Shown: one piece after another, positions 1 through 64,000 of the stretch
How the letters are laid out: every line of letters begins with the position of its first letter
Position numbering within the stretch: position 1 is the stretch's first letter
Assembly: GCA_910578325.1 (NCBI GenBank)
Contig: CAJTQT010000002.1
Location: 10,498 to 74,497 of the forward strand
Reading direction: 5' to 3'
DNA from: an uncultured Christensenella sp.
GTDB lineage: Bacteria; Bacillota; Clostridia; Christensenellales; CAG-917
DNA: 64,000 nucleotides
Program-made: the position numbers and the translations under genes
The notes under the pieces: model-generated
What the model was told of the DNA's origin: nothing
What the model saw: only the letters and a program-made list of their open reading frames with translations
Database searches by the model: none

Positions 1-392
1 TCGTATTGTTTTAATTCATTTAAATCGTTTGCAGTATGCTTTGCATTGTTCAAAGCGCCCACTGAACCTAAAAACCTGCAAGCGTCGCATATTGCGCCTA
101 AAACCTTGCCGTTCTTTATACAAGTATCAATCAAAGGCTTAACCGACAATGCATTTTCGTTGTGCCACGACATACCGCCGATAAGAATTAAAGCATCGTA
201 ATCGGACGGCGCAGATTGCAGGTCATAGTCAGGCAAGCACTTAATGCCCCCGATAGATGTAACTGCGCTTTTTGAAAGCGATACGGTTTTGTTTTCAAAG
301 TTTCCACCGCCAAGCATATTTACGGCAGATGATATGTAGGCAAGTTCCCAGTCTGCCCATTGTTCTAAAATAATGTATAGAATTTTTTTCAT
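1..392 (-). CDS. DJ-1/PfpI family (type 1 glutamine amidotransferase-like) protein, truncated by window edge
   Basis: Not in ORF track because it runs off the window. Manual translation from ATG at 392-390 (GGAGAC RBS upstream): MKKILYIILEQWADWELAY...YDALILIGGMSWHNE...GKVLGAICDACRFLGSVG. The GAICDA nucleophile-elbow-like motif is typical of the family. Confidence 0.55.
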   Translation of the reverse strand, partial: MKKILYIILEQWADWELAYISSAVNMLGGGNFENKTVSLSKSAVTSIGGIKCLPDYDLQSAPSDYDALILIGGMSWHNENALSVKPLIDTCIKNGKVLGAICDACRFLGSVGALNNAKHTANDLNELKQY

Positions 393-404
393 ATTTTTGT
401 CTCC

Positions 405-968
405 TTACATAGGTTTTAGATTTTTATTTAGCCTGTCGACTATCCATAATATTCGTTTTTCACGTCCCGCATCGGTTTTAGCGTCCAAATATGCCCGAGT
501 ATACGTTTTCTTTACGGAGTTTGACATTGCCTGAAAGTTTGTAAAAGCAGGCTCGTAACTCTGCAGAATCTCAGATAAAGCGGAAATCTGTTCGTCTGTG
601 ACGTCTGCGGGCTTGTCTGCATACCATTGTCCGTTTTGTTTTGCTTCTTCTATTTTCTTTCTGCCGTAATCGGTCATAATGCCGCGCTCTTCGAGGTTTT
701 TTACCAGCGTTTTGTTCTTTTCGGACCATTTGCTGTTCTGTCTGCGCATTGAAAAATATTTTTTATAGGTTTTTTCGTCAATGGTTTTCATTTGTCCGTC
801 AATCCAGCCGAAGCAGAGCGCTTCTTCAAGCGCTTCTTCCGCTTTTAGCGTTTGCGGACCGTCGGCTTTGCCGAATAATAGCCAAACGCCTTCCTCGGAC
901 AGGCAGTGCATTTCAAGCCAGATTCGGAAATCTTGTCTGTTTTTGAATATAAGCATTCCATCGTTCAT
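405..968 (-). CDS. YdeI/OmpD-associated family protein
   Basis: ORF track 405..1019. Start moved to ATG 968, which is preceded by AGGTG. Motifs WLLFGKADGPQTL, ALCFGWIDGQ, YFSMRRQNSKWSEKN. The stop lies 13 nt upstream of the DJ-1 gene start, so co-transcription is likely. Confidence 0.55.
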   Translation of the reverse strand: MNDGMLIFKNRQDFRIWLEMHCLSEEGVWLLFGKADGPQTLKAEEALEEALCFGWIDGQMKTIDEKTYKKYFSMRRQNSKWSEKNKTLVKNLEERGIMTDYGRKKIEEAKQNGQWYADKPADVTDEQISALSEILQSYEPAFTNFQAMSNSVKKTYTRAYLDAKTDAGREKRILWIVDRLNKNLKPM

Positions 969-1052
969 ATTACACCTATCGAATATAAATAGAGAAGCCG
1001 ACGGCAGTGAATTTGTCATCTGCTTTTTATAGGCGAAGAGTGTTACGCTCCC

Positions 1053-1093
1053 AAAAAATTCATAATCCTACCGTCTTGCGACAATAGGATTAT
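1053..1093 (-). terminator. Rho-independent terminator of the SRP RNA
   Basis: On the minus strand, AUAAUCCUA...UAGGAUUAU (9-bp stem, plus-strand 1062-1070 / 1085-1093) is followed by AAUUUUUU (plus 1051-1060). Confidence 0.75.
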
Positions 1094-1364
1094 GAAAACT
1101 GTGCGCCGCCTTCGACATTGACTACCGAAGCGGAAACAGAGTAGGTGGCTCCTTCAAAGTTTCCCCGTGGCACACGCTAAAATCTGCTTAGTGCTGCTGC
1201 GGTCAAGCCCTGACACGGTTCACAGCGTAACGTTGCACGGGACATTGATATCGACACTCCTTGCTCTGTGCGGCCAACCATAGTCAAAGCCTATGACGGT
1301 GTTCGGCACTGCTGTTGCGGATTGCAGTTTACAGGGCACCGCAAGCTCCCCGTCTAGCACAGTG
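1094..1364 (-). ncRNA. ffs: Signal recognition particle RNA, large Bacillus type (scRNA/ffs)
   Basis: Minus-strand ACCGUGUCAGGGCUUGACCGCAGCAGCACUAAGCAGAUUUUAGCGUGUGCCACGGGG aligns by eye to the E. coli 4.5S helix-8 core (GUCAGG...AGCAGC..AAGGCAGAU..GCGUGUGCC). The 5' ACUGUGC pairs with the 3' GCACAGU to close an ~270-nt molecule. It has its own promoter and terminator. Confidence 0.75.
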
Positions 1365-1369
1365 AACAA

Positions 1370-1398
1370 AGTATAACACCGATAAGCAGTTTTGGCAA
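1370..1398 (-). promoter_or_regulatory. Sigma-A type promoter of the SRP RNA
   Basis: Minus strand reads TTGCCA - 17 nt - TATACT, about 7 nt upstream of the inferred SRP RNA 5' end. Confidence 0.6.
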
Positions 1399-1457
1399 GC
1401 GCAATTTGGTATATGAGCAGGGTGAAAATGTCGCGTTATGTCGGTTTTTACAATTTA

Positions 1458-1486
1458 AAACGCAACCTGTTGGAAGATTGCGTTTA
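1458..1486 (-). terminator. Terminator hairpin downstream of the ABC-2 permease gene
   Basis: AAACGCAA (1458-1465) pairs with TTGCGTTT (1478-1485), with a 12-nt loop and T/A runs on both sides. Confidence 0.55.
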
Positions 1487-1516
1487 ATTGATTTATCGTG
1501 ATTTTTCAGCGGATAA

Positions 1517-2350
1517 TTATTTTATGTCGCGTTTCAGGAACGTACAAAGTCCGATAGCGGTTGCAATGCCGCCGTAGACGAGAGGCATAATTATTACCGC
1601 GCAGATTTGAGCGACTGTGAGTTTTGCTGTCGAAGAAGCGACAATAATCTGTTGTAGCGGCATAAACATTATCCAGTCCGAATTGCCGCTCATACTGCCT
1701 ACGGTTGACGCTATGCTGAAAATTATCGAGAATGCGATATATATGCCTATGGTTGCACCGAGCGACGCTCCGCTTGAACGGCACAGGAATATCAGCATAA
1801 GCACTATCGACATTGTGGCAAGATTACACAGTAGTTGCAGGGCGAAGTTGCGCACAAGTACGGCAAAGTGCGCTCCGGTAAAAGGGACACCGATGCCTTT
1901 GAATGCGGTGAAAATCCCGCAAACTATAATTGCGAATACCGAATATATGACAATAAGTACCGCAAGACTAAGCCATTTTGAAAAATAAAGTTGAGTTCGG
2001 TTTGTGCCTCTGGATACAGATACGCGGATTGCTCCGTTTGAAAAATCCTTTCCAACAAACAGACAGGCGATTATCGCAACGAAGAGCGACATAGAACAGG
2101 TGTCTGAAAAACCTGCAAGACTCGCGTACCCGAGGGGTGAGAGTATTTCGAGCATCTGGTCTTTCATCATAATTGCTTCTGCGTCGGTCGGTTCCATATT
2201 TCCGATGATTGCCATACCTATCCAGTAGATGCAGTAGACAAGCAAGATAATGCCGAACATAACCGCCAAACCTATCCAGACGCTTTTATGTTTTTTGAGT
2301 TTAAACAAATCTGATTTTAACGCGCAAACCATACCGTCAGTGTTCTTCAT
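1517..2350 (-). CDS. ABC-2 type transporter permease
   Basis: 277-aa polytopic hydrophobic protein. Its start overlaps the stop of the upstream ATPase gene by 14 nt. Confidence 0.7.
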   Translation of the reverse strand: MKNTDGMVCALKSDLFKLKKHKSVWIGLAVMFGIILLVYCIYWIGMAIIGNMEPTDAEAIMMKDQMLEILSPLGYASLAGFSDTCSMSLFVAIIACLFVGKDFSNGAIRVSVSRGTNRTQLYFSKWLSLAVLIVIYSVFAIIVCGIFTAFKGIGVPFTGAHFAVLVRNFALQLLCNLATMSIVLMLIFLCRSSGASLGATIGIYIAFSIIFSIASTVGSMSGNSDWIMFMPLQQIIVASSTAKLTVAQICAVIIMPLVYGGIATAIGLCTFLKRDIK

Positions 2351-3260
2351 GTCCCAGCCCTCCCATAAGCGAAATAAACGTCGTTTCCAAATCTCCTTCG
2401 CACTGATAGATGTTTATAATCGGTACGTTTGCTTTTGAAAACATATCTGCGACCTGAGGAATGCTCTTTGATAAATCGTACAGTGCAAGGGTGTTGTAGG
2501 GCAGTATTTCGAAATCGTGCGCGTGATAGTTTTCAACCACTACGTTGAGCGCGACTTTCAAATCTCCCACAACAACTTTGATGTACGGGCGGCAGAGTTC
2601 TTCTATATCCGAATTGCGCAGTTCCTTAACGAGTTTTCCGCCTTCAATAACTCCGTAGCAAGTGGCGAGTTTTCCGAGTTCCGCAAGCAGATGCGAGGAT
2701 ATCAGAATAGTAATTTTGTTTTCGTGGTTGAGGCGTTGAAGCAGTTCGCGCACTTCGAAAATACCTGCTGGATCCAGACCGTTTACGGGTTCGTCGAGAA
2801 TGAGAATGCGCGGCTCTCCTATTAGTGCGATTGCGATGGCAAGCCGCTGTTTCATACCGAGAGAAAAGTTTTTGACTTTGATGCCGTCGTCGGCATTCAG
2901 TCCGACCGTGTGCAGAAGTTCGCGCAATTTCATCTCGTCATATCTGCCGAAACCGAGTGCAAAAGCCTTCATATTGTCCAGTGCGCTCAGATGCATAATC
3001 AGAGCAGGGCTGTCTATAATAGATCCTATCTTGTGTCTTTCGAATTCCAGCGCGTTTTTTCCTATCGCGCCGTTGATTTTAATTTCGCCGCCGTCCTGCG
3101 AAACAAGCCCTAAAATACTGCGTATAAGAGTTGTCTTTCCCGCGCCGTTGCGACCTACAAGTCCGTATATATCGCCTTCGCGCACGGTTATCGACACGTC
3201 GTCGAGTACCTTATGCTTGCCGTATGTTTTGGATAAATGTGAAGTTTCTATTGCGTTCAT
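2337..3260 (-). CDS. ABC transporter ATP-binding protein
   Basis: Walker A GRNGAGKTT, ABC signature LSLGMKQRLAIA, Walker B ILILDEP. Confidence 0.9.
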   Translation of the reverse strand: MNAIETSHLSKTYGKHKVLDDVSITVREGDIYGLVGRNGAGKTTLIRSILGLVSQDGGEIKINGAIGKNALEFERHKIGSIIDSPALIMHLSALDNMKAFALGFGRYDEMKLRELLHTVGLNADDGIKVKNFSLGMKQRLAIAIALIGEPRILILDEPVNGLDPAGIFEVRELLQRLNHENKITILISSHLLAELGKLATCYGVIEGGKLVKELRNSDIEELCRPYIKVVVGDLKVALNVVVENYHAHDFEILPYNTLALYDLSKSIPQVADMFSKANVPIINIYQCEGDLETTFISLMGGLGHEEH

Positions 3261-3373
3261 ATAAACCTCGTTCTGTATTATTAGATATATTATAGCACAA
3301 ATATCCCGTTTGAAAAGCAGTATACATTAAATTCTTGCCGGAAGGTTTTAGTACATACGCAAAGTGTGTATTG

Positions 3374-3453
3374 CACGATACGTGTATTTAAAGTATTTTT
3401 CAAAATTACCCATTTAAAACACGTATCGTGTAAAAAATTGGACACGTATCGTG
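3374..3453. promoter_or_regulatory. Three copies of an 11-nt CACG-N3-CGTG inverted-repeat site upstream of the ABC operon
   Basis: CACGATACGTG at 3374-3384; CACGTATCGTG at 3420-3430 and 3443-3453 (the latter two are 23 nt apart). The sites lie 80-160 bp upstream of a TGcTATAAT extended -10 (minus strand, plus coordinates 3289-3297). Confidence 0.5.
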
Positions 3454-3624
3454 CTATTTAATGCTTAAATTGCTAAAATCAGAGGATTTAAATGTGATTT
3501 GAGTGTATTTGGCGGAGATATTTGGCGAAGAATAGCAATCTCGGGAATATGAATATTCCGCGATGCACGGACAAGAAATGTGTGTAATGAAAGAAAGACA
3601 GAGTTGTGATTTTTTGTTATAACG

Positions 3625-3646
3625 AAAAAACACGTCCTTTGACGCG
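3625..3646 (-). terminator. Terminator after tRNA-Gly
   Basis: Minus strand CGCGUC-AAAG-GACGUG followed by UUUUUU. Confidence 0.5.
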
Positions 3647-3650
3647 TCTT

Positions 3651-3724
3651 TGGAGCGGGCGATGAGAATCGAACTCACGACTAAAGCTTGGGAAGCTTTC
3701 GTTTTGCCATTAAACTACGCCCGC
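3651..3724 (-). tRNA. tRNA-Gly (anticodon CCC), CCA encoded
   Basis: Minus strand GCGGGCG/CGCCCGC acceptor stem, anticodon loop UUCCCAA, T-arm GUGAG-UUCGAUU-CUCAU, 3' UCCA. Confidence 0.9.
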
Positions 3725-3898
3725 AATTATTTCAGCAGTGATATTTTAACACATCGGGAGAATTTGTCAAAGGAATTTTAAGGCGGATGAGACGCGTTTT
3801 ATTTGCAAAACGGATTATTTTATTCTTGTCGGTTTGTATGATACAGGCAACATTATCGGTTTAGCGATATAAAAATTTTCGGCGCGGTGATAAAATTC

Positions 3899-3927
3899 TT
3901 GCATTTTCTTCGATATCATTCTATAAT
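3899..3927 (+). promoter_or_regulatory. ileS promoter
   Basis: TTGCAT (3899-3904) - 17 nt - TATAAT (3922-3927). The resulting leader is only ~45 nt. Confidence 0.6.
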
Positions 3928-3975
3928 TAGTAAATCTAATTTAGTATACTGCATAATTGCAAGAGGAATCAAACT

Positions 3976-6900
3976 ATGTATAAACCCGTAGAAAGCAATC
4001 TCAATTTCGTAGAACGCGAAAAAGAAGTGCTCGGTTTCTGGAAAGAGAACGAAATCTTCGAAAAGAGCGTAAAGAAGAACGATGGCAAACCCGAGTTCAG
4101 TTTTTACGACGGTCCTCCGACCGCCAACGGCAAGCCGCATATAGGACATATTCTGACTCGCGTTATGAAAGATATAATTCCGCGTTACAAGACGATGAAA
4201 GGTTATCACGTTTTGCGAAAAGCGGGTTGGGATACGCACGGACTGCCCGTCGAGTTGGAAGTTGAAAAACTGCTCGGCATAGACGGAAAGCAGGAAATCG
4301 AAAAATACGGGATAGAGCCTTTCATCAAGAAATGTAAGGAATCCGTCTGGAAATACACCGACGAATGGCAGAAGATGTCCGACCGTATAGGCTACTGGGC
4401 GGATATGAAAAATCCCTATATCACCTATGATGATAACTATATCGAATCGGTTTGGTGGGCTATAAAACAGATGGCAGACAAAGGACTGCTGTATAAAGGT
4501 TATAAAATCGTGCCGTACTGTCCGCGTTGCGGAACTGCGCTCAGTTCGCACGAAGTGGCTCAGGGCTATAAAGACGTCGAGGAAACGTCGGCGTTTGTAA
4601 AGTTCAAGGTAAAGGGCGAAGACGATACGTATTTCCTTGCCTGGACGACTACGCCTTGGACGCTGTCGTCAAATACTGCGCTTTGTATGAACGGCGCGGA
4701 GGATTATACGAAGATAAAGGCGAACGGCGAGTATTATATCCTTGCCGACGCGCTTGTTGACAAACTTTTTGCGGACGCAGAGTTTGAGAAAGTAGATACG
4801 AAAAAAGGAAGCGAGTATGAATATGTAGAGTACGAGCCGCTTTTCGATTATAAATATGATTTCAAAGAAAAAGCGTATTATGTGGTAAACGACGGATACG
4901 TCACGCTTACAGACGGCACGGGCATAGTCCATATCGCTCCCGCGTTCGGAGAGGACGACGGAAGAGTGGGCAAGAAATACAACCTGCCTTTCGTTCAGAT
5001 GGTTGATGACAGGGGAAATTTCAAGGAGACTGTCGACGACCTTAAAGGAGTGTTCTGCAAGGACGGAGACAAGTCCGTAATCGAAAGACTTAAAAGAGAG
5101 GGCAAACTTTTCAAGACAATGCGCTTTACGCACAGTTATCCTTACTGCTGGCGTTGCGATACTCCGCTTTTGTACTATGCGAGAAGTTCCTGGTTTATCA
5201 AGATCACTGAAGTTAAAGAGCAATTGCTCAAATCCAACCAGTCGGTGAACTGGATGCCCGAAACGATAAAGAACGGACGCATGGGCAATTTTCTGGATAA
5301 CGTTATCGACTGGGGAATATCGAGAGAGAGATACTGGGGCACTCCGTTGCCTATCTGGGTATGTAAGGACTGCGGCAAGATACACGTGATCGGTTCACGC
5401 GAAGAATTGCGCGAAAAGGGCGGCCTTAACAGCGACGTCGAGTTGCACCGTCCATATATCGACGAGGTAAAATGGCAATGCGAGTGCGGCGGAACAATGG
5501 AGCGTACTCCCGAAGTGCTGGACTGTTGGTTTGACAGCGGATCTATGCCGTTTGCCCAGTGGCATTATCCTTTTGAAAACAAGGAGATATTCGACGAAGT
5601 TTTCCCCGCCGATTTCATATCGGAGGCGATTGACCAGACGAGAGGTTGGTTTTATACCTTGCTTGCGGTAAGCACCGTACTGTTCGGACGCGCGCCGTTC
5701 AAGAACTGCATCGTGCTCGGACACGTTAACGATAAGGACGGAATAAAGATGTCTAAGCATAAGGGCAACGTGGTCGATCCCTGGACTGTGCTCGATAAGC
5801 AGGGGGCGGACGCTACGAGGTGGTATTTCTATACCGCTTCCGCGCCGTGGTTGCCTTCAAGATTCTCAGCGGATAACGTCAGCGAGTCGCAACGCAAGTT
5901 TATGGGCACGCTGTGGAATACGTACGCATTTTTCGTGCTGTATGCCGAAATAGACAAGTTTAATCCCTCCGAACACAAACTCGAAGAACAGGAGTTGAGC
6001 GTAATGGACAAGTGGATACTTTCCGGACTCAATTCGCTTGTTAAAACAGTAGACGAAGGGCTGAACGAATACAGGATTACGGAAACCGCGCGCGAAATAG
6101 CCGCGTTTGTAGACAATCTTTCCAACTGGTATGTACGCCGTTCCCGCGAACGCTTCTGGGGAAACAAGATGACAAAGAGCAAAGAGGCGGCATATACGAC
6201 GCTGTATACGGTGCTTGCAACTCTGAGCAAAATTCTCGCGCCCTTTGTTCCGTTTATGGCGGAAAACATATATCAGAATATAGTGCGCAATTTCGATGAA
6301 ACTGCGCCCGAGAGCGTCCATCTGTGCGATTTTCCGATTGCGGACGAGAAAATGATAAATCCCGTTCTCGAAAAAGGTATGGACCGCGTTCTGCAACTCG
6401 TAGTGCTCGGCCGTGCGGCGAGAAACAAATCAAATCTCAAAAACAGACAGCCGCTCGGACGTCTTCTGTATAACGGAAAGTACGTGCTTCCCAACGAACT
6501 TCAGGATCTGGTTAAAGACGAACTCAACGTCAAATCCGTTGAACAGTCAGACGAGGACGACAGTTTTGTGAGTTATGAGATCAAACCGCAACTCAAAACT
6601 CTCGGACCTAAATACGGCGCGTTGCTCGGAAAAATCAGAGCATTGCTGCAAGAGCGTCCGCAGGATATTATCGCCGCGATTAAGAAGCGTAAGGCTTTTG
6701 ACGAAATTAAAGAAGAATACAGAAGCAAGCGCGGCACCGACGAGGATGTAAAGAGCGAGTTCATCTGCGAAATAGACGGAAAACGTATAGTGCTGAGCGA
6801 AGAGGATCTGTTGATTTCCGTGAAGAATAAAGAGGGATTCTCCTCGGAGTCCGACGGGGAAACGACGGTTGTTCTCGATACCGCGCTTACCGAGGATCTT

Positions 6901-7152
6901 ATCCGCGAAGGAATCGAGCGCGAGATAGTAAGCAAAGTTCAGAATATGCGTAAGGAGGCAGGATTCGAGGTCACAGACCATATTCTGTTGGGATATGTAG
7001 CCGACGGTTTGGCAAAAGACGTGCTCGACGACGCGAAATTCCTTTCCGACGTTCTGTGCGACGGAATAGTTTCCGCTACCGACGGATTTACCAAAGAAGT
7101 CGATATAAACGGACATAAAGCGGTTATCACCGTCAAAAAGGTAGAGGATTGA
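3976..7152 (+). CDS. ileS: Isoleucine--tRNA ligase (long, type-2-like form)
   Basis: 1058 aa. HIGH motif PPTANGKPHIGH, KMSKS variant KMSKHKGN, CP1 editing region. The N-terminus NFVEREKEVLGFWKENEIFEKS is typical of IleRS. Confidence 0.95.
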   Translation: MYKPVESNLNFVEREKEVLGFWKENEIFEKSVKKNDGKPEFSFYDGPPTANGKPHIGHILTRVMKDIIPRYKTMKGYHVLRKAGWDTHGLPVELEVEKLLGIDGKQEIEKYGIEPFIKKCKESVWKYTDEWQKMSDRIGYWADMKNPYITYDDNYIESVWWAIKQMADKGLLYKGYKIVPYCPRCGTALSSHEVAQGYKDVEETSAFVKFKVKGEDDTYFLAWTTTPWTLSSNTALCMNGAEDYTKIKANGEYYILADALVDKLFADAEFEKVDTKKGSEYEYVEYEPLFDYKYDFKEKAYYVVNDGYVTLTDGTGIVHIAPAFGEDDGRVGKKYNLPFVQMVDDRGNFKETVDDLKGVFCKDGDKSVIERLKREGKLFKTMRFTHSYPYCWRCDTPLLYYARSSWFIKITEVKEQLLKSNQSVNWMPETIKNGRMGNFLDNVIDWGISRERYWGTPLPIWVCKDCGKIHVIGSREELREKGGLNSDVELHRPYIDEVKWQCECGGTMERTPEVLDCWFDSGSMPFAQWHYPFENKEIFDEVFPADFISEAIDQTRGWFYTLLAVSTVLFGRAPFKNCIVLGHVNDKDGIKMSKHKGNVVDPWTVLDKQGADATRWYFYTASAPWLPSRFSADNVSESQRKFMGTLWNTYAFFVLYAEIDKFNPSEHKLEEQELSVMDKWILSGLNSLVKTVDEGLNEYRITETAREIAAFVDNLSNWYVRRSRERFWGNKMTKSKEAAYTTLYTVLATLSKILAPFVPFMAENIYQNIVRNFDETAPESVHLCDFPIADEKMINPVLEKGMDRVLQLVVLGRAARNKSNLKNRQPLGRLLYNGKYVLPNELQDLVKDELNVKSVEQSDEDDSFVSYEIKPQLKTLGPKYGALLGKIRALLQERPQDIIAAIKKRKAFDEIKEEYRSKRGTDEDVKSEFICEIDGKRIVLSEEDLLISVKNKEGFSSESDGETTVVLDTALTEDLIREGIEREIVSKVQNMRKEAGFEVTDHILLGYVADGLAKDVLDDAKFLSDVLCDGIVSATDGFTKEVDINGHKAVITVKKVED

Positions 7153-7156
7153 CGGT

Positions 7157-8017
7157 ATGAGGATCGCTCCCGACTGGACGGAATATTCGGTTATCGCCAC
7201 CGGAGACGGCGAGAAGTTGGAGAAGTGGGGGAATCTCACTCTCCTGCGTCCCGACCCGCAGATTATTTGGCGCGCCGAAAAGCCGTTGCGTTCCTATAAA
7301 GGAATCGACGCAGTTTACGAGCGCAGCGCGACAGGAGGCGGCAGATGGGTTTTTAAACGCCCGAATGTCGAGACGGAATTTGTTCTGCACTGGCGCGAAC
7401 TGACTTTTTCGCTCAAACTTATGGGCTTTAAGCACACGGGGCTTTTCCCGGAGCAGGCTGTCAACTGGGACAGAATGCAAAAACTGATAAAGGGCGCGGG
7501 CAGAAAAATCAGCGTTCTGAATCTGTTCGGTTATACGGGCGCGGCGTCTGTTGCTTGCAAGAGCGCGGGCGCGGACGTGTGTCACGTCGACGGAGCAAAG
7601 GCTATGGTCGAGAGGGCGGGAGAAAATATCCGCCTCAGCGGCATTGACAGCGCGGGAATGAGATATATCATTGACGACTGCTTTAAGTTTTGCGCAAGAG
7701 AATTGCGCAGGGGCAGAAAATACGACGCCATAATACTCGATCCGCCCAGTTTCGGAAGAGGTCCGAACGGCGAGAAATGGAAGATAGAAGAGGGTATATC
7801 CGAACTCGTGGATTTGGTTGCCCGACTGCTTAGCGACAATCCGCTGTTCGTATGTCTGAACAGTTATACCACGGGTTTGCAACCGGCAGTAATGGCAAAC
7901 GTGCTCAAACTCGCGTTGCCGTCTGACGCAAGGATAGATTCCGACGAAATAGGCTTGCCTACGCAGGAGGGATTGATTCTGCCTCAGGGATGCACCGCTT
8001 TTGCGGAATTTGCGTGA
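7157..8017 (+). CDS. Class I SAM-dependent (rRNA-type, RlmI/YwbD-like) methyltransferase
   Basis: SAM-binding LNLFGYTGAASVA, catalytic-region ILDPPSFGRG. Confidence 0.75.
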   Translation: MRIAPDWTEYSVIATGDGEKLEKWGNLTLLRPDPQIIWRAEKPLRSYKGIDAVYERSATGGGRWVFKRPNVETEFVLHWRELTFSLKLMGFKHTGLFPEQAVNWDRMQKLIKGAGRKISVLNLFGYTGAASVACKSAGADVCHVDGAKAMVERAGENIRLSGIDSAGMRYIIDDCFKFCARELRRGRKYDAIILDPPSFGRGPNGEKWKIEEGISELVDLVARLLSDNPLFVCLNSYTTGLQPAVMANVLKLALPSDARIDSDEIGLPTQEGLILPQGCTAFAEFA

Positions 8018-8094
8018 AGTCGGATTACATTCAAACGTAACAAAATACAAAGACGGTTAATACAATACGGATACTCATAAAGAAGGACGATATA

Positions 8095-8811
8095 ATGACT
8101 TACAAGGATTTACAGATAATTTTCGAAGACAACCATTTGCTTGTGGTCGTCAAACCTATGGACGTTCCCGTACAGGCGGACGCGAGCGGCGACCCCGATA
8201 TGCTGTCGATGCTCAAAGAGTATCTGGTTGAAAAATACAACAAGCCGGGAGACGCATATCTCGGGCTGGTGCACCGTCTCGACAGACCGACAGGCGGCGT
8301 AATGATGTTTGCAAAGACATCTAAATGCGCAGAGAGGCTCTGTACGGCGATAAAAAACGGAGAAGTCGACAAAAAGTATTTCGCCGTCTTAGAGGGCGTT
8401 CCGCGCTATAAAGCGGACAAACTGCGCTGCTATCTCAAAAAGTTTTCAGATACGAATACGGTAAGAATTGTTCCTGCGCTTACGGAAGGAGCAAAATATG
8501 CCGAACTCGATTATAAAGTGCTCTGTGAAAAACAGAATCACAGTCTTGTGTCCGTCAAACTAATAACTGGACGGGGGCATCAGATCAGAGTACAGATGGC
8601 CGGAATGGGCACGCCCATTGTCGGCGACAGAAGATACGGAAACGGCGCAAAAACCAAATTTCCCCTATGCCTATGGGCGACCGAGTTGCGACTATGTCAC
8701 CCGATAAGCGGCAAAACAATGGTGTTCAGGGTGTATCCGCCCGAGATTGCTCCCTGGACGGCGTTCAATATGGACGTATTCTTGAACGTATCTGTCCCAA
8801 ACGACGATTGA
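8095..8811 (+). CDS. RluA family pseudouridine synthase
   Basis: Catalytic motif HRLDRPTGGVMMFAKT and GRGHQIRVQ. Confidence 0.85.
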   Translation: MTYKDLQIIFEDNHLLVVVKPMDVPVQADASGDPDMLSMLKEYLVEKYNKPGDAYLGLVHRLDRPTGGVMMFAKTSKCAERLCTAIKNGEVDKKYFAVLEGVPRYKADKLRCYLKKFSDTNTVRIVPALTEGAKYAELDYKVLCEKQNHSLVSVKLITGRGHQIRVQMAGMGTPIVGDRRYGNGAKTKFPLCLWATELRLCHPISGKTMVFRVYPPEIAPWTAFNMDVFLNVSVPNDD

Positions 8812-8844
8812 GGCGGACAGATGCTCTGAAACAGGGGTTATCAA

Positions 8845-10506
8845 ATGGAATTTATAAATAAGACGCTGGGACAGGTTTTAAACGATTTGGGCAGAGAAAT
8901 GCCCTACAGAGAGGCTGTGAAGTACAGCACGCGGGATTATCGCCGCACGTGGAAAGAATTCGACGAAGAAACGGACAGAGTCGCAAAAGCGTTTATGGCA
9001 TTAGGCGTTGAAAAGGGCGACAAAGTGGCTATATGGGCTACTAATATTCCGGAATGGCTGCTTACGCTGTTCGGCTCGGCAAAATGCGGCGCGGTGCTTG
9101 TGACTGTAAATACAAATTATAAGATTTTCGAACTTGAATATTTGCTTTCGCAGTCGGATACCAAAGTTCTGGTTATGATGGGCGGCTTTAAGGGGAACGA
9201 TTACGTCGGTATTGTAAACGCGCTTATTCCCCAAATCACCGAGGGGCGCGGCGGCGAAGTAAACACAGACAGACTTCCATTTCTCAAAAACATTGTCTTC
9301 GCGGGAGAGGGTACGCCCGACGGTATGCTCAATTTCGCCGATATGATGAAACTTGCGGACGGGATAAGCGACGCGCAGTTTGAAGAACGCAAGGCGTCGC
9401 TAAATCCGCACGACGTTATAAATATGCAGTATACGTCGGGGACGACGGGATTTCCTAAGGGGGTTATGCTTACGCATTATAATATCCTCAACAACGGAAA
9501 AACCATAGGCGACGGAATGGCGTTTACTCCCGATGACAGGCTTTGTATAGTTGTGCCGTTTTTCCACTGTTTCGGACTTGTGCTCGCGACTATGGCTTGC
9601 ATAACGCACGGCTCCGCAATGATTCCCGTAGAGGCATACAGTCCCGTTCCCGTAATGAACGCGATATCCTCCGAAAGATGCACCGCGGTGCACGGCGTGC
9701 CTACTATGTTTATAGCGATGCTCGAACATCCTGCGTTCGGACAGTTTGATTTTTCATCTATGCGTACAGGTATAATGGCAGGTTCGCCGTGTCCGATAGA
9801 GGTGATGAAAAAGGTAATAGACAAGATGAATATGAAAGACATAGTTATCGTATTCGGGCAGACGGAGGCGTCGCCGGGGTGTACGATGACTACTATCTCG
9901 GACAGCGTTGAGAAACGCGTATCTACGGTCGGCAGGGCGTTCGAAGGCGTGGAATGCAGAATAGTGAATCCCGATACGAACGAGGAAGTTCCCGACGGAA
10001 CTGCGGGAGAATTTGTCGCGCGCGGATATAACATTATGAAAGGATACTACAAAATGCCCGAGGCGACGGCTCAGGCTATCGATAGCGATGGTTGGCTGCA
10101 TTCGGGTGATCTATGTACCCGCGATAAGGACGGTTATTATAAGGTTGTAGGGCGCATTAAAGATATGATAATACGCGGGGGCGAGAATATTTACCCCAAA
10201 GAGATTGAAGAATTTCTTTATACCTGCGACAGGATAAGCGACGTTCAGGTCATAGGAGTGCCGAGCAAGCAATACGGCGAAGAGGTTATGGCGTGCATAG
10301 TTCTCAAGCAGGGTTGCTCTATGACCGAAGATGAGGTGAAGGAACTTGTCAAATCGCAGATGGCAAGGCATAAAGTGCCAAAATACGTGCGGTTTATGGA
10401 GAGTTTTCCTGTTACTGCGAGCGGTAAAATACAGAAATTCAAACTTAGAGAACAGGCGATAGAGATACTGAAACTGCAATCCGACGCGGATATCGAAACC
10501 GCATAA
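8845..10506 (+). CDS. AMP-binding acyl-CoA synthetase / fatty acid--CoA ligase
   Basis: AMP-binding signature YTSGTTGFPKGV, GEFVARGYNIMKGYY, WLHSGDL, and the C-terminal SGKIQK lysine motif. Confidence 0.85.
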   Translation: MEFINKTLGQVLNDLGREMPYREAVKYSTRDYRRTWKEFDEETDRVAKAFMALGVEKGDKVAIWATNIPEWLLTLFGSAKCGAVLVTVNTNYKIFELEYLLSQSDTKVLVMMGGFKGNDYVGIVNALIPQITEGRGGEVNTDRLPFLKNIVFAGEGTPDGMLNFADMMKLADGISDAQFEERKASLNPHDVINMQYTSGTTGFPKGVMLTHYNILNNGKTIGDGMAFTPDDRLCIVVPFFHCFGLVLATMACITHGSAMIPVEAYSPVPVMNAISSERCTAVHGVPTMFIAMLEHPAFGQFDFSSMRTGIMAGSPCPIEVMKKVIDKMNMKDIVIVFGQTEASPGCTMTTISDSVEKRVSTVGRAFEGVECRIVNPDTNEEVPDGTAGEFVARGYNIMKGYYKMPEATAQAIDSDGWLHSGDLCTRDKDGYYKVVGRIKDMIIRGGENIYPKEIEEFLYTCDRISDVQVIGVPSKQYGEEVMACIVLKQGCSMTEDEVKELVKSQMARHKVPKYVRFMESFPVTASGKIQKFKLREQAIEILKLQSDADIETA

Positions 10507-10517
10507 GAGAGGATATT

Positions 10518-11312
10518 ATGAAACTTTGCTTTTCAACGATAGGCTGTCCCGACTGGACGATGCGCGATATAGTTTCCGCCGCCAAAGATTTGGGTTACGA
10601 CGGAATCGAAGTGCGCTCGGTACGCGGAGAAGTGGACGCGACGAAAATGAAGGATTTTACCTGCGATTTCGATAAGACGGTGCAACTTTTTGAGCGGACG
10701 GGTGTGAAAATTGCGATGTTAAGCACAAATTGCGCGCTTGCAAATCACAACGACGAAGACGCTGTCGAAAGAGCGAAAGCCTACGTGGATTTGGCGGCAA
10801 AACTCGGCGTAGAGTTTATCCGCGTAATGTCTACCGACCGTCCATACTTCGACGGCGGCGATATCTCGCTGTGCAAAAAGAGGTATGCGCAGATTGTGGA
10901 ATATGCAAGAGGTAGCGGTGTAACTCCGCTTATGGAGACAAACGGACTGTTTCTCGATAGCAAAGTTCTCGCAGATTTCATTGACGAAGCAGGCGAGGGC
11001 GCAGGCGTATTATGGGATACGCACCACCCATATCGCTATAATGACGAAAGTATATCGGAAACTGTCAAAAACCTCGGAAGACGTATCAAGTACGTGCACC
11101 TGAAAGACAGCGCGGTGGAGAAGGGTAAAGTCGCATACAAAATGATGGGTTACGGCGATATTCCCGTCGCTGAAATCGTCAACACACTAAAAGATTCGGG
11201 CTATGACGGGTATTATACTTTCGAATGGGTCAAACTGTGGAATAAAGACCTTATTGAGGACGGCGGAATCGTATTTGCGCATTATGCCAACTTTATGCGC
11301 AGATTTTCATAA
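10518..11312 (+). CDS. Sugar phosphate isomerase/epimerase (xylose isomerase-like TIM barrel)
   Basis: 264 aa. N-terminus KLCFSTIGCPDWT..., GYDGIEVR, WDTHHP and FEW motifs typical of the AP_endonuc_2 fold family. Confidence 0.7.
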   Translation: MKLCFSTIGCPDWTMRDIVSAAKDLGYDGIEVRSVRGEVDATKMKDFTCDFDKTVQLFERTGVKIAMLSTNCALANHNDEDAVERAKAYVDLAAKLGVEFIRVMSTDRPYFDGGDISLCKKRYAQIVEYARGSGVTPLMETNGLFLDSKVLADFIDEAGEGAGVLWDTHHPYRYNDESISETVKNLGRRIKYVHLKDSAVEKGKVAYKMMGYGDIPVAEIVNTLKDSGYDGYYTFEWVKLWNKDLIEDGGIVFAHYANFMRRFS

Positions 11313-11339
11313 AATATAGAGTTTTGAATCACAGACTGG

Positions 11340-11378
11340 AACGCGCGTACGGCAGATTTTGCCGTGCGCGCGTTTTAA
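11340..11378. terminator. Bidirectional terminator between convergent genes
   Basis: 15-bp GC-rich stem AACGCGCGTACGGCA / TGCCGTGCGCGCGTT followed by TTTT. Confidence 0.8.
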
Positions 11379-11432
11379 AAAGGGAAATGATTTCCGCTCG
11401 CCGATAGTAGCCTGTTTTAAATCGGACAGGCT

Positions 11433-11921
11433 TTACAGATTTTTGGCTACAAAGTATTTATCGTTCATAATTCTGTTGTAAATGGGAGATATGTATTTGT
11501 CCTCTCCGTACTCGCGTCTGAACCAATCTTCAGTGTAACCGGCACGTCTGAGCGCGAAAGCATACGCCTCTTCCGCACAGGCGATTCTGCGAAATACCGT
11601 GCGTAATGAAATTTTCAGTTCATCGGCAATATTTTGATACGTTTTTTTATTTACTATGCGGTCTTCGAGTAAACGCCTGTCGGTATCGGATATCGCGTCG
11701 AGAGCCTGTTGTACGACAAAACGCAGATTTACGATTTTTCTTTTTTCCTCGGTTAAATCGAGAATTTCACCTATTAACTGTTCGGTGCCTATTCCGAGTT
11801 TCAGATGTCGGCTCTGAAAAGTGGAATTAATGCGTGTTTTTACACCAAAATTGAGTTCGTTTACAATTTTGGGTAAAAGGGAATAAGCAACAAGCGCCGT
11901 GTTGCCCCAATTTTTATTCAT
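11433..11921 (-). CDS. Sigma-70 region-4-type HTH protein (small sigma-like/ArpU-like regulator)
   Basis: ORF track 11433..11984. Start moved to ATG 11921, preceded by AGGAGG. The C-terminal half LLEDRIVNKKTYQNIADELKISLRTVFRRI resembles the sigma region 4 HTH. Confidence 0.45.
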   Translation of the reverse strand: MNKNWGNTALVAYSLLPKIVNELNFGVKTRINSTFQSRHLKLGIGTEQLIGEILDLTEEKRKIVNLRFVVQQALDAISDTDRRLLEDRIVNKKTYQNIADELKISLRTVFRRIACAEEAYAFALRRAGYTEDWFRREYGEDKYISPIYNRIMNDKYFVAKNL

Positions 11922-12045
11922 ATTTGCCTCCTGAAATTGTTGAAAACCAATTTCCGCTTTCACTATAAATATAAGATTTGTCAAAAGTCAATATATTATG
12001 TCAATAATTTCACTTTTTCACGCCGTTGAGTATTAAAGATGCTGA

Positions 12046-13077
12046 TTATAGGGCGAATGAAAGCGCAAAACCCAGTCCGAACGCGATTATGCTCTGAGTC
12101 AGTTTGCGCACTGCTATCTGAGTGAAAGTCATTCTGCATTTGGATAAAAAGGTAAAATTCTGTAAAGCGACGGAAAGCCCGCCGAGAGAGATAATTCCCG
12201 CGCAAAGCGCAATGCCTATATTCTTTTGGGTGCATTCGGCGCAAGCGATACTTCCGCGAGTCATTTCGATTATTCCGTTTATCAGCGCGACGACGGGCTG
12301 TCCCGCAGTTTCGCCCAGCGCGGAAATTATAAGAGCGTCTGCGTTGAACAGCGACAGAGTGTCAACCAGCATACCGCAAAGCACGATGTATCCGCCTACG
12401 AAAAGCATATTGAGCGTGGAGTTTGCTATTGTTCGCGACATCAGGCTGTCCTGATCCTCCGAAGACGATATGCGTATAGGGGGATATTTTTCAAAGTCGA
12501 GATCGATTTTTTTGTTTTTGGCGCGTGTGTTGTGTCTGACTCTGAAAATCAAGCCGTTGAGGAGCGCGGAAGCATAGTGCGCGGCAAGGATAACCGCGCC
12601 GACTCTTACGTCGTTGAATACCGCGCTTCCTACTGTTCCGAGTATGAATATCGGTCCCGACGTCGACGCAAATGCCGCCACCGCTTTCGCTTCTTTTTCC
12701 GTCAGCGCGCCGGCCTTGTAGAGTTCGGCAGTCATACTCGCGCCTACGGGATACCCCGAGAGCATACTGAGAAGAAGTATGTAAGAACTTTCTTTTGGCG
12801 TATTGTAAAGAAGCCGCACGGGCTTTTGAAATATTCCCGATACCACTTTTGCGGAACCGATATATGTCAGGAGCAGCGAAAAGAAGTAGAACGGAAACAG
12901 GGACGGAAGTACGCTTGTTGCGTAAAGAGACAGTCCGCGCCGTGCCGAATCGAGATAGTATCCCGGTTTTATCAGCATCATTATCATAAAAGCGGATATG
13001 GCTACGCACGCTACGATTTTTCCGAGCGGATAGTTGCGAAAAGAAAAGGTACGTTTTATGCGCGCGCTTTTTTCCAT
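12046..13077 (-). CDS. Integral membrane protein with nucleoside-recognition (Gate) domains, YlbJ-like
   Basis: 343-aa polytopic protein. Motifs LFPFYFFSLLL and SGYPVGA. It sits adjacent to the ylbM/tmcAL homolog, as in Bacillus. Confidence 0.55.
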   Translation of the reverse strand: MEKSARIKRTFSFRNYPLGKIVACVAISAFMIMMLIKPGYYLDSARRGLSLYATSVLPSLFPFYFFSLLLTYIGSAKVVSGIFQKPVRLLYNTPKESSYILLLSMLSGYPVGASMTAELYKAGALTEKEAKAVAAFASTSGPIFILGTVGSAVFNDVRVGAVILAAHYASALLNGLIFRVRHNTRAKNKKIDLDFEKYPPIRISSSEDQDSLMSRTIANSTLNMLFVGGYIVLCGMLVDTLSLFNADALIISALGETAGQPVVALINGIIEMTRGSIACAECTQKNIGIALCAGIISLGGLSVALQNFTFLSKCRMTFTQIAVRKLTQSIIAFGLGFALSFAL

Positions 13078-13119
13078 AGCAAAACTTATGAATTATGTTT
13101 GCGGATTATGAAAAAGCGT

Positions 13120-14220
13120 TCAGCGGCAAAGATTCTGAATTTTCGCCGCTTTCTCGTCAAGGTCGACGAGCGGACGCACGGGGCAGTCTTCGGGACAGTC
13201 CGAATGTTTGTAAAAGAAATATCCGTCGCTTGCGGCGAGAAGCGGGAGAAGAGTTTTCTTTTTGGAAGGTTTAACTGCGAGCAGGGTACAGTACGGCTTT
13301 TCCGATTTAGCGAGCGCCGCGAGGTTTTTATTAAGTCCGAGTGTGGCGCACGCGGCTATACGTTTTATTGTGGAGCGCGTATATCTTCGGCTGGTAAGCC
13401 CTAAAAAGCCGCTCATGTCCGTAAAATCCGCTTGCGAGATACGGTTTTCCATACCTTCGCCGATATTGTGTATCTCTGCGAGTTGGGCGGCGGTCATCGC
13501 TTTCATTGCGTAGGTGGAAATAATTCCGTATTTTTCTGTCGAAGCGGCGGCTTCCGATTCTTCGTAAACGTATTGAGGCACGAACGGGCTGATATCTCTT
13601 CCTTCTCGCATAAGTTCGCGTATTTTTGTGGACGACAGATACTTTTTGCCGTCGTCGGGTTTGCGTTCAACGGAATGAAATCCTATTTTCCCGCCGTATG
13701 CCGCCGCGGCTTTGATGTATTCCACGGCGAGAATATTGTTTGGAGAATTTAGCATATTCGCGATGTCGGGACGTATGTTTTCAAGTGCCAACGTTCGCGA
13801 TTTGGCAACGGAATATCCCTGTCCGAGATACCCTTTCAGCAGGTCGGACATATCTCTTGATTCGCTGCGCATAAATTCGGCAGCCATATTCAAATCCTGT
13901 AGTTCGTCGCTTTCGGTGCCGAAGGAAAGAGTGAATTCTCCCAGCATACTCAAAGTTTTCAATGCTCCCTCGGCAAATCCCTGCGCGTGCGAGAGGGAAT
14001 ATACCGCAGGCATTTCCAACACGATATCCGCTCCCGCTTGCAACGCCCATTTGGCGCGGGTGTATCTGTCGTAAACGCATACGTCGCCGTGCTGGGTGAA
14101 TGAACCGCTCATAAGCACTGCAAGCGCGTCGGGCTGAGTTTCCCGTTTTGCGATTCGCAGATGTTTCAGGTGCCCGTTGTGAAAAGGATTATATTCCGCG
14201 ATAACTGCCGTAATTTTCAA
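13120..14220 (-). CDS. tmcAL: tRNA(Met) cytidine acetate ligase (YlbM/TmcAL family nucleotidyltransferase)
   Basis: N-terminus MKITAVIAEYNPFHNGHLKHL (HxGH nucleotidyltransferase motif), MSGSFTQHGD. 366 aa. Confidence 0.8.
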   Translation of the reverse strand: MKITAVIAEYNPFHNGHLKHLRIAKRETQPDALAVLMSGSFTQHGDVCVYDRYTRAKWALQAGADIVLEMPAVYSLSHAQGFAEGALKTLSMLGEFTLSFGTESDELQDLNMAAEFMRSESRDMSDLLKGYLGQGYSVAKSRTLALENIRPDIANMLNSPNNILAVEYIKAAAAYGGKIGFHSVERKPDDGKKYLSSTKIRELMREGRDISPFVPQYVYEESEAAASTEKYGIISTYAMKAMTAAQLAEIHNIGEGMENRISQADFTDMSGFLGLTSRRYTRSTIKRIAACATLGLNKNLAALAKSEKPYCTLLAVKPSKKKTLLPLLAASDGYFFYKHSDCPEDCPVRPLVDLDEKAAKIQNLCR

Positions 14221-14327
14221 AATGCTTCCTCATTTTGTTGATTTTTATGTATAAAGCAACTATAATTATATACGAATTTTAACGATTTGCAATCAATTTA
14301 TTCATTGCATCGTAACAGGAGCGTATT

Positions 14328-15329
14328 ATGACGGCATTTGTGGAAGAATTGATGTCAAGAGCAGGCAAACTGGGCAAGACGATAGCGCTTGCCGAAGGGT
14401 TCGATATAAGGGCGGCAAAGGCTGCCGAGATGCTTACCAAGCAAGGCGTATGCAAGGTCGTTCTCATCGGGGACGAACAGGAAATAAAGTCGCAATTCAC
14501 AGACGTGGATTTTACGGGCGTGGTTTTCGACAATCCCCGTACAAGCGCGCATACCGAGGAATATGCCGATACGCTTTACGAACTCCGCAAGGCAAAGGGT
14601 ATGACACGCGAGCAGGCTCTTGAAACCGTAAAGACGAACAATATGTTCTATGCGTGCGTTGCGCTTAAACGCGGAGACGTGGACGGTGTTGTCGGCGGCG
14701 CGGTATTCAGTTCCGCCGACGTTTCGAGAGCCGCGTTTCAGGTTATAAAGGCGGCGCCGGGAATAAGTTCGGTTTCAAGTTGTTTCATTATGGTTCCTCC
14801 CGAAAATTTCAAGTATAAAAAGTATCCCGCGTACATATTCTCGGATTGCGCGGTCATACCGTATCCTACCGACGCTCAACTCAAAGATATCGTCGTGTCG
14901 GCTGCGGACAGCGCAAAGAAGATTTGTCATATAGAGCCGAAAGTTGCGATGCTGTCATTCTCTACCAAAGGCAGCGCGAATCACGAAGCGGTGAGCAAAG
15001 TACGGTCCGCTTATGAAATGGTAAAAGCGGAGCATCCCGAGATTTGCGTCGACGGCGAACTGCAACTCGACGCGTCTATAGTGGACAGCGTTGCAAAGCA
15101 GAAAGCGGGGGACAGCCCTGTTGCGGGACAGGCGAACGTGCTTGTATTCCCGAATCTTGATGCGGGAAACATCGGCTACAAACTCGCGCAAAGGTTCGGA
15201 GGATGTATGGCGATAGGTCCCATTATGCAGGGGCTGGCTTTGCCCGTTAACGACCTCAGCCGCGGTTGCGTTGCGGAGGATATTGCCGCAGTCGCCGCTA
15301 TAACCGCGCTTCAATCTGTAAAAGAATAA
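14328..15329 (+). CDS. pta: Phosphate acetyltransferase
   Basis: 333-aa short-form Pta. Motifs GDVDGVVGGAV and NVLVFPNLDAGNIGYK. Located directly upstream of ackA. Confidence 0.9.
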   Translation: MTAFVEELMSRAGKLGKTIALAEGFDIRAAKAAEMLTKQGVCKVVLIGDEQEIKSQFTDVDFTGVVFDNPRTSAHTEEYADTLYELRKAKGMTREQALETVKTNNMFYACVALKRGDVDGVVGGAVFSSADVSRAAFQVIKAAPGISSVSSCFIMVPPENFKYKKYPAYIFSDCAVIPYPTDAQLKDIVVSAADSAKKICHIEPKVAMLSFSTKGSANHEAVSKVRSAYEMVKAEHPEICVDGELQLDASIVDSVAKQKAGDSPVAGQANVLVFPNLDAGNIGYKLAQRFGGCMAIGPIMQGLALPVNDLSRGCVAEDIAAVAAITALQSVKE

Positions 15330-15363
15330 TTCTAACCGTATATTTTGCGGCCTCGGAGGTAAT

Positions 15364-16557
15364 ATGAAGATACTTGTTATAAACGCAGGAAGTTCGTCGC
15401 TCAAATACCAACTTATAGATATGCAGACGGAAAAAGCACTTCTAAAAGGCGTATGCGAACGCATAGGTATGGAAGGCGGTACGCTTACGCAGAAGAACGG
15501 CGGCGGAAAGGAACTGGTAATTTCTCAGGATATGAAAGACCATACCGCGTCTATCGAATTAGTTCTCAAAGCAATGGTCGATCGGGACTACGGCGCAATT
15601 ATATCTACTGCCGAAATTTCCGCGGTAGGTCACCGCGTTCTTCACAGCGGCGAAGATTTCAAGTCGTCCGTGCTCATCGACGAGGACGTTATCCGTATCT
15701 GCGAAAAGAATGCCGAACTCGGACCTCTTCATATGCCCGGCAACATCGCGTGCATAAAGAGTTGCCGCGAAGTTATGCCCGAAGTGCCTATGGTTGCGGT
15801 GTTCGATACCACTTTCCATAGCACTATGCCTCCTAAGGCGTTTATGTACGGAATTCCGTATGCCGTGTATAAGGAACATAAGGTGAGAAAGTACGGCTTC
15901 CACGGCACTTCCCATAAGTTCGTCAGCGAAGAAACGGTTAAGTTGTTGGGCAAAAAAGACAGCAGAATTATCGTTTGTCATCTCGGAAACGGTTCGTCGA
16001 TATCCGCGGTCAAAGACGGAAAATGCGTCGATACGTCAATGGGATTCACGCCTCTGGAAGGACTTGTTATGGGTACGCGCAGCGGAGATATAGACCCTGC
16101 GGCAGTTGAGTTTATGCGTAAGAAACTCGGTCTTAGCGCCGAAGATATGGTGCAGTATCTCAATAAAAAATGCGGAATGAAAGGCGTAAGCGGACTCGAT
16201 TCAGATATGCGCTATCTTGAAAAGGCCATACACGAGGGCGATGAGAAAGCAAAACTTGCCGTTGACGTAGCCGCTTACCGTATAAAAAAATACATCGGCT
16301 CTTACGCGGCGGTGCTCGGCGGCGTTGACGCGATAGTGTTTACCGGCGGAATCGGAGAGCATAGCGGTTATATGCGCAATCTGGTTATGACGGATATGGA
16401 GTATCTCGGCGTTGACTTCGATTTTGAAAAGAGCGATACGAGACTTCCCGACGGAGTTGTGGAACTGTCCAAACCTGACAGCAAAGTTAAAGTATACGTT
16501 CTGCCTACAAACGAGGAACTTTCTATTGCAAGAGAGACAAAAGCAATTGCGCTCTGA
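15364..16557 (+). CDS. ackA: Acetate kinase
   Basis: MKILVINAGSSSLKYQL, VGHRVLHSG, GFHGTSH, FTGGIGE. Confidence 0.95.
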   Translation: MKILVINAGSSSLKYQLIDMQTEKALLKGVCERIGMEGGTLTQKNGGGKELVISQDMKDHTASIELVLKAMVDRDYGAIISTAEISAVGHRVLHSGEDFKSSVLIDEDVIRICEKNAELGPLHMPGNIACIKSCREVMPEVPMVAVFDTTFHSTMPPKAFMYGIPYAVYKEHKVRKYGFHGTSHKFVSEETVKLLGKKDSRIIVCHLGNGSSISAVKDGKCVDTSMGFTPLEGLVMGTRSGDIDPAAVEFMRKKLGLSAEDMVQYLNKKCGMKGVSGLDSDMRYLEKAIHEGDEKAKLAVDVAAYRIKKYIGSYAAVLGGVDAIVFTGGIGEHSGYMRNLVMTDMEYLGVDFDFEKSDTRLPDGVVELSKPDSKVKVYVLPTNEELSIARETKAIAL

Positions 16558-16628
16558 GGCGGAAATCGCCGATAATATGCGGCAAAATAAAAAAATCAAG
16601 TCAAAAATCCGCAATCTTGAAAAAGCGT

Positions 16629-16657
16629 TTGACAAGACAGTGTTTATTTAATATACT
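16629..16657 (+). promoter_or_regulatory. rpmF promoter
   Basis: TTGACA (16629-16634) - 17 nt - TATACT (16652-16657). Confidence 0.6.
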
Positions 16658-16707
16658 AAATAGGCTGTTTAATGCGTAAAGATGAATAATGTCGGAGGAA
16701 GGAATAT

Positions 16708-16890
16708 ATGGCAGTACCTAAAAATAAAATATCTAAATCCAAAACGAATTCACGTTTTGCAAACTGGAAACTCAAAACTCCCGGTCTTACCGAGTGCCCG
16801 CAGTGCCACGAGTTGAAAAAGAATCATCACGTCTGCCCGAAATGCGGTTACTATGACGGTGAGCAAATCGTCAAAAAGGAAGAGAACTAA
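16708..16890 (+). CDS. rpmF: 50S ribosomal protein L32
   Basis: MAVPKNKISKSKTNSR... with a CPQC...CPKC zinc ribbon. Confidence 0.95.
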   Translation: MAVPKNKISKSKTNSRFANWKLKTPGLTECPQCHELKKNHHVCPKCGYYDGEQIVKKEEN

Positions 16891-17004
16891 TTTTGACTTA
16901 AACTTAAAAAGAGTGTTATTTTGACACTCTTTTTTCATATTACGCGGTATGTCGGCTCTCGAGCGCGAAGACGACACCCGCGTCCGAATCGAGAGGTACG
17001 GAAA

Positions 17005-18048
17005 ATGAAAATAGTTGTTGACGCTATGGGCGGTGATAATGCGCCCCTCGAAATCGTTGCGGGTGCGGCGGACGCTCTTGCGCTTGATAAAGACGTAAAA
17101 GTTGTGCTTGTAGGAAGAGAGTCGGAAATACGATCTGCTTTGGGCGAGCGCGAATACGATAATAAAATACTTGAAATAATAGACGCGTGCGACGTTATTT
17201 CAAATGACGAGAGCCCGACTATGGCTATAAAAACCAAAAGGGAGAGTTCGCTTGTAAAGTCGTTTGAAAAACTTATGCAGGACGACGAATGCGGAGGCTT
17301 TGTGTCCGCAGGGTCGACAGGCGCGGTGCTTGTCGGCGCGTTTATGAAAGTCGGCAGGATCAAGGGCGTATCGCGTCCCGCGCTTGCGCCGGTGCTTCCA
17401 ACGCTTGAAGGAAACGGCGTGGTGTTGTGCGACTGCGGCGCGAACGTGGACTCTAAGCCCGTCAATCTTTTGCACTATGCAATTATGGCTTCCACCTATG
17501 CCAAAGCGATGCTCGGCGTGGAAAATCCGCGCGTCGGTCTTCTCAATAACGGAGTCGAAGCGCATAAAGGAAACGAACTGAGCAGGCAGGCATACGATTT
17601 GTTGTCGGCAAACGACGACATAAACTTTGTAGGAAACTGCGAATCGCGCGATTTGCTTACGGGTAACTTCGATGTGGTCGTATCCGACGGTTTTGATGGG
17701 AATATCGCGCTCAAAATGGCGGAAGGCACGGCGAGCCTTATGCTCAAACTGATAAAACGCGGAGTATATTCGGGCGGATTGAAATCTAAAATCGGCGCGC
17801 TTATGCTCAAACCCGTTTTTAAAGAAGTGCAGAAAACTCTTGATTACAATGCGCAGGGAGGCGCGTGTTTCCTTGGCGTGAAAAAAGTGGTGGTAAAAGC
17901 GCACGGAGCGTCCTCCCGCGGAGCAATCAGCGCGAGTATTTTGCAGGCTAAAGGACTTGCGCTTAAAAATATCTGCGAAACAATTGCGGACGGTATTGTC
18001 AAATCCAACGCTATGTCGCAGCAAAACGCCGCAAGTAGCGAAGAATAA
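17005..18048 (+). CDS. plsX: Phosphate acyltransferase PlsX
   Basis: ORF track 16921..18048. Start moved to MKIVVDAMGGDNAP (ATG 17005), the conserved PlsX N-terminus. Confidence 0.9.
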   Translation: MKIVVDAMGGDNAPLEIVAGAADALALDKDVKVVLVGRESEIRSALGEREYDNKILEIIDACDVISNDESPTMAIKTKRESSLVKSFEKLMQDDECGGFVSAGSTGAVLVGAFMKVGRIKGVSRPALAPVLPTLEGNGVVLCDCGANVDSKPVNLLHYAIMASTYAKAMLGVENPRVGLLNNGVEAHKGNELSRQAYDLLSANDDINFVGNCESRDLLTGNFDVVVSDGFDGNIALKMAEGTASLMLKLIKRGVYSGGLKSKIGALMLKPVFKEVQKTLDYNAQGGACFLGVKKVVVKAHGASSRGAISASILQAKGLALKNICETIADGIVKSNAMSQQNAASSEE

Positions 18049-18073
18049 GCGCGAGGTTGGGCATAATAACGAT

Positions 18074-18757
18074 ATGAACAGTAAATGTATTGCCGCAATC
18101 GAAAATACGATCGGTTATGTTTTTAGGGATAAATCTATTCTTATCCGTGCGTTTACTCACAGTTCCGCGAGCAAAGTCGCCACCGAAAACTATGAGTCGC
18201 TGGAACTCCTCGGAGACAGTATTCTCGACTTCATTGTTGCAAAGCGTCTTATGATAGAAAATCCGAATGCGCACGAAGGCGCGCTCACTCAGCGCAGGTC
18301 GGAAATAGTTTCACAGGAGCCGCTCGAAAGGGCGATGGAGACGCTCGGACTTGCGAGGTATCTGGTTGTAGGCAAAGGCGAAAAACTGGAAAGTATCATA
18401 CGGCATACGAAAGTTGCGTCAAATCTGTTCGAAGCGATTGTCGGCGCGATATATATGGATAGCGGAAGCGTTGACAGGGCGGAAGAATTTATCTGCACCG
18501 CCTTGAAGCCGTACTTTGACGGCAGTGTAAAACACGAAGAAGAGCGCGATTTCAAGACAGAACTCAACGAGTTTGCCACAAGGCATAAACTTAGCGTACA
18601 GTACGTGACAGTGGAAACCAACGGCGCGCCGCACGAACCTACGTTTGTTATCGACGTGTTGATAGACGGTGTTTGCGCAGGCAGAGGAAAAGGAAAAAAT
18701 AAAAAGAGCGCGCAGCAGCAGGCAGCGGGCGTAGCGCTTGAACATATTGCGGATTGA
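18074..18757 (+). CDS. rnc: Ribonuclease III
   Basis: ORF track 17957..18757. Start moved to ATG 18074 to avoid overlap with plsX. RNase III signature ESLELLGDSILDF and a C-terminal dsRBD. Confidence 0.9.
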   Translation: MNSKCIAAIENTIGYVFRDKSILIRAFTHSSASKVATENYESLELLGDSILDFIVAKRLMIENPNAHEGALTQRRSEIVSQEPLERAMETLGLARYLVVGKGEKLESIIRHTKVASNLFEAIVGAIYMDSGSVDRAEEFICTALKPYFDGSVKHEEERDFKTELNEFATRHKLSVQYVTVETNGAPHEPTFVIDVLIDGVCAGRGKGKNKKSAQQQAAGVALEHIAD

Positions 18758-18955
18758 ATCAAAACTTGATTTGCGCGTCCCTGAAAGGGCGCGCAATTTT
18801 AACAGATAGTATTTTGGTTGTTTTTAGTTATTCTAAACGTATTAATTTAATATAGTTAATCATTTTATCGTTGATTTTGCATTTAAATTCCGGTGATGCG
18901 TCCGCTTTTAAATGAGTGATTTTCACTTGATAAGATTGAAAATATATGGTAAAAT

Positions 18956-21900
18956 TTGTTGTCAGTAAAAAAGGACGGGTATACGGTTTTGTTAAATCTG
19001 GTCAAAATCGAACTCAGAGGTTTTAAATCGTTTGCGGATAAGGTGGAAATTCCTTTCAGAGAGGGCGTCACCGCTATTATAGGACCGAACGGTTGCGGAA
19101 AGTCAAACGTTTCGGACGCTATACGTTGGACCTTGGGTGAAAAAAGTGCTAAACAACTGCGCGGTAAGAGTATGCAGGACGTCATATTCGCAGGTACCGA
19201 AAAGCGCAGGAGTATGTCCTATTGCGAAGTTTCGCTGACTTTCAACAATGAGAATCAGCATATTTTCCCGTCGTTGCCGTTTGATGAGGTTGTGGTTACG
19301 CGTAAACTTGACCGAAGCGGAATGAGCGAATATTTCCTCAACAATAACCATACGCGTCTGCGCGACATAATCGCGCTTTTCCACGATACGGGCATAGGCA
19401 AAGAGGGCTATTCGATTATCGGACAGGGAAGAGTCGACGAGATTATGTCTGCCAAACCCGACGAGCGTCGCAGAATCTTCGAAGAAGCCGCGGGAATATC
19501 CAAATTCAGGGCAGAGCGCATCGAGGCGGAGCGAAAACTCGAAAAGACCGCGTTGAACTTGCAGACAACCAACGAAGTTATTGCGGAAATCGAAAAACAG
19601 ATCGGGCCGTTGCGCAAACAGGCGGAAACCGCTCAAAAATACTTCGACCTGAAAGAACAACTTAAATATAACGAAGTAAACCTATACATATACAACTATG
19701 AAAACAATCAGGCGATAAAGCAGAAGATATATGACCGTATTTCGGGATATGACAGCGCGCTGAAAATCAAGGATATGGAATATAACGAATGCGTTCGCCG
19801 ATATGACGACTGCATTCGCGAATCGAGCGGAATCGACAGGGTTTACGATGACAGCAATGCGGAACTCCTGTCGCTCAAAGTCGGCGAGGCGAGGTCGGAA
19901 GTCGAAGCGCACGCGCTTAAAGACCGTATCGCAAACGTGCAGAGCCAAATTGCGAGACTTAACGAAGAACTTCTGTCTATAGACAACCGTCTGATCGTTT
20001 CCGAACAGACTATTTCTACTACAACCGCTAAAAAAGAAGAGGAATTTAACGCGTATCTCCATACTTGCAAGGCATTCGAGGACGTTAACGCAAGGTATTC
20101 GCAACTTACCAACGCTCTCGCGGGACAGGAAAGCGACCTCGAAGCGCGAAATCTCGAATACGTCCGTGCAATAGAGGAATTGGGCGCGTTGAAATCGAAT
20201 ATTTCGGGCTTTCAGGCGGAAAAGACTATAAACGAAGAACGCGCTAAATCAATCAGACAGTTGCTTACTCAGAAAAAAGAGAGACTTGACGAGGAATTGA
20301 CCAACTTATCCATCTATGACGGAAAGGTTAAATCCGCAAAGGAAAGAATGCGTCAGGTCGCAACCGAGTACAACGAAAGCGTATCCGAAAAAGCCGACGC
20401 ACAGGAAGCGGTCAAGGCGTTTGCCGAAGATATATCCGCTCTCAGCGGAAAACTGTCTGCCAACGAAGAGCGTGTAAGAACTTATACGGCGATCAAAGAG
20501 CAGTATTCGGCGTATCAGAACGCGGTCGGAAATCTTATGCGCGATTCCAAGCACGACCCTGTGCTTGCTTCTAAGATTATGGGTGTGCTTGCGGAAGTTA
20601 TAAGCGTTCCCAACGAGTTCGAGGCGGCAATAGAATATGCTTTGGGCGGCGCAATGCAAAACGTGCTCGTTGAAAACGAGGGCGACGCGAGCGACTTGAT
20701 CGCATATCTGAAACAGAAGAATTACGGACGTGTCACGTTCCGTCCGCTCACATCCTGCCGTCCGCACGCGCTGAGCGGTGAAAGTCTCGGCGTTCTCAAA
20801 GAACCGGGATGCTACGGACTCGCCGGCGATTTGGTCAAGTATGACGCTAAATTCGACGGATTTATAAAAACTTTGTTGGGCGCTACCGTGGTGGTAAACA
20901 ACATCGACAACGCTATCCGCATTTTCAGAAAGTACAATCAGGCGTTTAAGATTGTCACTCTTGACGGTGAAATATTCTCGCGAGGCGGCGAAATTACGGG
21001 CGGTTCGCGCCGTAATCAAACGCAAGGTCTGCTTTCTCAGGAAAAACAGATAGAACAGGCGCGCGCGAATCTCGAAAAGATCAAGAATAATATTGCTCAG
21101 ATAACCGCTCTCAGACAGGAAAAAGAGCAGGACGTGTTGGATTTCGAGCAGAAGATCGAAAGTTTGAATAAAGAAATATCCGAGTTGCGTATAGAAATCG
21201 GCGTAAACGAGGATAAGGCTAATCAATGTCTGCAAATTACCGAGACTTTACAGACTGAAATCAATCAGGGAGCGGAGGAATACGAACTCGTTATCGCGTC
21301 GATAAAGGATATTACCGACAAACTCAATTCAATAGACGCGCTTGAAAAGATTACGTCCGAGAAAAAAGAGGAATATACCGCGCTTCTTGCGGATTCAAAA
21401 AGCGAAAATTCCAAACAGAAGAGCGAGAGAGAGGAACTTTCTCAGCGAGTTATGGATTTGCGCGTTAAGATGGCAAGCAGAAAGAGCGCGCTTGACGGCT
21501 ATGATCAAGACCTGTTCAGACTTGCCCGCGAGAAAGAGAGCCTCGAAGAAGAAAAACTCGATACGATAGCGCAACTTAAAATCGAGCAGTCAAAACTAGA
21601 CAGCATTACGTCCGCACCGGAAAAGACTTCGTTTTCAAAAGAGGATGAGGCAAGAATAAAGGTTCTTGAAAAAGAAATAGCCGATCTGTCGGAGCGCAAG
21701 CGTACAATATCCGACGAGATAGTTGCTCTCGACGCGCAGAAGACGGAGATTTTCAACCAGCGTAACGAACTGACCGCAAAAAAAACACGCGACGAAGGTA
21801 TGTTGGATAATGTAGATATAGAGATGCGCACACAGCAGGCGCATATTCTCGAAGAGTACGATCTGACTTATGCGGGCGCGGTTGAATTTAAGGATGAAGA

Positions 21901-22579
21901 ATTCAAGGCACACGGCACTCTTACCGTAATCTCTGATTTGAAGAAATCGATTGCAAGACTCGGCGACGTAAACTTGCTTGCGTCTAAGACTCTCGAAGAA
22001 ACGGAAGTCAGACTCAACGAGCAGATTGCACAGCGTGACGATATTCAAAGAGCGTGCGACGACGTCAAGGTTATAATCGATTCGCTGACAGAGCGTATGC
22101 GCGATAAGTTCAGCGACGCGTTCAACAGAATTTGCGAAAACTTCAAAGAGGTTTTCTCACAGTTGTTCGGAGGCGGAAAAGGCGAACTGAGGCTGGATAC
22201 AAAGGAAACGGACGACGTGCTCGAAGCAGGTATAGAAATATTTGCTCAACCGCCGGGGAAAAAGTTGCAGAATATAGGTCTGCTTAGCGGCGGCGAACGC
22301 GCGTTGACGGCGATTGCGATTCTGTTTGCGATTCTCAGATTGAAGCCGATGCCGTTCTGTGTGCTTGACGAGATAGAAGCGGCGTTGGACGACGCGAACG
22401 TAAACCTGTTTGCGGAGTTTTTGAAAAAGTTTTCGGACTATACGCAGTTTATAGTTATAACGCACAGAAAGCCTACAATGCGGCACGCGGACACTATATT
22501 CGGCGTTACGATGGAAGAAAAGGGCGTTACGAAGATTGTTTCGATTGAATTCGAAGAAGCGGTCAAACACGCAAAATAA
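18956..22579 (+). CDS. smc: Chromosome segregation protein SMC
   Basis: Walker A GPNGCGKSN, long coiled coils, hinge, LSGGERALTAIAILFAI signature, Walker B FCVLDEIEAALD. The true start may be TTG 18989 (LLNLVKIELRGFKSF). Confidence 0.95.
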   Translation: MLSVKKDGYTVLLNLVKIELRGFKSFADKVEIPFREGVTAIIGPNGCGKSNVSDAIRWTLGEKSAKQLRGKSMQDVIFAGTEKRRSMSYCEVSLTFNNENQHIFPSLPFDEVVVTRKLDRSGMSEYFLNNNHTRLRDIIALFHDTGIGKEGYSIIGQGRVDEIMSAKPDERRRIFEEAAGISKFRAERIEAERKLEKTALNLQTTNEVIAEIEKQIGPLRKQAETAQKYFDLKEQLKYNEVNLYIYNYENNQAIKQKIYDRISGYDSALKIKDMEYNECVRRYDDCIRESSGIDRVYDDSNAELLSLKVGEARSEVEAHALKDRIANVQSQIARLNEELLSIDNRLIVSEQTISTTTAKKEEEFNAYLHTCKAFEDVNARYSQLTNALAGQESDLEARNLEYVRAIEELGALKSNISGFQAEKTINEERAKSIRQLLTQKKERLDEELTNLSIYDGKVKSAKERMRQVATEYNESVSEKADAQEAVKAFAEDISALSGKLSANEERVRTYTAIKEQYSAYQNAVGNLMRDSKHDPVLASKIMGVLAEVISVPNEFEAAIEYALGGAMQNVLVENEGDASDLIAYLKQKNYGRVTFRPLTSCRPHALSGESLGVLKEPGCYGLAGDLVKYDAKFDGFIKTLLGATVVVNNIDNAIRIFRKYNQAFKIVTLDGEIFSRGGEITGGSRRNQTQGLLSQEKQIEQARANLEKIKNNIAQITALRQEKEQDVLDFEQKIESLNKEISELRIEIGVNEDKANQCLQITETLQTEINQGAEEYELVIASIKDITDKLNSIDALEKITSEKKEEYTALLADSKSENSKQKSEREELSQRVMDLRVKMASRKSALDGYDQDLFRLAREKESLEEEKLDTIAQLKIEQSKLDSITSAPEKTSFSKEDEARIKVLEKEIADLSERKRTISDEIVALDAQKTEIFNQRNELTAKKTRDEGMLDNVDIEMRTQQAHILEEYDLTYAGAVEFKDEEFKAHGTLTVISDLKKSIARLGDVNLLASKTLEETEVRLNEQIAQRDDIQRACDDVKVIIDSLTERMRDKFSDAFNRICENFKEVFSQLFGGGKGELRLDTKETDDVLEAGIEIFAQPPGKKLQNIGLLSGGERALTAIAILFAILRLKPMPFCVLDEIEAALDDANVNLFAEFLKKFSDYTQFIVITHRKPTMRHADTIFGVTMEEKGVTKIVSIEFEEAVKHAK

Positions 22580-22588
22580 TCGGTTAGA

Positions 22589-22609
22589 AGCACGCTTTTG
22601 CGTGCTTTT
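22589..22609 (+). terminator. smc terminator
   Basis: AGCACGC-TTTT-GCGTGCT followed by TTT. Confidence 0.6.
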
Positions 22610-22709
22610 GCAGATATACCGACAAATTCGGTTTATGTAAACTGAATGTCTAAATGATTTATCTTCGCGGATATAGGAGCATAATTATTAAAACGGCACA
22701 GGGTGAAAT

Positions 22710-23603
22710 ATGGGATTTTTCCAGAAAATTTTACAGGGTATAAAAAAGACTAAGGACGCCTTTTCAAAGAAGTTGTTTTTTGCGTTTTCCGCAAAGGAAT
22801 TTGACGACGAGTTTTATGAAAATCTCGAAGAGGCACTGTTGACTGCCGACGTCGGCGTGACGGCTACTGAGAGCCTGATTGAAGAACTTAAAGACGAGAT
22901 TTATACCAAGAAAATCAAGAAGCCCGAGCAGGCGAAAGATTTGCTTAAACGGCTTATGATTGAAGATATAGACTATGAAGTTCCCGAATACGAGTATCCG
23001 CTTGTGATTCTTCTGTCGGGGGTTAACGGCGTCGGAAAGACTACTGCAATAGGGAAACTCGCGCATCTGTTTAAAGAGCAGGGTAAAAGCGTTGTCGTAG
23101 CGGCAGCGGATACGTTCAGAGCGGCGGCGAGCGAACAGTTGGAAGTCTGGGGGCAGCGCGCGGGAGTGCGCGTTATACGTCATAACGAAGGAGCGGATCC
23201 TGCCGCGGTTGTGTTTGACGCAATCGCTTCCGCAAAGGCGAAAGGCAACGACGTAGTGCTTGTGGATACGGCGGGACGTCTGCACAATAAAAAGAATCTG
23301 ATGGCTGAATTGCAGAAAATATGTCGCGTTGTGGAACGCGAACTTCCGGAAGCGGATTTCAGAAAGTATCTGGTGCTTGACGCGACAACGGGACAGAATG
23401 CGGTTGCGCAGGCGAAGATTTTCGGGGAAGATATCGATACTGACGGAATTATACTGACCAAACTCGACGGCACGGCAAAAGGCGGAGTCGTGCTCGCGAT
23501 ATCCGACGAAGTGGGATTGCCTGTAATTTACGTAGGCGTGGGCGAAAAGATAGACGACCTAATACCTTTTGACGCCACAGACTTTATAAACGCGCTTATC
23601 TGA
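22710..23603 (+). CDS. ftsY: Signal recognition particle receptor FtsY
   Basis: SRP-GTPase NG domain: GVNGVGKTTAIGKLA, DTAGRLHNK, TKLDGTAKGG. Confidence 0.95.
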   Translation: MGFFQKILQGIKKTKDAFSKKLFFAFSAKEFDDEFYENLEEALLTADVGVTATESLIEELKDEIYTKKIKKPEQAKDLLKRLMIEDIDYEVPEYEYPLVILLSGVNGVGKTTAIGKLAHLFKEQGKSVVVAAADTFRAAASEQLEVWGQRAGVRVIRHNEGADPAAVVFDAIASAKAKGNDVVLVDTAGRLHNKKNLMAELQKICRVVERELPEADFRKYLVLDATTGQNAVAQAKIFGEDIDTDGIILTKLDGTAKGGVVLAISDEVGLPVIYVGVGEKIDDLIPFDATDFINALI

Positions 23604-23693
23604 TTTGGGATTGCGCTTGAAAATTTCACAGTCATTAAAGTTGCAAAATTGCTTTTTTAAGATAATCAGTAAAAATATAAGCAAAAAGAACAC

Positions 23694-23766
23694 GGTGTCG
23701 GGCAAAAATGCTTGACACCGTTTTTCGTATGTTGTATGATAGGTGTCGAGCAAAAATACTTGACAC
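23694..23766 (+). promoter_or_regulatory. Two copies of a ~25-nt palindromic operator-like element (GGTGTCGrGCAAAAATrCTTGACAC)
   Basis: Copy 1 at 23694-23719 and copy 2 at 23742-23766, a 48-nt period. Half sites GTGTCGGGCA and GTGTCAAGCA match 8/10. Copy 1 covers the -35 and copy 2 covers the predicted +1 of the ylxM-ffh promoter. Confidence 0.45.
23712..23740 (+). promoter_or_regulatory. ylxM-ffh promoter
   Basis: TTGACA (23712-23717) - 17 nt - TATGAT (23735-23740). Confidence 0.55.
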
Positions 23767-23863
23767 ATATCTGCGTGGATTTGTTTCGGATTCCGCGCAT
23801 TGACGGAACGGTGATTGCCGATTGTATTTTTGCTGAAGGGCGTAAAGTGCAAGGCGGGGGAAA

Positions 23864-24190
23864 ATGGACAGATTCGAAATATCTATATTGCGTGATTTTT
23901 ACGGCTCGCTTTTGACTGAAAAGCAAAACGAAATTCTTAAAATGCGCTATGACGAGGATTTGTCTTTCGGAGAGATCGCAGACATCTGCGGTGTATCGCG
24001 TCAGGCGGTGCTGGACAGTATAAACAAGGGCGAGAAACACCTTGCCGAATATGAACTTAACCTCGGATATGCGGATAAACAGAGACGCATTCTTGCCGTT
24101 CTCGACTCGGTTGAGGATCACTTCGATTCGCTCAATAAAGCGGAAATAAAGGCAAAACTGGGCGAGATAAGAAAAATATTGGAGGACTGA
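23864..24190 (+). CDS. ylxM: YlxM family (UPF0122) putative DNA-binding protein
   Basis: 108 aa with a sigma-r4-like HTH LSFGEIADICGVSRQAV. It abuts the ffh start codon, the conserved Firmicute arrangement. Confidence 0.85.
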   Translation: MDRFEISILRDFYGSLLTEKQNEILKMRYDEDLSFGEIADICGVSRQAVLDSINKGEKHLAEYELNLGYADKQRRILAVLDSVEDHFDSLNKAEIKAKLGEIRKILED

Positions 24191-25525
24191 ATGGCTCTTT
24201 TCGAAAATCTGTCTGACAGAATGAATCATATATTTTCCAAACTCAGAAACAAAGGCAAATTGACGGAGTTGGAAATCAAGCAGGCTATGCGTGAAATCCG
24301 CGTCGCGCTTCTCGAAGCGGACGTAAACTATTCGGTTGTCAAGGATTTCGTGGCGCGAGTAAGCGAGAAGGCTCTCGGCGAGGAGATTTTGAAATCTCTT
24401 ACGCCCGCGCAACAGATTGTCAAAATCGTAAACGACGAACTCGTGTCCCTTATGGGTTCCACGCATCAGAAACTGTCGGTGTCGGACAGGCAACCTACGG
24501 TGTATATGATGTGCGGATTGCAGGGCGCGGGCAAGACGACGATGTGCGGAAAACTTGCGACCTATCTCAAAAAACAGAATAAGAAAGTTTTGCTTGTTGC
24601 GGGCGATATATACAGACCTGCCGCGATAGACCAACTTAAAGTCGTAGCGGGAAAAGCGGGGACGGAATGTTTTGCTATGGGGCAGATCGACCCTGTAAAA
24701 ATCGCAAATGCGGGTGTGGAATACGCGCTTAAAAACGGCTATGATACGATGATTGTCGACACCGCGGGACGTCTTCATATAGACGAAGCGCTTATGGACG
24801 AACTGGTGCGCGTCAAGAAGGCTGTTGCGCCGACTGAAATTCTGCTTGTTGTAGACAGTATGACAGGACAGGACGCTGTGACGGTTGCCGATACGTTTAA
24901 CAAGACGCTGGACATAACGGGCGTAATTATGACTAAGTTGGACGGCGATACGCGCGGCGGCGCGGCGTTGTCTATAAGAGCGGTTACGGGCAAGCCTATT
25001 AAATTCAGCGGAACAGGCGAGAAGATGGAAGATATGGAGCCTTTCCATCCTGAGCGTATGGCTTCGCGTATACTCGGAATGGGCGACGTGCTGACGCTCA
25101 TTGAAAAAGCGCAGGACGCGATTTCACAGGAAGAAGCGCTGAAACTTCAAAAGAAACTCAAAGAGAATTCGTTTACTCTGGAAGATTATCTGACGCAGAT
25201 CGAAAGCGTCAAAAAGATGGGAAGCCTGAACGATATGGTTTCTATGATACCGGGACTTGCCGGAAAGATGAAACCTGGAGCGCAGATAGATGAAAAGCAA
25301 CTTTTCAGAAACAAAGCGATTATCCAGTCGATGACTCCAAAGGAACGCAGAAATCCCGAGATAATAAAAGCGTCGAGGCGTAAACGTATCGCAATCGGAA
25401 GCGGAACGTCAATTCAGGAAGTCAACGCGTTGCTCAAACAGTTTGAACTGACAAAAGATATGATGACAAGAATGCAGAAGGGCGGAATGAGAGGACTCAG
25501 AGGTCTTAAAGGAATGCCGTTCTGA
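24191..25525 (+). CDS. ffh: Signal recognition particle protein Ffh
   Basis: GLQGAGKTTMCGKLA, DTAGRLHID, TKLDGDTRGGAALS, and a Met-rich M domain. Confidence 0.95.
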   Translation: MALFENLSDRMNHIFSKLRNKGKLTELEIKQAMREIRVALLEADVNYSVVKDFVARVSEKALGEEILKSLTPAQQIVKIVNDELVSLMGSTHQKLSVSDRQPTVYMMCGLQGAGKTTMCGKLATYLKKQNKKVLLVAGDIYRPAAIDQLKVVAGKAGTECFAMGQIDPVKIANAGVEYALKNGYDTMIVDTAGRLHIDEALMDELVRVKKAVAPTEILLVVDSMTGQDAVTVADTFNKTLDITGVIMTKLDGDTRGGAALSIRAVTGKPIKFSGTGEKMEDMEPFHPERMASRILGMGDVLTLIEKAQDAISQEEALKLQKKLKENSFTLEDYLTQIESVKKMGSLNDMVSMIPGLAGKMKPGAQIDEKQLFRNKAIIQSMTPKERRNPEIIKASRRKRIAIGSGTSIQEVNALLKQFELTKDMMTRMQKGGMRGLRGLKGMPF

Positions 25526-25630
25526 CGCATAAGGTTATGCCGAACTCGGAATAGGCAAGAAAACACGGTTTCAAAATGCGGAACGCCGCAATGAAATAAA
25601 AACAATTTATCACATCGGAGGATAACAAAA

Positions 25631-25882
25631 ATGGTAAAACTCAGACTTACGAGAATGGGCGCAAAGAAAGCACCTTTCTATCGCATCGTGGCAACGGACT
25701 CGCGCAAAGCAAGAGACGGACAGTACATCGACCAAATCGGATACTATAATCCCGTCAGCACGCCGAAGCAAATCGTTATCGATGCTGAAAAGGCGAAAGA
25801 ATGGATTGCTAAGGGTGCTCAGCCGACCGAAACGGTTATGGCATTGCTCATCGGTCAGGGCATCGTAGAGAAGACCAAATAA
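25631..25882 (+). CDS. rpsP: 30S ribosomal protein S16
   Basis: [25 protein letters not shown]. Confidence 0.95.
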
Positions 25883-25885
25883 TCG

Positions 25886-26134
25886 GTGGCTCAGATGATT
25901 GAACTCGTTGAATATCTTGTTTCCGCGCTCGTGCCCGACGGAGATTATACCGTCGAGCAGAGAGACGGCAATGGAGCAACGGATATCGTCGTTTCGATAT
26001 CCAAAAACGACATAGGTAAGATTATCGGAAAGCAGGGGCGTATAGCAAAAGCAATCCGTACGCTTGTCAAATCCGCTAACGGAAAGGGAAGCGTGAAATA
26101 CAACGTCGTTATAGAAGAAAAGAATGAAATCTGA
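25886..26134 (+). CDS. khpA: KH-domain RNA-binding protein (YlqC/KhpA family)
   Basis: 82 aa. GxxG-type KH motif IGKIIGKQGRIAKAIRTL. Conserved position between rpsP and rimM. Confidence 0.8.
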   Translation: MAQMIELVEYLVSALVPDGDYTVEQRDGNGATDIVVSISKNDIGKIIGKQGRIAKAIRTLVKSANGKGSVKYNVVIEEKNEI

Positions 26135-26627
26135 ATTCGAAATCGCAAAGATTGTCAAGCCGCGCGGGCTCAAAGGTGAAATGAAAGCGGAATTTTTTTC
26201 ATCGGATACCGCACGGCTTTCGCATCTTAAAAAAGTGCGCGTCGGAGATGATTTCAGAGACGTGGAGAAAATCAGCGCGGAAGGACGTTACGGCTTTATC
26301 AAACTTTCGGGCGTTGACAGCGTCGAAGAGGCGGAAGAATTGCGCGGCGCATTGATTTATGCAAAGCGTTCCGAACTGCCTCCGCTTGCGGAAGGAAAGC
26401 ATTATATTGCGGATATCATCGGGCTTGCTGTGATTGTTGCGGGCGAAAGAATAGGCGTTATTACGGACGTTGCTCAGTACGGTTCCGCGGACGTGTATTC
26501 CGTCAGAACGTCGGACGGAACATTGAGTTTTCCCGCGCTTAAACAGTTGATTAAGGAAGTGGATATCGAGGGCGGCAAAATGGTACTCGACGATATTCTT
26601 TTCAGAAGAGTTGTAGTGTATAACTAA
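26124..26627 (+). CDS. rimM: Ribosome maturation factor RimM
   Basis: 167 aa. IAKIVKPRGLKGEMK N-terminus plus a PRC-barrel C-terminus. Synteny with trmD. Confidence 0.85.
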   Translation: MKSEFEIAKIVKPRGLKGEMKAEFFSSDTARLSHLKKVRVGDDFRDVEKISAEGRYGFIKLSGVDSVEEAEELRGALIYAKRSELPPLAEGKHYIADIIGLAVIVAGERIGVITDVAQYGSADVYSVRTSDGTLSFPALKQLIKEVDIEGGKMVLDDILFRRVVVYN

Positions 26628-26714
26628 ACAAGCGGCAGTTGAGCGTTACGAAATCGGACATTAAACCGAGATTGTGTCAAATAAAGACAGCATTGCAAAA
26701 TTTGCATTGAGAAT

Positions 26715-27434
26715 ATGAGATTCGATATATTGACGATATTTACAGAGTATTTTGACGTCCTCAGATACAGCCTTTTGGGAAAGGCTATCGACGGGGGCAA
26801 GTTTTCTGTTAATATCGTCGATATACGCGAATACTCCAAAGATAAACACAAAAAAACTGACGACGCGCCGTATGGCGGAGGTGCGGGAATGGTGATGACT
26901 CCCGACCCCATTGTGAGCGCGATAGAAGCCGTCGACCCCGATCACGAGGCTTTGCGTATATATATGTCGCCGCGAGGAAGAACGCTCAATCAGAGCAAGG
27001 TGGAAAGCCTCGCAAAAAAGGACAGAATTCTGATTTTATGCGGAGATTACGAGGGGATTGACGAAAGAGTCATAGATTTGTGCATTGACGAGGAAATGTC
27101 GATAGGCGATTACGTGCTTACAGGCGGAGAATTGCCCGCGCTGGTGCTTGTCAACTGTGTAGCGCGATACGTGGACGGGGTGCTCGGATGCGGCGAATCG
27201 ACTTCGGAAGAGAGTTTCTCGGACGGTCTTTTGGAATATCCGCAGTACACGCGGCCGGAGACTTACAGAGGTCTGAGCGTGCCCGACGTGCTGCTTAAAG
27301 GCAATCATCACGATATAAACCGTTGGCGCAAGGAAAAGTCGGTGGAGATAACGATGCAGAGACGTCCCGACCTTATGGCAAAAACGGACGTAAGATCGTA
27401 TCTTCCGCAGAAACCTAAAAAAAGAAGAAAATAA
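26715..27434 (+). CDS. trmD: tRNA (guanine37-N1)-methyltransferase
   Basis: MRFDILTIFTEYF, DDAPYGGGAGMVM, CGDYEGIDERV, SIGDYVLTGGELPA. Confidence 0.95.
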   Translation: MRFDILTIFTEYFDVLRYSLLGKAIDGGKFSVNIVDIREYSKDKHKKTDDAPYGGGAGMVMTPDPIVSAIEAVDPDHEALRIYMSPRGRTLNQSKVESLAKKDRILILCGDYEGIDERVIDLCIDEEMSIGDYVLTGGELPALVLVNCVARYVDGVLGCGESTSEESFSDGLLEYPQYTRPETYRGLSVPDVLLKGNHHDINRWRKEKSVEITMQRRPDLMAKTDVRSYLPQKPKKRRK

Positions 27435-27493
27435 ATTTTGTCGTCGCGGAGATATTAGACGGCTGTATCAGATAGTTGCAAAAGAGGCTTTAA

Positions 27494-28330
27494 ATGATTA
27501 TTCAATGGTTCCCCGGACATATGACAAAGGCGATACGAATGATGGAGGATAACCTCCGTCTTGTCGACGCGCTGATTTACGTCATTGACGCGCGCGCCGT
27601 TTCTTCTTGCATAAATCCGCTGTTTTCAAGATTGATAAACGGCAAAAAGGTGTTATACGTCTTCAATAAATGCGACCTTGTGGACAGCCGTCTGCTCCGA
27701 CAGTGGGAAATTGCATTTGAAAAACAGGGTAAAGATTACGTCAAAGCGATAGGTACCAGCGGAGACTGCTCGCAGATAGTTTCGGGGCTTAAAAAAGTAA
27801 TGTCCGACAAATTGGAAAAGTACGCTAAGAAAGGCGCGAATATAAATGTCCGCGCTATGGTCGTAGGAGTACCGAACAGCGGAAAATCTACCATAATCAA
27901 CTCAATGATAAAAAAAGCGAAAGCCGTAACCGGCGACCGTCCCGGCGTAACCCGCGGCAAGCAGTGGCTGTCTGTCGACGGAGTCGATTTTCTCGATACG
28001 CCCGGAACGCTCTGGGGCAAATTCGAGGATCAGAATGCGGCGCATCATCTCGCTTATATAGGTTCTGTTAAAGAAGACGTGCTCGACGTTGTAGAACTTT
28101 CCTGCGACTTTATAGGCGAACTGAAAGAAATTTCGCCGCAGGGGCTTTGCGACAGATACGGCATCGGTGACCTAGACAAAAGCGATTACGATTTGCTGGA
28201 GGAAATTGCCGCAAGACGCGGATTTAAAATGCGCGCCGACGTTCTCGATACTCAGCGCGCCGCCAAAACGCTTATAGACGATTTTAGAAAAGGACGTCTG
28301 GGCAAGATTATGCTTGAACTTCCGCTATAA
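27494..28330 (+). CDS. rbgA: Ribosome biogenesis GTPase A (YlqF/RbgA)
   Basis: IQWFPGHMTKA. Circularly permuted GTPase motif order: NKCDL, then GVPNSGKST, then DTPG. Confidence 0.9.
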   Translation: MIIQWFPGHMTKAIRMMEDNLRLVDALIYVIDARAVSSCINPLFSRLINGKKVLYVFNKCDLVDSRLLRQWEIAFEKQGKDYVKAIGTSGDCSQIVSGLKKVMSDKLEKYAKKGANINVRAMVVGVPNSGKSTIINSMIKKAKAVTGDRPGVTRGKQWLSVDGVDFLDTPGTLWGKFEDQNAAHHLAYIGSVKEDVLDVVELSCDFIGELKEISPQGLCDRYGIGDLDKSDYDLLEEIAARRGFKMRADVLDTQRAAKTLIDDFRKGRLGKIMLELPL

Positions 28331-28381
28331 TTCCATTGCGAATTCGAGCAGAATTCACCGCTAAAACGTATACGAGGGAAT

Positions 28382-28999
28382 ATGAAACGCGCCGAAGAAC
28401 TGATGTATTATGAAAACCAACTGCTTGAACGCGGATATAAATATATCTGCGGAGTAGACGAAGTGGGAAGAGGCCCGCTTGCAGGGCCTGTGACCTGTTC
28501 CGCTGTTATTATGCCGCTTGACGACCTTATACAGGGAGTGAACGACAGTAAAAAAGTCAGCAGAGGTAAGCGAGAAAAACTGTTCGGAACAATTATGGAA
28601 AAAGCGGTTGCCGTATCAACCGTTTCGTACGACCACAAACGCATTGACGAAATGAATATTCTCAATGCTACGAAAGCGTGTATGGCGGAGGCTATAACGT
28701 CGCTCGCGGTGGAGCCGGATATAGTCATTGTGGACGCGCTGAAACTGGATATCCCGTACAAAACTTTCGGAATCGTGCACGGAGACGCATTGTCCTATTC
28801 AATAGCCGCTGCGTCGATAATCGCAAAAGTTACAAGAGACAGGTTTATGACTGAAATGGCGGAGGTTTATCCGCACTATGATTTCGAGCATAATATGGGA
28901 TACGGGACGGCAAAACATATAGCCGCGCTCAAAGAATACGGAAAATGTCCTATACACCGCAACAGTTTTATAGGTAAAATACTGAGCGCGGAAAGATAA
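28382..28999 (+). CDS. rnhB: Ribonuclease HII
   Basis: CGVDEVGRGPLAGPV, DSKK, and the HGDA region. Confidence 0.9.
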   Translation: MKRAEELMYYENQLLERGYKYICGVDEVGRGPLAGPVTCSAVIMPLDDLIQGVNDSKKVSRGKREKLFGTIMEKAVAVSTVSYDHKRIDEMNILNATKACMAEAITSLAVEPDIVIVDALKLDIPYKTFGIVHGDALSYSIAAASIIAKVTRDRFMTEMAEVYPHYDFEHNMGYGTAKHIAALKEYGKCPIHRNSFIGKILSAER

Positions 29000-29000
29000 T

Positions 29001-29486
29001 ATGAAGAATACGAAAGCAATTGGCGACATAGGCGAACAGATTGCCGCGGAATATCTTGAAAAAGAAGGGTATACGATTCTCGAACGCAACGCCGAATACG
29101 CAGGTTGCGAGGCGGACATAATCTGTTCCTGTTACGTGCGTTCTGACGGAACGATTGTAAGGCGCAACGCGCAGAAAAGCAACTTTATTTCTCGGTTTTT
29201 TAATTCTAAAAGCACAAATTTGCAAAATACTGCAAATAAAGACTTTGAAAAAGTCATAGTGTTCTGCGAGGTTAAAACCCGCGGCGGACCTGATTTTGGC
29301 GACGGCGCGGAAGCGGTTACTCCGTATAAGGCAGGCAGATACGTGACGCTTGCAAAGGCATACGTAGCGAAGAAGTTTGCAACTGACGAGAATATCCGTT
29401 TCGATATCATAGAAGTCTGCGACGGAAAAGTGAATCATATACAAAACGCGTTTACGACAAACGACGCGCGTTTTTACAGAAACTGA
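29001..29486 (+). CDS. YraN family (UPF0102) endonuclease-like protein, with an internal ~40-aa insertion
   Basis: IGDIGEQIAAEYLEKEGYTILERN...EADIIC...VFCEVKTR...FDIIEV. At 161 aa it is longer than the ~120 aa usual for the family. Confidence 0.7.
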   Translation: MKNTKAIGDIGEQIAAEYLEKEGYTILERNAEYAGCEADIICSCYVRSDGTIVRRNAQKSNFISRFFNSKSTNLQNTANKDFEKVIVFCEVKTRGGPDFGDGAEAVTPYKAGRYVTLAKAYVAKKFATDENIRFDIIEVCDGKVNHIQNAFTTNDARFYRN

Positions 29487-29562
29487 GTTCCTGCGAGGGC
29501 GGTTGATAAGCAAAACTATTGTCGGATAAACGGCGCGATGCGACGGTGTGTCGAAACGGAAC

Positions 29563-29593
29563 TGCGGCGATTTTCTTATAAAATCCGCTTTTT
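29563..29593 (+). terminator. Terminator after yraN
   Basis: GCGGCGATTTT / AAAATCCGC stem (2-nt bulge) followed by TTTTTT (29588-29593). Confidence 0.55.
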
Positions 29594-29751
29594 TGATGAA
29601 ATTTATATTATTTATTATACTAATTACAAGAAATTGCAATAATTTTGTTGTGCTGAAAGAAAAAATATGGTAATATATCACGCGTGACTCGGGCGTTCCG
29701 CTGGCAAGAGACGCTTGCTTATGAACGTTTCGTAATTTAGGAGGTAGTCAA

Positions 29752-30090
29752 ATGAACATTATCGACCAACTCGAACAAGAGGGTATGAAAAAGGATTTGC
29801 CCGTAATCGCAATCGGCGACCAGGTTAAGGTCAACGTAAAAGTTAAGGAAGGCGAGAAAGAGCGTATCCAGACTTACGAAGGCACTGTTATCGCAAGAAA
29901 GAACGGCGGTATCCGCGAGACAATCGTAGTTCGCCGCGTTACGTTCGGCGTAGGCGTTGAAAGAACTTTCCCGCTGCATTCGCCCAAAATCGCGAGCATT
30001 CAGGTAGTCCGCCACGGCAAAGTGCGCCGCGCGAAACTCTACTATCTGAGAAGCAGAACCGGTAAAGCGGCAAAACTCAAAGAAAACTGA
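29752..30090 (+). CDS. rplS: 50S ribosomal protein L19
   Basis: [10 protein letters not shown]...[27 protein letters not shown]. Confidence 0.95.
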
Positions 30091-30125
30091 TTTAACCCCT
30101 ATTCGGGTTTGTAAAGGACTGTCAG

Positions 30126-32279
30126 ATGAAAAAAAGACTCATTGTGATAAGTGCGCTGGTGCTGGCTCTCGTGCTGGCACTTTTCGCATTGACGGCTTGT
30201 AACAGCGCAAGCAGCGAAATCGGCGAGGAACTTGTACAGAACGGCACGTTTTCCAAATTCGAGAACGGTAAATTCGAAAACTGGACAACCTCGTCCAAAT
30301 CCGTTACTTTCGGAAAAGGTACGCCGTCCGACAACGACAGCGAACAGTATCTATATATAGACAACGGTACTAATTCGAGTCAGAAGAAGTATTCCTATCT
30401 CTATCAGAGAATCCACGTAGACGCGGGCAAGATTTATAAGGTCAGCGTCGATATGCGCATAAACAGCGATATTAAACACTCTCAGGGCGCGTATATCGGA
30501 TTCCTTGAAAACACAGAGTACAAATTTGTTGCGCATAATACAAAAACCAACGGTTTTGTTACTTCGACGTTCTACATTCGTCCTCAGAATACGGACTATC
30601 TCACCTTAGCGCTGTCACTGGGAACGGAGGAAGAGAAGTGCAACGGTCGCGTTATGTTCGATAACGTATCCGTGCAGAGAGTAGATAAATCCGATGTTCA
30701 GGAAGGTTTCGAAGTTATCAACTTCCGCAAAGCGAGAACGACTCTTTCCGCTGTGAATACAAGCGGCATCTGTTATATCGTTTTACTCACGTTGTTCACG
30801 GTCGCGGTTATGGTTGCGCTTTATATTGTCATAAGACGCATCTATGCATCTCGCGAAGCGTTTGTGGATTTCGATAACGGAGTAACTCCGTCGGGCAAAG
30901 GCGGAGGTTCAAAAACCGCTAAGACCGTTTGGTATAAGAATACGGTATTTATCGCATTCGCACTCGCGTTGGGCGCATTTGTTATAAGATTGATTATAAT
31001 TCTTACAACTTACGGAATGGGCTCGGCTATGAGAGACACAGTCAACAATGCCGTTTCGCTCGGATCACGCAACGGGGTGTTCAATTTCTTCGGAAAGAAT
31101 CCAACATCGACGCTTGCGCCCGGCGAAATGTATATTCTTGCCGTAATAGGCGCGATAGTAGGCAGTGCACAACAGACGGTAACCGCTTCGATTCTTATAA
31201 GATTCATCAACGTGCTTGCGGATATAGCCGTTGTGCTTACGATATATTTCTACGGCAGGAAATATGTCGGCAATAAACTTTCAACGGTCTATGCCGGTAT
31301 GTATGCCGTTCTTCCCGTCGTATTTACGATGAGCGGATTCAACGGCACTTTCGACAGTTTGCTGGTTGCTTTGATGCTTGCGACTGTGCTGCTGATGGTA
31401 GAAAAGAAATACCTGCCGACATACTTTATGATGACGCTGTCTGCCGTGCTGGATATGCGGGCGATGGCGCTTGCGCCTATCATAGTTGCGTATTTCGTTT
31501 ACAGATATATCAAAGATAACGGCGATATGCGCAAATTTACCGCCAACAGAGCGATGATAGTCTTCGGACTTGTCGGAGCGTTTGTGCTCGGTTATCTGCT
31601 CACTTTGCCTGTGGGAATCAATCAGATTTCCAACGGCGACGCATTCTTCAACTTCAAGATGCTGGTTCAGCAGATTTCGGGAATCAAGTTCTTTGTGTCC
31701 GACGCGTTTAACCTCTACGGTATGGTTGCGATGAACAATAAGACGATATCGCAACAGGGCGTTACGATACTCAATCTCGTATTCCTGCTTGTCCTCGAAG
31801 CATACGTAATTTCGCTGTATTTCAAGAACCGCAATAAACAGGAACTCATTCTTCTCGTTTCGTTTACACTCGCGATGATTTCAGTGTTTACGCTCAAAGT
31901 CGACTACACCTATCTCTTCCTGTCGCTTGCGTTTGCGGTGATTTATACTATGATAAGCGGAGACAGAAGAATGTACGGCGTTATAGCGGGTTATGCTACG
32001 CTCGGATTCCTCGATGTAGCGCAGTTGCTCAACAACAGCGGCTTTGTGACAGGACATCCGACTACGGCTATAACTCACTATGAGACAACGGATCCGTTCT
32101 ATATTTTCTTCTGCGTGCTCACGGTATTGCTTACCGGATATTACGTATACGTGACGTACTCGATAACGAATAACACTAAGATTGTGGATATCAAGGCTAT
32201 GCCGGAACCCGTCGGCGTCACTTTCAAGAAAGGTATGAACGATTTCGTTGCCAGAATCAAGAGCAGAAAATCCGAATAA
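30126..32279 (+). CDS. Lipoprotein-signal membrane protein: N-terminal CBM-like beta domain plus polytopic (GT-C/PMT-like?) domain
   Basis: Lipobox LTAC at aa 22-25. Aa ~27-190 resemble a carbohydrate-binding jelly-roll (GTFSKFENGKFENWT...VMFDNVSV). About 12 predicted TM segments follow. Confidence 0.4.
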   Translation: MKKRLIVISALVLALVLALFALTACNSASSEIGEELVQNGTFSKFENGKFENWTTSSKSVTFGKGTPSDNDSEQYLYIDNGTNSSQKKYSYLYQRIHVDAGKIYKVSVDMRINSDIKHSQGAYIGFLENTEYKFVAHNTKTNGFVTSTFYIRPQNTDYLTLALSLGTEEEKCNGRVMFDNVSVQRVDKSDVQEGFEVINFRKARTTLSAVNTSGICYIVLLTLFTVAVMVALYIVIRRIYASREAFVDFDNGVTPSGKGGGSKTAKTVWYKNTVFIAFALALGAFVIRLIIILTTYGMGSAMRDTVNNAVSLGSRNGVFNFFGKNPTSTLAPGEMYILAVIGAIVGSAQQTVTASILIRFINVLADIAVVLTIYFYGRKYVGNKLSTVYAGMYAVLPVVFTMSGFNGTFDSLLVALMLATVLLMVEKKYLPTYFMMTLSAVLDMRAMALAPIIVAYFVYRYIKDNGDMRKFTANRAMIVFGLVGAFVLGYLLTLPVGINQISNGDAFFNFKMLVQQISGIKFFVSDAFNLYGMVAMNNKTISQQGVTILNLVFLLVLEAYVISLYFKNRNKQELILLVSFTLAMISVFTLKVDYTYLFLSLAFAVIYTMISGDRRMYGVIAGYATLGFLDVAQLLNNSGFVTGHPTTAITHYETTDPFYIFFCVLTVLLTGYYVYVTYSITNNTKIVDIKAMPEPVGVTFKKGMNDFVARIKSRKSE

Positions 32280-32306
32280 TATAAAACCTGTGTTTTATTG
32301 AAAGTT

Positions 32307-32340
32307 GAAAGACCTCCGCAAACGCGGAGGTCTTTCTTTA
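32307..32340. terminator. Bidirectional terminator between convergent genes
   Basis: 13-bp stem GAAAGACCTCCGC / GCGGAGGTCTTTC flanked by A/T runs. Confidence 0.8.
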
Positions 32341-32375
32341 TCGCATTTTAAATAAATACTGAGAAAAGTTTTAAA

Positions 32376-33179
32376 TCAATATTGAGAGGGTAGTTTTTTG
32401 CAGGCGAACGGAGCAAATGTGCCGACGCATTCTTCTACGCGTTCTGCGGAAAGATTCTCGAATATTATGTTGCTTGCATATTTGCGGGCAATGTTTATCG
32501 TCTCTTCCGAATTTACCGTCCAGACAATAACGGGAAGTTTTTTGCTGCCTTTTATAAGCCATTTGTTTTCTGAAAGATTAGGCGCGCAGGCTCTGACGTC
32601 GTAAGCGATAAATTGCGGATGGCAGAGTCTGGCAAGCCAGAGTTTGCCCATCGCCGCCGACGGCGCCCAACGCGGATTCTTAGTGTCGGGAGAACACCAG
32701 GTGAACAGTTCGCCGGTAGGCAGGTTGCTGTGTTTTCTGGCATATTTCACTGCGCCGAAGTTGAAAGACTGCAATGCGATGTTGCCTTTGTAGGTTTTCA
32801 GTCTTTCGACAGTCGCTTTGACTATAGAATTGTCGCAAGGATTGACGCCTTTGATTTCGCAAAGTATGCCGACTTTACCGTCGACGAGTTCGAGAAATTC
32901 GTCAAAAGTCGGGATAGTATATTCTGTACCGAGAAGACGGAAAGTCTTGATTTCTTCCAAAGTGCATTTTTTCACCGCCTTGTCTACGCCGCAAACTCTT
33001 TTTAGAGTGTCGTCGTGGAAAACGACGAGATGTTTGTCCTTTGTCAGATGTACGTCGATTTCGATATTGAAATTATGATCGATCGCATTCTGATACGCAG
33101 GAATGCTGTTTTCGGGAAACTCTGCGTTATGCAATCCGCGGTGAGCGATAGGTCTGTCGAAAAGCCATTGAAAATTCAT
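32376..33179 (-). CDS. Glycerophosphodiester phosphodiesterase family protein
   Basis: ORF track 32376..33188. Start moved to ATG 33179. GDPD motifs AHRGLH..PENS, IEIDVHLTKDKHLVVFHD. Confidence 0.85.
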   Translation of the reverse strand: MNFQWLFDRPIAHRGLHNAEFPENSIPAYQNAIDHNFNIEIDVHLTKDKHLVVFHDDTLKRVCGVDKAVKKCTLEEIKTFRLLGTEYTIPTFDEFLELVDGKVGILCEIKGVNPCDNSIVKATVERLKTYKGNIALQSFNFGAVKYARKHSNLPTGELFTWCSPDTKNPRWAPSAAMGKLWLARLCHPQFIAYDVRACAPNLSENKWLIKGSKKLPVIVWTVNSEETINIARKYASNIIFENLSAERVEECVGTFAPFACKKLPSQY

Positions 33180-33313
33180 AATAACCACCCCTAATTTATG
33201 TCATTCTGTTGATAAAATTTTATTCTTACATTATAATAAAGTCAATAGTTTTTTGACTCAAAATGAGGATTTGCAGTCTGTGAATTTGCATTTGAGCGCG
33301 AAAGAGGTGTCTT

Positions 33314-35110
33314 TTGGACAAAAATCATATAAGAAACTTTTCAATTATAGCCCATATCGACCACGGTAAAAGCACTCTTGCCGACCGTCTTATCGAAAGA
33401 ACGGGCACGGTTTCCGAACGCGAAATGGAAAATCAGTTGCTTGACAATATGGATATCGAGCGCGAAAGGGGTATTACCATTAAATTGCAGACGTGCAGGC
33501 TTTACTATAAGCATAACGGAGAGGAATACGTGCTTAACCTTATAGATACTCCCGGACACGTTGATTTCACCTACGAAGTCTCCCGTTCGCTTGCGGCGTG
33601 CGAAGGCGCGCTGCTGGTTGTAGACGCAACGCAGGGCGTAGAGGCGCAGACTCTGTCAAACGTATATCTCGCGCTTGAAAACAATCTGGAAATTATGCCC
33701 GTCATAAATAAAATAGATTTGGCGTCGGCAGACGTCGACGGGGTCAAACTCGAAATCGAAGATATAATCGGACTCGACACCGACGGCTGTCCGCTCGTAT
33801 CTGCAAAAGACGGCACGGGAGTCGAAGGACTGATCGGTCAGATAATCGATAAATTGCCCGCGCCGAGCGGAGATGAAAGCGCGCCTTTGAAAGCGTTGAT
33901 ATTCGACAGTTTTTACGATAATTACAGAGGCGCGATTTCTATGGTCAGGATTGTGGACGGCACCGTTAAGGCAGGGGACAGAATCAAGATGATGTCAAGC
34001 GGCAAGGTGTTCGAAGTTGTGGAAGTCGGGTATTTTTCACCGAATATGTTTCCTTGCGCGAAACTGAGCGCAGGCGAGGTCGGATATATTGCGGGCAGCA
34101 TTAAAAACGTAAGCGATACCGCCGTCGGCGATACGATCACGAATGCCGACTGTCCCGCAGCGCAACCGCTCCCCGGTTATAAAAAGGCTACGCCGATGGT
34201 TTATACAGGCGTTTTCCCTGCGGACGGAGCGAAATACGACGACCTTAAAGAGGCTCTGTTAAAACTTCAACTCAACGACGCGTCGCTCAGTTTCGAACCC
34301 GAAGTTTCAACTGCGCTGGGTTTCGGATTCCGTTGCGGGTTTCTCGGACTTCTGCATATGGAAATCATAGAGGAGAGATTGGAGCGCGAGTTTGATCTTG
34401 ACTTGATAACCACCGCGCCGAGCGTATCTTATAAGGTTACAAAGACAAGCGGCGAACAACTCGTGATAGATAATCCCACCGCGCTTCCGAATCCGTCCGA
34501 GATAGCGTTTATAGAAGAGCCTGTGGTGTGCGCCAAACTCTTTTCGCCGCCGGATTACGTCGGCGCGATTATGGAACTTTGTCAGGGTAAACGCGGTGTC
34601 TTTATCGATATGTCATATATAGACCCGACGAGAGTGCAACTGACTTACAGAATGCCTTTAAACGAGATAATATACGATTTCTTCGACAGCCTGAAATCGC
34701 GTACGCGCGGCTATGCGTCCCTTGATTACGAAACGGACGGATATGAGAAGAGCGACCTTGTCAGGCTCGATATGATGATAAACGGCGAAATTTGCGACGC
34801 GCTTTCAATAATTGTCCACCGCGACAACGCTTATTCCAGAGGCAGAGGAATTGCCGAAAAACTTAAAGACGTAATTCCCAGACAACTTTTCGAGATTCCG
34901 ATTCAGGCAACCGTCGGAGGTAAAATTATCGCCCGTGAGACGGTCAAGGCAATGCGAAAAGACGTTCTTGCGAAGTGCTACGGAGGAGATATTACGAGAA
35001 AGAAAAAACTGCTTGAAAAACAGAAAGAGGGCAAAAAGCGAATGCGTAAAGTCGGTTCCGTAGAAGTGCCGAGCGAGGCGTTTATTTCCATACTTAAAAT
35101 CGATAACTGA
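33314..35110 (+). CDS. lepA: Translation elongation factor 4 (LepA)
   Basis: TTG start. [33 protein letters not shown], and the conserved LepA C-terminal domain. Confidence 0.95.
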
Positions 35111-35119
35111 GGAAAATTT

Positions 35120-36250
35120 ATGGAACTCTATATACATCTGCCTTTTTGCAAATCCAAATGCCGATACTGTGATTTCAATTCCTATGCAAACACAGACGAC
35201 GGTACTGTTTTCGGCTATCTATCCGCATTAAACAGGGAAATCCGATTTGCTTCGGCGGCGTACGGAAAGGCGTCGATAGATACTGTATACATCGGCGGAG
35301 GCACTCCCAGCATGCTCGACTCTTCGAGGATAGCGGGTATCTGCCGCAATTTGAAGGAAAGTTTCGATTTGTCGGAGATAAGCGAGTTTACAATAGAGTG
35401 CAATCCCGAAAGCATGACCGAAGAAAAACTCGCCGTTTACAGGGAATGCGGAATAAACAGGATCAGTATAGGAGTTCAAAGCCTAGACGACGCTAATCTT
35501 AAATCGGTCGGACGTCTGCACGACAGCGCGTGCGCGCTTGATAAAATCGCTCTTGCAAAAAGGTATTTTGACAACGTATCCGCCGATATTATCGTAGGAT
35601 TGCCTTACGATACCGACGACACGGTGAAAAGCGAACTTGAAACCCTTGCTCCGTCGGTGTCACATATTTCGGTTTACGCGCTCACTTTGGAGGAGGGCAC
35701 TCCGCTTGCTCGCCGCGTAGGAGAGGGAAAGGTTTTGCTTCCGAGCGATGACGAAGTTGCGGATATGCTTGCGCTTGCGGAGGATACGCTGATTAAACAC
35801 GGACTTAAAAAGTACGAGGTTTCGAATTTTGCGCGAGAGGGAAGGGAGAGCAGACATAATTGCGGATACTGGACGGGAGAGGAATATCTGGGAATCGGAG
35901 CGGGGGCTCACTCATATATTAGAACGTCGGACGGCCGTAAGCCGCTTGCCGCACCCGTACGTTTTGCAAATCCGAGAGACTTGCACGCTTATATTGCGGG
36001 GATAAACTGCGCTGAGGCGTTCGACCGCATTCCGCGGGTGGAAATGAGTGTACTGTCTCCGAACGACGAATGGAACGAGAGGATAATGCTCGGGCTCAGA
36101 ATGACTGCGGGCGTCGACGAAAAACTGCTTGAAGGAAGTATACTTCCTGAATTGAAGCCGTTTTTTAAAACGGATAACGGCAGAGTTTCTCTGACTCGCG
36201 CCGGTATGCAGGTTATGAACAGTCTGCTCGTGAGAATTATGCGCATTTGA
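35120..36250 (+). CDS. hemW: Radical SAM heme chaperone HemW (HemN-like, oxygen-independent coproporphyrinogen oxidase family)
   Basis: CKSKCRYCDF radical-SAM CxxxCxxC motif. 376 aa. Conserved lepA-hemW adjacency. Confidence 0.85.
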   Translation: MELYIHLPFCKSKCRYCDFNSYANTDDGTVFGYLSALNREIRFASAAYGKASIDTVYIGGGTPSMLDSSRIAGICRNLKESFDLSEISEFTIECNPESMTEEKLAVYRECGINRISIGVQSLDDANLKSVGRLHDSACALDKIALAKRYFDNVSADIIVGLPYDTDDTVKSELETLAPSVSHISVYALTLEEGTPLARRVGEGKVLLPSDDEVADMLALAEDTLIKHGLKKYEVSNFAREGRESRHNCGYWTGEEYLGIGAGAHSYIRTSDGRKPLAAPVRFANPRDLHAYIAGINCAEAFDRIPRVEMSVLSPNDEWNERIMLGLRMTAGVDEKLLEGSILPELKPFFKTDNGRVSLTRAGMQVMNSLLVRIMRI

Positions 36251-36341
36251 AAAATTATATAAATCGTACGTATTGTGCAAAATATGATTGCGTATTGCGA
36301 TTTTATTTGATATACTCAATACATACTTTCGGAGGAAACCA

Positions 36342-37490
36342 ATGACACCGGATTTTTCTGTTTTTGGGGAGACACCCAGTGCTCCTATTGCTCTCATCGC
36401 CACCCCCGGCGCGGAGGAACTTGCAAATCTTATCGATAAACGTCTTGTAAAACTATTCAACGAATCGCACTTAGGTAAAAAACTTAAAAAAGATACGTTT
36501 ATTTTAAAGACGGACTGTCCCCGCTTTACAAACGGCGACGCAAAAGGACTTATTCTCGAAACCGTTCGCGGTAAGGATCTGTACTTTATATGCGACCCCG
36601 GCAATCACGGAGTGACGTACAAGATGATGGGCATAGAAGTGCCGCTCACTCCAGACGAGCACTACGCCAACCTCAAAAGACTGATATGCGCCTGTACGGG
36701 CAAGCCCGAACGTATGACGGTCATTATGCCGATGCTTTACGGCGGACGTCAGCATCGCCGCAACGCGAGAGAGTCGCTCGATTGCGCTATGATGCTTCAA
36801 GAATTGCAGGCTATGGGCGTAAACGATATCATCACGTTCGATGCGCACGATCCGCGAGTTCAGAATGCGGTGCCGTTTATGGGATTCGACAACTATTTCG
36901 CCCATTATCAGATTCTTAAATCGTTGGTGAAGAGATTCCCCGACATAAAGTTGGATAAAAACAATATGATGGTCATTTCTCCCGACGAGGGCGCAATGAC
37001 GCGCAACGTGTTTTATGCGTCTGTGCTGGGACTGGATCTTGGTATGTTCTATAAACGCCGCGACTATTCGACGATAGTCAACGGCAGAAATCCGATAGTC
37101 GCGCACGAGTATATAGGTAGTTCGGTTATGGGTATGGACGTATTCGTTGCCGACGATATGATCGCAACGGGCGATTCGATACTCAAACTCGCAAGAGAAA
37201 TCAAAGAAAAGGGCGCGCAACGCGTGTTCCTTGCAACAACGTTCTCGCTGTTTACAGAGGGCGTGGACAAATTCAACAGGGCGTACGAAGATAACGTGTT
37301 CGACGCGGTGCTGTCGACTAATCTGACCTACCGTATACCCCAACTTAAAGAATGCGAATGGTTTGTCGAGGCGGATATATCCAAATATATAGCGTTTATC
37401 ATCGCTGCGGCAAACTTTAACGAGTCGGTGTCGAATTTGCTCGATCCCTCCCAGAAGATAAGGGAACTCGTTGAAAAAATGAACAAATAA
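36342..37490 (+). CDS. Ribose-phosphate pyrophosphokinase family protein (long form)
   Basis: ORF track 36288..37490. Start moved to ATG 36342 after GGAGGAAACC. DAHDP, and the PRPP-binding loop VFVADDMIATGDS. Confidence 0.75.
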   Translation: MTPDFSVFGETPSAPIALIATPGAEELANLIDKRLVKLFNESHLGKKLKKDTFILKTDCPRFTNGDAKGLILETVRGKDLYFICDPGNHGVTYKMMGIEVPLTPDEHYANLKRLICACTGKPERMTVIMPMLYGGRQHRRNARESLDCAMMLQELQAMGVNDIITFDAHDPRVQNAVPFMGFDNYFAHYQILKSLVKRFPDIKLDKNNMMVISPDEGAMTRNVFYASVLGLDLGMFYKRRDYSTIVNGRNPIVAHEYIGSSVMGMDVFVADDMIATGDSILKLAREIKEKGAQRVFLATTFSLFTEGVDKFNRAYEDNVFDAVLSTNLTYRIPQLKECEWFVEADISKYIAFIIAAANFNESVSNLLDPSQKIRELVEKMNK

Positions 37491-37502
37491 CAGGAGGACA
37501 AA

Positions 37503-38159
37503 GTGAAACTCACTTGGCTTGGCCATTCATCGTTCAGGCTTGAAGAGAGCACGGGTACGGCGGTTGTCACCGACCCGTACCACTCGTCGGACGTAGGTTA
37601 CGCAATGCCCGCGGTTGCTGCGGATATCGTTACCGTAAGCCACGCGCACGACGACCATAATAACGTAGAGGAAGTCTCAGGCTCGCCGAAAGTGCTCGAT
37701 AGCGCGGGCGCTTATGAAATAGGCGGCGTGCATTTTCTTGCGGCGCATACTTATCACGACGGCGAGAAAGGCGCGCGTAGGGGAGACAATCTTGTTTTCA
37801 GATACCGTATGGACGGCGTTGACCTTTGTCATATGGGGGATATAGGAGAGGAGTGCAACGCTATTTTGGTTGATACGCTTATGCCTGTAAACGTGCTTAT
37901 GATCCCTGTCGGCGGAACATATACCATCGACGCCAAACAGGCGAAGGAGTATGTCGACAGCCTTATGCCGGATATCGTTATTCCTATGCACTATAAAACA
38001 AAGGACTGCGATATGGATATAGACAAGGTGCACGAATTCCTCGATTTGTTCGAAGATGAAAACATCGTTTATGCCGAAAGCGCGACGGTCGAATTTGACA
38101 GAGCAGATTTCGACGGAGAAGAGACGAAAGTGCTCGTTCTCGAAAAACTTTCAAAATAA
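37503..38159 (+). CDS. MBL-fold metallo-hydrolase
   Basis: GTG start. HAHDDH metal-binding motif. 218 aa. Confidence 0.75.
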   Translation: MKLTWLGHSSFRLEESTGTAVVTDPYHSSDVGYAMPAVAADIVTVSHAHDDHNNVEEVSGSPKVLDSAGAYEIGGVHFLAAHTYHDGEKGARRGDNLVFRYRMDGVDLCHMGDIGEECNAILVDTLMPVNVLMIPVGGTYTIDAKQAKEYVDSLMPDIVIPMHYKTKDCDMDIDKVHEFLDLFEDENIVYAESATVEFDRADFDGEETKVLVLEKLSK

Positions 38160-38315
38160 TTTTACTTTTAACCGCTTGTCGCCCGCTCCGCGGGCGCGAC
38201 ATACTTGCCTTTTTTTAAAGTACCGCCGAAATTGCCGATTTAACATTTATTATACGGGTTGTGCGAACTTGTTTCGCCGCCTGTATATGCAAACATTTTA
38301 GATAGGAGAATTTTT

Positions 38316-39944
38316 ATGCGAAAGTATACTAAACAGGAACTGGAAAGGTTGAGCATCTTCGATGTTCGTTCCATTGCAAAGGAAGTAGGTGTGTCCGCGC
38401 CTACCAAAATAAATAAAGCGGAACTTGTAGATTTGATTTATAAGATTTCAAACGGGCTTATGGAACCGCCTACGCCGCCGCGCGTCGGACGCCCGAGAAA
38501 AGAATCCATTTTGATAAAGCCGGTTGCGCCTCCTGCGGAGGAACCCAGAAACGAAGAAATCAGATATCGCGAAAATGCGTACCGCAAACCGAATATTCCT
38601 CAAAACAGAGGGATACCTATGCGTAGCGGAAATTTCAGAGATGATGAACGCAGAAGACCGAGAGTTCGTAATGAGTTTAATATGGAATTCAGACCTGCGG
38701 TTAATGACGAGCCGAACGATTATCCCGAATTCGAAAGAAACTCGCAGAATGTACTGCGTGAGGATAAGGAATTTGTAAGAGAAGGATATCTCGAAATAAA
38801 TCCGGATAATTACGGTTTTTTAAGAGTAAAGAGCGGCGAATGCTGTGAAATGGACGCTTACGTCAGTTCTGCCAAAATCAGACAGTTCGGATTGCGCAGA
38901 GGCGACTACGTTGTGGCAAATTGCAGAAGAGGTCTTGATGAAAACAAACCTGCGCCACTTTACGACGTTTTGTCGATAAACGGCGACAGTATCGCAGATA
39001 TCAAGGGCAGACCTAATTTTGACAATCTTACTCCTATTTACCCCCAGACAAGACTGCGTTTGGAAGTGCCGAACCAGCCCCGAGAGTATGCGATGCGTTG
39101 TATAGACCTCGTTTCGCCTATCGGCAAAGGTCAGCGCGCTATCATCGTTTCTCCGCCTAAGGCAGGTAAAACTACGCTTTTGAAAATGATTGCCGGTTCG
39201 ATTTCCAAAAACTATCCTGACGTTGTCCTTAAGGTTCTGCTAATCGACGAAAGACCCGAGGAAGTTACGGATATGCAGCGTTCCATAAACGGAGAAGTTG
39301 TGTTTTCTACTTTTGACGAACTTCCCGAGCATCACACCAAAACAGCGGAAATGCTGCTTGAACGCTCTAAACGACTTGTAGAAAAGGGTAAGGACGTCGT
39401 AATTCTTCTTGACAGCCTGACAAGGCTTGCCCGTGCATACAACCTTACAATTCCTCCTACCGGAAGAACGCTGTCGGGCGGTATAGACCCCGGCGCGTTG
39501 CACAGCCCAAAACGCTTTTTCGGCTCGGCGAGAAATCTCGAACCTAATAAGGACAAAAATTATCCGGGCGGTTCGCTTACGATCATCGCCACGGCCCTTG
39601 TTGAAACCGGAAGCCGTATGGACGACGTCATCTTCGAGGAATTCAAAGGTACGGGAAATATGGAAATACACCTTGACAGAAAGTTGTCGGAAAAACGTAT
39701 TTTCCCCGCAATCGACCTTGCAAAGAGCAGCACGCGTAAAGAAGAAATGCTCCTTTCCGCTAAGGAACTCGAAGCGGCGTGGGGTATCAGAAAAATGCTG
39801 TCTAATACGGATAACGCGGACGCAACCGAAAATCTTATAAGTATGATTGTCAAGACGTCTTCGAATTCCGAATTTATAGAACAACTGAATATGCAACTTC
39901 GCGTAAGTCAGAAAGAAGGGTATATTTTCAGAAACTCTAAGTAA
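38316..39944 (+). CDS. rho: Transcription termination factor Rho with an N-terminal insertion domain
   Basis: ORF track 38259..39944. Start moved to ATG 38316 after AGGAG. Walker [24 protein letters not shown], and the Q/R-loop region. An ~105-aa R/N/E/P-rich insertion lies between the N-terminal helix bundle and the OB fold. Confidence 0.95.
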
Positions 39945-40011
39945 TGGCGGTAGGTTGTTTTGAGAATCGAGTAAATTTTACAAAATTCGCCAAAATAATC
40001 GCCGCAACCGC

Positions 40012-40040
40012 TTGTCAAAACCGACGGTATATTATATAAT
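40012..40040 (+). promoter_or_regulatory. Strong sigma-A promoter upstream of the structured RNA and tRNA-Ser
   Basis: TTGTCA (40012-40017) - 17 nt - TATAAT (40035-40040). Confidence 0.6.
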
Positions 40041-40046
40041 CTTGTC

Positions 40047-40140
40047 GTTGGGTTATAGAGAGGAAACCTCTCGCAGTGTTGTACAGTTGAGGGAAATGGT
40101 TTTGTTTTCCATCGTCCTTCAACTGCAACCCATTTATAGC
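40047..40140 (+). ncRNA. Unclassified structured RNA candidate (three-way junction)
   Basis: By-eye fold. P1 40049-40054/40127-40132 (UGGGUU/AACCCA). P2 hairpin GAGAGG-AAA-CCUCUC (40058-40072). P3 10-bp stem CAGUUGAGGG/CCUUCAACUG (40084-40093/40116-40125) capped by AUGG/CCAU. It begins ~7 nt after the -10 box. No coding ORF. Confidence 0.3.
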
Positions 40141-40170
40141 GGCAAAACGCAATAACCGTCAATAATAATC

Positions 40171-40294
40171 GGAGAAGAGATTGAACGCTTTCTCCGCAAA
40201 TCTTTTGGAGAAGTCGTTGGGTGTTTGGACGCCTTCTCTACAAATCTTTTGGAGAAGTCGTTGGACGTTTGGACGCCTTCTCCACAAATCTTTT
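40171..40294 (+). repeat. Tandem 44-nt repeats copying the tRNA-Ser 5' acceptor strand into hairpins
   Basis: Hairpins GGAGAAG...CTTCTCY at 40171-40195 (36-nt variant unit), 40207-40239 and 40251-40283. Each is followed by (G/A)CAAATCTTTT. The 20-mer CAAATCTTTTGGAGAAGTCG occurs three times, the last copy running into the tRNA-Ser gene. Confidence 0.85.
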
Positions 40295-40387
40295 GGAGAA
40301 GTCGCCTAGTTTGGTCGAGGGCGCGCGACTGGAAATCGCGTAACCGTCAAAAGCGGTTCAAGAGTTCGAATCTCTTCTTCTCCGCCA
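40295..40387 (+). tRNA. tRNA-Ser (anticodon GGA), CCA encoded
   Basis: Acceptor stem GGAGAAG/CTTCTCC, anticodon loop CUGGAAA, long variable arm AACCG-UCAAAAG-CGGUU, T-arm AAGAG-UUCGAAU-CUCUU, discriminator G plus CCA. Confidence 0.9.
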
Positions 40388-40391
40388 GTTT

Positions 40392-40419
40392 AAATGCCAC
40401 TGTTTAGTGGCATTTTTTT
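40392..40419 (+). terminator. tRNA-Ser terminator
   Basis: AAATGCCAC-TGTTTA-GTGGCATTT followed by TTTT. Confidence 0.8.
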
Positions 40420-41155
40420 ATAACAACAGAAAAAGTACATCAATCGACGTCCTTTTTCTGTTACAGTGAATAAAGAATAGGGTTATAAGAAAAGTAAAAG
40501 AACGCTCGATTCGGGCGTTCTTTTACAAAGTGTGTCCATTTTTTGAGTGAGTTACGAACTCGGTATTAGTATGGACGCGATTATACTGTATTGTCAACAA
40601 AGAAAAAAAGGATATCCAAAGATATCCCTTTTAGCAACCGCTACTGATAGAAAAACAAGGAAGCAAAAACTCAACGGTAACTTGTATCGCAATATTACAC
40701 TGCGAACGGAAGAAAATCAACAGGTTTTGGCAAGATTTTTTCGTTTCGACAAAAGTAGTCAAAATTCGATGCGTCAGCAATTCGATTTTAACTCGTAATA
40801 ATGCTCTATTAACCAATCCTATAAGAAAATATAAAGACAAACGCAAATATATGTAAGGGAATATAAGAAACGCATCACAGCGTTATATATTATTTAGAAT
40901 AGACAGTTATAGACAAAATTCGACAAGATGTAATTTAACGAATATAAGAGACGATTAGATGTGCTATTTTACTGCCTTAACATATAATCAGGCGGTTACG
41001 TATCCGAGTCGGAGAGCAAGTTTAATTATGGAATCAAAGCGAGTCTCGTGCTTATATCATCGGTTGTCCTGTTGCTGTTGAATAGATTGCGAATAATATT
41101 ATATTTTACTTTTGCTTATAAATTATGAAATTTAACTTTATATGTAAATTAGGTA

Positions 41156-41184
41156 TTGAAATATGTCGCATTTGGTCTTATAAT
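41156..41184 (+). promoter_or_regulatory. Promoter of the two-component system operon
   Basis: TTGAAA (41156-41161) - 17 nt - TATAAT (41179-41184). Confidence 0.55.
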
Positions 41185-41259
41185 ATGAAAGATAAATTTA
41201 ATAATGATGCAATACACAGTTAATTTGAGTGTTGCGTACAAGTAAGAGGTTAAGGGATT

Positions 41260-41931
41260 ATGAGATTGCTTGTAGTGGAAGACGACGAAAAGTTGGCTAA
41301 GATTCTTTCCGTTGCGCTGTCGTCGGTAGGCGACGTCGACATCGCTTATACGGGTGAGAAGGCGTTGCAGTACGTTGAAAAGACGTATTACGATTTGGTT
41401 TTGCTGGACCTTATGCTCGGAAAACTCTCGGGAATGGAGGTTTTGCGCGAGATACGCAGAATGCATATTATGCCTGTAATTATACTTTCCGCGCTCAGCG
41501 ACGTGGATAAGAAGATTGAATGCTTTAAACTGGGCGCCGACGATTATATGACGAAGCCGTTTTCGCGGGAAGAGTTGATAGTCAGAATAGAGGCGGCGCT
41601 GAGAAGAGCGGGAGGTTCTTACAGCAGTACCGATTATAAGTTTGAAAATCTTGAAGTCAACTACGTAAACAAAATGCTGAAAATAGACGGAAACTACGTG
41701 GAAATGAACAGAAAGACGTACGAAATTCTGGAATTGCTTGTCCGTAACAAAGATATTATTATGACAAAGCAGCAAATTTTCGACAGAATCTGGGGATACT
41801 ATTCTACGACGGGCACGCAGGTTATTGAGATAAATATATTCAGATTGCGCAAGATATTGCAGCCGTACGGATTCGATAAAAATCTCAAAACCGTAAAAGC
41901 CACGGGATATATGTGGACGGAGAAAGTATGA
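41260..41931 (+). CDS. OmpR-family response regulator
   Basis: Receiver domain MRLLVVEDDEKL...DLVLLDLML (phospho-acceptor Asp) and a C-terminal winged-helix domain. Confidence 0.9.
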   Translation: MRLLVVEDDEKLAKILSVALSSVGDVDIAYTGEKALQYVEKTYYDLVLLDLMLGKLSGMEVLREIRRMHIMPVIILSALSDVDKKIECFKLGADDYMTKPFSREELIVRIEAALRRAGGSYSSTDYKFENLEVNYVNKMLKIDGNYVEMNRKTYEILELLVRNKDIIMTKQQIFDRIWGYYSTTGTQVIEINIFRLRKILQPYGFDKNLKTVKATGYMWTEKV

Positions 41932-43175
41932 GCGCATTTAAAATCGACAAAGATATACGCAGATTGCTTATAACGTATACGCTGGTGAATATGCTGTTGT
42001 TGCTGATAATTTTCGGCGCGCTTCTCGGCGGATATGTTGCGGTAACCGCAAAAGCGGGAGAGAAAGCGGTTCAGAACGATGCAGGTGCATATGCTTCCGT
42101 ACTGAAACAGTATACTCTTGACGAGATTTTGAAGATGTGTAAAGGAGACGCCGTGAGCGTGGAATTGGGCAATCCGTCGTATATGTTCGGCGTATACAGT
42201 ATGCGCGGAGACAATACGTATGAGTTTCATTCCAAATTTAGTTTTTTAAATGTCAACGAACCGAAAATCGGAGGAAAAAGCGATACCTTTGAAAGGCAGA
42301 GTATAGGCGGTTACGAGTTTGTCACGTATACCACTCCAGTTAAAGACAGCGCAGGCGCATATATAAAAGTTTTTGCGCCCGTCGATTTTTTGACAGAGTC
42401 GGAAAGAATGGTCAAAATTTACAGTATTCCTTTTGTCATCGCGTTTGTCGTGCTATGCGCGGTGGTGTCGTTGCTTTTGGGGTTTATAGAGATTCGTCCT
42501 ATTGCGGAAAACTATTATAAGCAGAAAAACTTTATCAACGATATGTCGCACGAGATTCGCACTCCGTTGGCGATAATAAAGGGAAATCTTGAAAACATAA
42601 AACAGTTTCCCGATTCTAAGATTTCGCAGGTGGGCGACAGCATAGCGGAGTGTTTGGGTGAAGTCGACTATATGAGCAATATGTCGTCGGGACTTTTAAG
42701 CATTGTACGGGGCGGAAATAAATCGGTAAAGAGGGAAACTCTTCTTAGCGAAGCGGTTTCGGAGGCGGTGGAAAATGCCGCTGATTTGGCAAGTATGAGC
42801 AATAAGTCGCTAATTGCGTGCATAGATAACTGCGATATTGCCGTTGATAAAGAAAAAATCAAACAACTGATGGACGTTCTTATCGAGAACTCTCTCAAAT
42901 ATACCGACGAGGGCGACAGAATCGACGTCAAACTGAAAAATACGAAAGAGGGTTGCGCACTGATTATTTCCGATACGGGAATCGGAGTGGCAAAAAACGA
43001 GTTGGAACTTATATTCGACAGATTTTACAGAGGTGAGAACGTCGGCGATAAACAGGGTACGGGACTCGGGCTTGCCATTGCGAAGACGGTTGTTGAGAGT
43101 ATGAACGGTACGATAAAAGCGATGCACAACGTTCCGAAAGGGCTTGAAATTGTCGTTACTCTCAAGAGAGGCTGA
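41928..43175 (+). CDS. Sensor histidine kinase (two TM segments, ~130-aa extracytoplasmic loop)
   Basis: ORF track 41913..43175. Start moved to ATG 41928 (ATGA overlap with the RR stop, GGAGAAAG RBS). H-box NDMSHEIRTPLAII, N-box LIENSLKYT, G-boxes DTGIGV and GTGLGLAI. Confidence 0.9.
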   Translation: MSAFKIDKDIRRLLITYTLVNMLLLLIIFGALLGGYVAVTAKAGEKAVQNDAGAYASVLKQYTLDEILKMCKGDAVSVELGNPSYMFGVYSMRGDNTYEFHSKFSFLNVNEPKIGGKSDTFERQSIGGYEFVTYTTPVKDSAGAYIKVFAPVDFLTESERMVKIYSIPFVIAFVVLCAVVSLLLGFIEIRPIAENYYKQKNFINDMSHEIRTPLAIIKGNLENIKQFPDSKISQVGDSIAECLGEVDYMSNMSSGLLSIVRGGNKSVKRETLLSEAVSEAVENAADLASMSNKSLIACIDNCDIAVDKEKIKQLMDVLIENSLKYTDEGDRIDVKLKNTKEGCALIISDTGIGVAKNELELIFDRFYRGENVGDKQGTGLGLAIAKTVVESMNGTIKAMHNVPKGLEIVVTLKRG

Positions 43176-43177
43176 TT

Positions 43178-46165
43178 ATGAGAAAAAAATCGGCGTTCTT
43201 ATTGACGGTTGTCGTTATACTTCTGGTAGCCAGCCTGTTTTGTGCCTGCAACGGCAACGATATACAGCCCGGTGTTCCTATAAGTTGGGAAAATTATCTT
43301 TCCGAACTTGCCGACACTGTGGCTGACGGGTTGGAATCCTGCGGTCAGATTATTGCATTCAGTTTTTCGGGGAACGCTTTGTTCGGGGAAAAATATTTTG
43401 AAATAATTTTGAAAGGCAATATCGATCTTTCAGATATGAACGGCGATAATGTCGCGTTGATTGTAAGCGATTCCGACGGGAAAACTAAGTTTTCGGTCTT
43501 GTCTGACAATAACGATACTTATATAGAGATAGCGCCGAACCCTTATGTGTCCAACGCTAAACTTAAATTACAACAAACTTTTATATTCGGGTTGCTGAGC
43601 GGCGTTTATAATCAGGATGACGGCGTTGACTTTCACGAAAAAGTCAAGCGGGGAATAATTACGTTCGGACGCAGTTTTTTTGAAAGCGCCGACGTGAACG
43701 AAGATAAGTCAAAATACTCATTTGGCATAAATGGAGAACTTTTAGGTAAACGAATGTTTGAATTTTTTACCGCGCTTTCTTTTGCGGACAAAGAAATTAC
43801 AAACGTTGTACTCGGCATATTCGGAATCAAAAACATCGATGAGTTGTTGTCTAATTTTGACAACGTGGACGGAGATGTGGAATTTTATATAGAAGACGGC
43901 AGGCTTAGCAGAGTTGAAATCGGAGATGCTATAGTCGGAGATATGGGAAAGTCTAATCTCGCTCTGGATATTTCAGTAAGCGGAGAATATGACGCGAGCG
44001 TGGATGAACTGTTTCCGAAATCGGACGACGGTTATAAAGTCACGAAAGTAGGCAGCACCACTATGGACGGCACGGTTTCTATGATATCATCCGTCGGTAA
44101 TAAATACGCGGTCAAATACGGAATGACATTGAATACGGATATAGATTTGTTTGCGCTTGCACTGAGCGGGTTTAATCTCGACGTTTTGAGCGAAGACAAC
44201 TTTTTCCATTTCAGATTGTCGCACAAATGTACTGCTTCCTGTACCGAATACTGCAAGAGCAGAATGTCTTCTGCAAAGGGCGCGGTTGTGGATATAGCGT
44301 TTTCTCCGTCGCACTTCGGCACCCACAACATTTATATCAGTCTAAATATAAAATCGCTTATGAGCAGGGAATATGTCGATGGAATTACAAAATACGTCAA
44401 AAGCATAACGGCATCATCGTTGCCCGATTACTGTATGTTGGTCGTGCCTGCTTCAAAACTCAAAGAAGACGGTGTGTTTTTGAAACTGCTTTACGACACG
44501 TATATCAAGATGATGAATATCGGAGTGGGAGAGACGGATACCGTCGACTTAAACCGTATAAGAGAGGAGTTCTCGGACAATAAGTTGGCAGAAACCATAC
44601 TCGGCGATATGCTCGGAAGCGAAGAGTACGATATAGATATCCTCAAAATCAGAGTGAACAAAAACGTTTACGGACAGGCTTACGATTACGATATCTATAA
44701 AGAAACGGTTTATTTAATCGATACAGAAGTATCAGGTGTGAAGTCGTACAAGACTCCGCTGGGAAAAGATTATACCGCCTATCGCTGGGAATACGAAGGG
44801 CGTAAGGCTGCAAAAGACGGAGTCAGGACGTACAGTCTGAACAATATATATGATTTGTCCGGTAATAATCTTCTTCACGGAGCGGACGCAGACGGCAATT
44901 ATGTGCCTATGAGCGACATCGAAGCAAAAGAACTTGTCGGTTGTTCGCTGAAACTTGATTACGCGGGTTATGACGGGATAAATAAAACTGCCTTCGGTGA
45001 AATTATGGCGGCGGATGGGATAGACTATCAGAACTTCGACGTTCAGGAAATTACGTTGCGAGTAAAGTATCCCAGTATATTCGACTATACTTTTGAATTC
45101 GGAGATATAACAGAAAAAGTTATGGAAGGCTTTTTCCGTTGCGGAAACGACGAATTTACGCAAACCGTAAAAGTCAATATAAAACTTACAAAGGAAATAG
45201 AGAACGCGTTCGAGTTTAAATCCGCGGATACCGATAAGGTATATATGCTGACATATATGTCGTCCGCGCCCGAACTGCTCAGCGCATCGGCGTTTATACA
45301 TTACGAAAACGGCGCGGTTAAAGAAATAAGCGCGTTGGGAGTTTCCGATTCGGTGTTGGAAACGAGAGGCATTTTAACAAGATACAGTATTGTCGACTGG
45401 GGACGCATAACGGTAAAGTTCCGTGTTGCGGGAAGAACGGTCGACAGATACTTCAATATACGTAAGCCTGATTCTTTCGAGTTTACGACGCGCGAGTATA
45501 CGGAAAAACTGGGCGAAAGTTGTTATATAGATAACTACGTCACAGTAAGAGCGGTTTATGACGGTCAAAAAGTGACTCTTAAACTGTCGTTAAAGGATTT
45601 CTATATAAACGGTCTCAGCCTCAACGACGATTCTGCCGATTGGGACCATTATACAAGTTATACCAACAGATACGTTGTTTTCTACAAATCGGGAGACTAT
45701 AACGTGCAGGTGAAAAAACTCGGAGTAGTTTTCGGGGATTATTTGTTGCATATAACGAATAAGTTGGAATCCACGCCGACGTACAAATTCGATACTCAGT
45801 CCGAACTGCCGTCGGTGGTTTTCCCGAACGTGAAAATAAATATAAACGGAAGTATAGTAAATAAAACGCACGGCGATGGAGAGGGCGGTATTCACACTGT
45901 TGAAGTCAAGGTGGAGGAATACGTGGTTTCGGGAACAATGATTCTATATGCCGACGCGGATAAAAACGACTACTCTCTGCAATTAAAGATAGCGTCAGAA
46001 ACAGTCGATCCGGACAGTAAAACGGAAGTTTTTTTGCCCGCTCTTGTTATTAACCCTGTAAACTTGCAGATGAGTCTGATTTTCAATAAAGCGGGAACTT
46101 ACAGACTGTCGGTACGGCTTGACAGGACGACAGTTTATACAGCAACGATAACGGTAATCGTATAG
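43178..46165 (+). CDS. Large hypothetical lipoprotein (995 aa)
   Basis: Signal peptide plus lipobox LFCAC. Starts 2 nt after the HK stop. No domain recognised by eye. Confidence 0.8.
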   Translation: MRKKSAFLLTVVVILLVASLFCACNGNDIQPGVPISWENYLSELADTVADGLESCGQIIAFSFSGNALFGEKYFEIILKGNIDLSDMNGDNVALIVSDSDGKTKFSVLSDNNDTYIEIAPNPYVSNAKLKLQQTFIFGLLSGVYNQDDGVDFHEKVKRGIITFGRSFFESADVNEDKSKYSFGINGELLGKRMFEFFTALSFADKEITNVVLGIFGIKNIDELLSNFDNVDGDVEFYIEDGRLSRVEIGDAIVGDMGKSNLALDISVSGEYDASVDELFPKSDDGYKVTKVGSTTMDGTVSMISSVGNKYAVKYGMTLNTDIDLFALALSGFNLDVLSEDNFFHFRLSHKCTASCTEYCKSRMSSAKGAVVDIAFSPSHFGTHNIYISLNIKSLMSREYVDGITKYVKSITASSLPDYCMLVVPASKLKEDGVFLKLLYDTYIKMMNIGVGETDTVDLNRIREEFSDNKLAETILGDMLGSEEYDIDILKIRVNKNVYGQAYDYDIYKETVYLIDTEVSGVKSYKTPLGKDYTAYRWEYEGRKAAKDGVRTYSLNNIYDLSGNNLLHGADADGNYVPMSDIEAKELVGCSLKLDYAGYDGINKTAFGEIMAADGIDYQNFDVQEITLRVKYPSIFDYTFEFGDITEKVMEGFFRCGNDEFTQTVKVNIKLTKEIENAFEFKSADTDKVYMLTYMSSAPELLSASAFIHYENGAVKEISALGVSDSVLETRGILTRYSIVDWGRITVKFRVAGRTVDRYFNIRKPDSFEFTTREYTEKLGESCYIDNYVTVRAVYDGQKVTLKLSLKDFYINGLSLNDDSADWDHYTSYTNRYVVFYKSGDYNVQVKKLGVVFGDYLLHITNKLESTPTYKFDTQSELPSVVFPNVKININGSIVNKTHGDGEGGIHTVEVKVEEYVVSGTMILYADADKNDYSLQLKIASETVDPDSKTEVFLPALVINPVNLQMSLIFNKAGTYRLSVRLDRTTVYTATITVIV

Positions 46166-46186
46166 TTTAGTTTTAGTCGGTGTTTT

Positions 46187-46220
46187 GAGCGCAACGCGAT
46201 ATAAGCGTTGCGCTCTTTTT
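46187..46220 (+). terminator. Terminator of the RR-HK-lipoprotein operon
   Basis: 11-bp stem GAGCGCAACGC / GCGTTGCGCTC followed by TTTTT. Confidence 0.85.
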
Positions 46221-46434
46221 GTTATATTATCATTAAATAAATTTTAAACATTTAAAGCCGAATTTATCTTAATAATAAGAATTGTCAGAAAAAAGAGGTA
46301 AAATTTTCGATATTTTTATACAAAAACCCGAAATTTAATTTTAATTTAATTTGTTTGATATGTTTTTGCAATACTATGATATTGTCAGAATAGGAGAACT
46401 ATATTCTGCACATAAAAATTATGGGGGCATATTT

Positions 46435-49400
46435 ATGAAAAAACATTCTTTTAAACTTATGCTGATTGCGCTTATCGTAGTCATCTGTTTGGGAACTGTT
46501 GTTTTGGCGGCGTGCAATCCGGATACTCCTTCGGGCTCAACCGATTACAGCAAACCCACTGGCACTATGTTAAACGAAATAGTCGGCAAAATCACATCGA
46601 GTATGAGTTTCGGAGAGAGTTTCGGCGTCGATGTCAGCGCGGCTTTTGCTATCGATGACAAAACGGCGGCAAACAAAGACGTCACTTACAGACTCACGGT
46701 CAAAGGAAATGCGGACGGCAGGGCGGACGCAGCCGAAGACGCGACGAATTTCGTTATCGATTTGGTTGAACAGAAAGGCGAAACAAAAAACAGCCTGCTC
46801 AGCATTGCTTACGAGGCTATCGAGGACGAACCGTTTTTCTTTGTCAGCATACTCGGAAGCGATTATAAGAAAATCAACGGATATTCTCTTGCGTCTCTTT
46901 ATAAGATGACTCAAAAGGGCAACGCAACTTCCGCAGCGGAAGACGATCTGGACATCGGTCTTGTAATCGATGCCATTATTCCTATTCTCTTTGGCGAAGA
47001 CGGCACTGTTAAAGATAACGTTTACACCTTGGATTTCGATTTCGGAAAGACGGTTGCGGGCATTGTTGAAAACAAGAACGCAATTCTAACTGTCCTCGGA
47101 ATGACGAGCGAGCAACTCGACGCGCTTGTCGCACAGTATCTCGGAAACCTCAGTTATGAGCAGAACGGAGAAACTATAAACGTAAGCGACGTAGATACTC
47201 TCAAAGCGTTTTTGCAGAGAACTTACGGCATCAAGGGCAAGATAGAATTTAAATTTGACGCAAACGATAAATTCGTAAGCGCGAACGCAAGTTTCGATTA
47301 TAAGAATAAAGGCGAAGACAAAGCAAATTATACGCTTTCTATTGAAAAAGCGGAAATCGGCACAGTTACGACTCCCGTTGACGCCTTCAAAGATTTCGCA
47401 ATGTCATCGTCCGAGCGTAAGAATGCTCAGGCGGTTAATGCACTCAATTTCTCACTCAAAGGCAATGCTACGGGTTATAATGCAGACGGAGAGCCTATTC
47501 ACAATTATACTATCGAAGTTCAATCCGATATCGACGCATTCGAACTGATAGGACTGCTTAACGGTACGAATAAAGAAAATATTGTAGCGACGCTTAAAAA
47601 ACTCGGATATTTTCATCTTGAAATAAACGAGGTGTTTGAAGATAAAGAACCACTCAACATCATTATGCTTCACAGCAAGTTCGAAGAGGGTTTTGCAGTC
47701 GTCAATTTGAATGCATATAAAGCAATTTTATACAATGTAGGACTCGGCGGAGTGTATGATTTCGATACTCTAATCGACGTTATCGGAATGATCGGCGAGG
47801 GCGGAGAGGACGAGAATCCCGAAGAATCCGCAAGCATAATCGACACTCTTAAAAATGTCATAACAAGCGTAAAGGATGTGCTGGGATACTTCACGTTTGA
47901 AAATATGAAGGAAGACGGCGTAACCGTTGCGCTCAACGACCTTGTGTATAAGATTTGCGATATGGCAGGACTTGACACAAGCGGTCTTGTCGGCTCCGCG
48001 ATAGGTGCTATTGTCGGTTGCGACAAAATGAATATAAAACTTCAAACTCCGACCTTCGGCACTTGCGAGACAGTTGAAACGTCCACAATAAAGGGCGGAA
48101 TCAGAGAAACGTCTAATCTTAATAACAATAAAGTCGGCGAATACGACTTATCGGCGTCACGTTACAGCCTCATCAAATCAATCAAATCCATTGACGGACT
48201 GAGTGTAAAATTATTGCAGGGCGAAAGCAATCTGGCAAGATTCTTCAAGGGCTATGTTGCTTATGACAAGGTTATTCTTATGACAGGCGTCGACCTTGCA
48301 GACAACGAAATTCAAACAAGCGGCTTTATTATGGCAGTGAAAGGACTTGACGTCACTAAACCCGGAAAGCAAAAAGTTACTTTCTATATCGCAATAGCGA
48401 ACGACCTGCTTTCTCTCAATTCGTTCTTTACACTTGACGACCTGCTTCCGCTTTCGGGTACTATTAAGTTTGAAACCGAAATAGAAGTTGTTCCATTTGA
48501 TAAGACTGCAGAAGTCACTGTTTCTAATCTCAAGGCAGAAGAACAAACTGTTCTTGCAGGAGGGAAGAAAGCCTTCGACGTCATCAGAGAGAAGACTTAC
48601 GGCGCGGATACGATTATGACAATCGCGGGCATCGGCGAATTCAAGATGACCGATAGCGACGTCAGAGTGATTGACGAGGACGGCAAAGACGTTACAGCAG
48701 ATGTTGTAAACGAAAGCGGTTATATAACAGTTGCAGGTACCTACAGCACTAAACTTTTGTTTGCCGGTTATGAAACGAACTGCTGCACGATTAAAGTAGA
48801 AGACGCTATTGCCGAACGTGTTGACGGCAAGACCGAACAGGAGAGCATATCGCTCGGAGGCACGTGGAACTTCGGCGAGTACAAAGCATACGCTGTGGCA
48901 GCCGACGGCACTAAGACGGAATCTTCCGTTGCCGCGCAATACAGAATGGGCGGTACGACTCTTAAATCGCTCGATGAGGTATTCGATATCGAAAACGGCG
49001 TCTACACACTCAAAAAGGATTTGAGTTTTGTCGGCAAGAACTTTACCGTCAGATTCAATAACGTCGTGACCGAAAGCGGATTAAAAAAGACCGTAGACGT
49101 AAATATTCCTGTCGTATCCGATTATTCGGTGAGTACGCTCGGCAGTATGTATTTCGGTATGTCTATAAGCAACAAACTTGTTTTGACGGTTGGTGAGACA
49201 GAGTTCAATATCGTGCTTAAAGACGGTAACTGGGTTGCCGTTGACAAAGACGGAACGACTAAAAATGTTGAACTTACTTTCGAATGGGATAAGAGTAAGA
49301 CTGCGGTAGAATTTTCGGCAGACGGATTTATCAATAACTATCCCAACGAAAACAAATCCGGATACCGCAGCAATAAAATCAATTACAGTCTCAAGGTTGA

Positions 49401-49755
49401 CGGATACTATCTTAACGCATCCTTTACCGCTTATGAAATGTACGCGATAAACAAGTCCTCGGCAAAAGTCGGTAATAAACTTGACGGATATATTGAAAAA
49501 GTCGACGTTATGGAGTATGCCGTGGACGGCGAGTCCCGAGTTCTTGAATTCAAATACGGCCCCGAAGGTTATGCAATTTATGTAAAAGGCACCGATACCA
49601 AAGTGTATGACGTTACTGTCACGGTGGAGTTGGGCGGCGCCGAAGTCGAACTTGTAGACGGCGCATTTACAGAGACAGGTAAGTACAAAGTGACTTACAG
49701 TGCGACAATAAACGGTGTCGAACAGACGTTCTTCCACGACGTAACCGTTAAATAA
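46435..49755 (+). CDS. Large hypothetical lipoprotein (1106 aa)
   Basis: ORF track 46351..49755. Start moved to MKKHSFKLMLIALIVVICLGTVVLAAC (ATG 46435), giving a signal peptide plus lipobox LAAC. The C-terminal half is beta-rich. No domain recognised. Confidence 0.8.
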   Translation: MKKHSFKLMLIALIVVICLGTVVLAACNPDTPSGSTDYSKPTGTMLNEIVGKITSSMSFGESFGVDVSAAFAIDDKTAANKDVTYRLTVKGNADGRADAAEDATNFVIDLVEQKGETKNSLLSIAYEAIEDEPFFFVSILGSDYKKINGYSLASLYKMTQKGNATSAAEDDLDIGLVIDAIIPILFGEDGTVKDNVYTLDFDFGKTVAGIVENKNAILTVLGMTSEQLDALVAQYLGNLSYEQNGETINVSDVDTLKAFLQRTYGIKGKIEFKFDANDKFVSANASFDYKNKGEDKANYTLSIEKAEIGTVTTPVDAFKDFAMSSSERKNAQAVNALNFSLKGNATGYNADGEPIHNYTIEVQSDIDAFELIGLLNGTNKENIVATLKKLGYFHLEINEVFEDKEPLNIIMLHSKFEEGFAVVNLNAYKAILYNVGLGGVYDFDTLIDVIGMIGEGGEDENPEESASIIDTLKNVITSVKDVLGYFTFENMKEDGVTVALNDLVYKICDMAGLDTSGLVGSAIGAIVGCDKMNIKLQTPTFGTCETVETSTIKGGIRETSNLNNNKVGEYDLSASRYSLIKSIKSIDGLSVKLLQGESNLARFFKGYVAYDKVILMTGVDLADNEIQTSGFIMAVKGLDVTKPGKQKVTFYIAIANDLLSLNSFFTLDDLLPLSGTIKFETEIEVVPFDKTAEVTVSNLKAEEQTVLAGGKKAFDVIREKTYGADTIMTIAGIGEFKMTDSDVRVIDEDGKDVTADVVNESGYITVAGTYSTKLLFAGYETNCCTIKVEDAIAERVDGKTEQESISLGGTWNFGEYKAYAVAADGTKTESSVAAQYRMGGTTLKSLDEVFDIENGVYTLKKDLSFVGKNFTVRFNNVVTESGLKKTVDVNIPVVSDYSVSTLGSMYFGMSISNKLVLTVGETEFNIVLKDGNWVAVDKDGTTKNVELTFEWDKSKTAVEFSADGFINNYPNENKSGYRSNKINYSLKVDGYYLNASFTAYEMYAINKSSAKVGNKLDGYIEKVDVMEYAVDGESRVLEFKYGPEGYAIYVKGTDTKVYDVTVTVELGGAEVELVDGAFTETGKYKVTYSATINGVEQTFFHDVTVK

Positions 49756-49871
49756 GTATAAATTTTGGAGGGATAATGCGCTTGCAATACCGGTCTCTTG
49801 CCCGAATTGCTTTGATATGCAGGCGATTATTCCTCCGAAAAGTTAATCTATACGAATTATAGGGGTATAAA

Positions 49872-51104
49872 ATGAATAAAGCGATTTTATATAAAGCGCT
49901 GAAAAGTATCTTCTTCCTCGCGGGCTTCCCGCTTCTGATAATACTTATGATTATCACGATGGCGCCGATGTTCGGCACCGAGGTTTTAGGAAATCACGCG
50001 CAAAATTGGATTATCGCATTTACGGTAATCTGGGTAGTATTGCTCATAATCCACTTCCTCCTTGAAAAATTCATAGGAGAAAAGAGTGAGGCTCACCACA
50101 AGGTGGTCCTTGTGGTGATGTCCGCACTCTCCATTCTGTGCATACTGCTTCCGTCCGCTATCTTCGACGCGGTGACGCGTCCCAAATACGAAGCGGCTCA
50201 AAAGCAGTTGGTGGGAGAGGTTGACATTAAGAACTACGACGCCGTCGCAGGGTGGCACAGAGATTTCACCAAACGCTATGACAGCGACGTTTACGTTCTT
50301 ATAAACGAAAATTACGATTTTATCAAACAGTACGGAATGGAACACACCTATTCCGAATGGTACGACAACGCCGATAAAGAGCATAATCTCGGATATAAGT
50401 ACGGCTCTTTCGAAAAAGCGAAAGTGCTGACCGAGCAGAAACTCGAAGCGTTGAGAAACCTTGAAGCGGCGAAAGCGGAACTTGCAGAAATCGAAGCCGA
50501 AATCGACGTCAAACTTCAATCGAGCAAAGCGGCTGACGAAGCCCTTGCTCAAAACCCGAACGACGAGGCTCTCGTAAAAGCGGCGGAAGAAGCCCGCAAG
50601 GCATACGACGATATTCTCGCAGAAAAGGAAGAGGACCTTGTCAGACTTAAAGGTTCACGCGTAGACATAACCGAATATAAGGGCGAAATCGTCGATATTC
50701 TGCTTGCTGCGATAAAGGACAAAGACCTTCTTCCCGACGGATTGACGCTCAATCTTTTGGGTATAGACATTCCCGTTGGCGACCTTCTCGACCTCGTGAT
50801 GCAATATGCTGGCGGATTCCTCAATGCTGAAACCATCAACGGACTTATTCCCGACGTGATTTACACGGGTATGGGCCCCCAGACCGTGTCGACTTATCAG
50901 AAAGCGGTTGACGGTTCGGACAGCGATTTGTCGCTTGCGGACGCTCAGAAACTCAATTTCAAGTACACATACTATCCTTCGGTACTTGCCGGCGGCGCAA
51001 TGAAATACGTCTGCTACGTATGCGTGGGTATAGTGGTTCTGAGCCTGTTCCTCACAGATTACTTTGCTAAGAAACAGAAAGAGGAGGAAAAGAAAAATGA
51101 CTGA
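49872..51104 (+). CDS. Hypothetical membrane protein with central coiled coil (410 aa)
   Basis: 3-4 N-terminal TM segments, an A/E/K-rich coiled coil (LEALRNLEAAKAELAEIEAEID...), and a C-terminal TM anchor followed by KKQKEEEKK. Confidence 0.75.
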   Translation: MNKAILYKALKSIFFLAGFPLLIILMIITMAPMFGTEVLGNHAQNWIIAFTVIWVVLLIIHFLLEKFIGEKSEAHHKVVLVVMSALSILCILLPSAIFDAVTRPKYEAAQKQLVGEVDIKNYDAVAGWHRDFTKRYDSDVYVLINENYDFIKQYGMEHTYSEWYDNADKEHNLGYKYGSFEKAKVLTEQKLEALRNLEAAKAELAEIEAEIDVKLQSSKAADEALAQNPNDEALVKAAEEARKAYDDILAEKEEDLVRLKGSRVDITEYKGEIVDILLAAIKDKDLLPDGLTLNLLGIDIPVGDLLDLVMQYAGGFLNAETINGLIPDVIYTGMGPQTVSTYQKAVDGSDSDLSLADAQKLNFKYTYYPSVLAGGAMKYVCYVCVGIVVLSLFLTDYFAKKQKEEEKKND

Positions 51105-52218
51105 GAAAAAATGGCTTTATCCTTTGATCAACATCCTTCTCTATGCGGTTGGCTTCCCGATTATGTTCATCGTGGCTCTTGTCGAGTCTCTGAAATGGAA
51201 CAGTTACGGGATGTACGGAGCGTCCTCATTCGCGCCTTTGATTGCGGTTATCATAATCGCGGTTATCGTGCTCGGCGTACAGGCTCTTGTGTACAATCTT
51301 TGCAAGAAGAAATGCAAAACAGGCAAATCGCTTATGCTCAAAATGGCGTGCATTCCTCTTGCGGTCATCGTAGGTCTGTTCGGAATACTTGATATAGCAA
51401 TGCCTCCGCTTCTCAAATCCGCAACGTCGAATACCATACTTTACGAAGACGTGGTGTACGATTATCAGGGTATGCACGAGCAGATTTACGCCAGAGTAGA
51501 GGCGTTTAAAGCGAAGAACGGTCTGGATGAATCCGTCAAATATACCGACGAAGAATTCCAGAGAATTTTCAAGCCCATTTACAAGAGTATGAACGACGCA
51601 TACAAGTCTTTCGATCCTCTTGCCATTGAAATCGCGCTTGACAAACCCGATATGTTGCAGGCTATTTCCAACGGCGATTTCCCGATTGAACTTGCCGCGA
51701 CTCTGTTGCTTAAAACGTCCGGAAAGCCCAACGAGAGCGATCACAATCTGACTGTAAATCAAATTCTTTCTATGAACCTGCTTAAAATAGTCAACGTTGT
51801 GCTCGACGCAGTAAACAACGGCCTCGATTTCAGCGATACCGCAAAACTCAACGAAATAGTAAACTCAATTCTTGTTTACAAAGAGTTTGACGGCATCAGA
51901 TGGAACATATTCAATATTCTCGGAAACAATATGCTTTTCCCCGACGTTGACCCCAACGCGGAAATAGTGCAGTACGTTTACAACGAATGGGGCGATATCG
52001 AGAGCGAAGAAGTCATCGGCGCGGCTCTGGGCTATCAGGATATGGCGTGGCTTGACGGCATTCCGATGATGTTCTTTATCCCGCTTATGTCGATGAGAGT
52101 AGTATTCTACGTGTTCGCAGCATTGCTTACGCTGTTCGCGGTTGCGCAATACTTCGTATCGGAAGCATACGCAAACAAATTCTCCAAGACTTTCTCTTAT
52201 ATAATGCTTAAACACTGA
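51097..52218 (+). CDS. Hypothetical membrane protein (373 aa), paralog-like of the preceding gene
   Basis: ORF track 51064..52218. Start moved to ATG 51097 (8-nt overlap with the upstream stop). Same topology as the upstream gene. Shares an N-terminal L-x-[AV]-GFP-[LI] motif (LLYAVGFPIMF vs FFLAGFPLLI). Confidence 0.75.
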   Translation: MTEKKWLYPLINILLYAVGFPIMFIVALVESLKWNSYGMYGASSFAPLIAVIIIAVIVLGVQALVYNLCKKKCKTGKSLMLKMACIPLAVIVGLFGILDIAMPPLLKSATSNTILYEDVVYDYQGMHEQIYARVEAFKAKNGLDESVKYTDEEFQRIFKPIYKSMNDAYKSFDPLAIEIALDKPDMLQAISNGDFPIELAATLLLKTSGKPNESDHNLTVNQILSMNLLKIVNVVLDAVNNGLDFSDTAKLNEIVNSILVYKEFDGIRWNIFNILGNNMLFPDVDPNAEIVQYVYNEWGDIESEEVIGAALGYQDMAWLDGIPMMFFIPLMSMRVVFYVFAALLTLFAVAQYFVSEAYANKFSKTFSYIMLKH

Positions 52219-52242
52219 CGTGTTTGAGAATCTCCCGAGAAG

Positions 52243-52268
52243 AGCGCTTACTATATAAGCGCTTTTTT
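52243..52268 (+). terminator. Terminator of the lipoprotein-membrane protein operon
   Basis: AGCGCTTA-CTATA-TAAGCGCT followed by TTTTT. Confidence 0.75.
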
Positions 52269-52319
52269 CGTATAAAAATGTGTGTATCAAAACCGTGAAT
52301 TTAACAAAAATTTGTTCAT

Positions 52320-52490
52320 CTATTAAACATTTAGATGTATTTTCCACGCATAAAATCCGTGAAATCTTACGCGCAATCACCTTTATGCATTATTTTGATA
52401 TGTATTTACGAATGGATTAGTCTGTGACGGTTGATTTTTTTTAATAAAGAAACTATAATTTATATTAAAATACATCTAAATGTTTAATAG
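52320..52490. promoter_or_regulatory. Candidate invertible promoter segment (perfect 24-bp inverted repeats flanking 123 bp)
   Basis: CTATTAAACATTTAGATGTATTTT at 52320-52343 and its exact reverse complement at 52467-52490. An internal promoter faces the LRR gene. Confidence 0.5.
52431..52459 (+). promoter_or_regulatory. Promoter inside the IR-flanked segment, oriented toward the LRR gene
   Basis: TTGATT (52431-52436) - 17 nt - TATAAT (52454-52459). Confidence 0.55.
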
Positions 52491-52526
52491 GTGTATTTTC
52501 GCGTTTAATATCAGAGGTGGGTTATA

Positions 52527-55500
52527 ATGAAGAGAAAATCATTTGCAATTTTGATTTCGGTTATTTTGTGCATAAGTCTTTGCCTGTTTGTGCTTGTTGC
52601 CTGCGACGAGCAGAACGGCACCGAGGCTCACGAGCACAGTTTTGCAAAGTGGTCTTATGACGATTACGAGCACTGGCGCGAGTGCAATGCGGCAAACTGT
52701 CCGTCGCCCGAGAATGACAGAGGCGCGCACGAGTTTGACGCAAACGGCAAATGCTTCTGCGGTTTTGTACGGGCAGGACAGGAAGAAGAGCATATCCACG
52801 AGTTGAACCATTTTGATGCCGTGGAAGTAAACTGTGAGCGCGACGGCAATATCGAATACTGGCTTTGCAAAAAATGCGGGCTGTATTTTTCGGACGCCGA
52901 AGCGAAAATAACTGTGAATGCCTCCGACGTATTTACTTATTCTGAAGGACACGATATGAACTACCGCGGTAGGAAAGACGCGACCTGTACGGAAGTCGGT
53001 TGGAATGATTACGAATTCTGCACCCGCTGCGACTATTCCACGTATAAAGAAATTCCTGCTCTCGACCACGATATAATACATTTTGACACCAAAAAGCCGA
53101 CTTGTACCGAAGACGGTTGGGATGCGTATGAAATGTGCACGAGATGCGACTATAACACGCTTACAAACTATTATCCGTCAGACGGGCACGCTTTGATTCC
53201 GCACGACGGCAAAGACGCTACGTGCACCGAGTCGGGATGGCTATATTACGAGACTTGTGAGAAGTGCGATTATAATACTTATCAGGAACTGTATCCTCTT
53301 CAACACGATTTGAGTTTTTATTCGAGAAAGGACCCAACCTGTACGGAAGACGGTTGGTTTGATTATGAAATTTGCACCCGTCCCGATTGCGGATATAGCA
53401 CTTATGCCGTGTTGGAAAAGTTGGGACATATTCTGTATCAACATGGTGGACGTCCTGTATCCTGTGAGTTGGACGGTTGGGAGCCGTATGAGGAATGCAT
53501 TCGCGAAGAATGCGGGTATTCTACTTTTGAAAATATACCCGCGATAGGACATAACGTTGTTACGGATTTTGCCGTAGAGCCTACCTGTGCGGCGGAGGGC
53601 AAGACGGAGGGTTCACATTGCGAAAATTGCGGTCTTGTTTATACGCCGCAGTACAGCATTCCAAAACTTCCGCACGTAAGCGGAAACTGGACTATGACGG
53701 GAACAACGCACTCGGGCGAGTGCACCGTCTGTCATATGGAAGTCAAAGGACCGCACGACTGGAGTTATAATATCTGTACCGAGTGCGAGTATACGGGATA
53801 TGAAGAGGGCGATACCCGCGGACTTAATATGTCCGTACACTCTGAAAACGGAGTGCAGGTAGGATACGCAGTGTACGGTTTGGGTACTGCTACGGACACC
53901 GATATCAGAATTCCGTCAACGTACAACGGATTGCCGGTAAGTTATATTTACATACTGAGTCAAAGTCTCAATACGAGTATAACAAGCGTGTATGTTCCCG
54001 ACAGTGTTGTGGGTATGGAAGACGGTGCGTTTTCAAGATGCAGGTCGCTCAAAGAAGTTCGGTTGTCGGAAAATATAACCGAAATTTCCGATCGGGCTTT
54101 TAACTTGTGTGGGAATCTCGAAAGTATAAATATTCCGTTCGGAGTGAAAAGCATAGGGGAGCGCGCCTTCTTTGAGTGTCGCGCTTTGAAGAATATCGTA
54201 ATACCCGACGGTGTGAAGAGTATAGGGGAGCGCGCATTCTATCTGTGCAGTTCGTTGACGGAAATCATTTTACCCGAAAGCGTAACGCAGGTCGGACAAG
54301 GGGCGTTTGCAAGTTGTACAAACGTCACCGATGTTTCTATACCGAGCACTTTGTACGATATCGGAGCGGAGGTTTTCAAAGATTGCAGTAAAATAAACTA
54401 TAACACAGACGAATACGGCTTATTGAATTATCTTGGAAATGAAGATAATCCCTATCATCTGCTTATAGGTGCGAAAAAAGATATAAACGCAACTTCTCTT
54501 GCGGTGAATAATCTGACAAAAGTTATTTCCGATTACCCGTTTATATCGTGTACTGAAACGCTGACGTCGTTAACGCTCGGAAACGTGTGCAGAATAAACG
54601 AAGGTCTGATTGCAGATTGTACCAAAATTACGAGCATAACTATTCCGGATACTGTGGAAAAAATCGGTCATTCCGCTTTCAAGGGATGCAGTTCGCTGAC
54701 TGAAATCAATCTTCCCGACAGTATTACGGAAATTTCGCATTCGATGTTTATGGGATGCAGTTCGCTGACGGAAATAATTATTCCCGACAGCATTTCGGAC
54801 ATTCCGTATTTGATGCTTATGGGATGCAGTTCGCTCGCTTCCGTCACGTTGCCGAGTATGTGTACAACCATTTCATATTCAGCATTCGAAGAATGCGTTT
54901 CGTTAAACTCGGTTTATATTCCCGATACGGTCGAATTTATAGATTACAGAGCGTTTTACGGCTGTACCGCGCTGACAAGTATAACAATAAATTCAAGAGT
55001 GACGAAAATTTCGCATTCCACTTTTTCAAATTGTGCCGAACTTTCGGAAGTTACGATTCTGGGCAGTATAACGGAAATCGGAGCAAGTGCATTCGTAGGC
55101 TGTTTAAAACTTGAAAATTTTGAGTTCCCCGAAAGCGTTTCAAAGATCGGGGATTCCGCATTTTACGGTTGTTCTGCATTGAACAGTATAAGACTGCCTG
55201 AAAACTTAACGAATATAGGCAGTGCTGCTTTTAGAAATTGCGCTGCCTTGACAAGCATCAGATTGCCTGATAGCGTAATCAGTGTAGGCGATCAAGCCTT
55301 TGAGAATTGTAAATCCATTGAAGAAATGATTCTTTCAAGCAATTTGGAAGGCATACCTTCGAATTTTATGTACAACTGTACTGCACTCAAAAGCATTGTT
55401 ATTCCTGATTCTGTAACGTACATCGGTTCCGGTGCTTTTGTAAACTGTTCGCTGATTACGGAAGTTATAATCCCCGACAACGTCGTGAGTATAGCGTCCG

Positions 55501-57185
55501 GTAGAGGCAGCGGCACATTCGAAAACTGCACGGGAATAGTGAATCTTGTAATAGGCAATAACGTAGAACATATAGGTGATAATAGTTTTTACAATTGTAC
55601 GGGGCTCACATCTGTAACGTTGCCGAATACGCTGATAACTCTCGGCGGAAGTGTATTTAGAGGATGTGCAAACATATCTGAAATAACTTTCGGCGACCGC
55701 TTGCAGGAAATCGGCGCTCAAGCGTTTGACGGTTGTTCGTCTTTGACTTCCTTATACATTCCGGACGGTGTAAGCAATATCGGCTGGGGCGCATTCCGTA
55801 ACTGCGAAAATGTAACGGAAATGCATTTCCCTGCCAACTTGCAACAGGTCAGCGCTTATATGTGTTACAATATGAAAAAGTTGACCGATGTCGAAATACA
55901 TTACGGCGCAACGTCTATAGGCAACAACGCGTTTGACGGTTGCTCTTCGATAAAAACGCTCTCTATACCGGAAACTGTTACGTCAGTGGGAGACGAAGCA
56001 TTTAGATACTGTATGTATGTCGAGATTGCGACGATTCCCGCAGCCGCGTTTTATGAATTATTTAGGGGGTGGAGGATTAGTCCGTCCTCTGTGCCTATCA
56101 ATTCTTGCAATACCGTAACCGATTTAACTATTGCGGGCGGGGGAGATATTCCCGACAGTTCAAGCGGTGGGTTTGATGTATTGAAAAACCTTGTTATAAG
56201 AAACGTCGATAGGATCGGAAACCGCGCGTTTTCTAACTCCAAAGCGATTGAAAACGTCACGTTTGAAAACATAAAAGAAATCGGAGAGAGCACCTTCGAG
56301 GGATGCGGCTCTATGCTTAGTGCGGTGCTTCCGCAGGGATTGCAGAAAATAGGCGACTTTGCGTTTAAGGGATGCGGATTTATCACCGAATTTTACATCC
56401 CCGGAAGCGTAGAGGAAATAGGAAAGGGCGTGCTTACGGAATATTCCGGTTATTATATAGAAGGAGACGGAGGGGAAATTCTTCCGGTAATTAAACCGTT
56501 AAATCTGACGGTCGACAGCGAAAATCCGAGATACTACGGCAATAACTTTATAGTAGACAGTTATACTAAAACCTTGATATTCAGTTATCAGGGAAATTGG
56601 GAAGGAGATATCGAAACTATCGGAGAGTATGCTTGCGTGAAAGGATTTAATAATATTCCGGAAACTGTAAAGTATATAGAAAATTATGCGTTTTACGGCT
56701 GTCGCATAAAAGATTTGATAATACCCGATAACGTAGTCAGCATAGGCGATTACGCATTTAGTGCTGACCTTGATGACTTTGGCAAAGGTATAGGTAGCAT
56801 CAAATATATATCTAAAAATTTAACTCATTTAGGAATGGGAGCGTTTGTGGGCTGTAATGCAGGGGAATTTGAAATCTGGGACGATAATATCGTGTTGCCT
56901 GAGGGCATTACGGAAATTAGTATGATGGCGTTTGCGCGTAGCGGTTTGAAATCTATAACGCTACATTCCGGTTTGCAAAGTATAAAAATGGAAGCATTTT
57001 TCCATTGTCAGGATCTGGAAGATATTTATTATGAAGGAACCAAAGAGCAATGGAATCTTATTCCGAAAGACGCTGGATGGAATGGACATATTCCCCATAT
57101 AATAAATGGCGACGATACACGAGTTCTTCATTTTACCGTGCATTGTACCGACGGGGATTTGGATAAGGACGGCAACGAAATTTAA
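52527..57185 (+). CDS. Giant surface lipoprotein: Cys/His-rich tandem repeats plus BspA-type leucine-rich repeats (1552 aa)
   Basis: Lipobox LVAC. Aa ~88-383 hold ~7 Cys/His repeats. From aa ~440 onward there are dozens of ~23-aa units matching I-IP-SVT-IG--AF--C--L--I (BspA/LRR_5 type). Confidence 0.9.
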   Translation: MKRKSFAILISVILCISLCLFVLVACDEQNGTEAHEHSFAKWSYDDYEHWRECNAANCPSPENDRGAHEFDANGKCFCGFVRAGQEEEHIHELNHFDAVEVNCERDGNIEYWLCKKCGLYFSDAEAKITVNASDVFTYSEGHDMNYRGRKDATCTEVGWNDYEFCTRCDYSTYKEIPALDHDIIHFDTKKPTCTEDGWDAYEMCTRCDYNTLTNYYPSDGHALIPHDGKDATCTESGWLYYETCEKCDYNTYQELYPLQHDLSFYSRKDPTCTEDGWFDYEICTRPDCGYSTYAVLEKLGHILYQHGGRPVSCELDGWEPYEECIREECGYSTFENIPAIGHNVVTDFAVEPTCAAEGKTEGSHCENCGLVYTPQYSIPKLPHVSGNWTMTGTTHSGECTVCHMEVKGPHDWSYNICTECEYTGYEEGDTRGLNMSVHSENGVQVGYAVYGLGTATDTDIRIPSTYNGLPVSYIYILSQSLNTSITSVYVPDSVVGMEDGAFSRCRSLKEVRLSENITEISDRAFNLCGNLESINIPFGVKSIGERAFFECRALKNIVIPDGVKSIGERAFYLCSSLTEIILPESVTQVGQGAFASCTNVTDVSIPSTLYDIGAEVFKDCSKINYNTDEYGLLNYLGNEDNPYHLLIGAKKDINATSLAVNNLTKVISDYPFISCTETLTSLTLGNVCRINEGLIADCTKITSITIPDTVEKIGHSAFKGCSSLTEINLPDSITEISHSMFMGCSSLTEIIIPDSISDIPYLMLMGCSSLASVTLPSMCTTISYSAFEECVSLNSVYIPDTVEFIDYRAFYGCTALTSITINSRVTKISHSTFSNCAELSEVTILGSITEIGASAFVGCLKLENFEFPESVSKIGDSAFYGCSALNSIRLPENLTNIGSAAFRNCAALTSIRLPDSVISVGDQAFENCKSIEEMILSSNLEGIPSNFMYNCTALKSIVIPDSVTYIGSGAFVNCSLITEVIIPDNVVSIASGRGSGTFENCTGIVNLVIGNNVEHIGDNSFYNCTGLTSVTLPNTLITLGGSVFRGCANISEITFGDRLQEIGAQAFDGCSSLTSLYIPDGVSNIGWGAFRNCENVTEMHFPANLQQVSAYMCYNMKKLTDVEIHYGATSIGNNAFDGCSSIKTLSIPETVTSVGDEAFRYCMYVEIATIPAAAFYELFRGWRISPSSVPINSCNTVTDLTIAGGGDIPDSSSGGFDVLKNLVIRNVDRIGNRAFSNSKAIENVTFENIKEIGESTFEGCGSMLSAVLPQGLQKIGDFAFKGCGFITEFYIPGSVEEIGKGVLTEYSGYYIEGDGGEILPVIKPLNLTVDSENPRYYGNNFIVDSYTKTLIFSYQGNWEGDIETIGEYACVKGFNNIPETVKYIENYAFYGCRIKDLIIPDNVVSIGDYAFSADLDDFGKGIGSIKYISKNLTHLGMGAFVGCNAGEFEIWDDNIVLPEGITEISMMAFARSGLKSITLHSGLQSIKMEAFFHCQDLEDIYYEGTKEQWNLIPKDAGWNGHIPHIINGDDTRVLHFTVHCTDGDLDKDGNEI
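52788..53675 (+). repeat. About seven tandem ~40-aa Cys/His repeats (coding)
   Basis: Units such as GHDMNYRGRKDATCTEVGWNDYEFCTRCDYSTYKEIPAL, DHDIIHFDTKKPTCTEDGWDAYEMCTRCDYNTLTNYYPSD, and GHALIPHDGKDATCTESGWLYYETCEKCDYNTYQELYPL. Pattern: H-x(8-10)-C-x(4)-W-x(2)-Y-E-x-C-x(2)-C-x-Y. Confidence 0.85.
54660..54870 (+). repeat. Near-identical 69-bp tandem DNA repeats within the LRR region
   Basis: GGGATGCAGTTCGCT starts at 54683, 54752 and 54821, an exact 69-nt period equal to one 23-aa LRR unit. Confidence 0.8.
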
Positions 57186-57224
57186 ACGTCTGTTGTCTTA
57201 TAAACGCATAGATAATCAAGAGTT

Positions 57225-57260
57225 ATGAAATCCGCCGATTTTAGGCGGATTTCATATTAT
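57225..57260 (+). terminator. Terminator of the LRR gene
   Basis: 12-bp stem ATGAAATCCGCC / GGCGGATTTCAT followed by an AT-rich tail. Confidence 0.7.
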
Positions 57261-57328
57261 ATTCGGAAACAGTATGATTTTTTATAAAACATATTGATTT
57301 ACCGCGTATTATTTCTTATAATTTCACT

Positions 57329-58003
57329 ATGGAAAATATTAAAGTTGTTGAAATCAAAGAGGATATCGCATCCCGAAATAACGAACAGGCTCAGTCTATA
57401 AAGGACGAACTTAAAAGAAAGAAAGTGTTTTTCCTCAACGTTATGTCCTCGCCGGGGAGCGGCAAGACGACGCTTATAGTAAATCTTGTCAACCGACTGA
57501 AAAACGATTATAGAATAGGCGTAATAGAGGCTGATATAGATTCTGACGTCGACGCGCATACCGTTGCGGAAAAAACAGGCGTGAAAACCGTGCAGATACA
57601 CACTGCGGGAGCGTGTCATCTTACCTGTCAGATGGCAAACGAATCGCTTTCGGCTCTCGGAATAGACGGACTCGATTTCGTCATACTCGAAAATATCGGC
57701 AACCTTGTCTGTCCTGCGGAGTTCGATACGGGAGCAAGCGCGAATCTGGTCATACTGTCTGTGCCCGAAGGCGATGACAAACCGCTCAAATATCCGTTGA
57801 TGTTTGAGGTTGCGACGGCTGTCGCGATTACGAAGACCGACGTTTTGCCTATATTCGATTTTTCGTTTGAGAATATTGAAAATAACTTGCGCATACGCAA
57901 TCCGCACGCGCCGATATTCTATACTTCGGCATTGAAAGACGATGGTATTGACGCGCTCGAAACGTATTTGCGAGGCGAAATCGCAAAAGCGATAAAAGAC
58001 TGA
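57329..58003 (+). CDS. hypB: Hydrogenase/nickel-enzyme maturation GTPase HypB (copy 1)
   Basis: P-loop SSPGSGKTTL, metal-site GACHL, ENIGNLVCPAEFD, and the TKTD (NKxD-like) motif. No N-terminal His-rich tract. Confidence 0.85.
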   Translation: MENIKVVEIKEDIASRNNEQAQSIKDELKRKKVFFLNVMSSPGSGKTTLIVNLVNRLKNDYRIGVIEADIDSDVDAHTVAEKTGVKTVQIHTAGACHLTCQMANESLSALGIDGLDFVILENIGNLVCPAEFDTGASANLVILSVPEGDDKPLKYPLMFEVATAVAITKTDVLPIFDFSFENIENNLRIRNPHAPIFYTSALKDDGIDALETYLRGEIAKAIKD

Positions 58004-58015
58004 ATCCGCCGTTTT

Positions 58016-58048
58016 GCAAACCGCCGAACCGTCGGTTTGCGCGTTATT
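58016..58048 (+). terminator. Possible terminator after hypB copy 1
   Basis: GCAAACCG / CGGTTTGC stem, followed by a weak T tract. Confidence 0.4.
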
Positions 58049-58201
58049 TGAGGATAATCGCGGAAAATTATTATGAAAAACTGCTATTTTGCAAAAAAAC
58101 AGTCAAAATTCGCGGTCATTTTTGCAATAGGCATTTACATTTAATTAAACGAGTTGTAAAATAAAACCATAAAAATATAATTTTCCAAGAGGAGGAAGAA
58201 T

Positions 58202-59581
58202 ATGAAAGACTTAAATCAAAGGATTTGTATCATCGGTGGCGGTCCCGCCGGTACGAGTGCTGCAATGTACTTGGAAAAGAAGGGATATACCAACTACGTC
58301 ATTTATGAAAAATCCGATCACGTCGGCGGTAAGGCGTTTTCTCCCAAAATGAGAGTGAAAACCGCGGACGGCAAGTGGGAAGAGCGCACCATCGAAATGG
58401 GCGCGGTTATGGGTTGCGATACGTATTTTGCCGTTCAGGAATGCGAAGTGTTCGGCGGTACGACTCACCTTGACGGACCTCCTATGGGACGTAAATTTAT
58501 GATGACAGACGGCACGCCTCAGAAACTGTCTCCCGTTGCGATGCTCAAAAAAGTTATGAAAATGAACAAACTTTCCAGACTTCTCAACAAGAAATACTAC
58601 GGTTACGACGTCAACGGTCACCGCGGCGTTGCGCAGGGTAAGTACGAAGGTATGTGCCCCTCGCCCAAAATGAAACTTAAACGCATCAAGGGCGTAAACC
58701 CCAACCTTAAAGATTTGAGTATGCCTTTTTCCGAGTTCCTCAAACTCAATAAATGCGAGGACGCGGTCACCGTTTGGAAAGGACCTTTTACGTCTTTCGG
58801 TTACGGCTATTTCGATGAAATCCCCGCGGCGTACGTGCTCAAATATCTCGACGCGTTTACCGTAAGACAATTCCTGTCCACCGGTAAACTCTGGACTTGG
58901 AAAAACGGAACGCAGTCCATCTGGGAAGGCGTAAACGCACACCTCAAAAACCCCGCGATTCTCAACTCCGAGGTTACCAACGTCAGAAGAACCGAGGACA
59001 AGGTATACGTGACTGTCAACGGCACGGAGGAAGAGTTTGATAAACTCATCATCTGCACGCCGCTTGAAATGTTCCTCGAATACGGTGATCCGCGCGCGGA
59101 GGAAACCGAACTCTTCAACAAGATTCAAAACAAAAAGTATTTCACGATGGCTGTCAGAACGGCAGAAGGCAACACTCCCGAAATTTCGTATTACTTCTTC
59201 GAGAATATGACAAACGAAACCCGCGGTCACCTTATGGTTTTCTATCACCGTTGGCCGCAGGAAGAAGTCACCGACCAGCCTGTCGTTACGTTTACGTTGC
59301 GTAATCACGAGGGTATGGAAGACGTTCCTTTCGAAGTTGCAAGAGACACCACGCTCGCCGATATGGAGAAGTGCGGAAGAAAGGTTGAGGAAGTTGAGAG
59401 AATCGACGACTGGTATTATTTCCCGCACGTCGGCTCCAAAGACTATGCTGACGGCTGGTATGACAAAGTCGAAGCGATGCAGGGCAAGGATAACACCTTC
59501 TATGCAGGCGAAGTTATGGCGTTCGGCGATATGGAAGAAACCGTCGAATACAGCAGAGACCTCGTACACAGATTCTTTTGA
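58202..59581 (+). CDS. FAD-dependent oxidoreductase-fold enzyme, polyunsaturated fatty acid (linoleate) isomerase PAI-like
   Basis: Rossmann ICIIGGGPAGTSAAMYL...DHVGGK. The C-terminal stretch WYYFPHVGSKDYADGWYDKVEAMQGKDNTFYAGEVMAFGDMEETVEYSRDLVHRFF, together with FGYGYFDEIPAAYVLKYLD and LWTWKNGTQ, matches my recollection of the Cutibacterium acnes PAI sequence. This is unverified. Confidence 0.55.
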   Translation: MKDLNQRICIIGGGPAGTSAAMYLEKKGYTNYVIYEKSDHVGGKAFSPKMRVKTADGKWEERTIEMGAVMGCDTYFAVQECEVFGGTTHLDGPPMGRKFMMTDGTPQKLSPVAMLKKVMKMNKLSRLLNKKYYGYDVNGHRGVAQGKYEGMCPSPKMKLKRIKGVNPNLKDLSMPFSEFLKLNKCEDAVTVWKGPFTSFGYGYFDEIPAAYVLKYLDAFTVRQFLSTGKLWTWKNGTQSIWEGVNAHLKNPAILNSEVTNVRRTEDKVYVTVNGTEEEFDKLIICTPLEMFLEYGDPRAEETELFNKIQNKKYFTMAVRTAEGNTPEISYYFFENMTNETRGHLMVFYHRWPQEEVTDQPVVTFTLRNHEGMEDVPFEVARDTTLADMEKCGRKVEEVERIDDWYYFPHVGSKDYADGWYDKVEAMQGKDNTFYAGEVMAFGDMEETVEYSRDLVHRFF

Positions 59582-59601
59582 TAGAATTAATTCAGACGTA
59601 A

Positions 59602-59632
59602 AGGCAGGCTATCGCAGGATAGCCTGTCTTTT
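59602..59632 (+). terminator. Terminator after the PAI-like gene
   Basis: 12-bp stem AGGCAGGCTATC / GATAGCCTGTCT followed by TTT. Confidence 0.75.
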
Positions 59633-59842
59633 GAAATTCGAAACTTTGAATACGGCGGCTTGAAATCGGGAAACAGTATATGCTCTTTGCGCGCCGTATG
59701 TGACATCAAAGCAAGCAAACGCTCATAATATTATTAACGGAGCGGAAAATACGGCGGTTTTCCGAGTAAAATTATGGATAATGCAAAATATAGCGATAAA
59801 TAGTGAAAATTGCTCTTTATTTATTTATAGTTTTACTGTATA

Positions 59843-60535
59843 ATGTTAAATATGAGTGAAATAAGGACCATAAACCTTTCAAAAAGCGTATTCGAGGACA
59901 ACGATAACGAAGCGGATCTGCTTCGCGCTTATCTGAAATCCAAAAATCTGTTTTTGGTAAACGTAATGTCTTCTCCCGGAGCGGGAAAAACCACTACGTT
60001 GATTTCGCTTATCAACAGACTGTCTGACAGATTCAGAATAGGAGTGATGGAAGCGGATATCGATTCCGACGTTGACGCGGTGAGAGTTGCCGGCAGGACG
60101 CACTGCAAGTCCGTCCAGTTGCACACGGGCGGTATGTGTCATCTTGACGCCGCTATGACGAAGCAGGGGCTGGACGGCATAGGGATAGATGATTTGGATT
60201 TGGTGTTTTTGGAAAACGTCGGCAATCTCGTCTGTCCTGCGGAATTCGATACGGGCGCGCACCTGAATATGACGATTCTGTCGGTTCCGGAAGGCGACGA
60301 TAAACCGTTGAAATATCCTTTGATATATCAAAAGTGCGATTTGGTGCTCATCAATAAAATCGATGCCGCGCCGTATTTCACTTTTGATTTAAAGAAGTGC
60401 GTGGATAATATAAAATTCAGAAACAATAATTCGACCGTAATCCCGATATCCGCCAAAAGCGGCGAGAATCTGGACGTCGTAGTCGATTATTTTATAAAAA
60501 AATTGTCAAGCGGAGGGAAGAGAGACAATGCCTGA
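59843..60535 (+). CDS. hypB: HypB nickel-metallochaperone GTPase (copy 2)
   Basis: SSPGAGKTTT, GMCHL, ENVGNLVCPAEFD, NKID. Roughly half of residues are identical to copy 1 by eye. An alternative start is ATG 59852. Confidence 0.85.
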   Translation: MLNMSEIRTINLSKSVFEDNDNEADLLRAYLKSKNLFLVNVMSSPGAGKTTTLISLINRLSDRFRIGVMEADIDSDVDAVRVAGRTHCKSVQLHTGGMCHLDAAMTKQGLDGIGIDDLDLVFLENVGNLVCPAEFDTGAHLNMTILSVPEGDDKPLKYPLIYQKCDLVLINKIDAAPYFTFDLKKCVDNIKFRNNNSTVIPISAKSGENLDVVVDYFIKKLSSGGKRDNA

Positions 60536-63428
60536 ACAATGTAATGATAAAAAGGTCAGGAGCAAGTATCAGGGCGAGAAAAACGTAGATAAATGCTATG
60601 TTAAACTCGGAAAGAAAATCACGGACGTAGTCGTACATAAAATCGCAGGATTCGGTTCTGACGCGCCCGAGTATTGGGGATTGAAAGAGGTTCTGACACC
60701 CGAAATGTGCGATATCTGCTGCAAGATGAAGTTGCGCAAATATTACACGTTTGAGGAACTCCTCAAAATGAACAAGGGTTACGAGCCTAAGAGATTGCAC
60801 GATCTGTTCGAAGAAATGTCGCTTATCGGTATCATCGAATACGATTACGGCGACAATTACGGCTATGAGTGTGAACTTAAAGATAAGCCTCGCGTAAAGA
60901 GATATCGCGTGCCTTTCTTCGTTCCCGGTTCCGCGGAGTTGTTCAATTCCACGGTTGAACGCATTCAGAAGAATCCCACGGTTGCGAATTTCTTTGAAAG
61001 AATGACGTTCATTCCTCTTGCGGGCGTAACGCAAATGGTGCCTCCGGGAGGCGACGGCATAGGTATGCACGTTATTCCTGTTGAGAAAGCCATAGAGTCT
61101 GAAAACAAGGCTATGGATATCGAGAAGATTTCCCACTGGCTGAAAAAGTACGACGGACATCTGTCCGCAGGCATCTGCTCCTGCCGCGCGTCCCGCGCAG
61201 TGCTCGGCGACGGCTGTACGGATGACGTTGACGACTGGTGTATTCAGGTCGGTGATATGGCGGATTATGCCGTTGAGACGGGCAGGGCGCATTATATCGA
61301 TAAGGAAAGAGCGCTTGAAATCCTGCAACTCGCCGAAAAGAACGGTTATGTGCATCAGATTACGAACATTGACGGTTCGGACAAGATTTTCGATATCTGC
61401 AACTGTAACGTCAAGATTTGTAACGCTTTGCGTACTTCTATGCTGTTTAACACTCCCAACCTGTCCAGAAGCGCGTACACCGCAAAAGTCGATAAAGAGA
61501 ATTGCGTAGCCTGCGGCAAGTGCGTCGAAGTATGTCCCGGCGGCGCGGTTAAACTCGGTCAGAAACTCTGCCATAAGGACGGCACGGACGTAAAATATCC
61601 GCACGCTCCTTTGCCCGACAACAATATTTGGGGCAAATACGCTTGGGACGAGGCTTATCGCGATACTGCCAGAATGTCCAACACTTACGAAACGGGAAGC
61701 GCGCCCTGTAAGGCGGCTTGTCCTGCACACGTACCCGTACAGGCGTATATCAACCTTGCAAAGCAGGGCAAATATAAAGAGGCTCTCGCTATGATTAAGA
61801 CCGAAAACCCGTTCCCCGCGGTGTGCGGACGCGTTTGCAACAAGCGTTGCGAAGACGCGTGCACGAGAGGTCTTATCGATAAACCCGTATCCATCGACGC
61901 GATTAAGAAGTTCGTTGCGGATTTGGAAATCAATTCCGAAAACCGCTACGTGCCCGAAAAACTCGTTCAGTCAGTATACGGCGAGTTTAAGGAAAAAATC
62001 GCGATTATCGGCGCAGGTCCCGCAGGTTTGAGCGCGGCGTATTATCTCGCACAGATGGGTTATACCCCCACAGTCTTCGAAAAAAACGAAGTTGCCGGCG
62101 GTATGCTTACCTACGGTATCCCCAGTTATAAACTCGAAAAAGACGTTATAGAGGCGGAAATCGAGATAATCAAACAACTCGGAGTCGAAATCAAGTGCGG
62201 CGTAGAGGTTGGAAAAGACGTCACGATTGCGCAACTCAAAGAGCAGGGATATAAAGCGTTCTATATTGCAATAGGCTGTCAGGGCGGAAGACGTCCCGAC
62301 GTTGCGAACAATACCGCCGTCGGCACGGATATCGCAGTCAATTATCTGCGCGAATCATTCGAGAACAGAGATAAAAGATTCGAGGGTGACGTGGTTGTCG
62401 TAGGCGGTGGAAACGTCGCAATCGACTGCGCGAGAAACGCTCACCGTTTGGGCGCAAAGTCCGTAAATATGTTCTGCCTCGAAACGAAGGAAGAAATGCC
62501 CGCTAACGACGATGAGATTATGGAAGCCATCGAGGAAAACGTCACTATAAATACCTCGTGGGGTCCGAAAGAAGTTCTCGTCGGCGAAAACGGAGAAGTT
62601 ACGGGAATCGTATTCAAGAAATGTCTGCGTACAATAGATCCCGCAACGAATAAATTCTCTCCTGTTTATGACGAGGAAACAGTAATCGAAGTCAAAGCAG
62701 ATAAGATTGTATTCGCAATCGGTCAGGCGATTGAATGGGGCAACCTCCTTGAGGGCACCAAAGTGGAATTCTGGCACGGAAATTATCCCGTTGCGGATAA
62801 GTTCACGTATCAGACGGCGGATCCCGATATTTTTGTCGGCGGCGACGTGTATACGGGACCGAGGTTTGTAATCGACGCTATTGCTGCGGGACACGAAGCG
62901 GCAGAGAGTTTGCACCGTCACGTACGTCCTGCGGCGCATATGACTATCGGAAGAGACAGAAGACAGTATACGCCTCTTAACAAAGACGATTTGAAATATC
63001 CGTCCTATGACAAGGCAGGCAGACAGGAAGCGGGAATGGACGAGACAATCGACTATAAGAACTCCTTCAAGGACGCGCACAATACGCTTTCGGAGAAACA
63101 GGTCAAAATCGAAACCAACCGCTGTCTGGGATGCGGTGCGTCGTATGTCGATCCAAACAAGTGTATCGGTTGTGGACTTTGCACGACTAAGTGTCAGTTC
63201 GACGCAATACATCTTGTGAGAGACCATCCGAAGCATTCCACTATGATAGTAGCCGAGAAAAAGGTTGGCGGTCTTTTGAAATATGCGGTCAAGCGCAGTT
63301 TCAGGATTCTTGCGCACGCAGGTTCTAAGGAAGCGAGAATGCTTGCTAAGAAACGCCGTACTTATAAAAAGGCAACTAAGGAATTCCGCAAGAAATATCC
63401 GAACACGGGAAATTCGCAAAATGCATGA
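60528..63428 (+). CDS. Multidomain Fe-S flavoprotein: Cys-rich N-terminal domain, GltD-like NAD(P)H/FAD oxidoreductase, and C-terminal 2x[4Fe-4S] ferredoxin
   Basis: N-terminal Cys motifs GICSCRASRAVLGDGC, CNCNVKIC, CVACGKCVEVCP. GltD-type CKAACPAHVPV...CGRVCNKRCEDAC. Dinucleotide folds IAIIGAGPAGLSAAYYL and VVVVGGGNVAIDCA. C-terminal CLGCGA...CIGCGLCTTKC. Confidence 0.8.
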   Translation: MPEQCNDKKVRSKYQGEKNVDKCYVKLGKKITDVVVHKIAGFGSDAPEYWGLKEVLTPEMCDICCKMKLRKYYTFEELLKMNKGYEPKRLHDLFEEMSLIGIIEYDYGDNYGYECELKDKPRVKRYRVPFFVPGSAELFNSTVERIQKNPTVANFFERMTFIPLAGVTQMVPPGGDGIGMHVIPVEKAIESENKAMDIEKISHWLKKYDGHLSAGICSCRASRAVLGDGCTDDVDDWCIQVGDMADYAVETGRAHYIDKERALEILQLAEKNGYVHQITNIDGSDKIFDICNCNVKICNALRTSMLFNTPNLSRSAYTAKVDKENCVACGKCVEVCPGGAVKLGQKLCHKDGTDVKYPHAPLPDNNIWGKYAWDEAYRDTARMSNTYETGSAPCKAACPAHVPVQAYINLAKQGKYKEALAMIKTENPFPAVCGRVCNKRCEDACTRGLIDKPVSIDAIKKFVADLEINSENRYVPEKLVQSVYGEFKEKIAIIGAGPAGLSAAYYLAQMGYTPTVFEKNEVAGGMLTYGIPSYKLEKDVIEAEIEIIKQLGVEIKCGVEVGKDVTIAQLKEQGYKAFYIAIGCQGGRRPDVANNTAVGTDIAVNYLRESFENRDKRFEGDVVVVGGGNVAIDCARNAHRLGAKSVNMFCLETKEEMPANDDEIMEAIEENVTINTSWGPKEVLVGENGEVTGIVFKKCLRTIDPATNKFSPVYDEETVIEVKADKIVFAIGQAIEWGNLLEGTKVEFWHGNYPVADKFTYQTADPDIFVGGDVYTGPRFVIDAIAAGHEAAESLHRHVRPAAHMTIGRDRRQYTPLNKDDLKYPSYDKAGRQEAGMDETIDYKNSFKDAHNTLSEKQVKIETNRCLGCGASYVDPNKCIGCGLCTTKCQFDAIHLVRDHPKHSTMIVAEKKVGGLLKYAVKRSFRILAHAGSKEARMLAKKRRTYKKATKEFRKKYPNTGNSQNA

Positions 63429-63768
63429 GTTAGGTATAGTAGTTCACGTTATAGAACAGGTCGAGAAAGTCGCGGATGAAAACAACGTCGATAAGGTGAC
63501 GAAGTTGACTCTTGAAGTCGGCGAAGTTTCCTCAGTTGTGCCCGAACTTTTTAAAGACTGTTTTGAGTGGTCTAAGAAAAAATCCGAGTATCTCAAAGAT
63601 GCGGAACTCGAACTGGTAGTTCTCGAAGGTATATCGTATTGCGAAGACTGCGGTCAGACGTACAAAACAACGTCTTATGCAAAACAATGCCCGCATTGCG
63701 GAAGCAATAAGACGTATCTTGTCACAGGGAACGAAGTTAGAATCAAGGATATAGAGGTTTTGCAGTAA
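63421..63768 (+). CDS. hypA: Nickel metallochaperone HypA
   Basis: ORF track 63283..63768. Start moved to ATG 63421 (8-nt overlap with the upstream stop). N-terminal MHE nickel motif and a zinc site CEDCG...CPHCG. Confidence 0.9.
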   Translation: MHELGIVVHVIEQVEKVADENNVDKVTKLTLEVGEVSSVVPELFKDCFEWSKKKSEYLKDAELELVVLEGISYCEDCGQTYKTTSYAKQCPHCGSNKTYLVTGNEVRIKDIEVLQ

Positions 63769-63786
63769 CCCATTTTAAAAAGATGA

Positions 63787-63812
63787 AAAGCAGTCCGAAA
63801 GGGCTGCTTTTT
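63787..63812 (+). terminator. Terminator after hypA
   Basis: AAAGCAGTCC-GAAA-GGGCTGCTTT followed by TT. Confidence 0.75.
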
Positions 63813-64000
63813 AACGTGTAATGATCCCGCCAAATTTTAAAAATTCACCGTTTACCCGTTCAATGTATCCTAATTTTGTTTTAATTTCAAATATGTGATT
63901 ATAGATGGCGCATTTTTGCTACGACAAAAATATAATGGAATACAAAATCTATCACCTTGGAGGGAGCCGATGGCAAATGCAGAAAGATTTTACATAGGCG

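Follow-up and report, generated by a model that had tools for sequence, protein, structure and literature searches.

The window analysed here, a 64,000-nucleotide stretch of the genome of an uncultured Christensenella sp., carries a six-gene cassette laid out as two operons, with all features on the plus strand. The first operon encodes a response regulator of the OmpR/PhoB family (RR, 41260-41931, 223 aa), a histidine kinase (HK, 41928-43175, 415 aa) and a 995-aa lipoprotein, LipoA (43178-46165), and these genes are closely packed: the ATG of HK at 41928 meets the RR stop codon as ATGA, and 2 nt separate the HK stop codon (43173-43175) from the LipoA ATG at 43178. An intrinsic terminator (46187-46220) follows, whose hairpin (46187-46215) has an 11-bp stem with 8 G-C pairs and leads into a T-run. 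The second operon encodes a 1106-aa lipoprotein, LipoB (46435-49755, ATG at 46435), and two tetraspan membrane proteins, MemA (49872-51104, 410 aa) and MemB (51097-52218, 373 aa), whose genes overlap by 8 nt between the start of MemB at 51097 and the end of MemA at 51104. A strong hairpin without a T-run lies between LipoB and MemA (49763-49840; dG -34.9 kcal/mol, z -2.8), and the unit closes with a terminator at about 52243-52268, read directly as AAGCGCTT-actatat-AAGCGCTT and then TTTTT. The original prediction, made from the sequence alone, had described these overlaps, the 2-nt gap and both terminators, and every feature that it listed is present where it had been placed. The two-operon layout is conserved, with a terminator hairpin after LipoA at the same place in other loci, and 9 of 11 loci have an intercistronic hairpin between LipoB and MemA in this position, the sequences being unrelated.

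In every complete related locus the six genes form the same fixed cassette, with an identical order in L002, L003, L004, L005, L006, L009 and L011, while the neighbours differ each time and the flanks are unrelated; partial loci keep this gene order as well. The block of RR, HK and lipoprotein genes and the block of lipoprotein and paired membrane protein genes, whose co-occurrence across genomes had been proposed as a check, were found together in every complete locus. Searches of Pfam, NCBIfam, PADLOC and PHROGs also agreed with the earlier reading that the four envelope proteins contain no recognisable domain, apart from one marginal holin-like PHROGs match on a TM helix of MemA (E 0.001), which we read as hydrophobic noise and set aside. 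Sequence searches of solved structures with profiles of all four proteins returned chance-level matches only, and a confident AF2 model of MemB (pLDDT 86.4) had no fold match in PDB or BFVD, viral structures included (Foldseek). The four envelope proteins as such lie outside every described family, and the novelty of the system is in its protein families and module architecture. Since the six genes are always together and the proteins belong to no described family, they constitute a real module, and both linkage and family searches bear out the view of the locus as an envelope module of undescribed proteins linked to a two-component system (TCS).

The cassette is confined to one clostridial order, that of the Christensenella-like gut bacteria. 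That it is accessory, as had been suspected, is evident from its absence from the closest relatives and its presence in about 8 of 108 family genomes (~7%). The region in which it lies is variable and borders a tRNA gene; one genome has MemA interrupted beside a gene for a serine recombinase. A search for the empty site in the two closest relatives found no clean insertion boundary: the flanking genes are split between contigs, and rho is followed by other genes. The original prediction had also counted a neighbouring LRR lipoprotein gene as a third unit of the module. Its promoter, TTGATT-17-TATAAT, is indeed enclosed by a perfect 24-bp inverted repeat (52320-52343 and 52467-52490), and its lipobox, LVAC, is canonical, but the gene adjoins the cassette in no other locus, and we therefore rejected it as a member and place it outside the cassette. 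The LRR gene is in its own right a candidate for a phase-variable surface protein.

This genomic setting is compatible with a phage-related surface module, in which a coat of lipoproteins would mask receptors or exclude phage. Such a role would account for the patchy spread and fast evolution of the cassette, whose lipoproteins diverge fastest, and it would fit an accessory cassette in a variable region, next to a tRNA gene and to the LRR gene that may be phase-variable, and the interruption of MemA next to a recombinase gene. It is nonetheless improbable, as PADLOC gave zero matches for LipoA, LipoB, MemA and MemB, so that the four proteins fall outside known anti-phage defence; PHROGs yielded only the marginal MemA match, and the MemB model no viral fold. 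No integrase or phage genes adjoin the cassette in the window, and a sensor-induced design is unusual among exclusion systems.

The TCS itself is readily classified. Its domains all score above the Pfam curated cut-offs for an OmpR/PhoB-type system, with Response_reg (3.4e-25) and Trans_reg_C (6.5e-16) in RR, and HisKA and HATPase_c directly after the second TM helix of HK, which has two such helices and an outside loop of ~115 aa (hydropathy). No NCBIfam equivalog reaches its cut-off for RR or HK, and so the TCS has no orthologue among named systems. Of the proteins of the cassette RR is the most conserved, being 81-93% identical between loci.

Each operon is preceded by a promoter-like site, at 41156-41184 for the first (TTGAAA-17-TATAAT, 11 of 12 matches, conserved in position in the alignment of RR upstream regions) and at 46355-46383 for the second (TTGATA-17-GATATT). 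The -35 of the latter begins two bases after a 20-bp box, ATTTAATTTTAATTTAATTT (46333-46352), which together with its 3' flank reads as an 11-bp direct repeat (ATTTAATTTTA / ATTTAATTTGT). This box is identical in all 10 aligned loci, between flanks that are ~50% identical, and is invariant in 11 independent loci whose proteins share just 33-93% identity. Each locus has one copy, which is the sole match at <=2 mismatches in the 1.6-Mb genome, and L003, L004 and L008 also have a degenerate box in front of a third LipoB-like gene at a distance of 2.4 kb. The first 120 matches listed from a metagenome scan were AT-rich unrelated contigs, none with the cassette; the box is an AT-rich string that arises by chance in contigs of this kind, and its significance therefore derives from position and conservation, not from rarity. 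A conserved operator-like box had not been part of the original prediction. The RR promoter has, immediately 3' of its -10, a half-box, ATTTAAT-AATG-ATGCAAT (41196-41213), a candidate autoregulatory site, in which ATTTAAT is conserved in 6 of 6 RR upstream regions and which in L005 and L011 copies the LipoB box almost completely.

Activators of the OmpR/PhoB type typically use an 11-bp direct repeat in a position abutting the -35. Pho-box and OmpR-type class II promoters likewise have a direct repeat of 11 bp immediately upstream of, or replacing, the -35, and a related site at the regulator's own promoter, as here, though the candidate half-site ATTTAAT is specific to the cassette, unlike Pho-box systems. 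The box is on this basis a candidate operator to which RR may bind, and its invariance, taken with the related half-boxes at the RR promoter, points to a private circuit from sensor to operon. It could be argued that the operons of TCS-LipoA and LipoB-MemA-MemB are mere neighbours and no functional unit, given the strong terminator and separate promoter between them. However, their co-occurrence in every complete locus, in different contexts, and the same box motif at both promoters make this highly implausible.

Both large lipoproteins have the lipoboxes predicted for them. That of LipoA, LFCAC, is unusual at -3, with Cys24 invariant in 22 orthologues, and that of LipoB, LAAC, is canonical, with Cys27 also invariant; with lgt present in the genome (match 5e-54), both have the sequence hallmarks of lipoproteins. 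The presence of lgt and the absence of Omp85, which was not found in the genome, imply that there is no outer membrane and that the lipoproteins would be on the outer face of the cytoplasmic membrane. In a model of moderate quality (pLDDT 75, pTM 0.54) the N-terminal half of LipoA is predicted to be mixed beta/alpha, and the C-terminal half, about 536-993, to form tandem Ig-like beta-sandwiches. Its best Foldseek matches were the S-layer proteins EA1, SbsC and Sap (E 2e-7 to 7e-7, probability 1.0) and other Ig arrays, but TM-scores were ~0.1 and animal Ig arrays matched equally well, so the likeness to S-layer proteins is one of domain type, not function. Bacillaceae S-layer proteins are large, abundant proteins on single-membrane bacteria, and the LipoA model resembles them in its string of beta-sandwich domains; the cassette differs from them in having a predicted lipid anchor instead of an SLH or other wall-binding domain (Pfam), and neither LipoA nor LipoB has a recognisable wall-anchoring or lattice-forming domain. 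The beta-rich C-terminal segments of LipoB are internally repeated (701-800 versus 1001-1106, 93%). The lipoproteins are the fastest-evolving proteins of the cassette (33-55% identity) and are modular, with a segment triplicated internally in variants of ~1780 aa and with paralogues arranged in tandem in another genus; such divergence and modularity are typical of exposed surface proteins. LipoA also contains an invariant cluster, H344/H349/C351/C355/C359, which could mark a site of catalysis or ligand binding.

That the two lipoproteins are duplicates of each other, as originally proposed, is weakly supported. The KGN-x-D segment said to be common to both is present (LipoA 79-83, LipoB 90-94) and falls within a block aligned by hhalign, one of two short collinear blocks, but BLASTP gave nothing significant. 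The N-terminal block, which corresponds to the membrane-proximal N-terminal domain, scores 97%, a value that leans on the signal peptide as it falls to 53% probability (E 1e-4) when this is removed; the second block aligns LipoA ~583-644 with LipoB ~606-665 (91.8%, E 8e-7).

The case for the membrane proteins is considerably stronger. Both have the topology assigned to them, with a large loop between three helices at the N-terminus and a single helix at the C-terminus, and hydropathy and charge distribution place the large loop outside the cell; in MemA, a loop of ~270 aa with a coiled-coil-like stretch lies between TM1-3 and TM4. The [AV]-G-F-P-[LI] core of a proposed shared motif is present in both, although its 'L-x' prefix is not an exact fit in MemA. 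As hhalign scores the TM bundle at 91.7%, the MemA HMM matches MemB proteins at 1e-6 to 1e-8, and the order of a MemA-like then a MemB-like gene is kept throughout the wider family, MemA and MemB are true paralogues. A 4003-aa representative with 11 repeats of a MemB segment (P0137) looked repetitive or artefactual and was dropped. The best-conserved segments of both proteins are the outside, membrane-adjacent stretches, and their many invariant polar residues could likewise mark such a site of catalysis or ligand binding. A core pair of the MemA/MemB type occurs in 104 of 108 family genomes and is almost absent outside the order; it stands alone, adjoining housekeeping genes; its outside domains are huge, and KKGLFGRKKKK repeats are numerous in its cytoplasmic tails. 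The MemA and MemB of the cassette are an extra copy of this near-universal pair. The family-wide core copy had been missed in the original prediction.

The topology given by hydropathy, charge distribution and AF2 secondary structure matches that of tetraspanins such as CD81, which act as lateral organisers of partner surface proteins. The chain starts inside, makes one short loop outside and one inside, then a second outside loop that is large and mostly helical, and ends after the fourth helix in a short inside tail. CD81 ranked fourth among the Foldseek matches of MemB, with values (E 5.3, TM 0.13/0.19) that amount to no significant fold match; the Cys-Cys-Gly motif is absent from MemB, in which residues 101-333 have no cysteine, and MemA and MemB are an obligate adjacent gene pair, unlike tetraspanins. 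The resemblance appears to be one of topology, not homology; we propose that MemA and MemB might organise partner proteins laterally.

The eight TM helices of a MemA/MemB pair could alternatively line a pore, with the pair as conduit for a polymer or host molecule bound by the lipoproteins and the system induced through the sensor once substrate is present; operons of this kind, under TCS control and with large binding lipoproteins, are common. We give such an uptake role little weight. The cassette has no ATPase, energy-coupling component or recognisable transporter fold, none of the 52 lipoprotein orthologues (22 of them of LipoA) matched anything in Pfam, carbohydrate-binding and hydrolase domains included, and the core membrane pair stands alone by housekeeping genes. 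A transporter of known class was likewise rejected, there being no ATPase gene in any locus and no Pfam permease or FtsX match, in contrast to ABC/FtsX-MacB and BceAB-type transporters.

The first operon invites comparison with MtrA-MtrB-LpqB of the Actinobacteria and saePQRS of S. aureus, in which RR, HK and lipoprotein genes also form a tight single operon. There the lipoprotein modulates the kinase from the outer side of the membrane, LpqB being an accessory co-sensor for MtrB, and SaeP/SaeQ for SaeS. The cassette has the RR-HK-lipoprotein gene order of MtrAB-LpqB in one operon, with gaps of 0-3 nt in most loci (2 nt here). LipoA is, however, unrelated in sequence to LpqB or SaeP, neither it nor its 22 orthologues having a Pfam or NCBIfam match; it is roughly double LpqB in size, with a predicted Ig-like array at its C-terminal end, and, unlike in MtrAB-LpqB and saePQRS, a second operon of LipoB and two membrane proteins is always attached. 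LipoA might still be a co-sensor of the kinase in an envelope-stress or antimicrobial-response module, with LipoB-MemA-MemB as the output, protecting the membrane or wall by shielding or repair. This reading, which would suit the tight gene spacing, the outside loop of the kinase, the patchy accessory spread seen in many resistance cassettes and the conservation of MemA and MemB at the outer membrane surface, is a minority one in our assessment: Pfam and NCBIfam revealed no ABC transporter, peptidase, Dlt/MprF-like or other known resistance component, lipoproteins known to act in immunity or as co-sensors are far smaller than two predicted Ig-array proteins of 1000 aa, and there is no homology to LpqB, SaeP or NisI-type proteins.

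We tentatively prefer, as a reading that is plausible rather than assured, that the accessory cassette is a sensor-switched, inducible surface coat or adhesin built on a MemA/MemB platform. HK, with its outside sensor loop, and RR would be produced from one transcript with LipoA, and on a signal RR would bind the direct-repeat box abutting the -35 and switch on LipoB-MemA-MemB, probably acting also at its own promoter through the half-box just after the -10. MemA and MemB, with their large outside loops, would form a heterodimeric platform in the cytoplasmic membrane, on which LipoA and LipoB, as Ig-like arrays, may dock by the N-terminal domains nearest the membrane, extending outward to form a coat or adhesin layer. 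With a hairpin behind its gene, LipoB would be made in larger amounts than the platform. Against this reading weigh the lack of a recognisable wall-anchoring or lattice-forming domain and the invariant residues of LipoA, MemA and MemB, which could point to catalysis or ligand binding instead.

Christensenellales are gut bacteria that are heritable and associated with health, and whose envelope is little understood; the cassette and the core pair are parts of that envelope without a described relative. Although they stain Gram-negative, bacteria of this order have no genes for LPS or Bam (PMC11448272). MemB has no known fold, and the core pair, as the source of the cassette pair, matters even more. 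A bolder and rather unlikely extension is that MemA and MemB represent a new prokaryotic superfamily of paired tetraspanin-like organisers, in which the core pair would be a central building block of the Christensenella-type envelope and the cassette a sensor-switched version mounting a coat of two lipoproteins. The private sensor, candidate operator, output operon and natural strains with and without the cassette offer an experimental entry point. If the arrangement of platform and coat is true, single-membrane bacteria would have in it a new means of mounting large surface proteins and of switching them.

The six genes at 41.1-52.3 kb on the forward strand, encoding a response regulator (RR), a histidine kinase (HK), the lipoproteins LipoA and LipoB and the membrane proteins MemA and MemB, form one conserved cassette. 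The original prediction had put forward an RR-HK-lipoprotein block and a lipoprotein-membrane-membrane block that might co-occur in other genomes. On every contig opened the two blocks do lie together in the order RR-HK-LipoA-LipoB-MemA-MemB between unrelated flanking genes, and a profile search covering 12 related loci confirmed this order wherever the contig was long enough. That these genes are a mere neighbourhood, their order constant and their flanks changing, is extremely improbable. Direct reading of the junctions agreed with the predicted layout at each point. The gene for the OmpR-type RR (41260-41931, + strand, as for all six) overlaps that for the HK (41928-43175) by ATGA, LipoA (995 aa; 43178-46165) starts 2 nt past the HK stop, and MemA (410 aa; 49872-51104) and MemB (373 aa; 51097-52218) overlap by 8 nt downstream of LipoB (1106 aa; 46435-49755). 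A strong terminator lies 3' of LipoA and a further terminator 3' of MemB. Because terminators 3' of LipoA are also found in other loci, the two-operon design is conserved. The LipoB-MemA gap contains a strong G+C-rich hairpin with no T-run (49763-49840), whose position is kept in 9/11 loci with unrelated sequences (the other loci being L003, L004, L005, L007, L009, L010, L011 and L012); we read this as a device that would yield LipoB in excess of MemA and MemB.

The cassette is accessory, as had been supposed of the region from its sequence. Strict MemB orthologues occur in 8/108 genomes of the family and 3/401 genomes sampled across the order, and the cassette is missing from the two closest relatives, in which the neighbouring genes are 79-90% identical. 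LipoA and LipoB have only 15 and 38 relatives, respectively, among 5.8 billion protein clusters. The cassette also decays in relatives: in one genome LipoB is broken into two pieces of 336 and 157 aa (L006/L022, 7308-8739), and at L021 (13264-15430) only 162 aa of MemA remain, next to the gene for a large serine recombinase, with a full LipoB on a different contig of that genome. The 1552-aa BspA-type LRR lipoprotein encoded next to the cassette (52527-57185), previously counted as part of the module, was found beside it in none of the other loci examined, and is no longer considered a member. The only good promoter of this LRR gene is flanked by a perfect 24-bp inverted repeat (52320-52490), which fits a candidate invertible, phase-variable promoter. 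Upstream of the cassette lie lepA, a hemN-like radical SAM gene, a prs-like gene, an MBL-fold hydrolase gene, rho and tRNA-Ser(GGA) (33314-40387). In two other genera (loci L014 and L015) a core pair of membrane protein genes related to MemA and MemB directly adjoins the same prs-MBL-rho group, which may be coincidence or the vestige of an old neighbourhood.

In both MemA and MemB a set of three N-terminal helices is followed by a large loop and then a fourth helix, the common topology anticipated for them, and their charge distribution puts the loop outside. The proposal that they are paralogues is likewise borne out by hhalign, which aligns the helix bundles at 91.7% (E 8e-7), and by matches of the MemA profile to MemB proteins at 1e-6 to 1e-8. 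Neighbouring MemA-like and MemB-like genes in constant order also occur elsewhere as a core pair, with variable loops (proteins of 361-921 aa) and neither a two-component system nor a lipoprotein beside them in the five loci examined. In the same genome this pair encodes proteins of 1016 aa (MemA-like; contig C6, 70425-73475) and 890 aa (MemB-like; C6, 73477-76149), both outside the window, and the long cytoplasmic tails of the core proteins carry 4 and 5 copies, respectively, of KKGLFGRKKKK at a period of ~36 residues with acidic linkers, a motif that resembles amphipathic membrane-targeting peptides. By broad profile the core pair is present in 104/108 genomes and 16/16 genera of the family. 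A class-wide sample of 399 genomes gave 4 matches, namely this genome, two others of its family and one weak match outside the order (E 9e-6). Of 1.84 billion cluster representatives, just 113 matched the MemB profile, and no Pfam model matches any member of the wider MemA/MemB family. Structure prediction for MemB gave a high-confidence model (pLDDT 86.4, pTM 0.78), for which the PDB offered no similar fold (best E 3.0). Nor did this MemB model match the fold of any viral model, and a phage-related surface module, a reading that the accessory distribution would accommodate, appears quite improbable. The topology of MemA and MemB is that of tetraspanins, but the match of the MemB model to CD81 has an E value as high as 5.3 and MemB lacks the cysteines that define the group; tetraspanin membership was therefore rejected, leaving an analogy only. 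Conservation in MemA and MemB is highest in the stretches just outside the membrane.

The signal peptides of LipoA and LipoB end in an invariant cysteine, and the genome contains lgt and no Omp85, which together argue that both are lipoproteins, anchored to the outside of a single membrane. Family models matched neither LipoA, LipoB nor any of 52 orthologues, so that, with the empty Pfam result for the membrane pair, the four middle proteins lack a recognised domain, as first noted. LipoA was modelled with moderate confidence (pLDDT 75); the model has an N-terminal half of mixed sheet and helix and all-beta sandwiches at residues ~536-993. Foldseek ranks the S-layer proteins EA1, SbsC and Sap highest against it (2e-7 to 7e-7), and contactins, filamin and bacterial adhesins match similarly, with TM about 0.1 for all; the model thus identifies the C-terminal half as a predicted tandem Ig-like array, which is a domain type and not a function. 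The suggested duplication of the lipoproteins stands only in part. BLASTP of LipoA against LipoB gave nothing significant, and the 97% profile match between them leans partly on the signal peptide; with this removed, an alignment over the first ~90 residues of the mature proteins persists, but at 53% (E 1e-4), and a second collinear block (LipoA ~583-644, LipoB ~606-665) reaches 91.8%. The case for duplication is weak but not absent. LipoB-like proteins are modular and expandable, as variants of ~1780 aa exist (the one examined with a triplicated internal segment) and tandem paralogues, an array of three at G241:C3:126649-138182, occur without the cassette in another genus. Extra paralogues also lie 2.4 kb downstream of the cassette in L003 (18292-20991), L004 (14862-17120) and L008 (5845-8172). 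LipoA also contains an invariant H-x4-H-x-C-x3-C-x3-C cluster (His344, His349, Cys351, Cys355 and Cys359; HFRLSHKCxxxCTEYC; window 44207-44254); it may bind metal, and the lipoprotein that bears it lies outside the cytoplasm of a strict anaerobe. Exposed lipoproteins could also serve capture and uptake, for which we see only a slim likelihood.

The LipoA-LipoB intergenic region is poorly conserved apart from one 20-bp block, ATTTAATTTTAATTTAATTT (window 46333-46352), identical in all loci. With its 3' flank this box forms an 11-bp direct repeat, ATTTAATTTTA / ATTTAATTTGT, ending two bases 5' of a -35-like TTGATA, and at <=2 mismatches it is unique in the 1.6-Mb genome. The only other near-match in this genome, AAATTTAATATTAATTTAATTAT at C1:151519 (3 mismatches over 23 nt), sits between divergent genes, ~95 nt 5' of a 517-aa Cys-rich ORF. 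A half-site, ATTTAAT, lies just downstream of the RR promoter -10 in 6/6 loci with this region available, extending to a nearly complete box in two of them, and three loci have a degenerate box 5' of a third LipoB-like gene 2.4 kb away. Across cassettes the RR has the highest identity of the set (81-93%), followed by the kinase and membrane proteins (50-73%) and the lipoproteins (33-55%). The geometry and position of the 11-bp repeat are those of OmpR/PhoB-type activator sites, and by this analogy we infer that the RR of the cassette binds the box, in what would be a regulatory circuit private to the cassette.

Our tentative reading is that the kinase would sense a cue from outside and the regulator would switch on LipoB-MemA-MemB through the box. 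MemA and MemB would form a heterodimeric platform, on which the two lipid-anchored, putative Ig-array proteins LipoA and LipoB would dock through the membrane-proximal domains common to both, extending from the cell as an inducible coat or adhesin; the functional part we infer, at somewhat less than even probability. The RR-HK-lipoprotein order recalls mtrAB-lpqB, and an envelope-stress module in which LipoA is a co-sensor, as LpqB is for MtrB, would share it, but we regard this as rather unlikely. The Ig array of LipoA similarly recalls S-layer proteins and adhesins. One defining feature was tested for each of the mtrAB-lpqB, S-layer and tetraspanin comparisons, and the cassette lacks it in every case. 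The two-component system is ordinary. Because the four envelope proteins are undescribed families, one of them (MemB) has no detectable relative of its predicted fold, and the module architecture is without described counterpart, we rate the cassette as new at the level of its families and architecture. Christensenella has been reported to stain Gram-negative and yet to be without LPS and Bam genes (PMC11448272), which makes new envelope components a natural question in this group.

What the first reader, a model, noticed from the sequence alone, without database searches (positions are those of the whole stretch)
52320..52490. Candidate invertible promoter (phase-variation switch) in front of the 1552-aa LRR surface lipoprotein
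Seen directly:
- A perfect 24-bp inverted repeat (CTATTAAACATTTAGATGTATTTT at 52320-52343, exact reverse complement at 52467-52490) brackets 123 bp.
- That 123 bp contains a good promoter (TTGATT-17-TATAAT, 52431-52459) pointing at the LRR gene, whose ATG is at 52527.
- The upstream operon ends in a terminator at 52243-52268, so the LRR gene appears to depend on this promoter.

Established knowledge: IR-flanked promoter cassettes upstream of surface proteins are the standard architecture of recombinase-driven phase variation, as in E. coli fimS, Bacteroides capsule promoters and the Clostridioides difficile cwpV/flgB switches.

Inference: expression of this giant adhesin-like protein is ON in the assembled orientation and could flip OFF. 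No recombinase gene lies in the window, so it would act in trans.
Basis: partly seen in the sequence, partly recalled or inferred. Interest (0 to 1): 0.7.

Follow-up and report, generated by a model that had tools for sequence, protein, structure and literature searches.

The report
Invertible promoter switch for LRR lipoprotein
The inverted repeat is real and is very probably a flip-flop promoter that turns a giant surface protein on and off, built like dozens of switches in other gut Clostridia; it is a well-supported but ordinary example of a known mechanism.

Summary
A perfect 24-nt inverted repeat (27 nt with one mismatch) brackets 123 bp. That segment holds a TTGATT-17-TATAAT promoter aimed at a 1552-aa BspA-type LRR lipoprotein gene, just after a strong terminator.

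The inverton reading is supported by three new lines of evidence.
- Assemblies of the same strain break at exactly the positions a de Bruijn graph predicts if reads carry the flipped right-hand junction. A second element copy or an empty site predict other positions.
- Each repeat arm contains a 23-nt dyad, TCATCTATTA-AAC-ATTTAGATGT. It matches the core-site consensus of a large family of switches lying just 3' of a ~305-aa tyrosine recombinase gene in gut Clostridia. At least six of those switch lineages occur in both orientations in public assemblies. All 69 scored have the same promoter placement, and their cargo is LRR/Flg_new/Big_2 lipoproteins or DNA methyltransferases and restriction-type enzymes.
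- A 57-60% identical member of that recombinase family lies 12.6 kb downstream, 1.1 kb beyond the window end.

Direct read counts for both orientations at this locus are still missing. This is a new member of a known kind and of moderate interest.

The parts
52243..52268 (+). Intrinsic terminator of the upstream four-gene operon (GAGCGCTTA-CTATA-TAAGCGCTTTTTT)
   Evidence: RNA fold of 52225-52300 gives -21.6 kcal/mol, z = -4.96, and 0 of 200 shuffles fold as well. It isolates the LRR gene from upstream transcription; this isolation is inferred.
52316..52338 (.). Left core recombination site, a dyad: TCATCTATTA-AAC-ATTTAGATGT
   Evidence: This is the top hit in the 64-kb window (16.3 bits) of a weight matrix built only from sites of the recombinase-linked switch family. 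The dyad structure is seen.
52320..52343 (.). Left arm of the perfect 24-nt inverted repeat
52344..52466 (.). Invertible 123-bp segment between the repeat arms
   Evidence: Contigs of the same strain end or start at 52349, 52467 and 52521. These are the positions predicted for a mix of ON molecules and the OFF right junction.
52431..52459 (+). Sigma-70-type promoter TTGATT-17-TATAAT, pointing at the LRR gene (ON orientation)
   Evidence: Its position at one end of the segment, with the -10 ending 25 nt from the reference point, matches the family design, where the values are 17-18 or 26-29 nt with a 17-nt spacer in 69 loci.
52467..52490 (.). Right arm of the perfect 24-nt inverted repeat
   Evidence: Two contigs (L002, L003) begin at exactly 52467.
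52472..52494 (.). Right core recombination site, a dyad: ACATCTAAAT-GTT-TAATAGGTGT. In the mRNA it forms a 5'-terminal hairpin.
   Evidence: Second-best weight-matrix hit in the window, 14.9 bits. The pair statistic was reached in 0 of 300 shuffles. The hairpin folds at -13.2 kcal/mol, z = -2.7.
52515..52523 (+). Ribosome-binding site AGAGGTGGG
   Evidence: Read directly from the sequence.
52527..57185 (+). Controlled gene: 1552-aa lipoprotein with Cys-rich N-terminal repeats and ten BspA-type LRR_5 stretches
   Evidence: The exact protein is found in 5 public contigs.

Best explanation
The 171-bp element (52320-52490) is an invertible promoter cassette. Each repeat arm carries a 23-nt dyad core site: two roughly 10-nt recombinase-binding half-sites around an asymmetric centre. 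The two sites face each other, so a tyrosine recombinase that pairs them flips the 123-133 bp between them.

In the assembled orientation the internal promoter (-10 at 52454-52459) fires rightwards through the right core site. It transcribes a roughly 60-nt leader and the LRR lipoprotein gene, which is otherwise shielded by the upstream terminator (ON). After inversion the promoter points left, towards that terminator and the 3' end of the upstream gene. The LRR gene then has no promoter (OFF).

The most likely invertase is the 305-aa tyrosine recombinase encoded 12.6 kb downstream on the opposite strand, acting in trans.

Shown: the repeat, the promoter match, the terminator, the site match to the family, inversion of family switches in public data, the presence of the recombinase, and graph breaks at the predicted positions.

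Inferred: that this switch actually flips in cells, that this promoter is the only one for the gene, and that this recombinase is the one responsible.
For: (1) Anatomy is confirmed.

(2) Assembly-graph signature.
- Logan contig L006 ends at 52349 and L003 starts at 52467. SPAdes contig L002 (coverage 6.2) starts at 52467, and scaffold L005 ends at 52521, which is 52467 plus 54.
- All four are 100% identical to the window.
- A de Bruijn simulation gives no break for ON alone. ON plus the OFF right junction gives exactly these positions for k = 31 and k = 55.
- A second copy elsewhere predicts 52461 or 52437, and an empty site predicts 52491. Neither is seen.

(3) Family evidence.
- Relatives of the recombinase (52-59% identical, 84 loci) have a pair of dyad sites of the form WCATCnATTA-NNN-TAATnGATGW directly after their stop codon, 103-178 nt apart.
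- Six or more lineages have collinear flanks (88-100% identical) around an interior that is 96-100% identical only as its reverse complement.
- A strong TTGACx-17-TATAAT promoter sits at a fixed distance from one site in all 69 scored loci.
- Cargo is LRR_5, Flg_new, Big_2 or collagen-repeat lipoproteins, or DNA methyltransferases and restriction-type helicases.

(4) A weight matrix made from those sites ranks the two window arms first and second in 64 kb. No pair that good appeared in 300 shuffles, and no pair at all in about 165 kb from related species.

(5) The recombinase (P0159; P0279 in the window strain, 304/305 identical) keeps the invariant family positions that fit the catalytic set: R149, K172, H250, R253, H276, Y286. 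It is far below the XerC/XerD cut-offs (65 and 43 bits against 335 and 330). It is present in the very sample whose contigs break at the switch.
Against: - No contig or read with the flipped orientation at this locus was seen directly. All continuous assemblies (the window and GCA_949746805.1) are ON.
- The broken assemblies are 100% identical to the window and may all derive from one sample, so they are not clearly independent.
- Only the right-hand OFF junction is implied by the Logan contigs. The left contig runs 6 nt past the arm, which means the left OFF junction was absent or pruned.
- Fold-back chimeras formed at inverted repeats during library preparation would give the same junction sequences.
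- Unlike 69 of 69 family loci, the recombinase is not adjacent to the switch. No core-like site lies next to the recombinase gene.
- The single-site matrix score (16.3 bits) is reached by some shuffled windows (maximum 18.8); only the pair is exceptional.
Confidence: 0.85

Rival explanations
1. A fossil or locked switch. The element descends from the inverton family, but it no longer flips because the recombinase is no longer adjacent. It now acts as a fixed promoter.
For: The recombinase is 12.6 kb away on the other strand, with no site beside it. All continuous assemblies show the ON orientation.
Against: The arms are still 24 of 24 identical and the inner half-sites are intact. The recombinase keeps the invariant family positions that fit the catalytic set. 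Contig breaks at 52349, 52467 and 52521 need a second junction in the reads.
Confidence: 0.08
2. The contig breaks are technical. Fold-back or template-switch chimeras at the inverted repeat during library preparation created the apparent OFF junction. The repeat has another role, such as a protein operator or a leader hairpin.
For: Such chimeras have exactly the sequence of an inversion junction (my reasoning). The broken assemblies may share one read set. Only one of the two OFF junctions is implied. The right dyad does form a stable 5' hairpin in the predicted leader.
Against: Artefact chimeras are rare, yet here they would have to survive the assemblers' coverage filters in a contig of only about 6x coverage. 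An artefact also does not explain why the arms match the core sites of a proven inverton family, with the same spacing and promoter layout.
Confidence: 0.05
3. A miniature transposable element (MITE-like) with terminal inverted repeats that happened to land upstream of the gene.
For: It is a small element of 171-177 bp with terminal inverted repeats.
Against: There is no target-site duplication: the flanks are ...TTGTT(CAT) and (GTG)TATTTT. There is no other copy in the window or in the 10 kb beyond it, even with 6 mismatches. There are no exact copies in 185,579 species genomes or in the metagenome contig collection. A multi-copy element predicts contig starts at 52461 or 52437, not 52467.
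Confidence: 0.01
4. An RNA-level element: a long-range stem, attenuator or riboswitch in a read-through transcript.
For: The arms could pair in an RNA that spans both.
Against: A strong terminator lies upstream, and the promoter sits inside the loop, so the main transcript contains only one arm. There is no Rfam match; the only hit is a chance one at E = 0.2. Family members keep DNA dyads and invert.
Confidence: 0.01

Closest known systems
Clostridial invertons linked to an adjacent tyrosine-type recombinase/integrase ('inverton group 139 / invertase group 35' of the PhaseFinderDC catalogue, PMC11892184)
   Same: These are short invertons flanked by inverted repeats in class Clostridia. Nearly all have a nearby tyrosine recombinase, and they flip in culture and in mice. 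The family I assembled (L022-L105) has the same taxonomic range and the same recombinase-next-to-switch layout.
   Different: Identity with group 139 could not be tested because no sequences are held. The two examples quoted there have 205-227 nt between the arms, against 103-178 nt here. In the window genome the recombinase is 12.6 kb from the switch, not within 5 kb.
Clostridioides difficile cwpV (Cdi1) and flgB (Cdi4) switches inverted by RecV
   Same: Both are in a Clostridia-class organism. A tyrosine recombinase encoded elsewhere acts in trans on short switches flanked by inverted repeats upstream of a cell-surface protein gene (PMC5903667).
   Different: From my own knowledge, the cwpV switch works through a terminator formed in the leader, with the promoter outside the switch. 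Here the promoter is inside the switch. Homology of P0159 to RecV and similarity of the repeats were not tested.
E. coli fimS with FimB/FimE
   Same: Both have a promoter inside a short invertible segment, tyrosine recombinases, and ON/OFF control of a surface adhesin.
   Different: From my own knowledge, fimS is 314 bp with 9-bp repeats, adjacent recombinase genes, and a need for IHF and Lrp. P0159 scores only 23-25 bits on the FimB/FimE-type invertase models, against cut-offs of about 221.
Bacteroides capsule and surface-protein promoter invertons (Mpi serine invertase; Tsr tyrosine recombinases)
   Same: Both are gut-commensal invertible promoters for surface structures, with shared repeat motifs across many loci and a conserved promoter inside (PMC11892184).
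   Different: The phylum, promoter type (a sigma-70 -35/-10 promoter here) and repeat motif all differ. No serine invertase is found in or next to the window.
Simple tyrosine-recombinase sites such as loxP/Cre, FRT/Flp and dif/XerCD
   Same: Each has two inverted recombinase-binding half-sites around a short asymmetric centre, and the relative orientation of the two sites decides inversion versus excision (established knowledge).
   Different: The half-sites here are about 10 nt, and the apparent centre is 3-7 nt. The recombinase is not a XerC/XerD equivalog. The best match among solved structures is the catalytic domain of the Tn1549 integrase, E = 1.6e-15.

Membership tests
Recombinase-driven invertible promoter (inverton) | Short DNA segment bounded by inverted repeats of 10-40 nt | tested here: met
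   The arms are 24 nt perfect (27 nt at 96%) around 123 nt. The size range is as given in PMC11892184 and PMC11602134.
Recombinase-driven invertible promoter (inverton) | Promoter inside the segment that reads out into a neighbouring gene in one orientation only | tested here: met
   TTGATT-17-TATAAT at 52431-52459 points at the LRR gene, and a terminator lies upstream. This is a consensus match only; no transcript data are available.
Recombinase-driven invertible promoter (inverton) | Both orientations present in a population | tested here: inconclusive
   The evidence is indirect. Contig ends at 52349, 52467 and 52521 equal the positions simulated for ON plus the OFF right junction. No flipped contig or read was seen, and the independence of the samples is uncertain.
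Recombinase-driven invertible promoter (inverton) | A site-specific recombinase in the genome that can act on the repeats | tested here: met
   A 305-aa tyrosine recombinase lies 12.6 kb downstream, with the invariant positions that fit the catalytic set conserved. Its action on this site was not tested.
Clostridial 305-aa tyrosine recombinase switch family (defined here from L022-L105) | Each arm is a 23-nt dyad WCATCnATTA-NNN-TAATnGATGW | tested here: met
   The window arms are TCATCTATTAAACATTTAGATGT and ACATCTAAATGTTTAATAGGTGT. They rank first and second of all positions in the 64 kb, and the pair was matched in 0 of 300 shuffles.
Clostridial 305-aa tyrosine recombinase switch family (defined here from L022-L105) | The two core sites are about 103-178 nt apart, with a -35/17/-10 promoter at a fixed distance from one site | tested here: met
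   The window has 133 nt between its core sites. The promoter spacer is 17 nt and the -10 ends 25 nt from the reference point, against 17-18 or 26-29 nt in the family.
Clostridial 305-aa tyrosine recombinase switch family (defined here from L022-L105) | The switch lies directly 3' of the recombinase gene, on the same strand as the cargo | tested here: not met
   The recombinase is 12.6 kb downstream on the opposite strand. It is followed by a terminator and an amidase gene, with no core-like site beside it.
Clostridial 305-aa tyrosine recombinase switch family (defined here from L022-L105) | Cargo is a surface lipoprotein or a DNA-modification/restriction gene | tested here: met
   The cargo here is an LRR_5 lipoprotein. 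Family cargo includes LRR_5 proteins in L022-25, L099, L053, L055, L059 and L074.
FimB/FimE-type invertase system (fimS) | The recombinase belongs to the FimB/FimE tyrosine invertase family | tested here: not met
   NF007371 and NF007370 score 24.7 and 23.4 bits, against cut-offs of 222 and 221.
XerC/XerD housekeeping recombinase | Passes the equivalog model | tested here: not met
   TIGR02224 scores 65 bits against 335, and TIGR02225 scores 43 against 330.
Hin/Gin/Mpi serine invertase system | A serine recombinase (Resolvase domain) near the switch | tested here: not met
   No Resolvase-domain protein is found in the window or in the 10 kb to its right.
C. difficile RecV regulon | The recombinase is an orthologue of RecV and the repeats resemble Cdi sites | not tested
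   No RecV or Cdi sequences were at hand. Only the design in which the recombinase acts in trans is shared.
MITE / small IS | Target-site duplication and multiple copies | tested here: not met
Known structured RNA (Rfam) | Match above the gathering score | tested here: not met
   The only hit is a chance one: 20.4 bits against a gathering score of 44, E = 0.2.

The most novel reading that the evidence does not exclude
This locus is one instance of a portable, pan-Clostridia phase-variation cassette whose anatomy has not yet been worked out. The cassette is a ~305-aa tyrosine recombinase, two 23-nt dyad core sites and a fixed-position promoter. It is plugged in front of surface lipoproteins or DNA methyltransferase/restriction genes, and is sometimes carried on conjugative elements.

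In the usual layout the OFF-state promoter reads antisense into the recombinase gene, which could bias switching. In this genome the recombinase has become detached and serves its switch from 12.6 kb away.
Probability: 0.35. Interest if true: 0.55.

Novelty: new member of a known kind. Interest (0 to 1): 0.4.

Why it matters
If the switch flips, this uncultured relative of Christensenellales varies the display of its largest predicted adhesin-like surface protein from cell to cell. That bears on host or partner attachment, immune or phage evasion, and the reading of metagenomic strain variation.

On the practical side, the site consensus and the recombinase profile derived here give a read-free way to find such switches in Clostridia genomes. 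Contig ends at these sites can be read as a sign of orientation heterogeneity. Conceptually it adds no new mechanism.

Tried and rejected
- Exact scans for the 24-mer in 185,579 species genomes and in the metagenome contig collection found nothing. The species is rare, and no extra copies or flipped copies could be collected that way.
- The look-up with the TTG-start version of the upstream gene failed. The 373-aa version worked.
- Orthologous loci in related species lack the LRR gene and the repeat. Comparative covariation or conservation of the arms could therefore not be tested.
- The N-terminal part of the LRR protein has thousands of repeat-domain hits but no close orthologue, at most 47% identity. 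That gave no route to sister switches.
- No paper mentions the sample or assembly accessions.
- The supplement of PMC11892184 holds no repeat sequences, so equivalence with its group 139 remains open.
- No source gives the recombinase clusters a name.
- I looked for a relic core site next to the recombinase, which would support an ancestral 12.8-kb inversion that separated it from the switch. None was found.
- The MITE, RNA-element and XerC/D readings were considered and rejected. The reasons are given under rival explanations and the membership tests.

Full report
**Observation.**
The window contains CTATTAAACATTTAGATGTATTTT at 52320-52343 and its exact reverse complement at 52467-52490. The repeat extends to 27 nt with one mismatch, and 123 nt lie between the arms. 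The 24-mer has no other copy in the window, even with 3 mismatches, and none appeared in 100 shuffles. It is the only long near-perfect inverted repeat with a spacing up to 1.5 kb in 64 kb, apart from a 21-nt, 86% one at 3371-3433.

Inside the segment, TTGATT-17-TATAAT (52431-52459) points right. A ribosome-binding site (AGAGGTGGG) and the ATG at 52527 follow. The ORF encodes 1552 aa with ten BspA-type LRR_5 stretches and a signal peptide ending in the lipobox LVAC. About 50 nt to the left, a hairpin plus U-run closes the upstream operon (-21.6 kcal/mol, z = -4.96).

The surroundings are ordinary chromosome: ileS, pta-ackA, plsX, rnc, smc, ftsY, ffh, trmD, lepA and rho. No recombinase is encoded in the window.

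**Evidence at the locus itself.**
The exact LRR protein and the exact upstream 373-aa protein each occur on five public contigs. One MAG contig (GCA_949746805.1) crosses the element in the same orientation as the window and differs from it by 2 SNPs in 16.7 kb. The other contigs are 100% identical to the window but stop at the element:
- Logan contig ERR3357636_177224 ends at 52349.
- Logan contig ERR3357636_8884 starts at 52467.
- SPAdes contig NODE_255 of ERZ13404912 (coverage 6.2) starts at 52467.
- Scaffold_21 of ERZ28595601 (287,846 bp) ends at 52521.

I simulated de Bruijn graphs. The ON sequence alone gives no branch at k = 31 or k = 55, because the repeat is shorter than k. ON plus the right-hand junction of the flipped state gives unitig ends at exactly 52349 and a restart at 52467 for k = 31. 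For k = 55 it gives a shared vertex at 52467-52521. A second copy of the element elsewhere would give restarts at 52461 or 52437. An empty site would give 52491. So the reads behind these assemblies contain a sequence in which the right flank and right arm are joined to the left end of the interior. That is what an inversion produces.

There are caveats. The assemblies may share a sample. The left OFF junction is not implied by the Logan contigs. Fold-back chimeras at inverted repeats would have the same sequence, although they are unlikely to survive assembly at about 6x coverage.

**The recombinase.**
I extended the sequence to the right through the HypA gene. This showed a 305-aa protein with Phage_int_SAM_3 and Phage_integrase domains, 12.6 kb downstream of the switch on the opposite strand and 1.1 kb beyond the window end. 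It is not XerC or XerD (65 and 43 bits against cut-offs of 335 and 330) and not a FimB/E-type invertase. Its best match among solved structures is the catalytic domain of the Tn1549 integrase.

It is flanked by an amidase gene, a DUF1508 gene, pcrA and ligA, so it is not part of a prophage. The window strain's version differs by one residue and lies in the same context in sample ERR3357636.

**A family of switches.**
This recombinase has thousands of relatives of 304-305 aa at 52-60% identity. One of them (P0244) lies directly upstream of a 1375-aa Big_2 plus LRR_5 lipoprotein gene. In four public contigs the flanks are identical, but the 126 nt between two short repeats is present in one orientation in two contigs and as the exact reverse complement in the other two.

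I fetched 80 more loci from metagenomes. The 150-190 nt right after the recombinase stop codon often match between loci only on the opposite strand, and nothing similar is seen upstream of the gene. For at least six lineages the flanks are 88-100% identical. The interior is 58-64% identical on the same strand but 96-100% identical as its reverse complement. These pairs are L026/L033, L061/L064, L022/L023, L087/L088, L056/L060 and L048/L075.

Each repeat arm in these loci is itself a dyad. Examples are ACATCTATTA-GCG-TAATAGATGA, TCATCGATTA-CTC-TATTCGATGA and TCATCAATTA-CAT-TAATTGATGA. Two inverted half-sites around a short asymmetric centre is the usual layout of a simple tyrosine-recombinase site (established knowledge).

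In all 69 loci with enough sequence, a TTGACx-17-TATAAT promoter, often with an extended -10, sits at a fixed distance from one site. It faces the cargo in 18 loci and the recombinase gene in 51.

The cargo genes fall into two groups:
- lipoproteins with LRR_5, Flg_new, Big_2 or collagen repeats;
- DNA methyltransferases (C5, N6, EcoRI-type, type III mod), ResIII/SNF2 helicases and a UvrD-PD-(D/E)XK protein.

**The window element belongs to this family.**
Its arms contain TCATCTATTA-AAC-ATTTAGATGT (52316-52338) and ACATCTAAAT-GTT-TAATAGGTGT (52472-52494). A weight matrix built from 42 distinct family sites, none from the window, ranks these two positions first and second in the 64 kb (16.3 and 14.9 bits). 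A pair that good, at 90-230 nt spacing, occurred in 0 of 300 shuffles (maximum 12.0). No pair occurred in about 165 kb from related species. The 133 nt between the core sites, the 17-nt promoter spacer and the position of the -10 all fall within the family's ranges.

One family feature is not met. The recombinase is not adjacent to the switch, and no core-like site lies beside the recombinase gene. So it must act in trans, as RecV does in C. difficile (PMC5903667).

**Mechanism.**
The recombinase pairs the two inverted core sites and flips the promoter segment. As assembled, the promoter reads through the right core site into the LRR gene. The dyad of that site would form a 5' hairpin in the leader (-13.2 kcal/mol). 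Flipped, the promoter faces the upstream terminator and the LRR gene has no promoter. That the promoter is active and is the gene's only promoter is inferred. That this recombinase is the invertase is also inferred, from family membership and proximity; I put that link at about 0.6.

**Rivals.**
- A locked relic of a switch is possible, but it does not explain the graph breaks.
- A purely technical origin of the breaks does not explain the match to a proven inverton family.
- A MITE is excluded by the lack of a target duplication, the lack of other copies, and the break positions.
- An RNA element is unlikely. The promoter lies between the arms, a terminator lies upstream, and Rfam gives nothing.

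**Organism and comparison with what is known.**
The nearest species-level genomes carrying the upstream operon are labelled uncultured Clostridia or Christensenella sp. MAGs, at no more than 64% identity. The species itself is absent from the species-representative collection. Its relatives lack the LRR gene and the repeat at this position.

Invertons are well known, widely catalogued and typically under 300 bp with 10-40-nt repeats (PMC11602134, PMC11892184). A Clostridia-wide group of invertons linked to an adjacent tyrosine recombinase ('group 139 / invertase group 35') has been reported and shown to flip. It may be the same family, but no sequences were available to test this.

**Verdict.**
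The finding is a real and well-supported switch, and a new member of a known kind. The family-level anatomy of sites, spacing, promoter and cargo is a useful by-product.

Noticed in passing
L020:11704-12621 (-), equivalent to window coordinates 65124-66041, just beyond the window end: An orphan 305-aa tyrosine recombinase lies between an amidase gene and a DUF1508 gene, next to pcrA-ligA. It belongs to a very large family of 304-305-aa proteins that no source names.
   Followed up: yes
L022-L025:1-12918: The recombinase-switch-LRR_5/Big_2 lipoprotein module sits inside a mobilisable or conjugative element (TraG/VirD4, relaxase, MobC/NikA-like, IstB, large serine recombinase). The phase-variable adhesin module is therefore likely spread horizontally.
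   Followed up: partly
L026-L105, first ~200 nt after the recombinase stop codon: In public assemblies the family promoter faces the recombinase gene (OFF for the cargo, antisense to the recombinase) in 51 loci and the cargo in 18. This suggests a default OFF state and possible orientation-dependent control of the recombinase.
   Followed up: partly
L020:~12645-12710 (-), upstream of the recombinase start: Two copies of the palindrome CGGCATATTGCC about 50 nt apart lie in the recombinase's promoter region. This is a candidate operator.
   Followed up: no
window 41260-52218: A two-component system (response regulator at 41260-41931, histidine kinase at 41913-43175) is followed by four genes of 995, 1134, 410 and 373 aa with no Pfam match. 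The last two are predicted membrane proteins. The four genes keep the same order in the related loci fetched, and the 373-aa gene recurs in Christensenella-labelled MAGs.
   Followed up: partly
window 52950-53500 (LRR protein residues ~140-330): Tandem Cys-rich repeats of about 39 aa (CTE.GW..YE.C.RC.Y) precede the LRR region. Thousands of proteins share them, including proteins of Faecalibacterium, but my Pfam scan of the protein gave no hit for this part.
   Followed up: partly
L008:7123-7250 and L009:7123-7267: Logan contigs of two related species also stop 128 and 145 nt after the last gene of the same operon. L009 ends in a short palindrome (CATAGAA...TTCTATG). The cause is unknown.
   Followed up: no
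window 3371-3433: A 21-nt inverted repeat (86%) with a 21-nt loop lies upstream of the isoleucyl-tRNA synthetase gene. It is probably part of a leader or terminator.
   Followed up: no
window 57329-63768: A cluster of two CobW/HypB-like GTPase genes, an amine-oxidase-like flavoprotein, a 966-aa Fer4/pyridine-nucleotide oxidoreductase and HypA lies directly downstream of the LRR gene.
   Followed up: no
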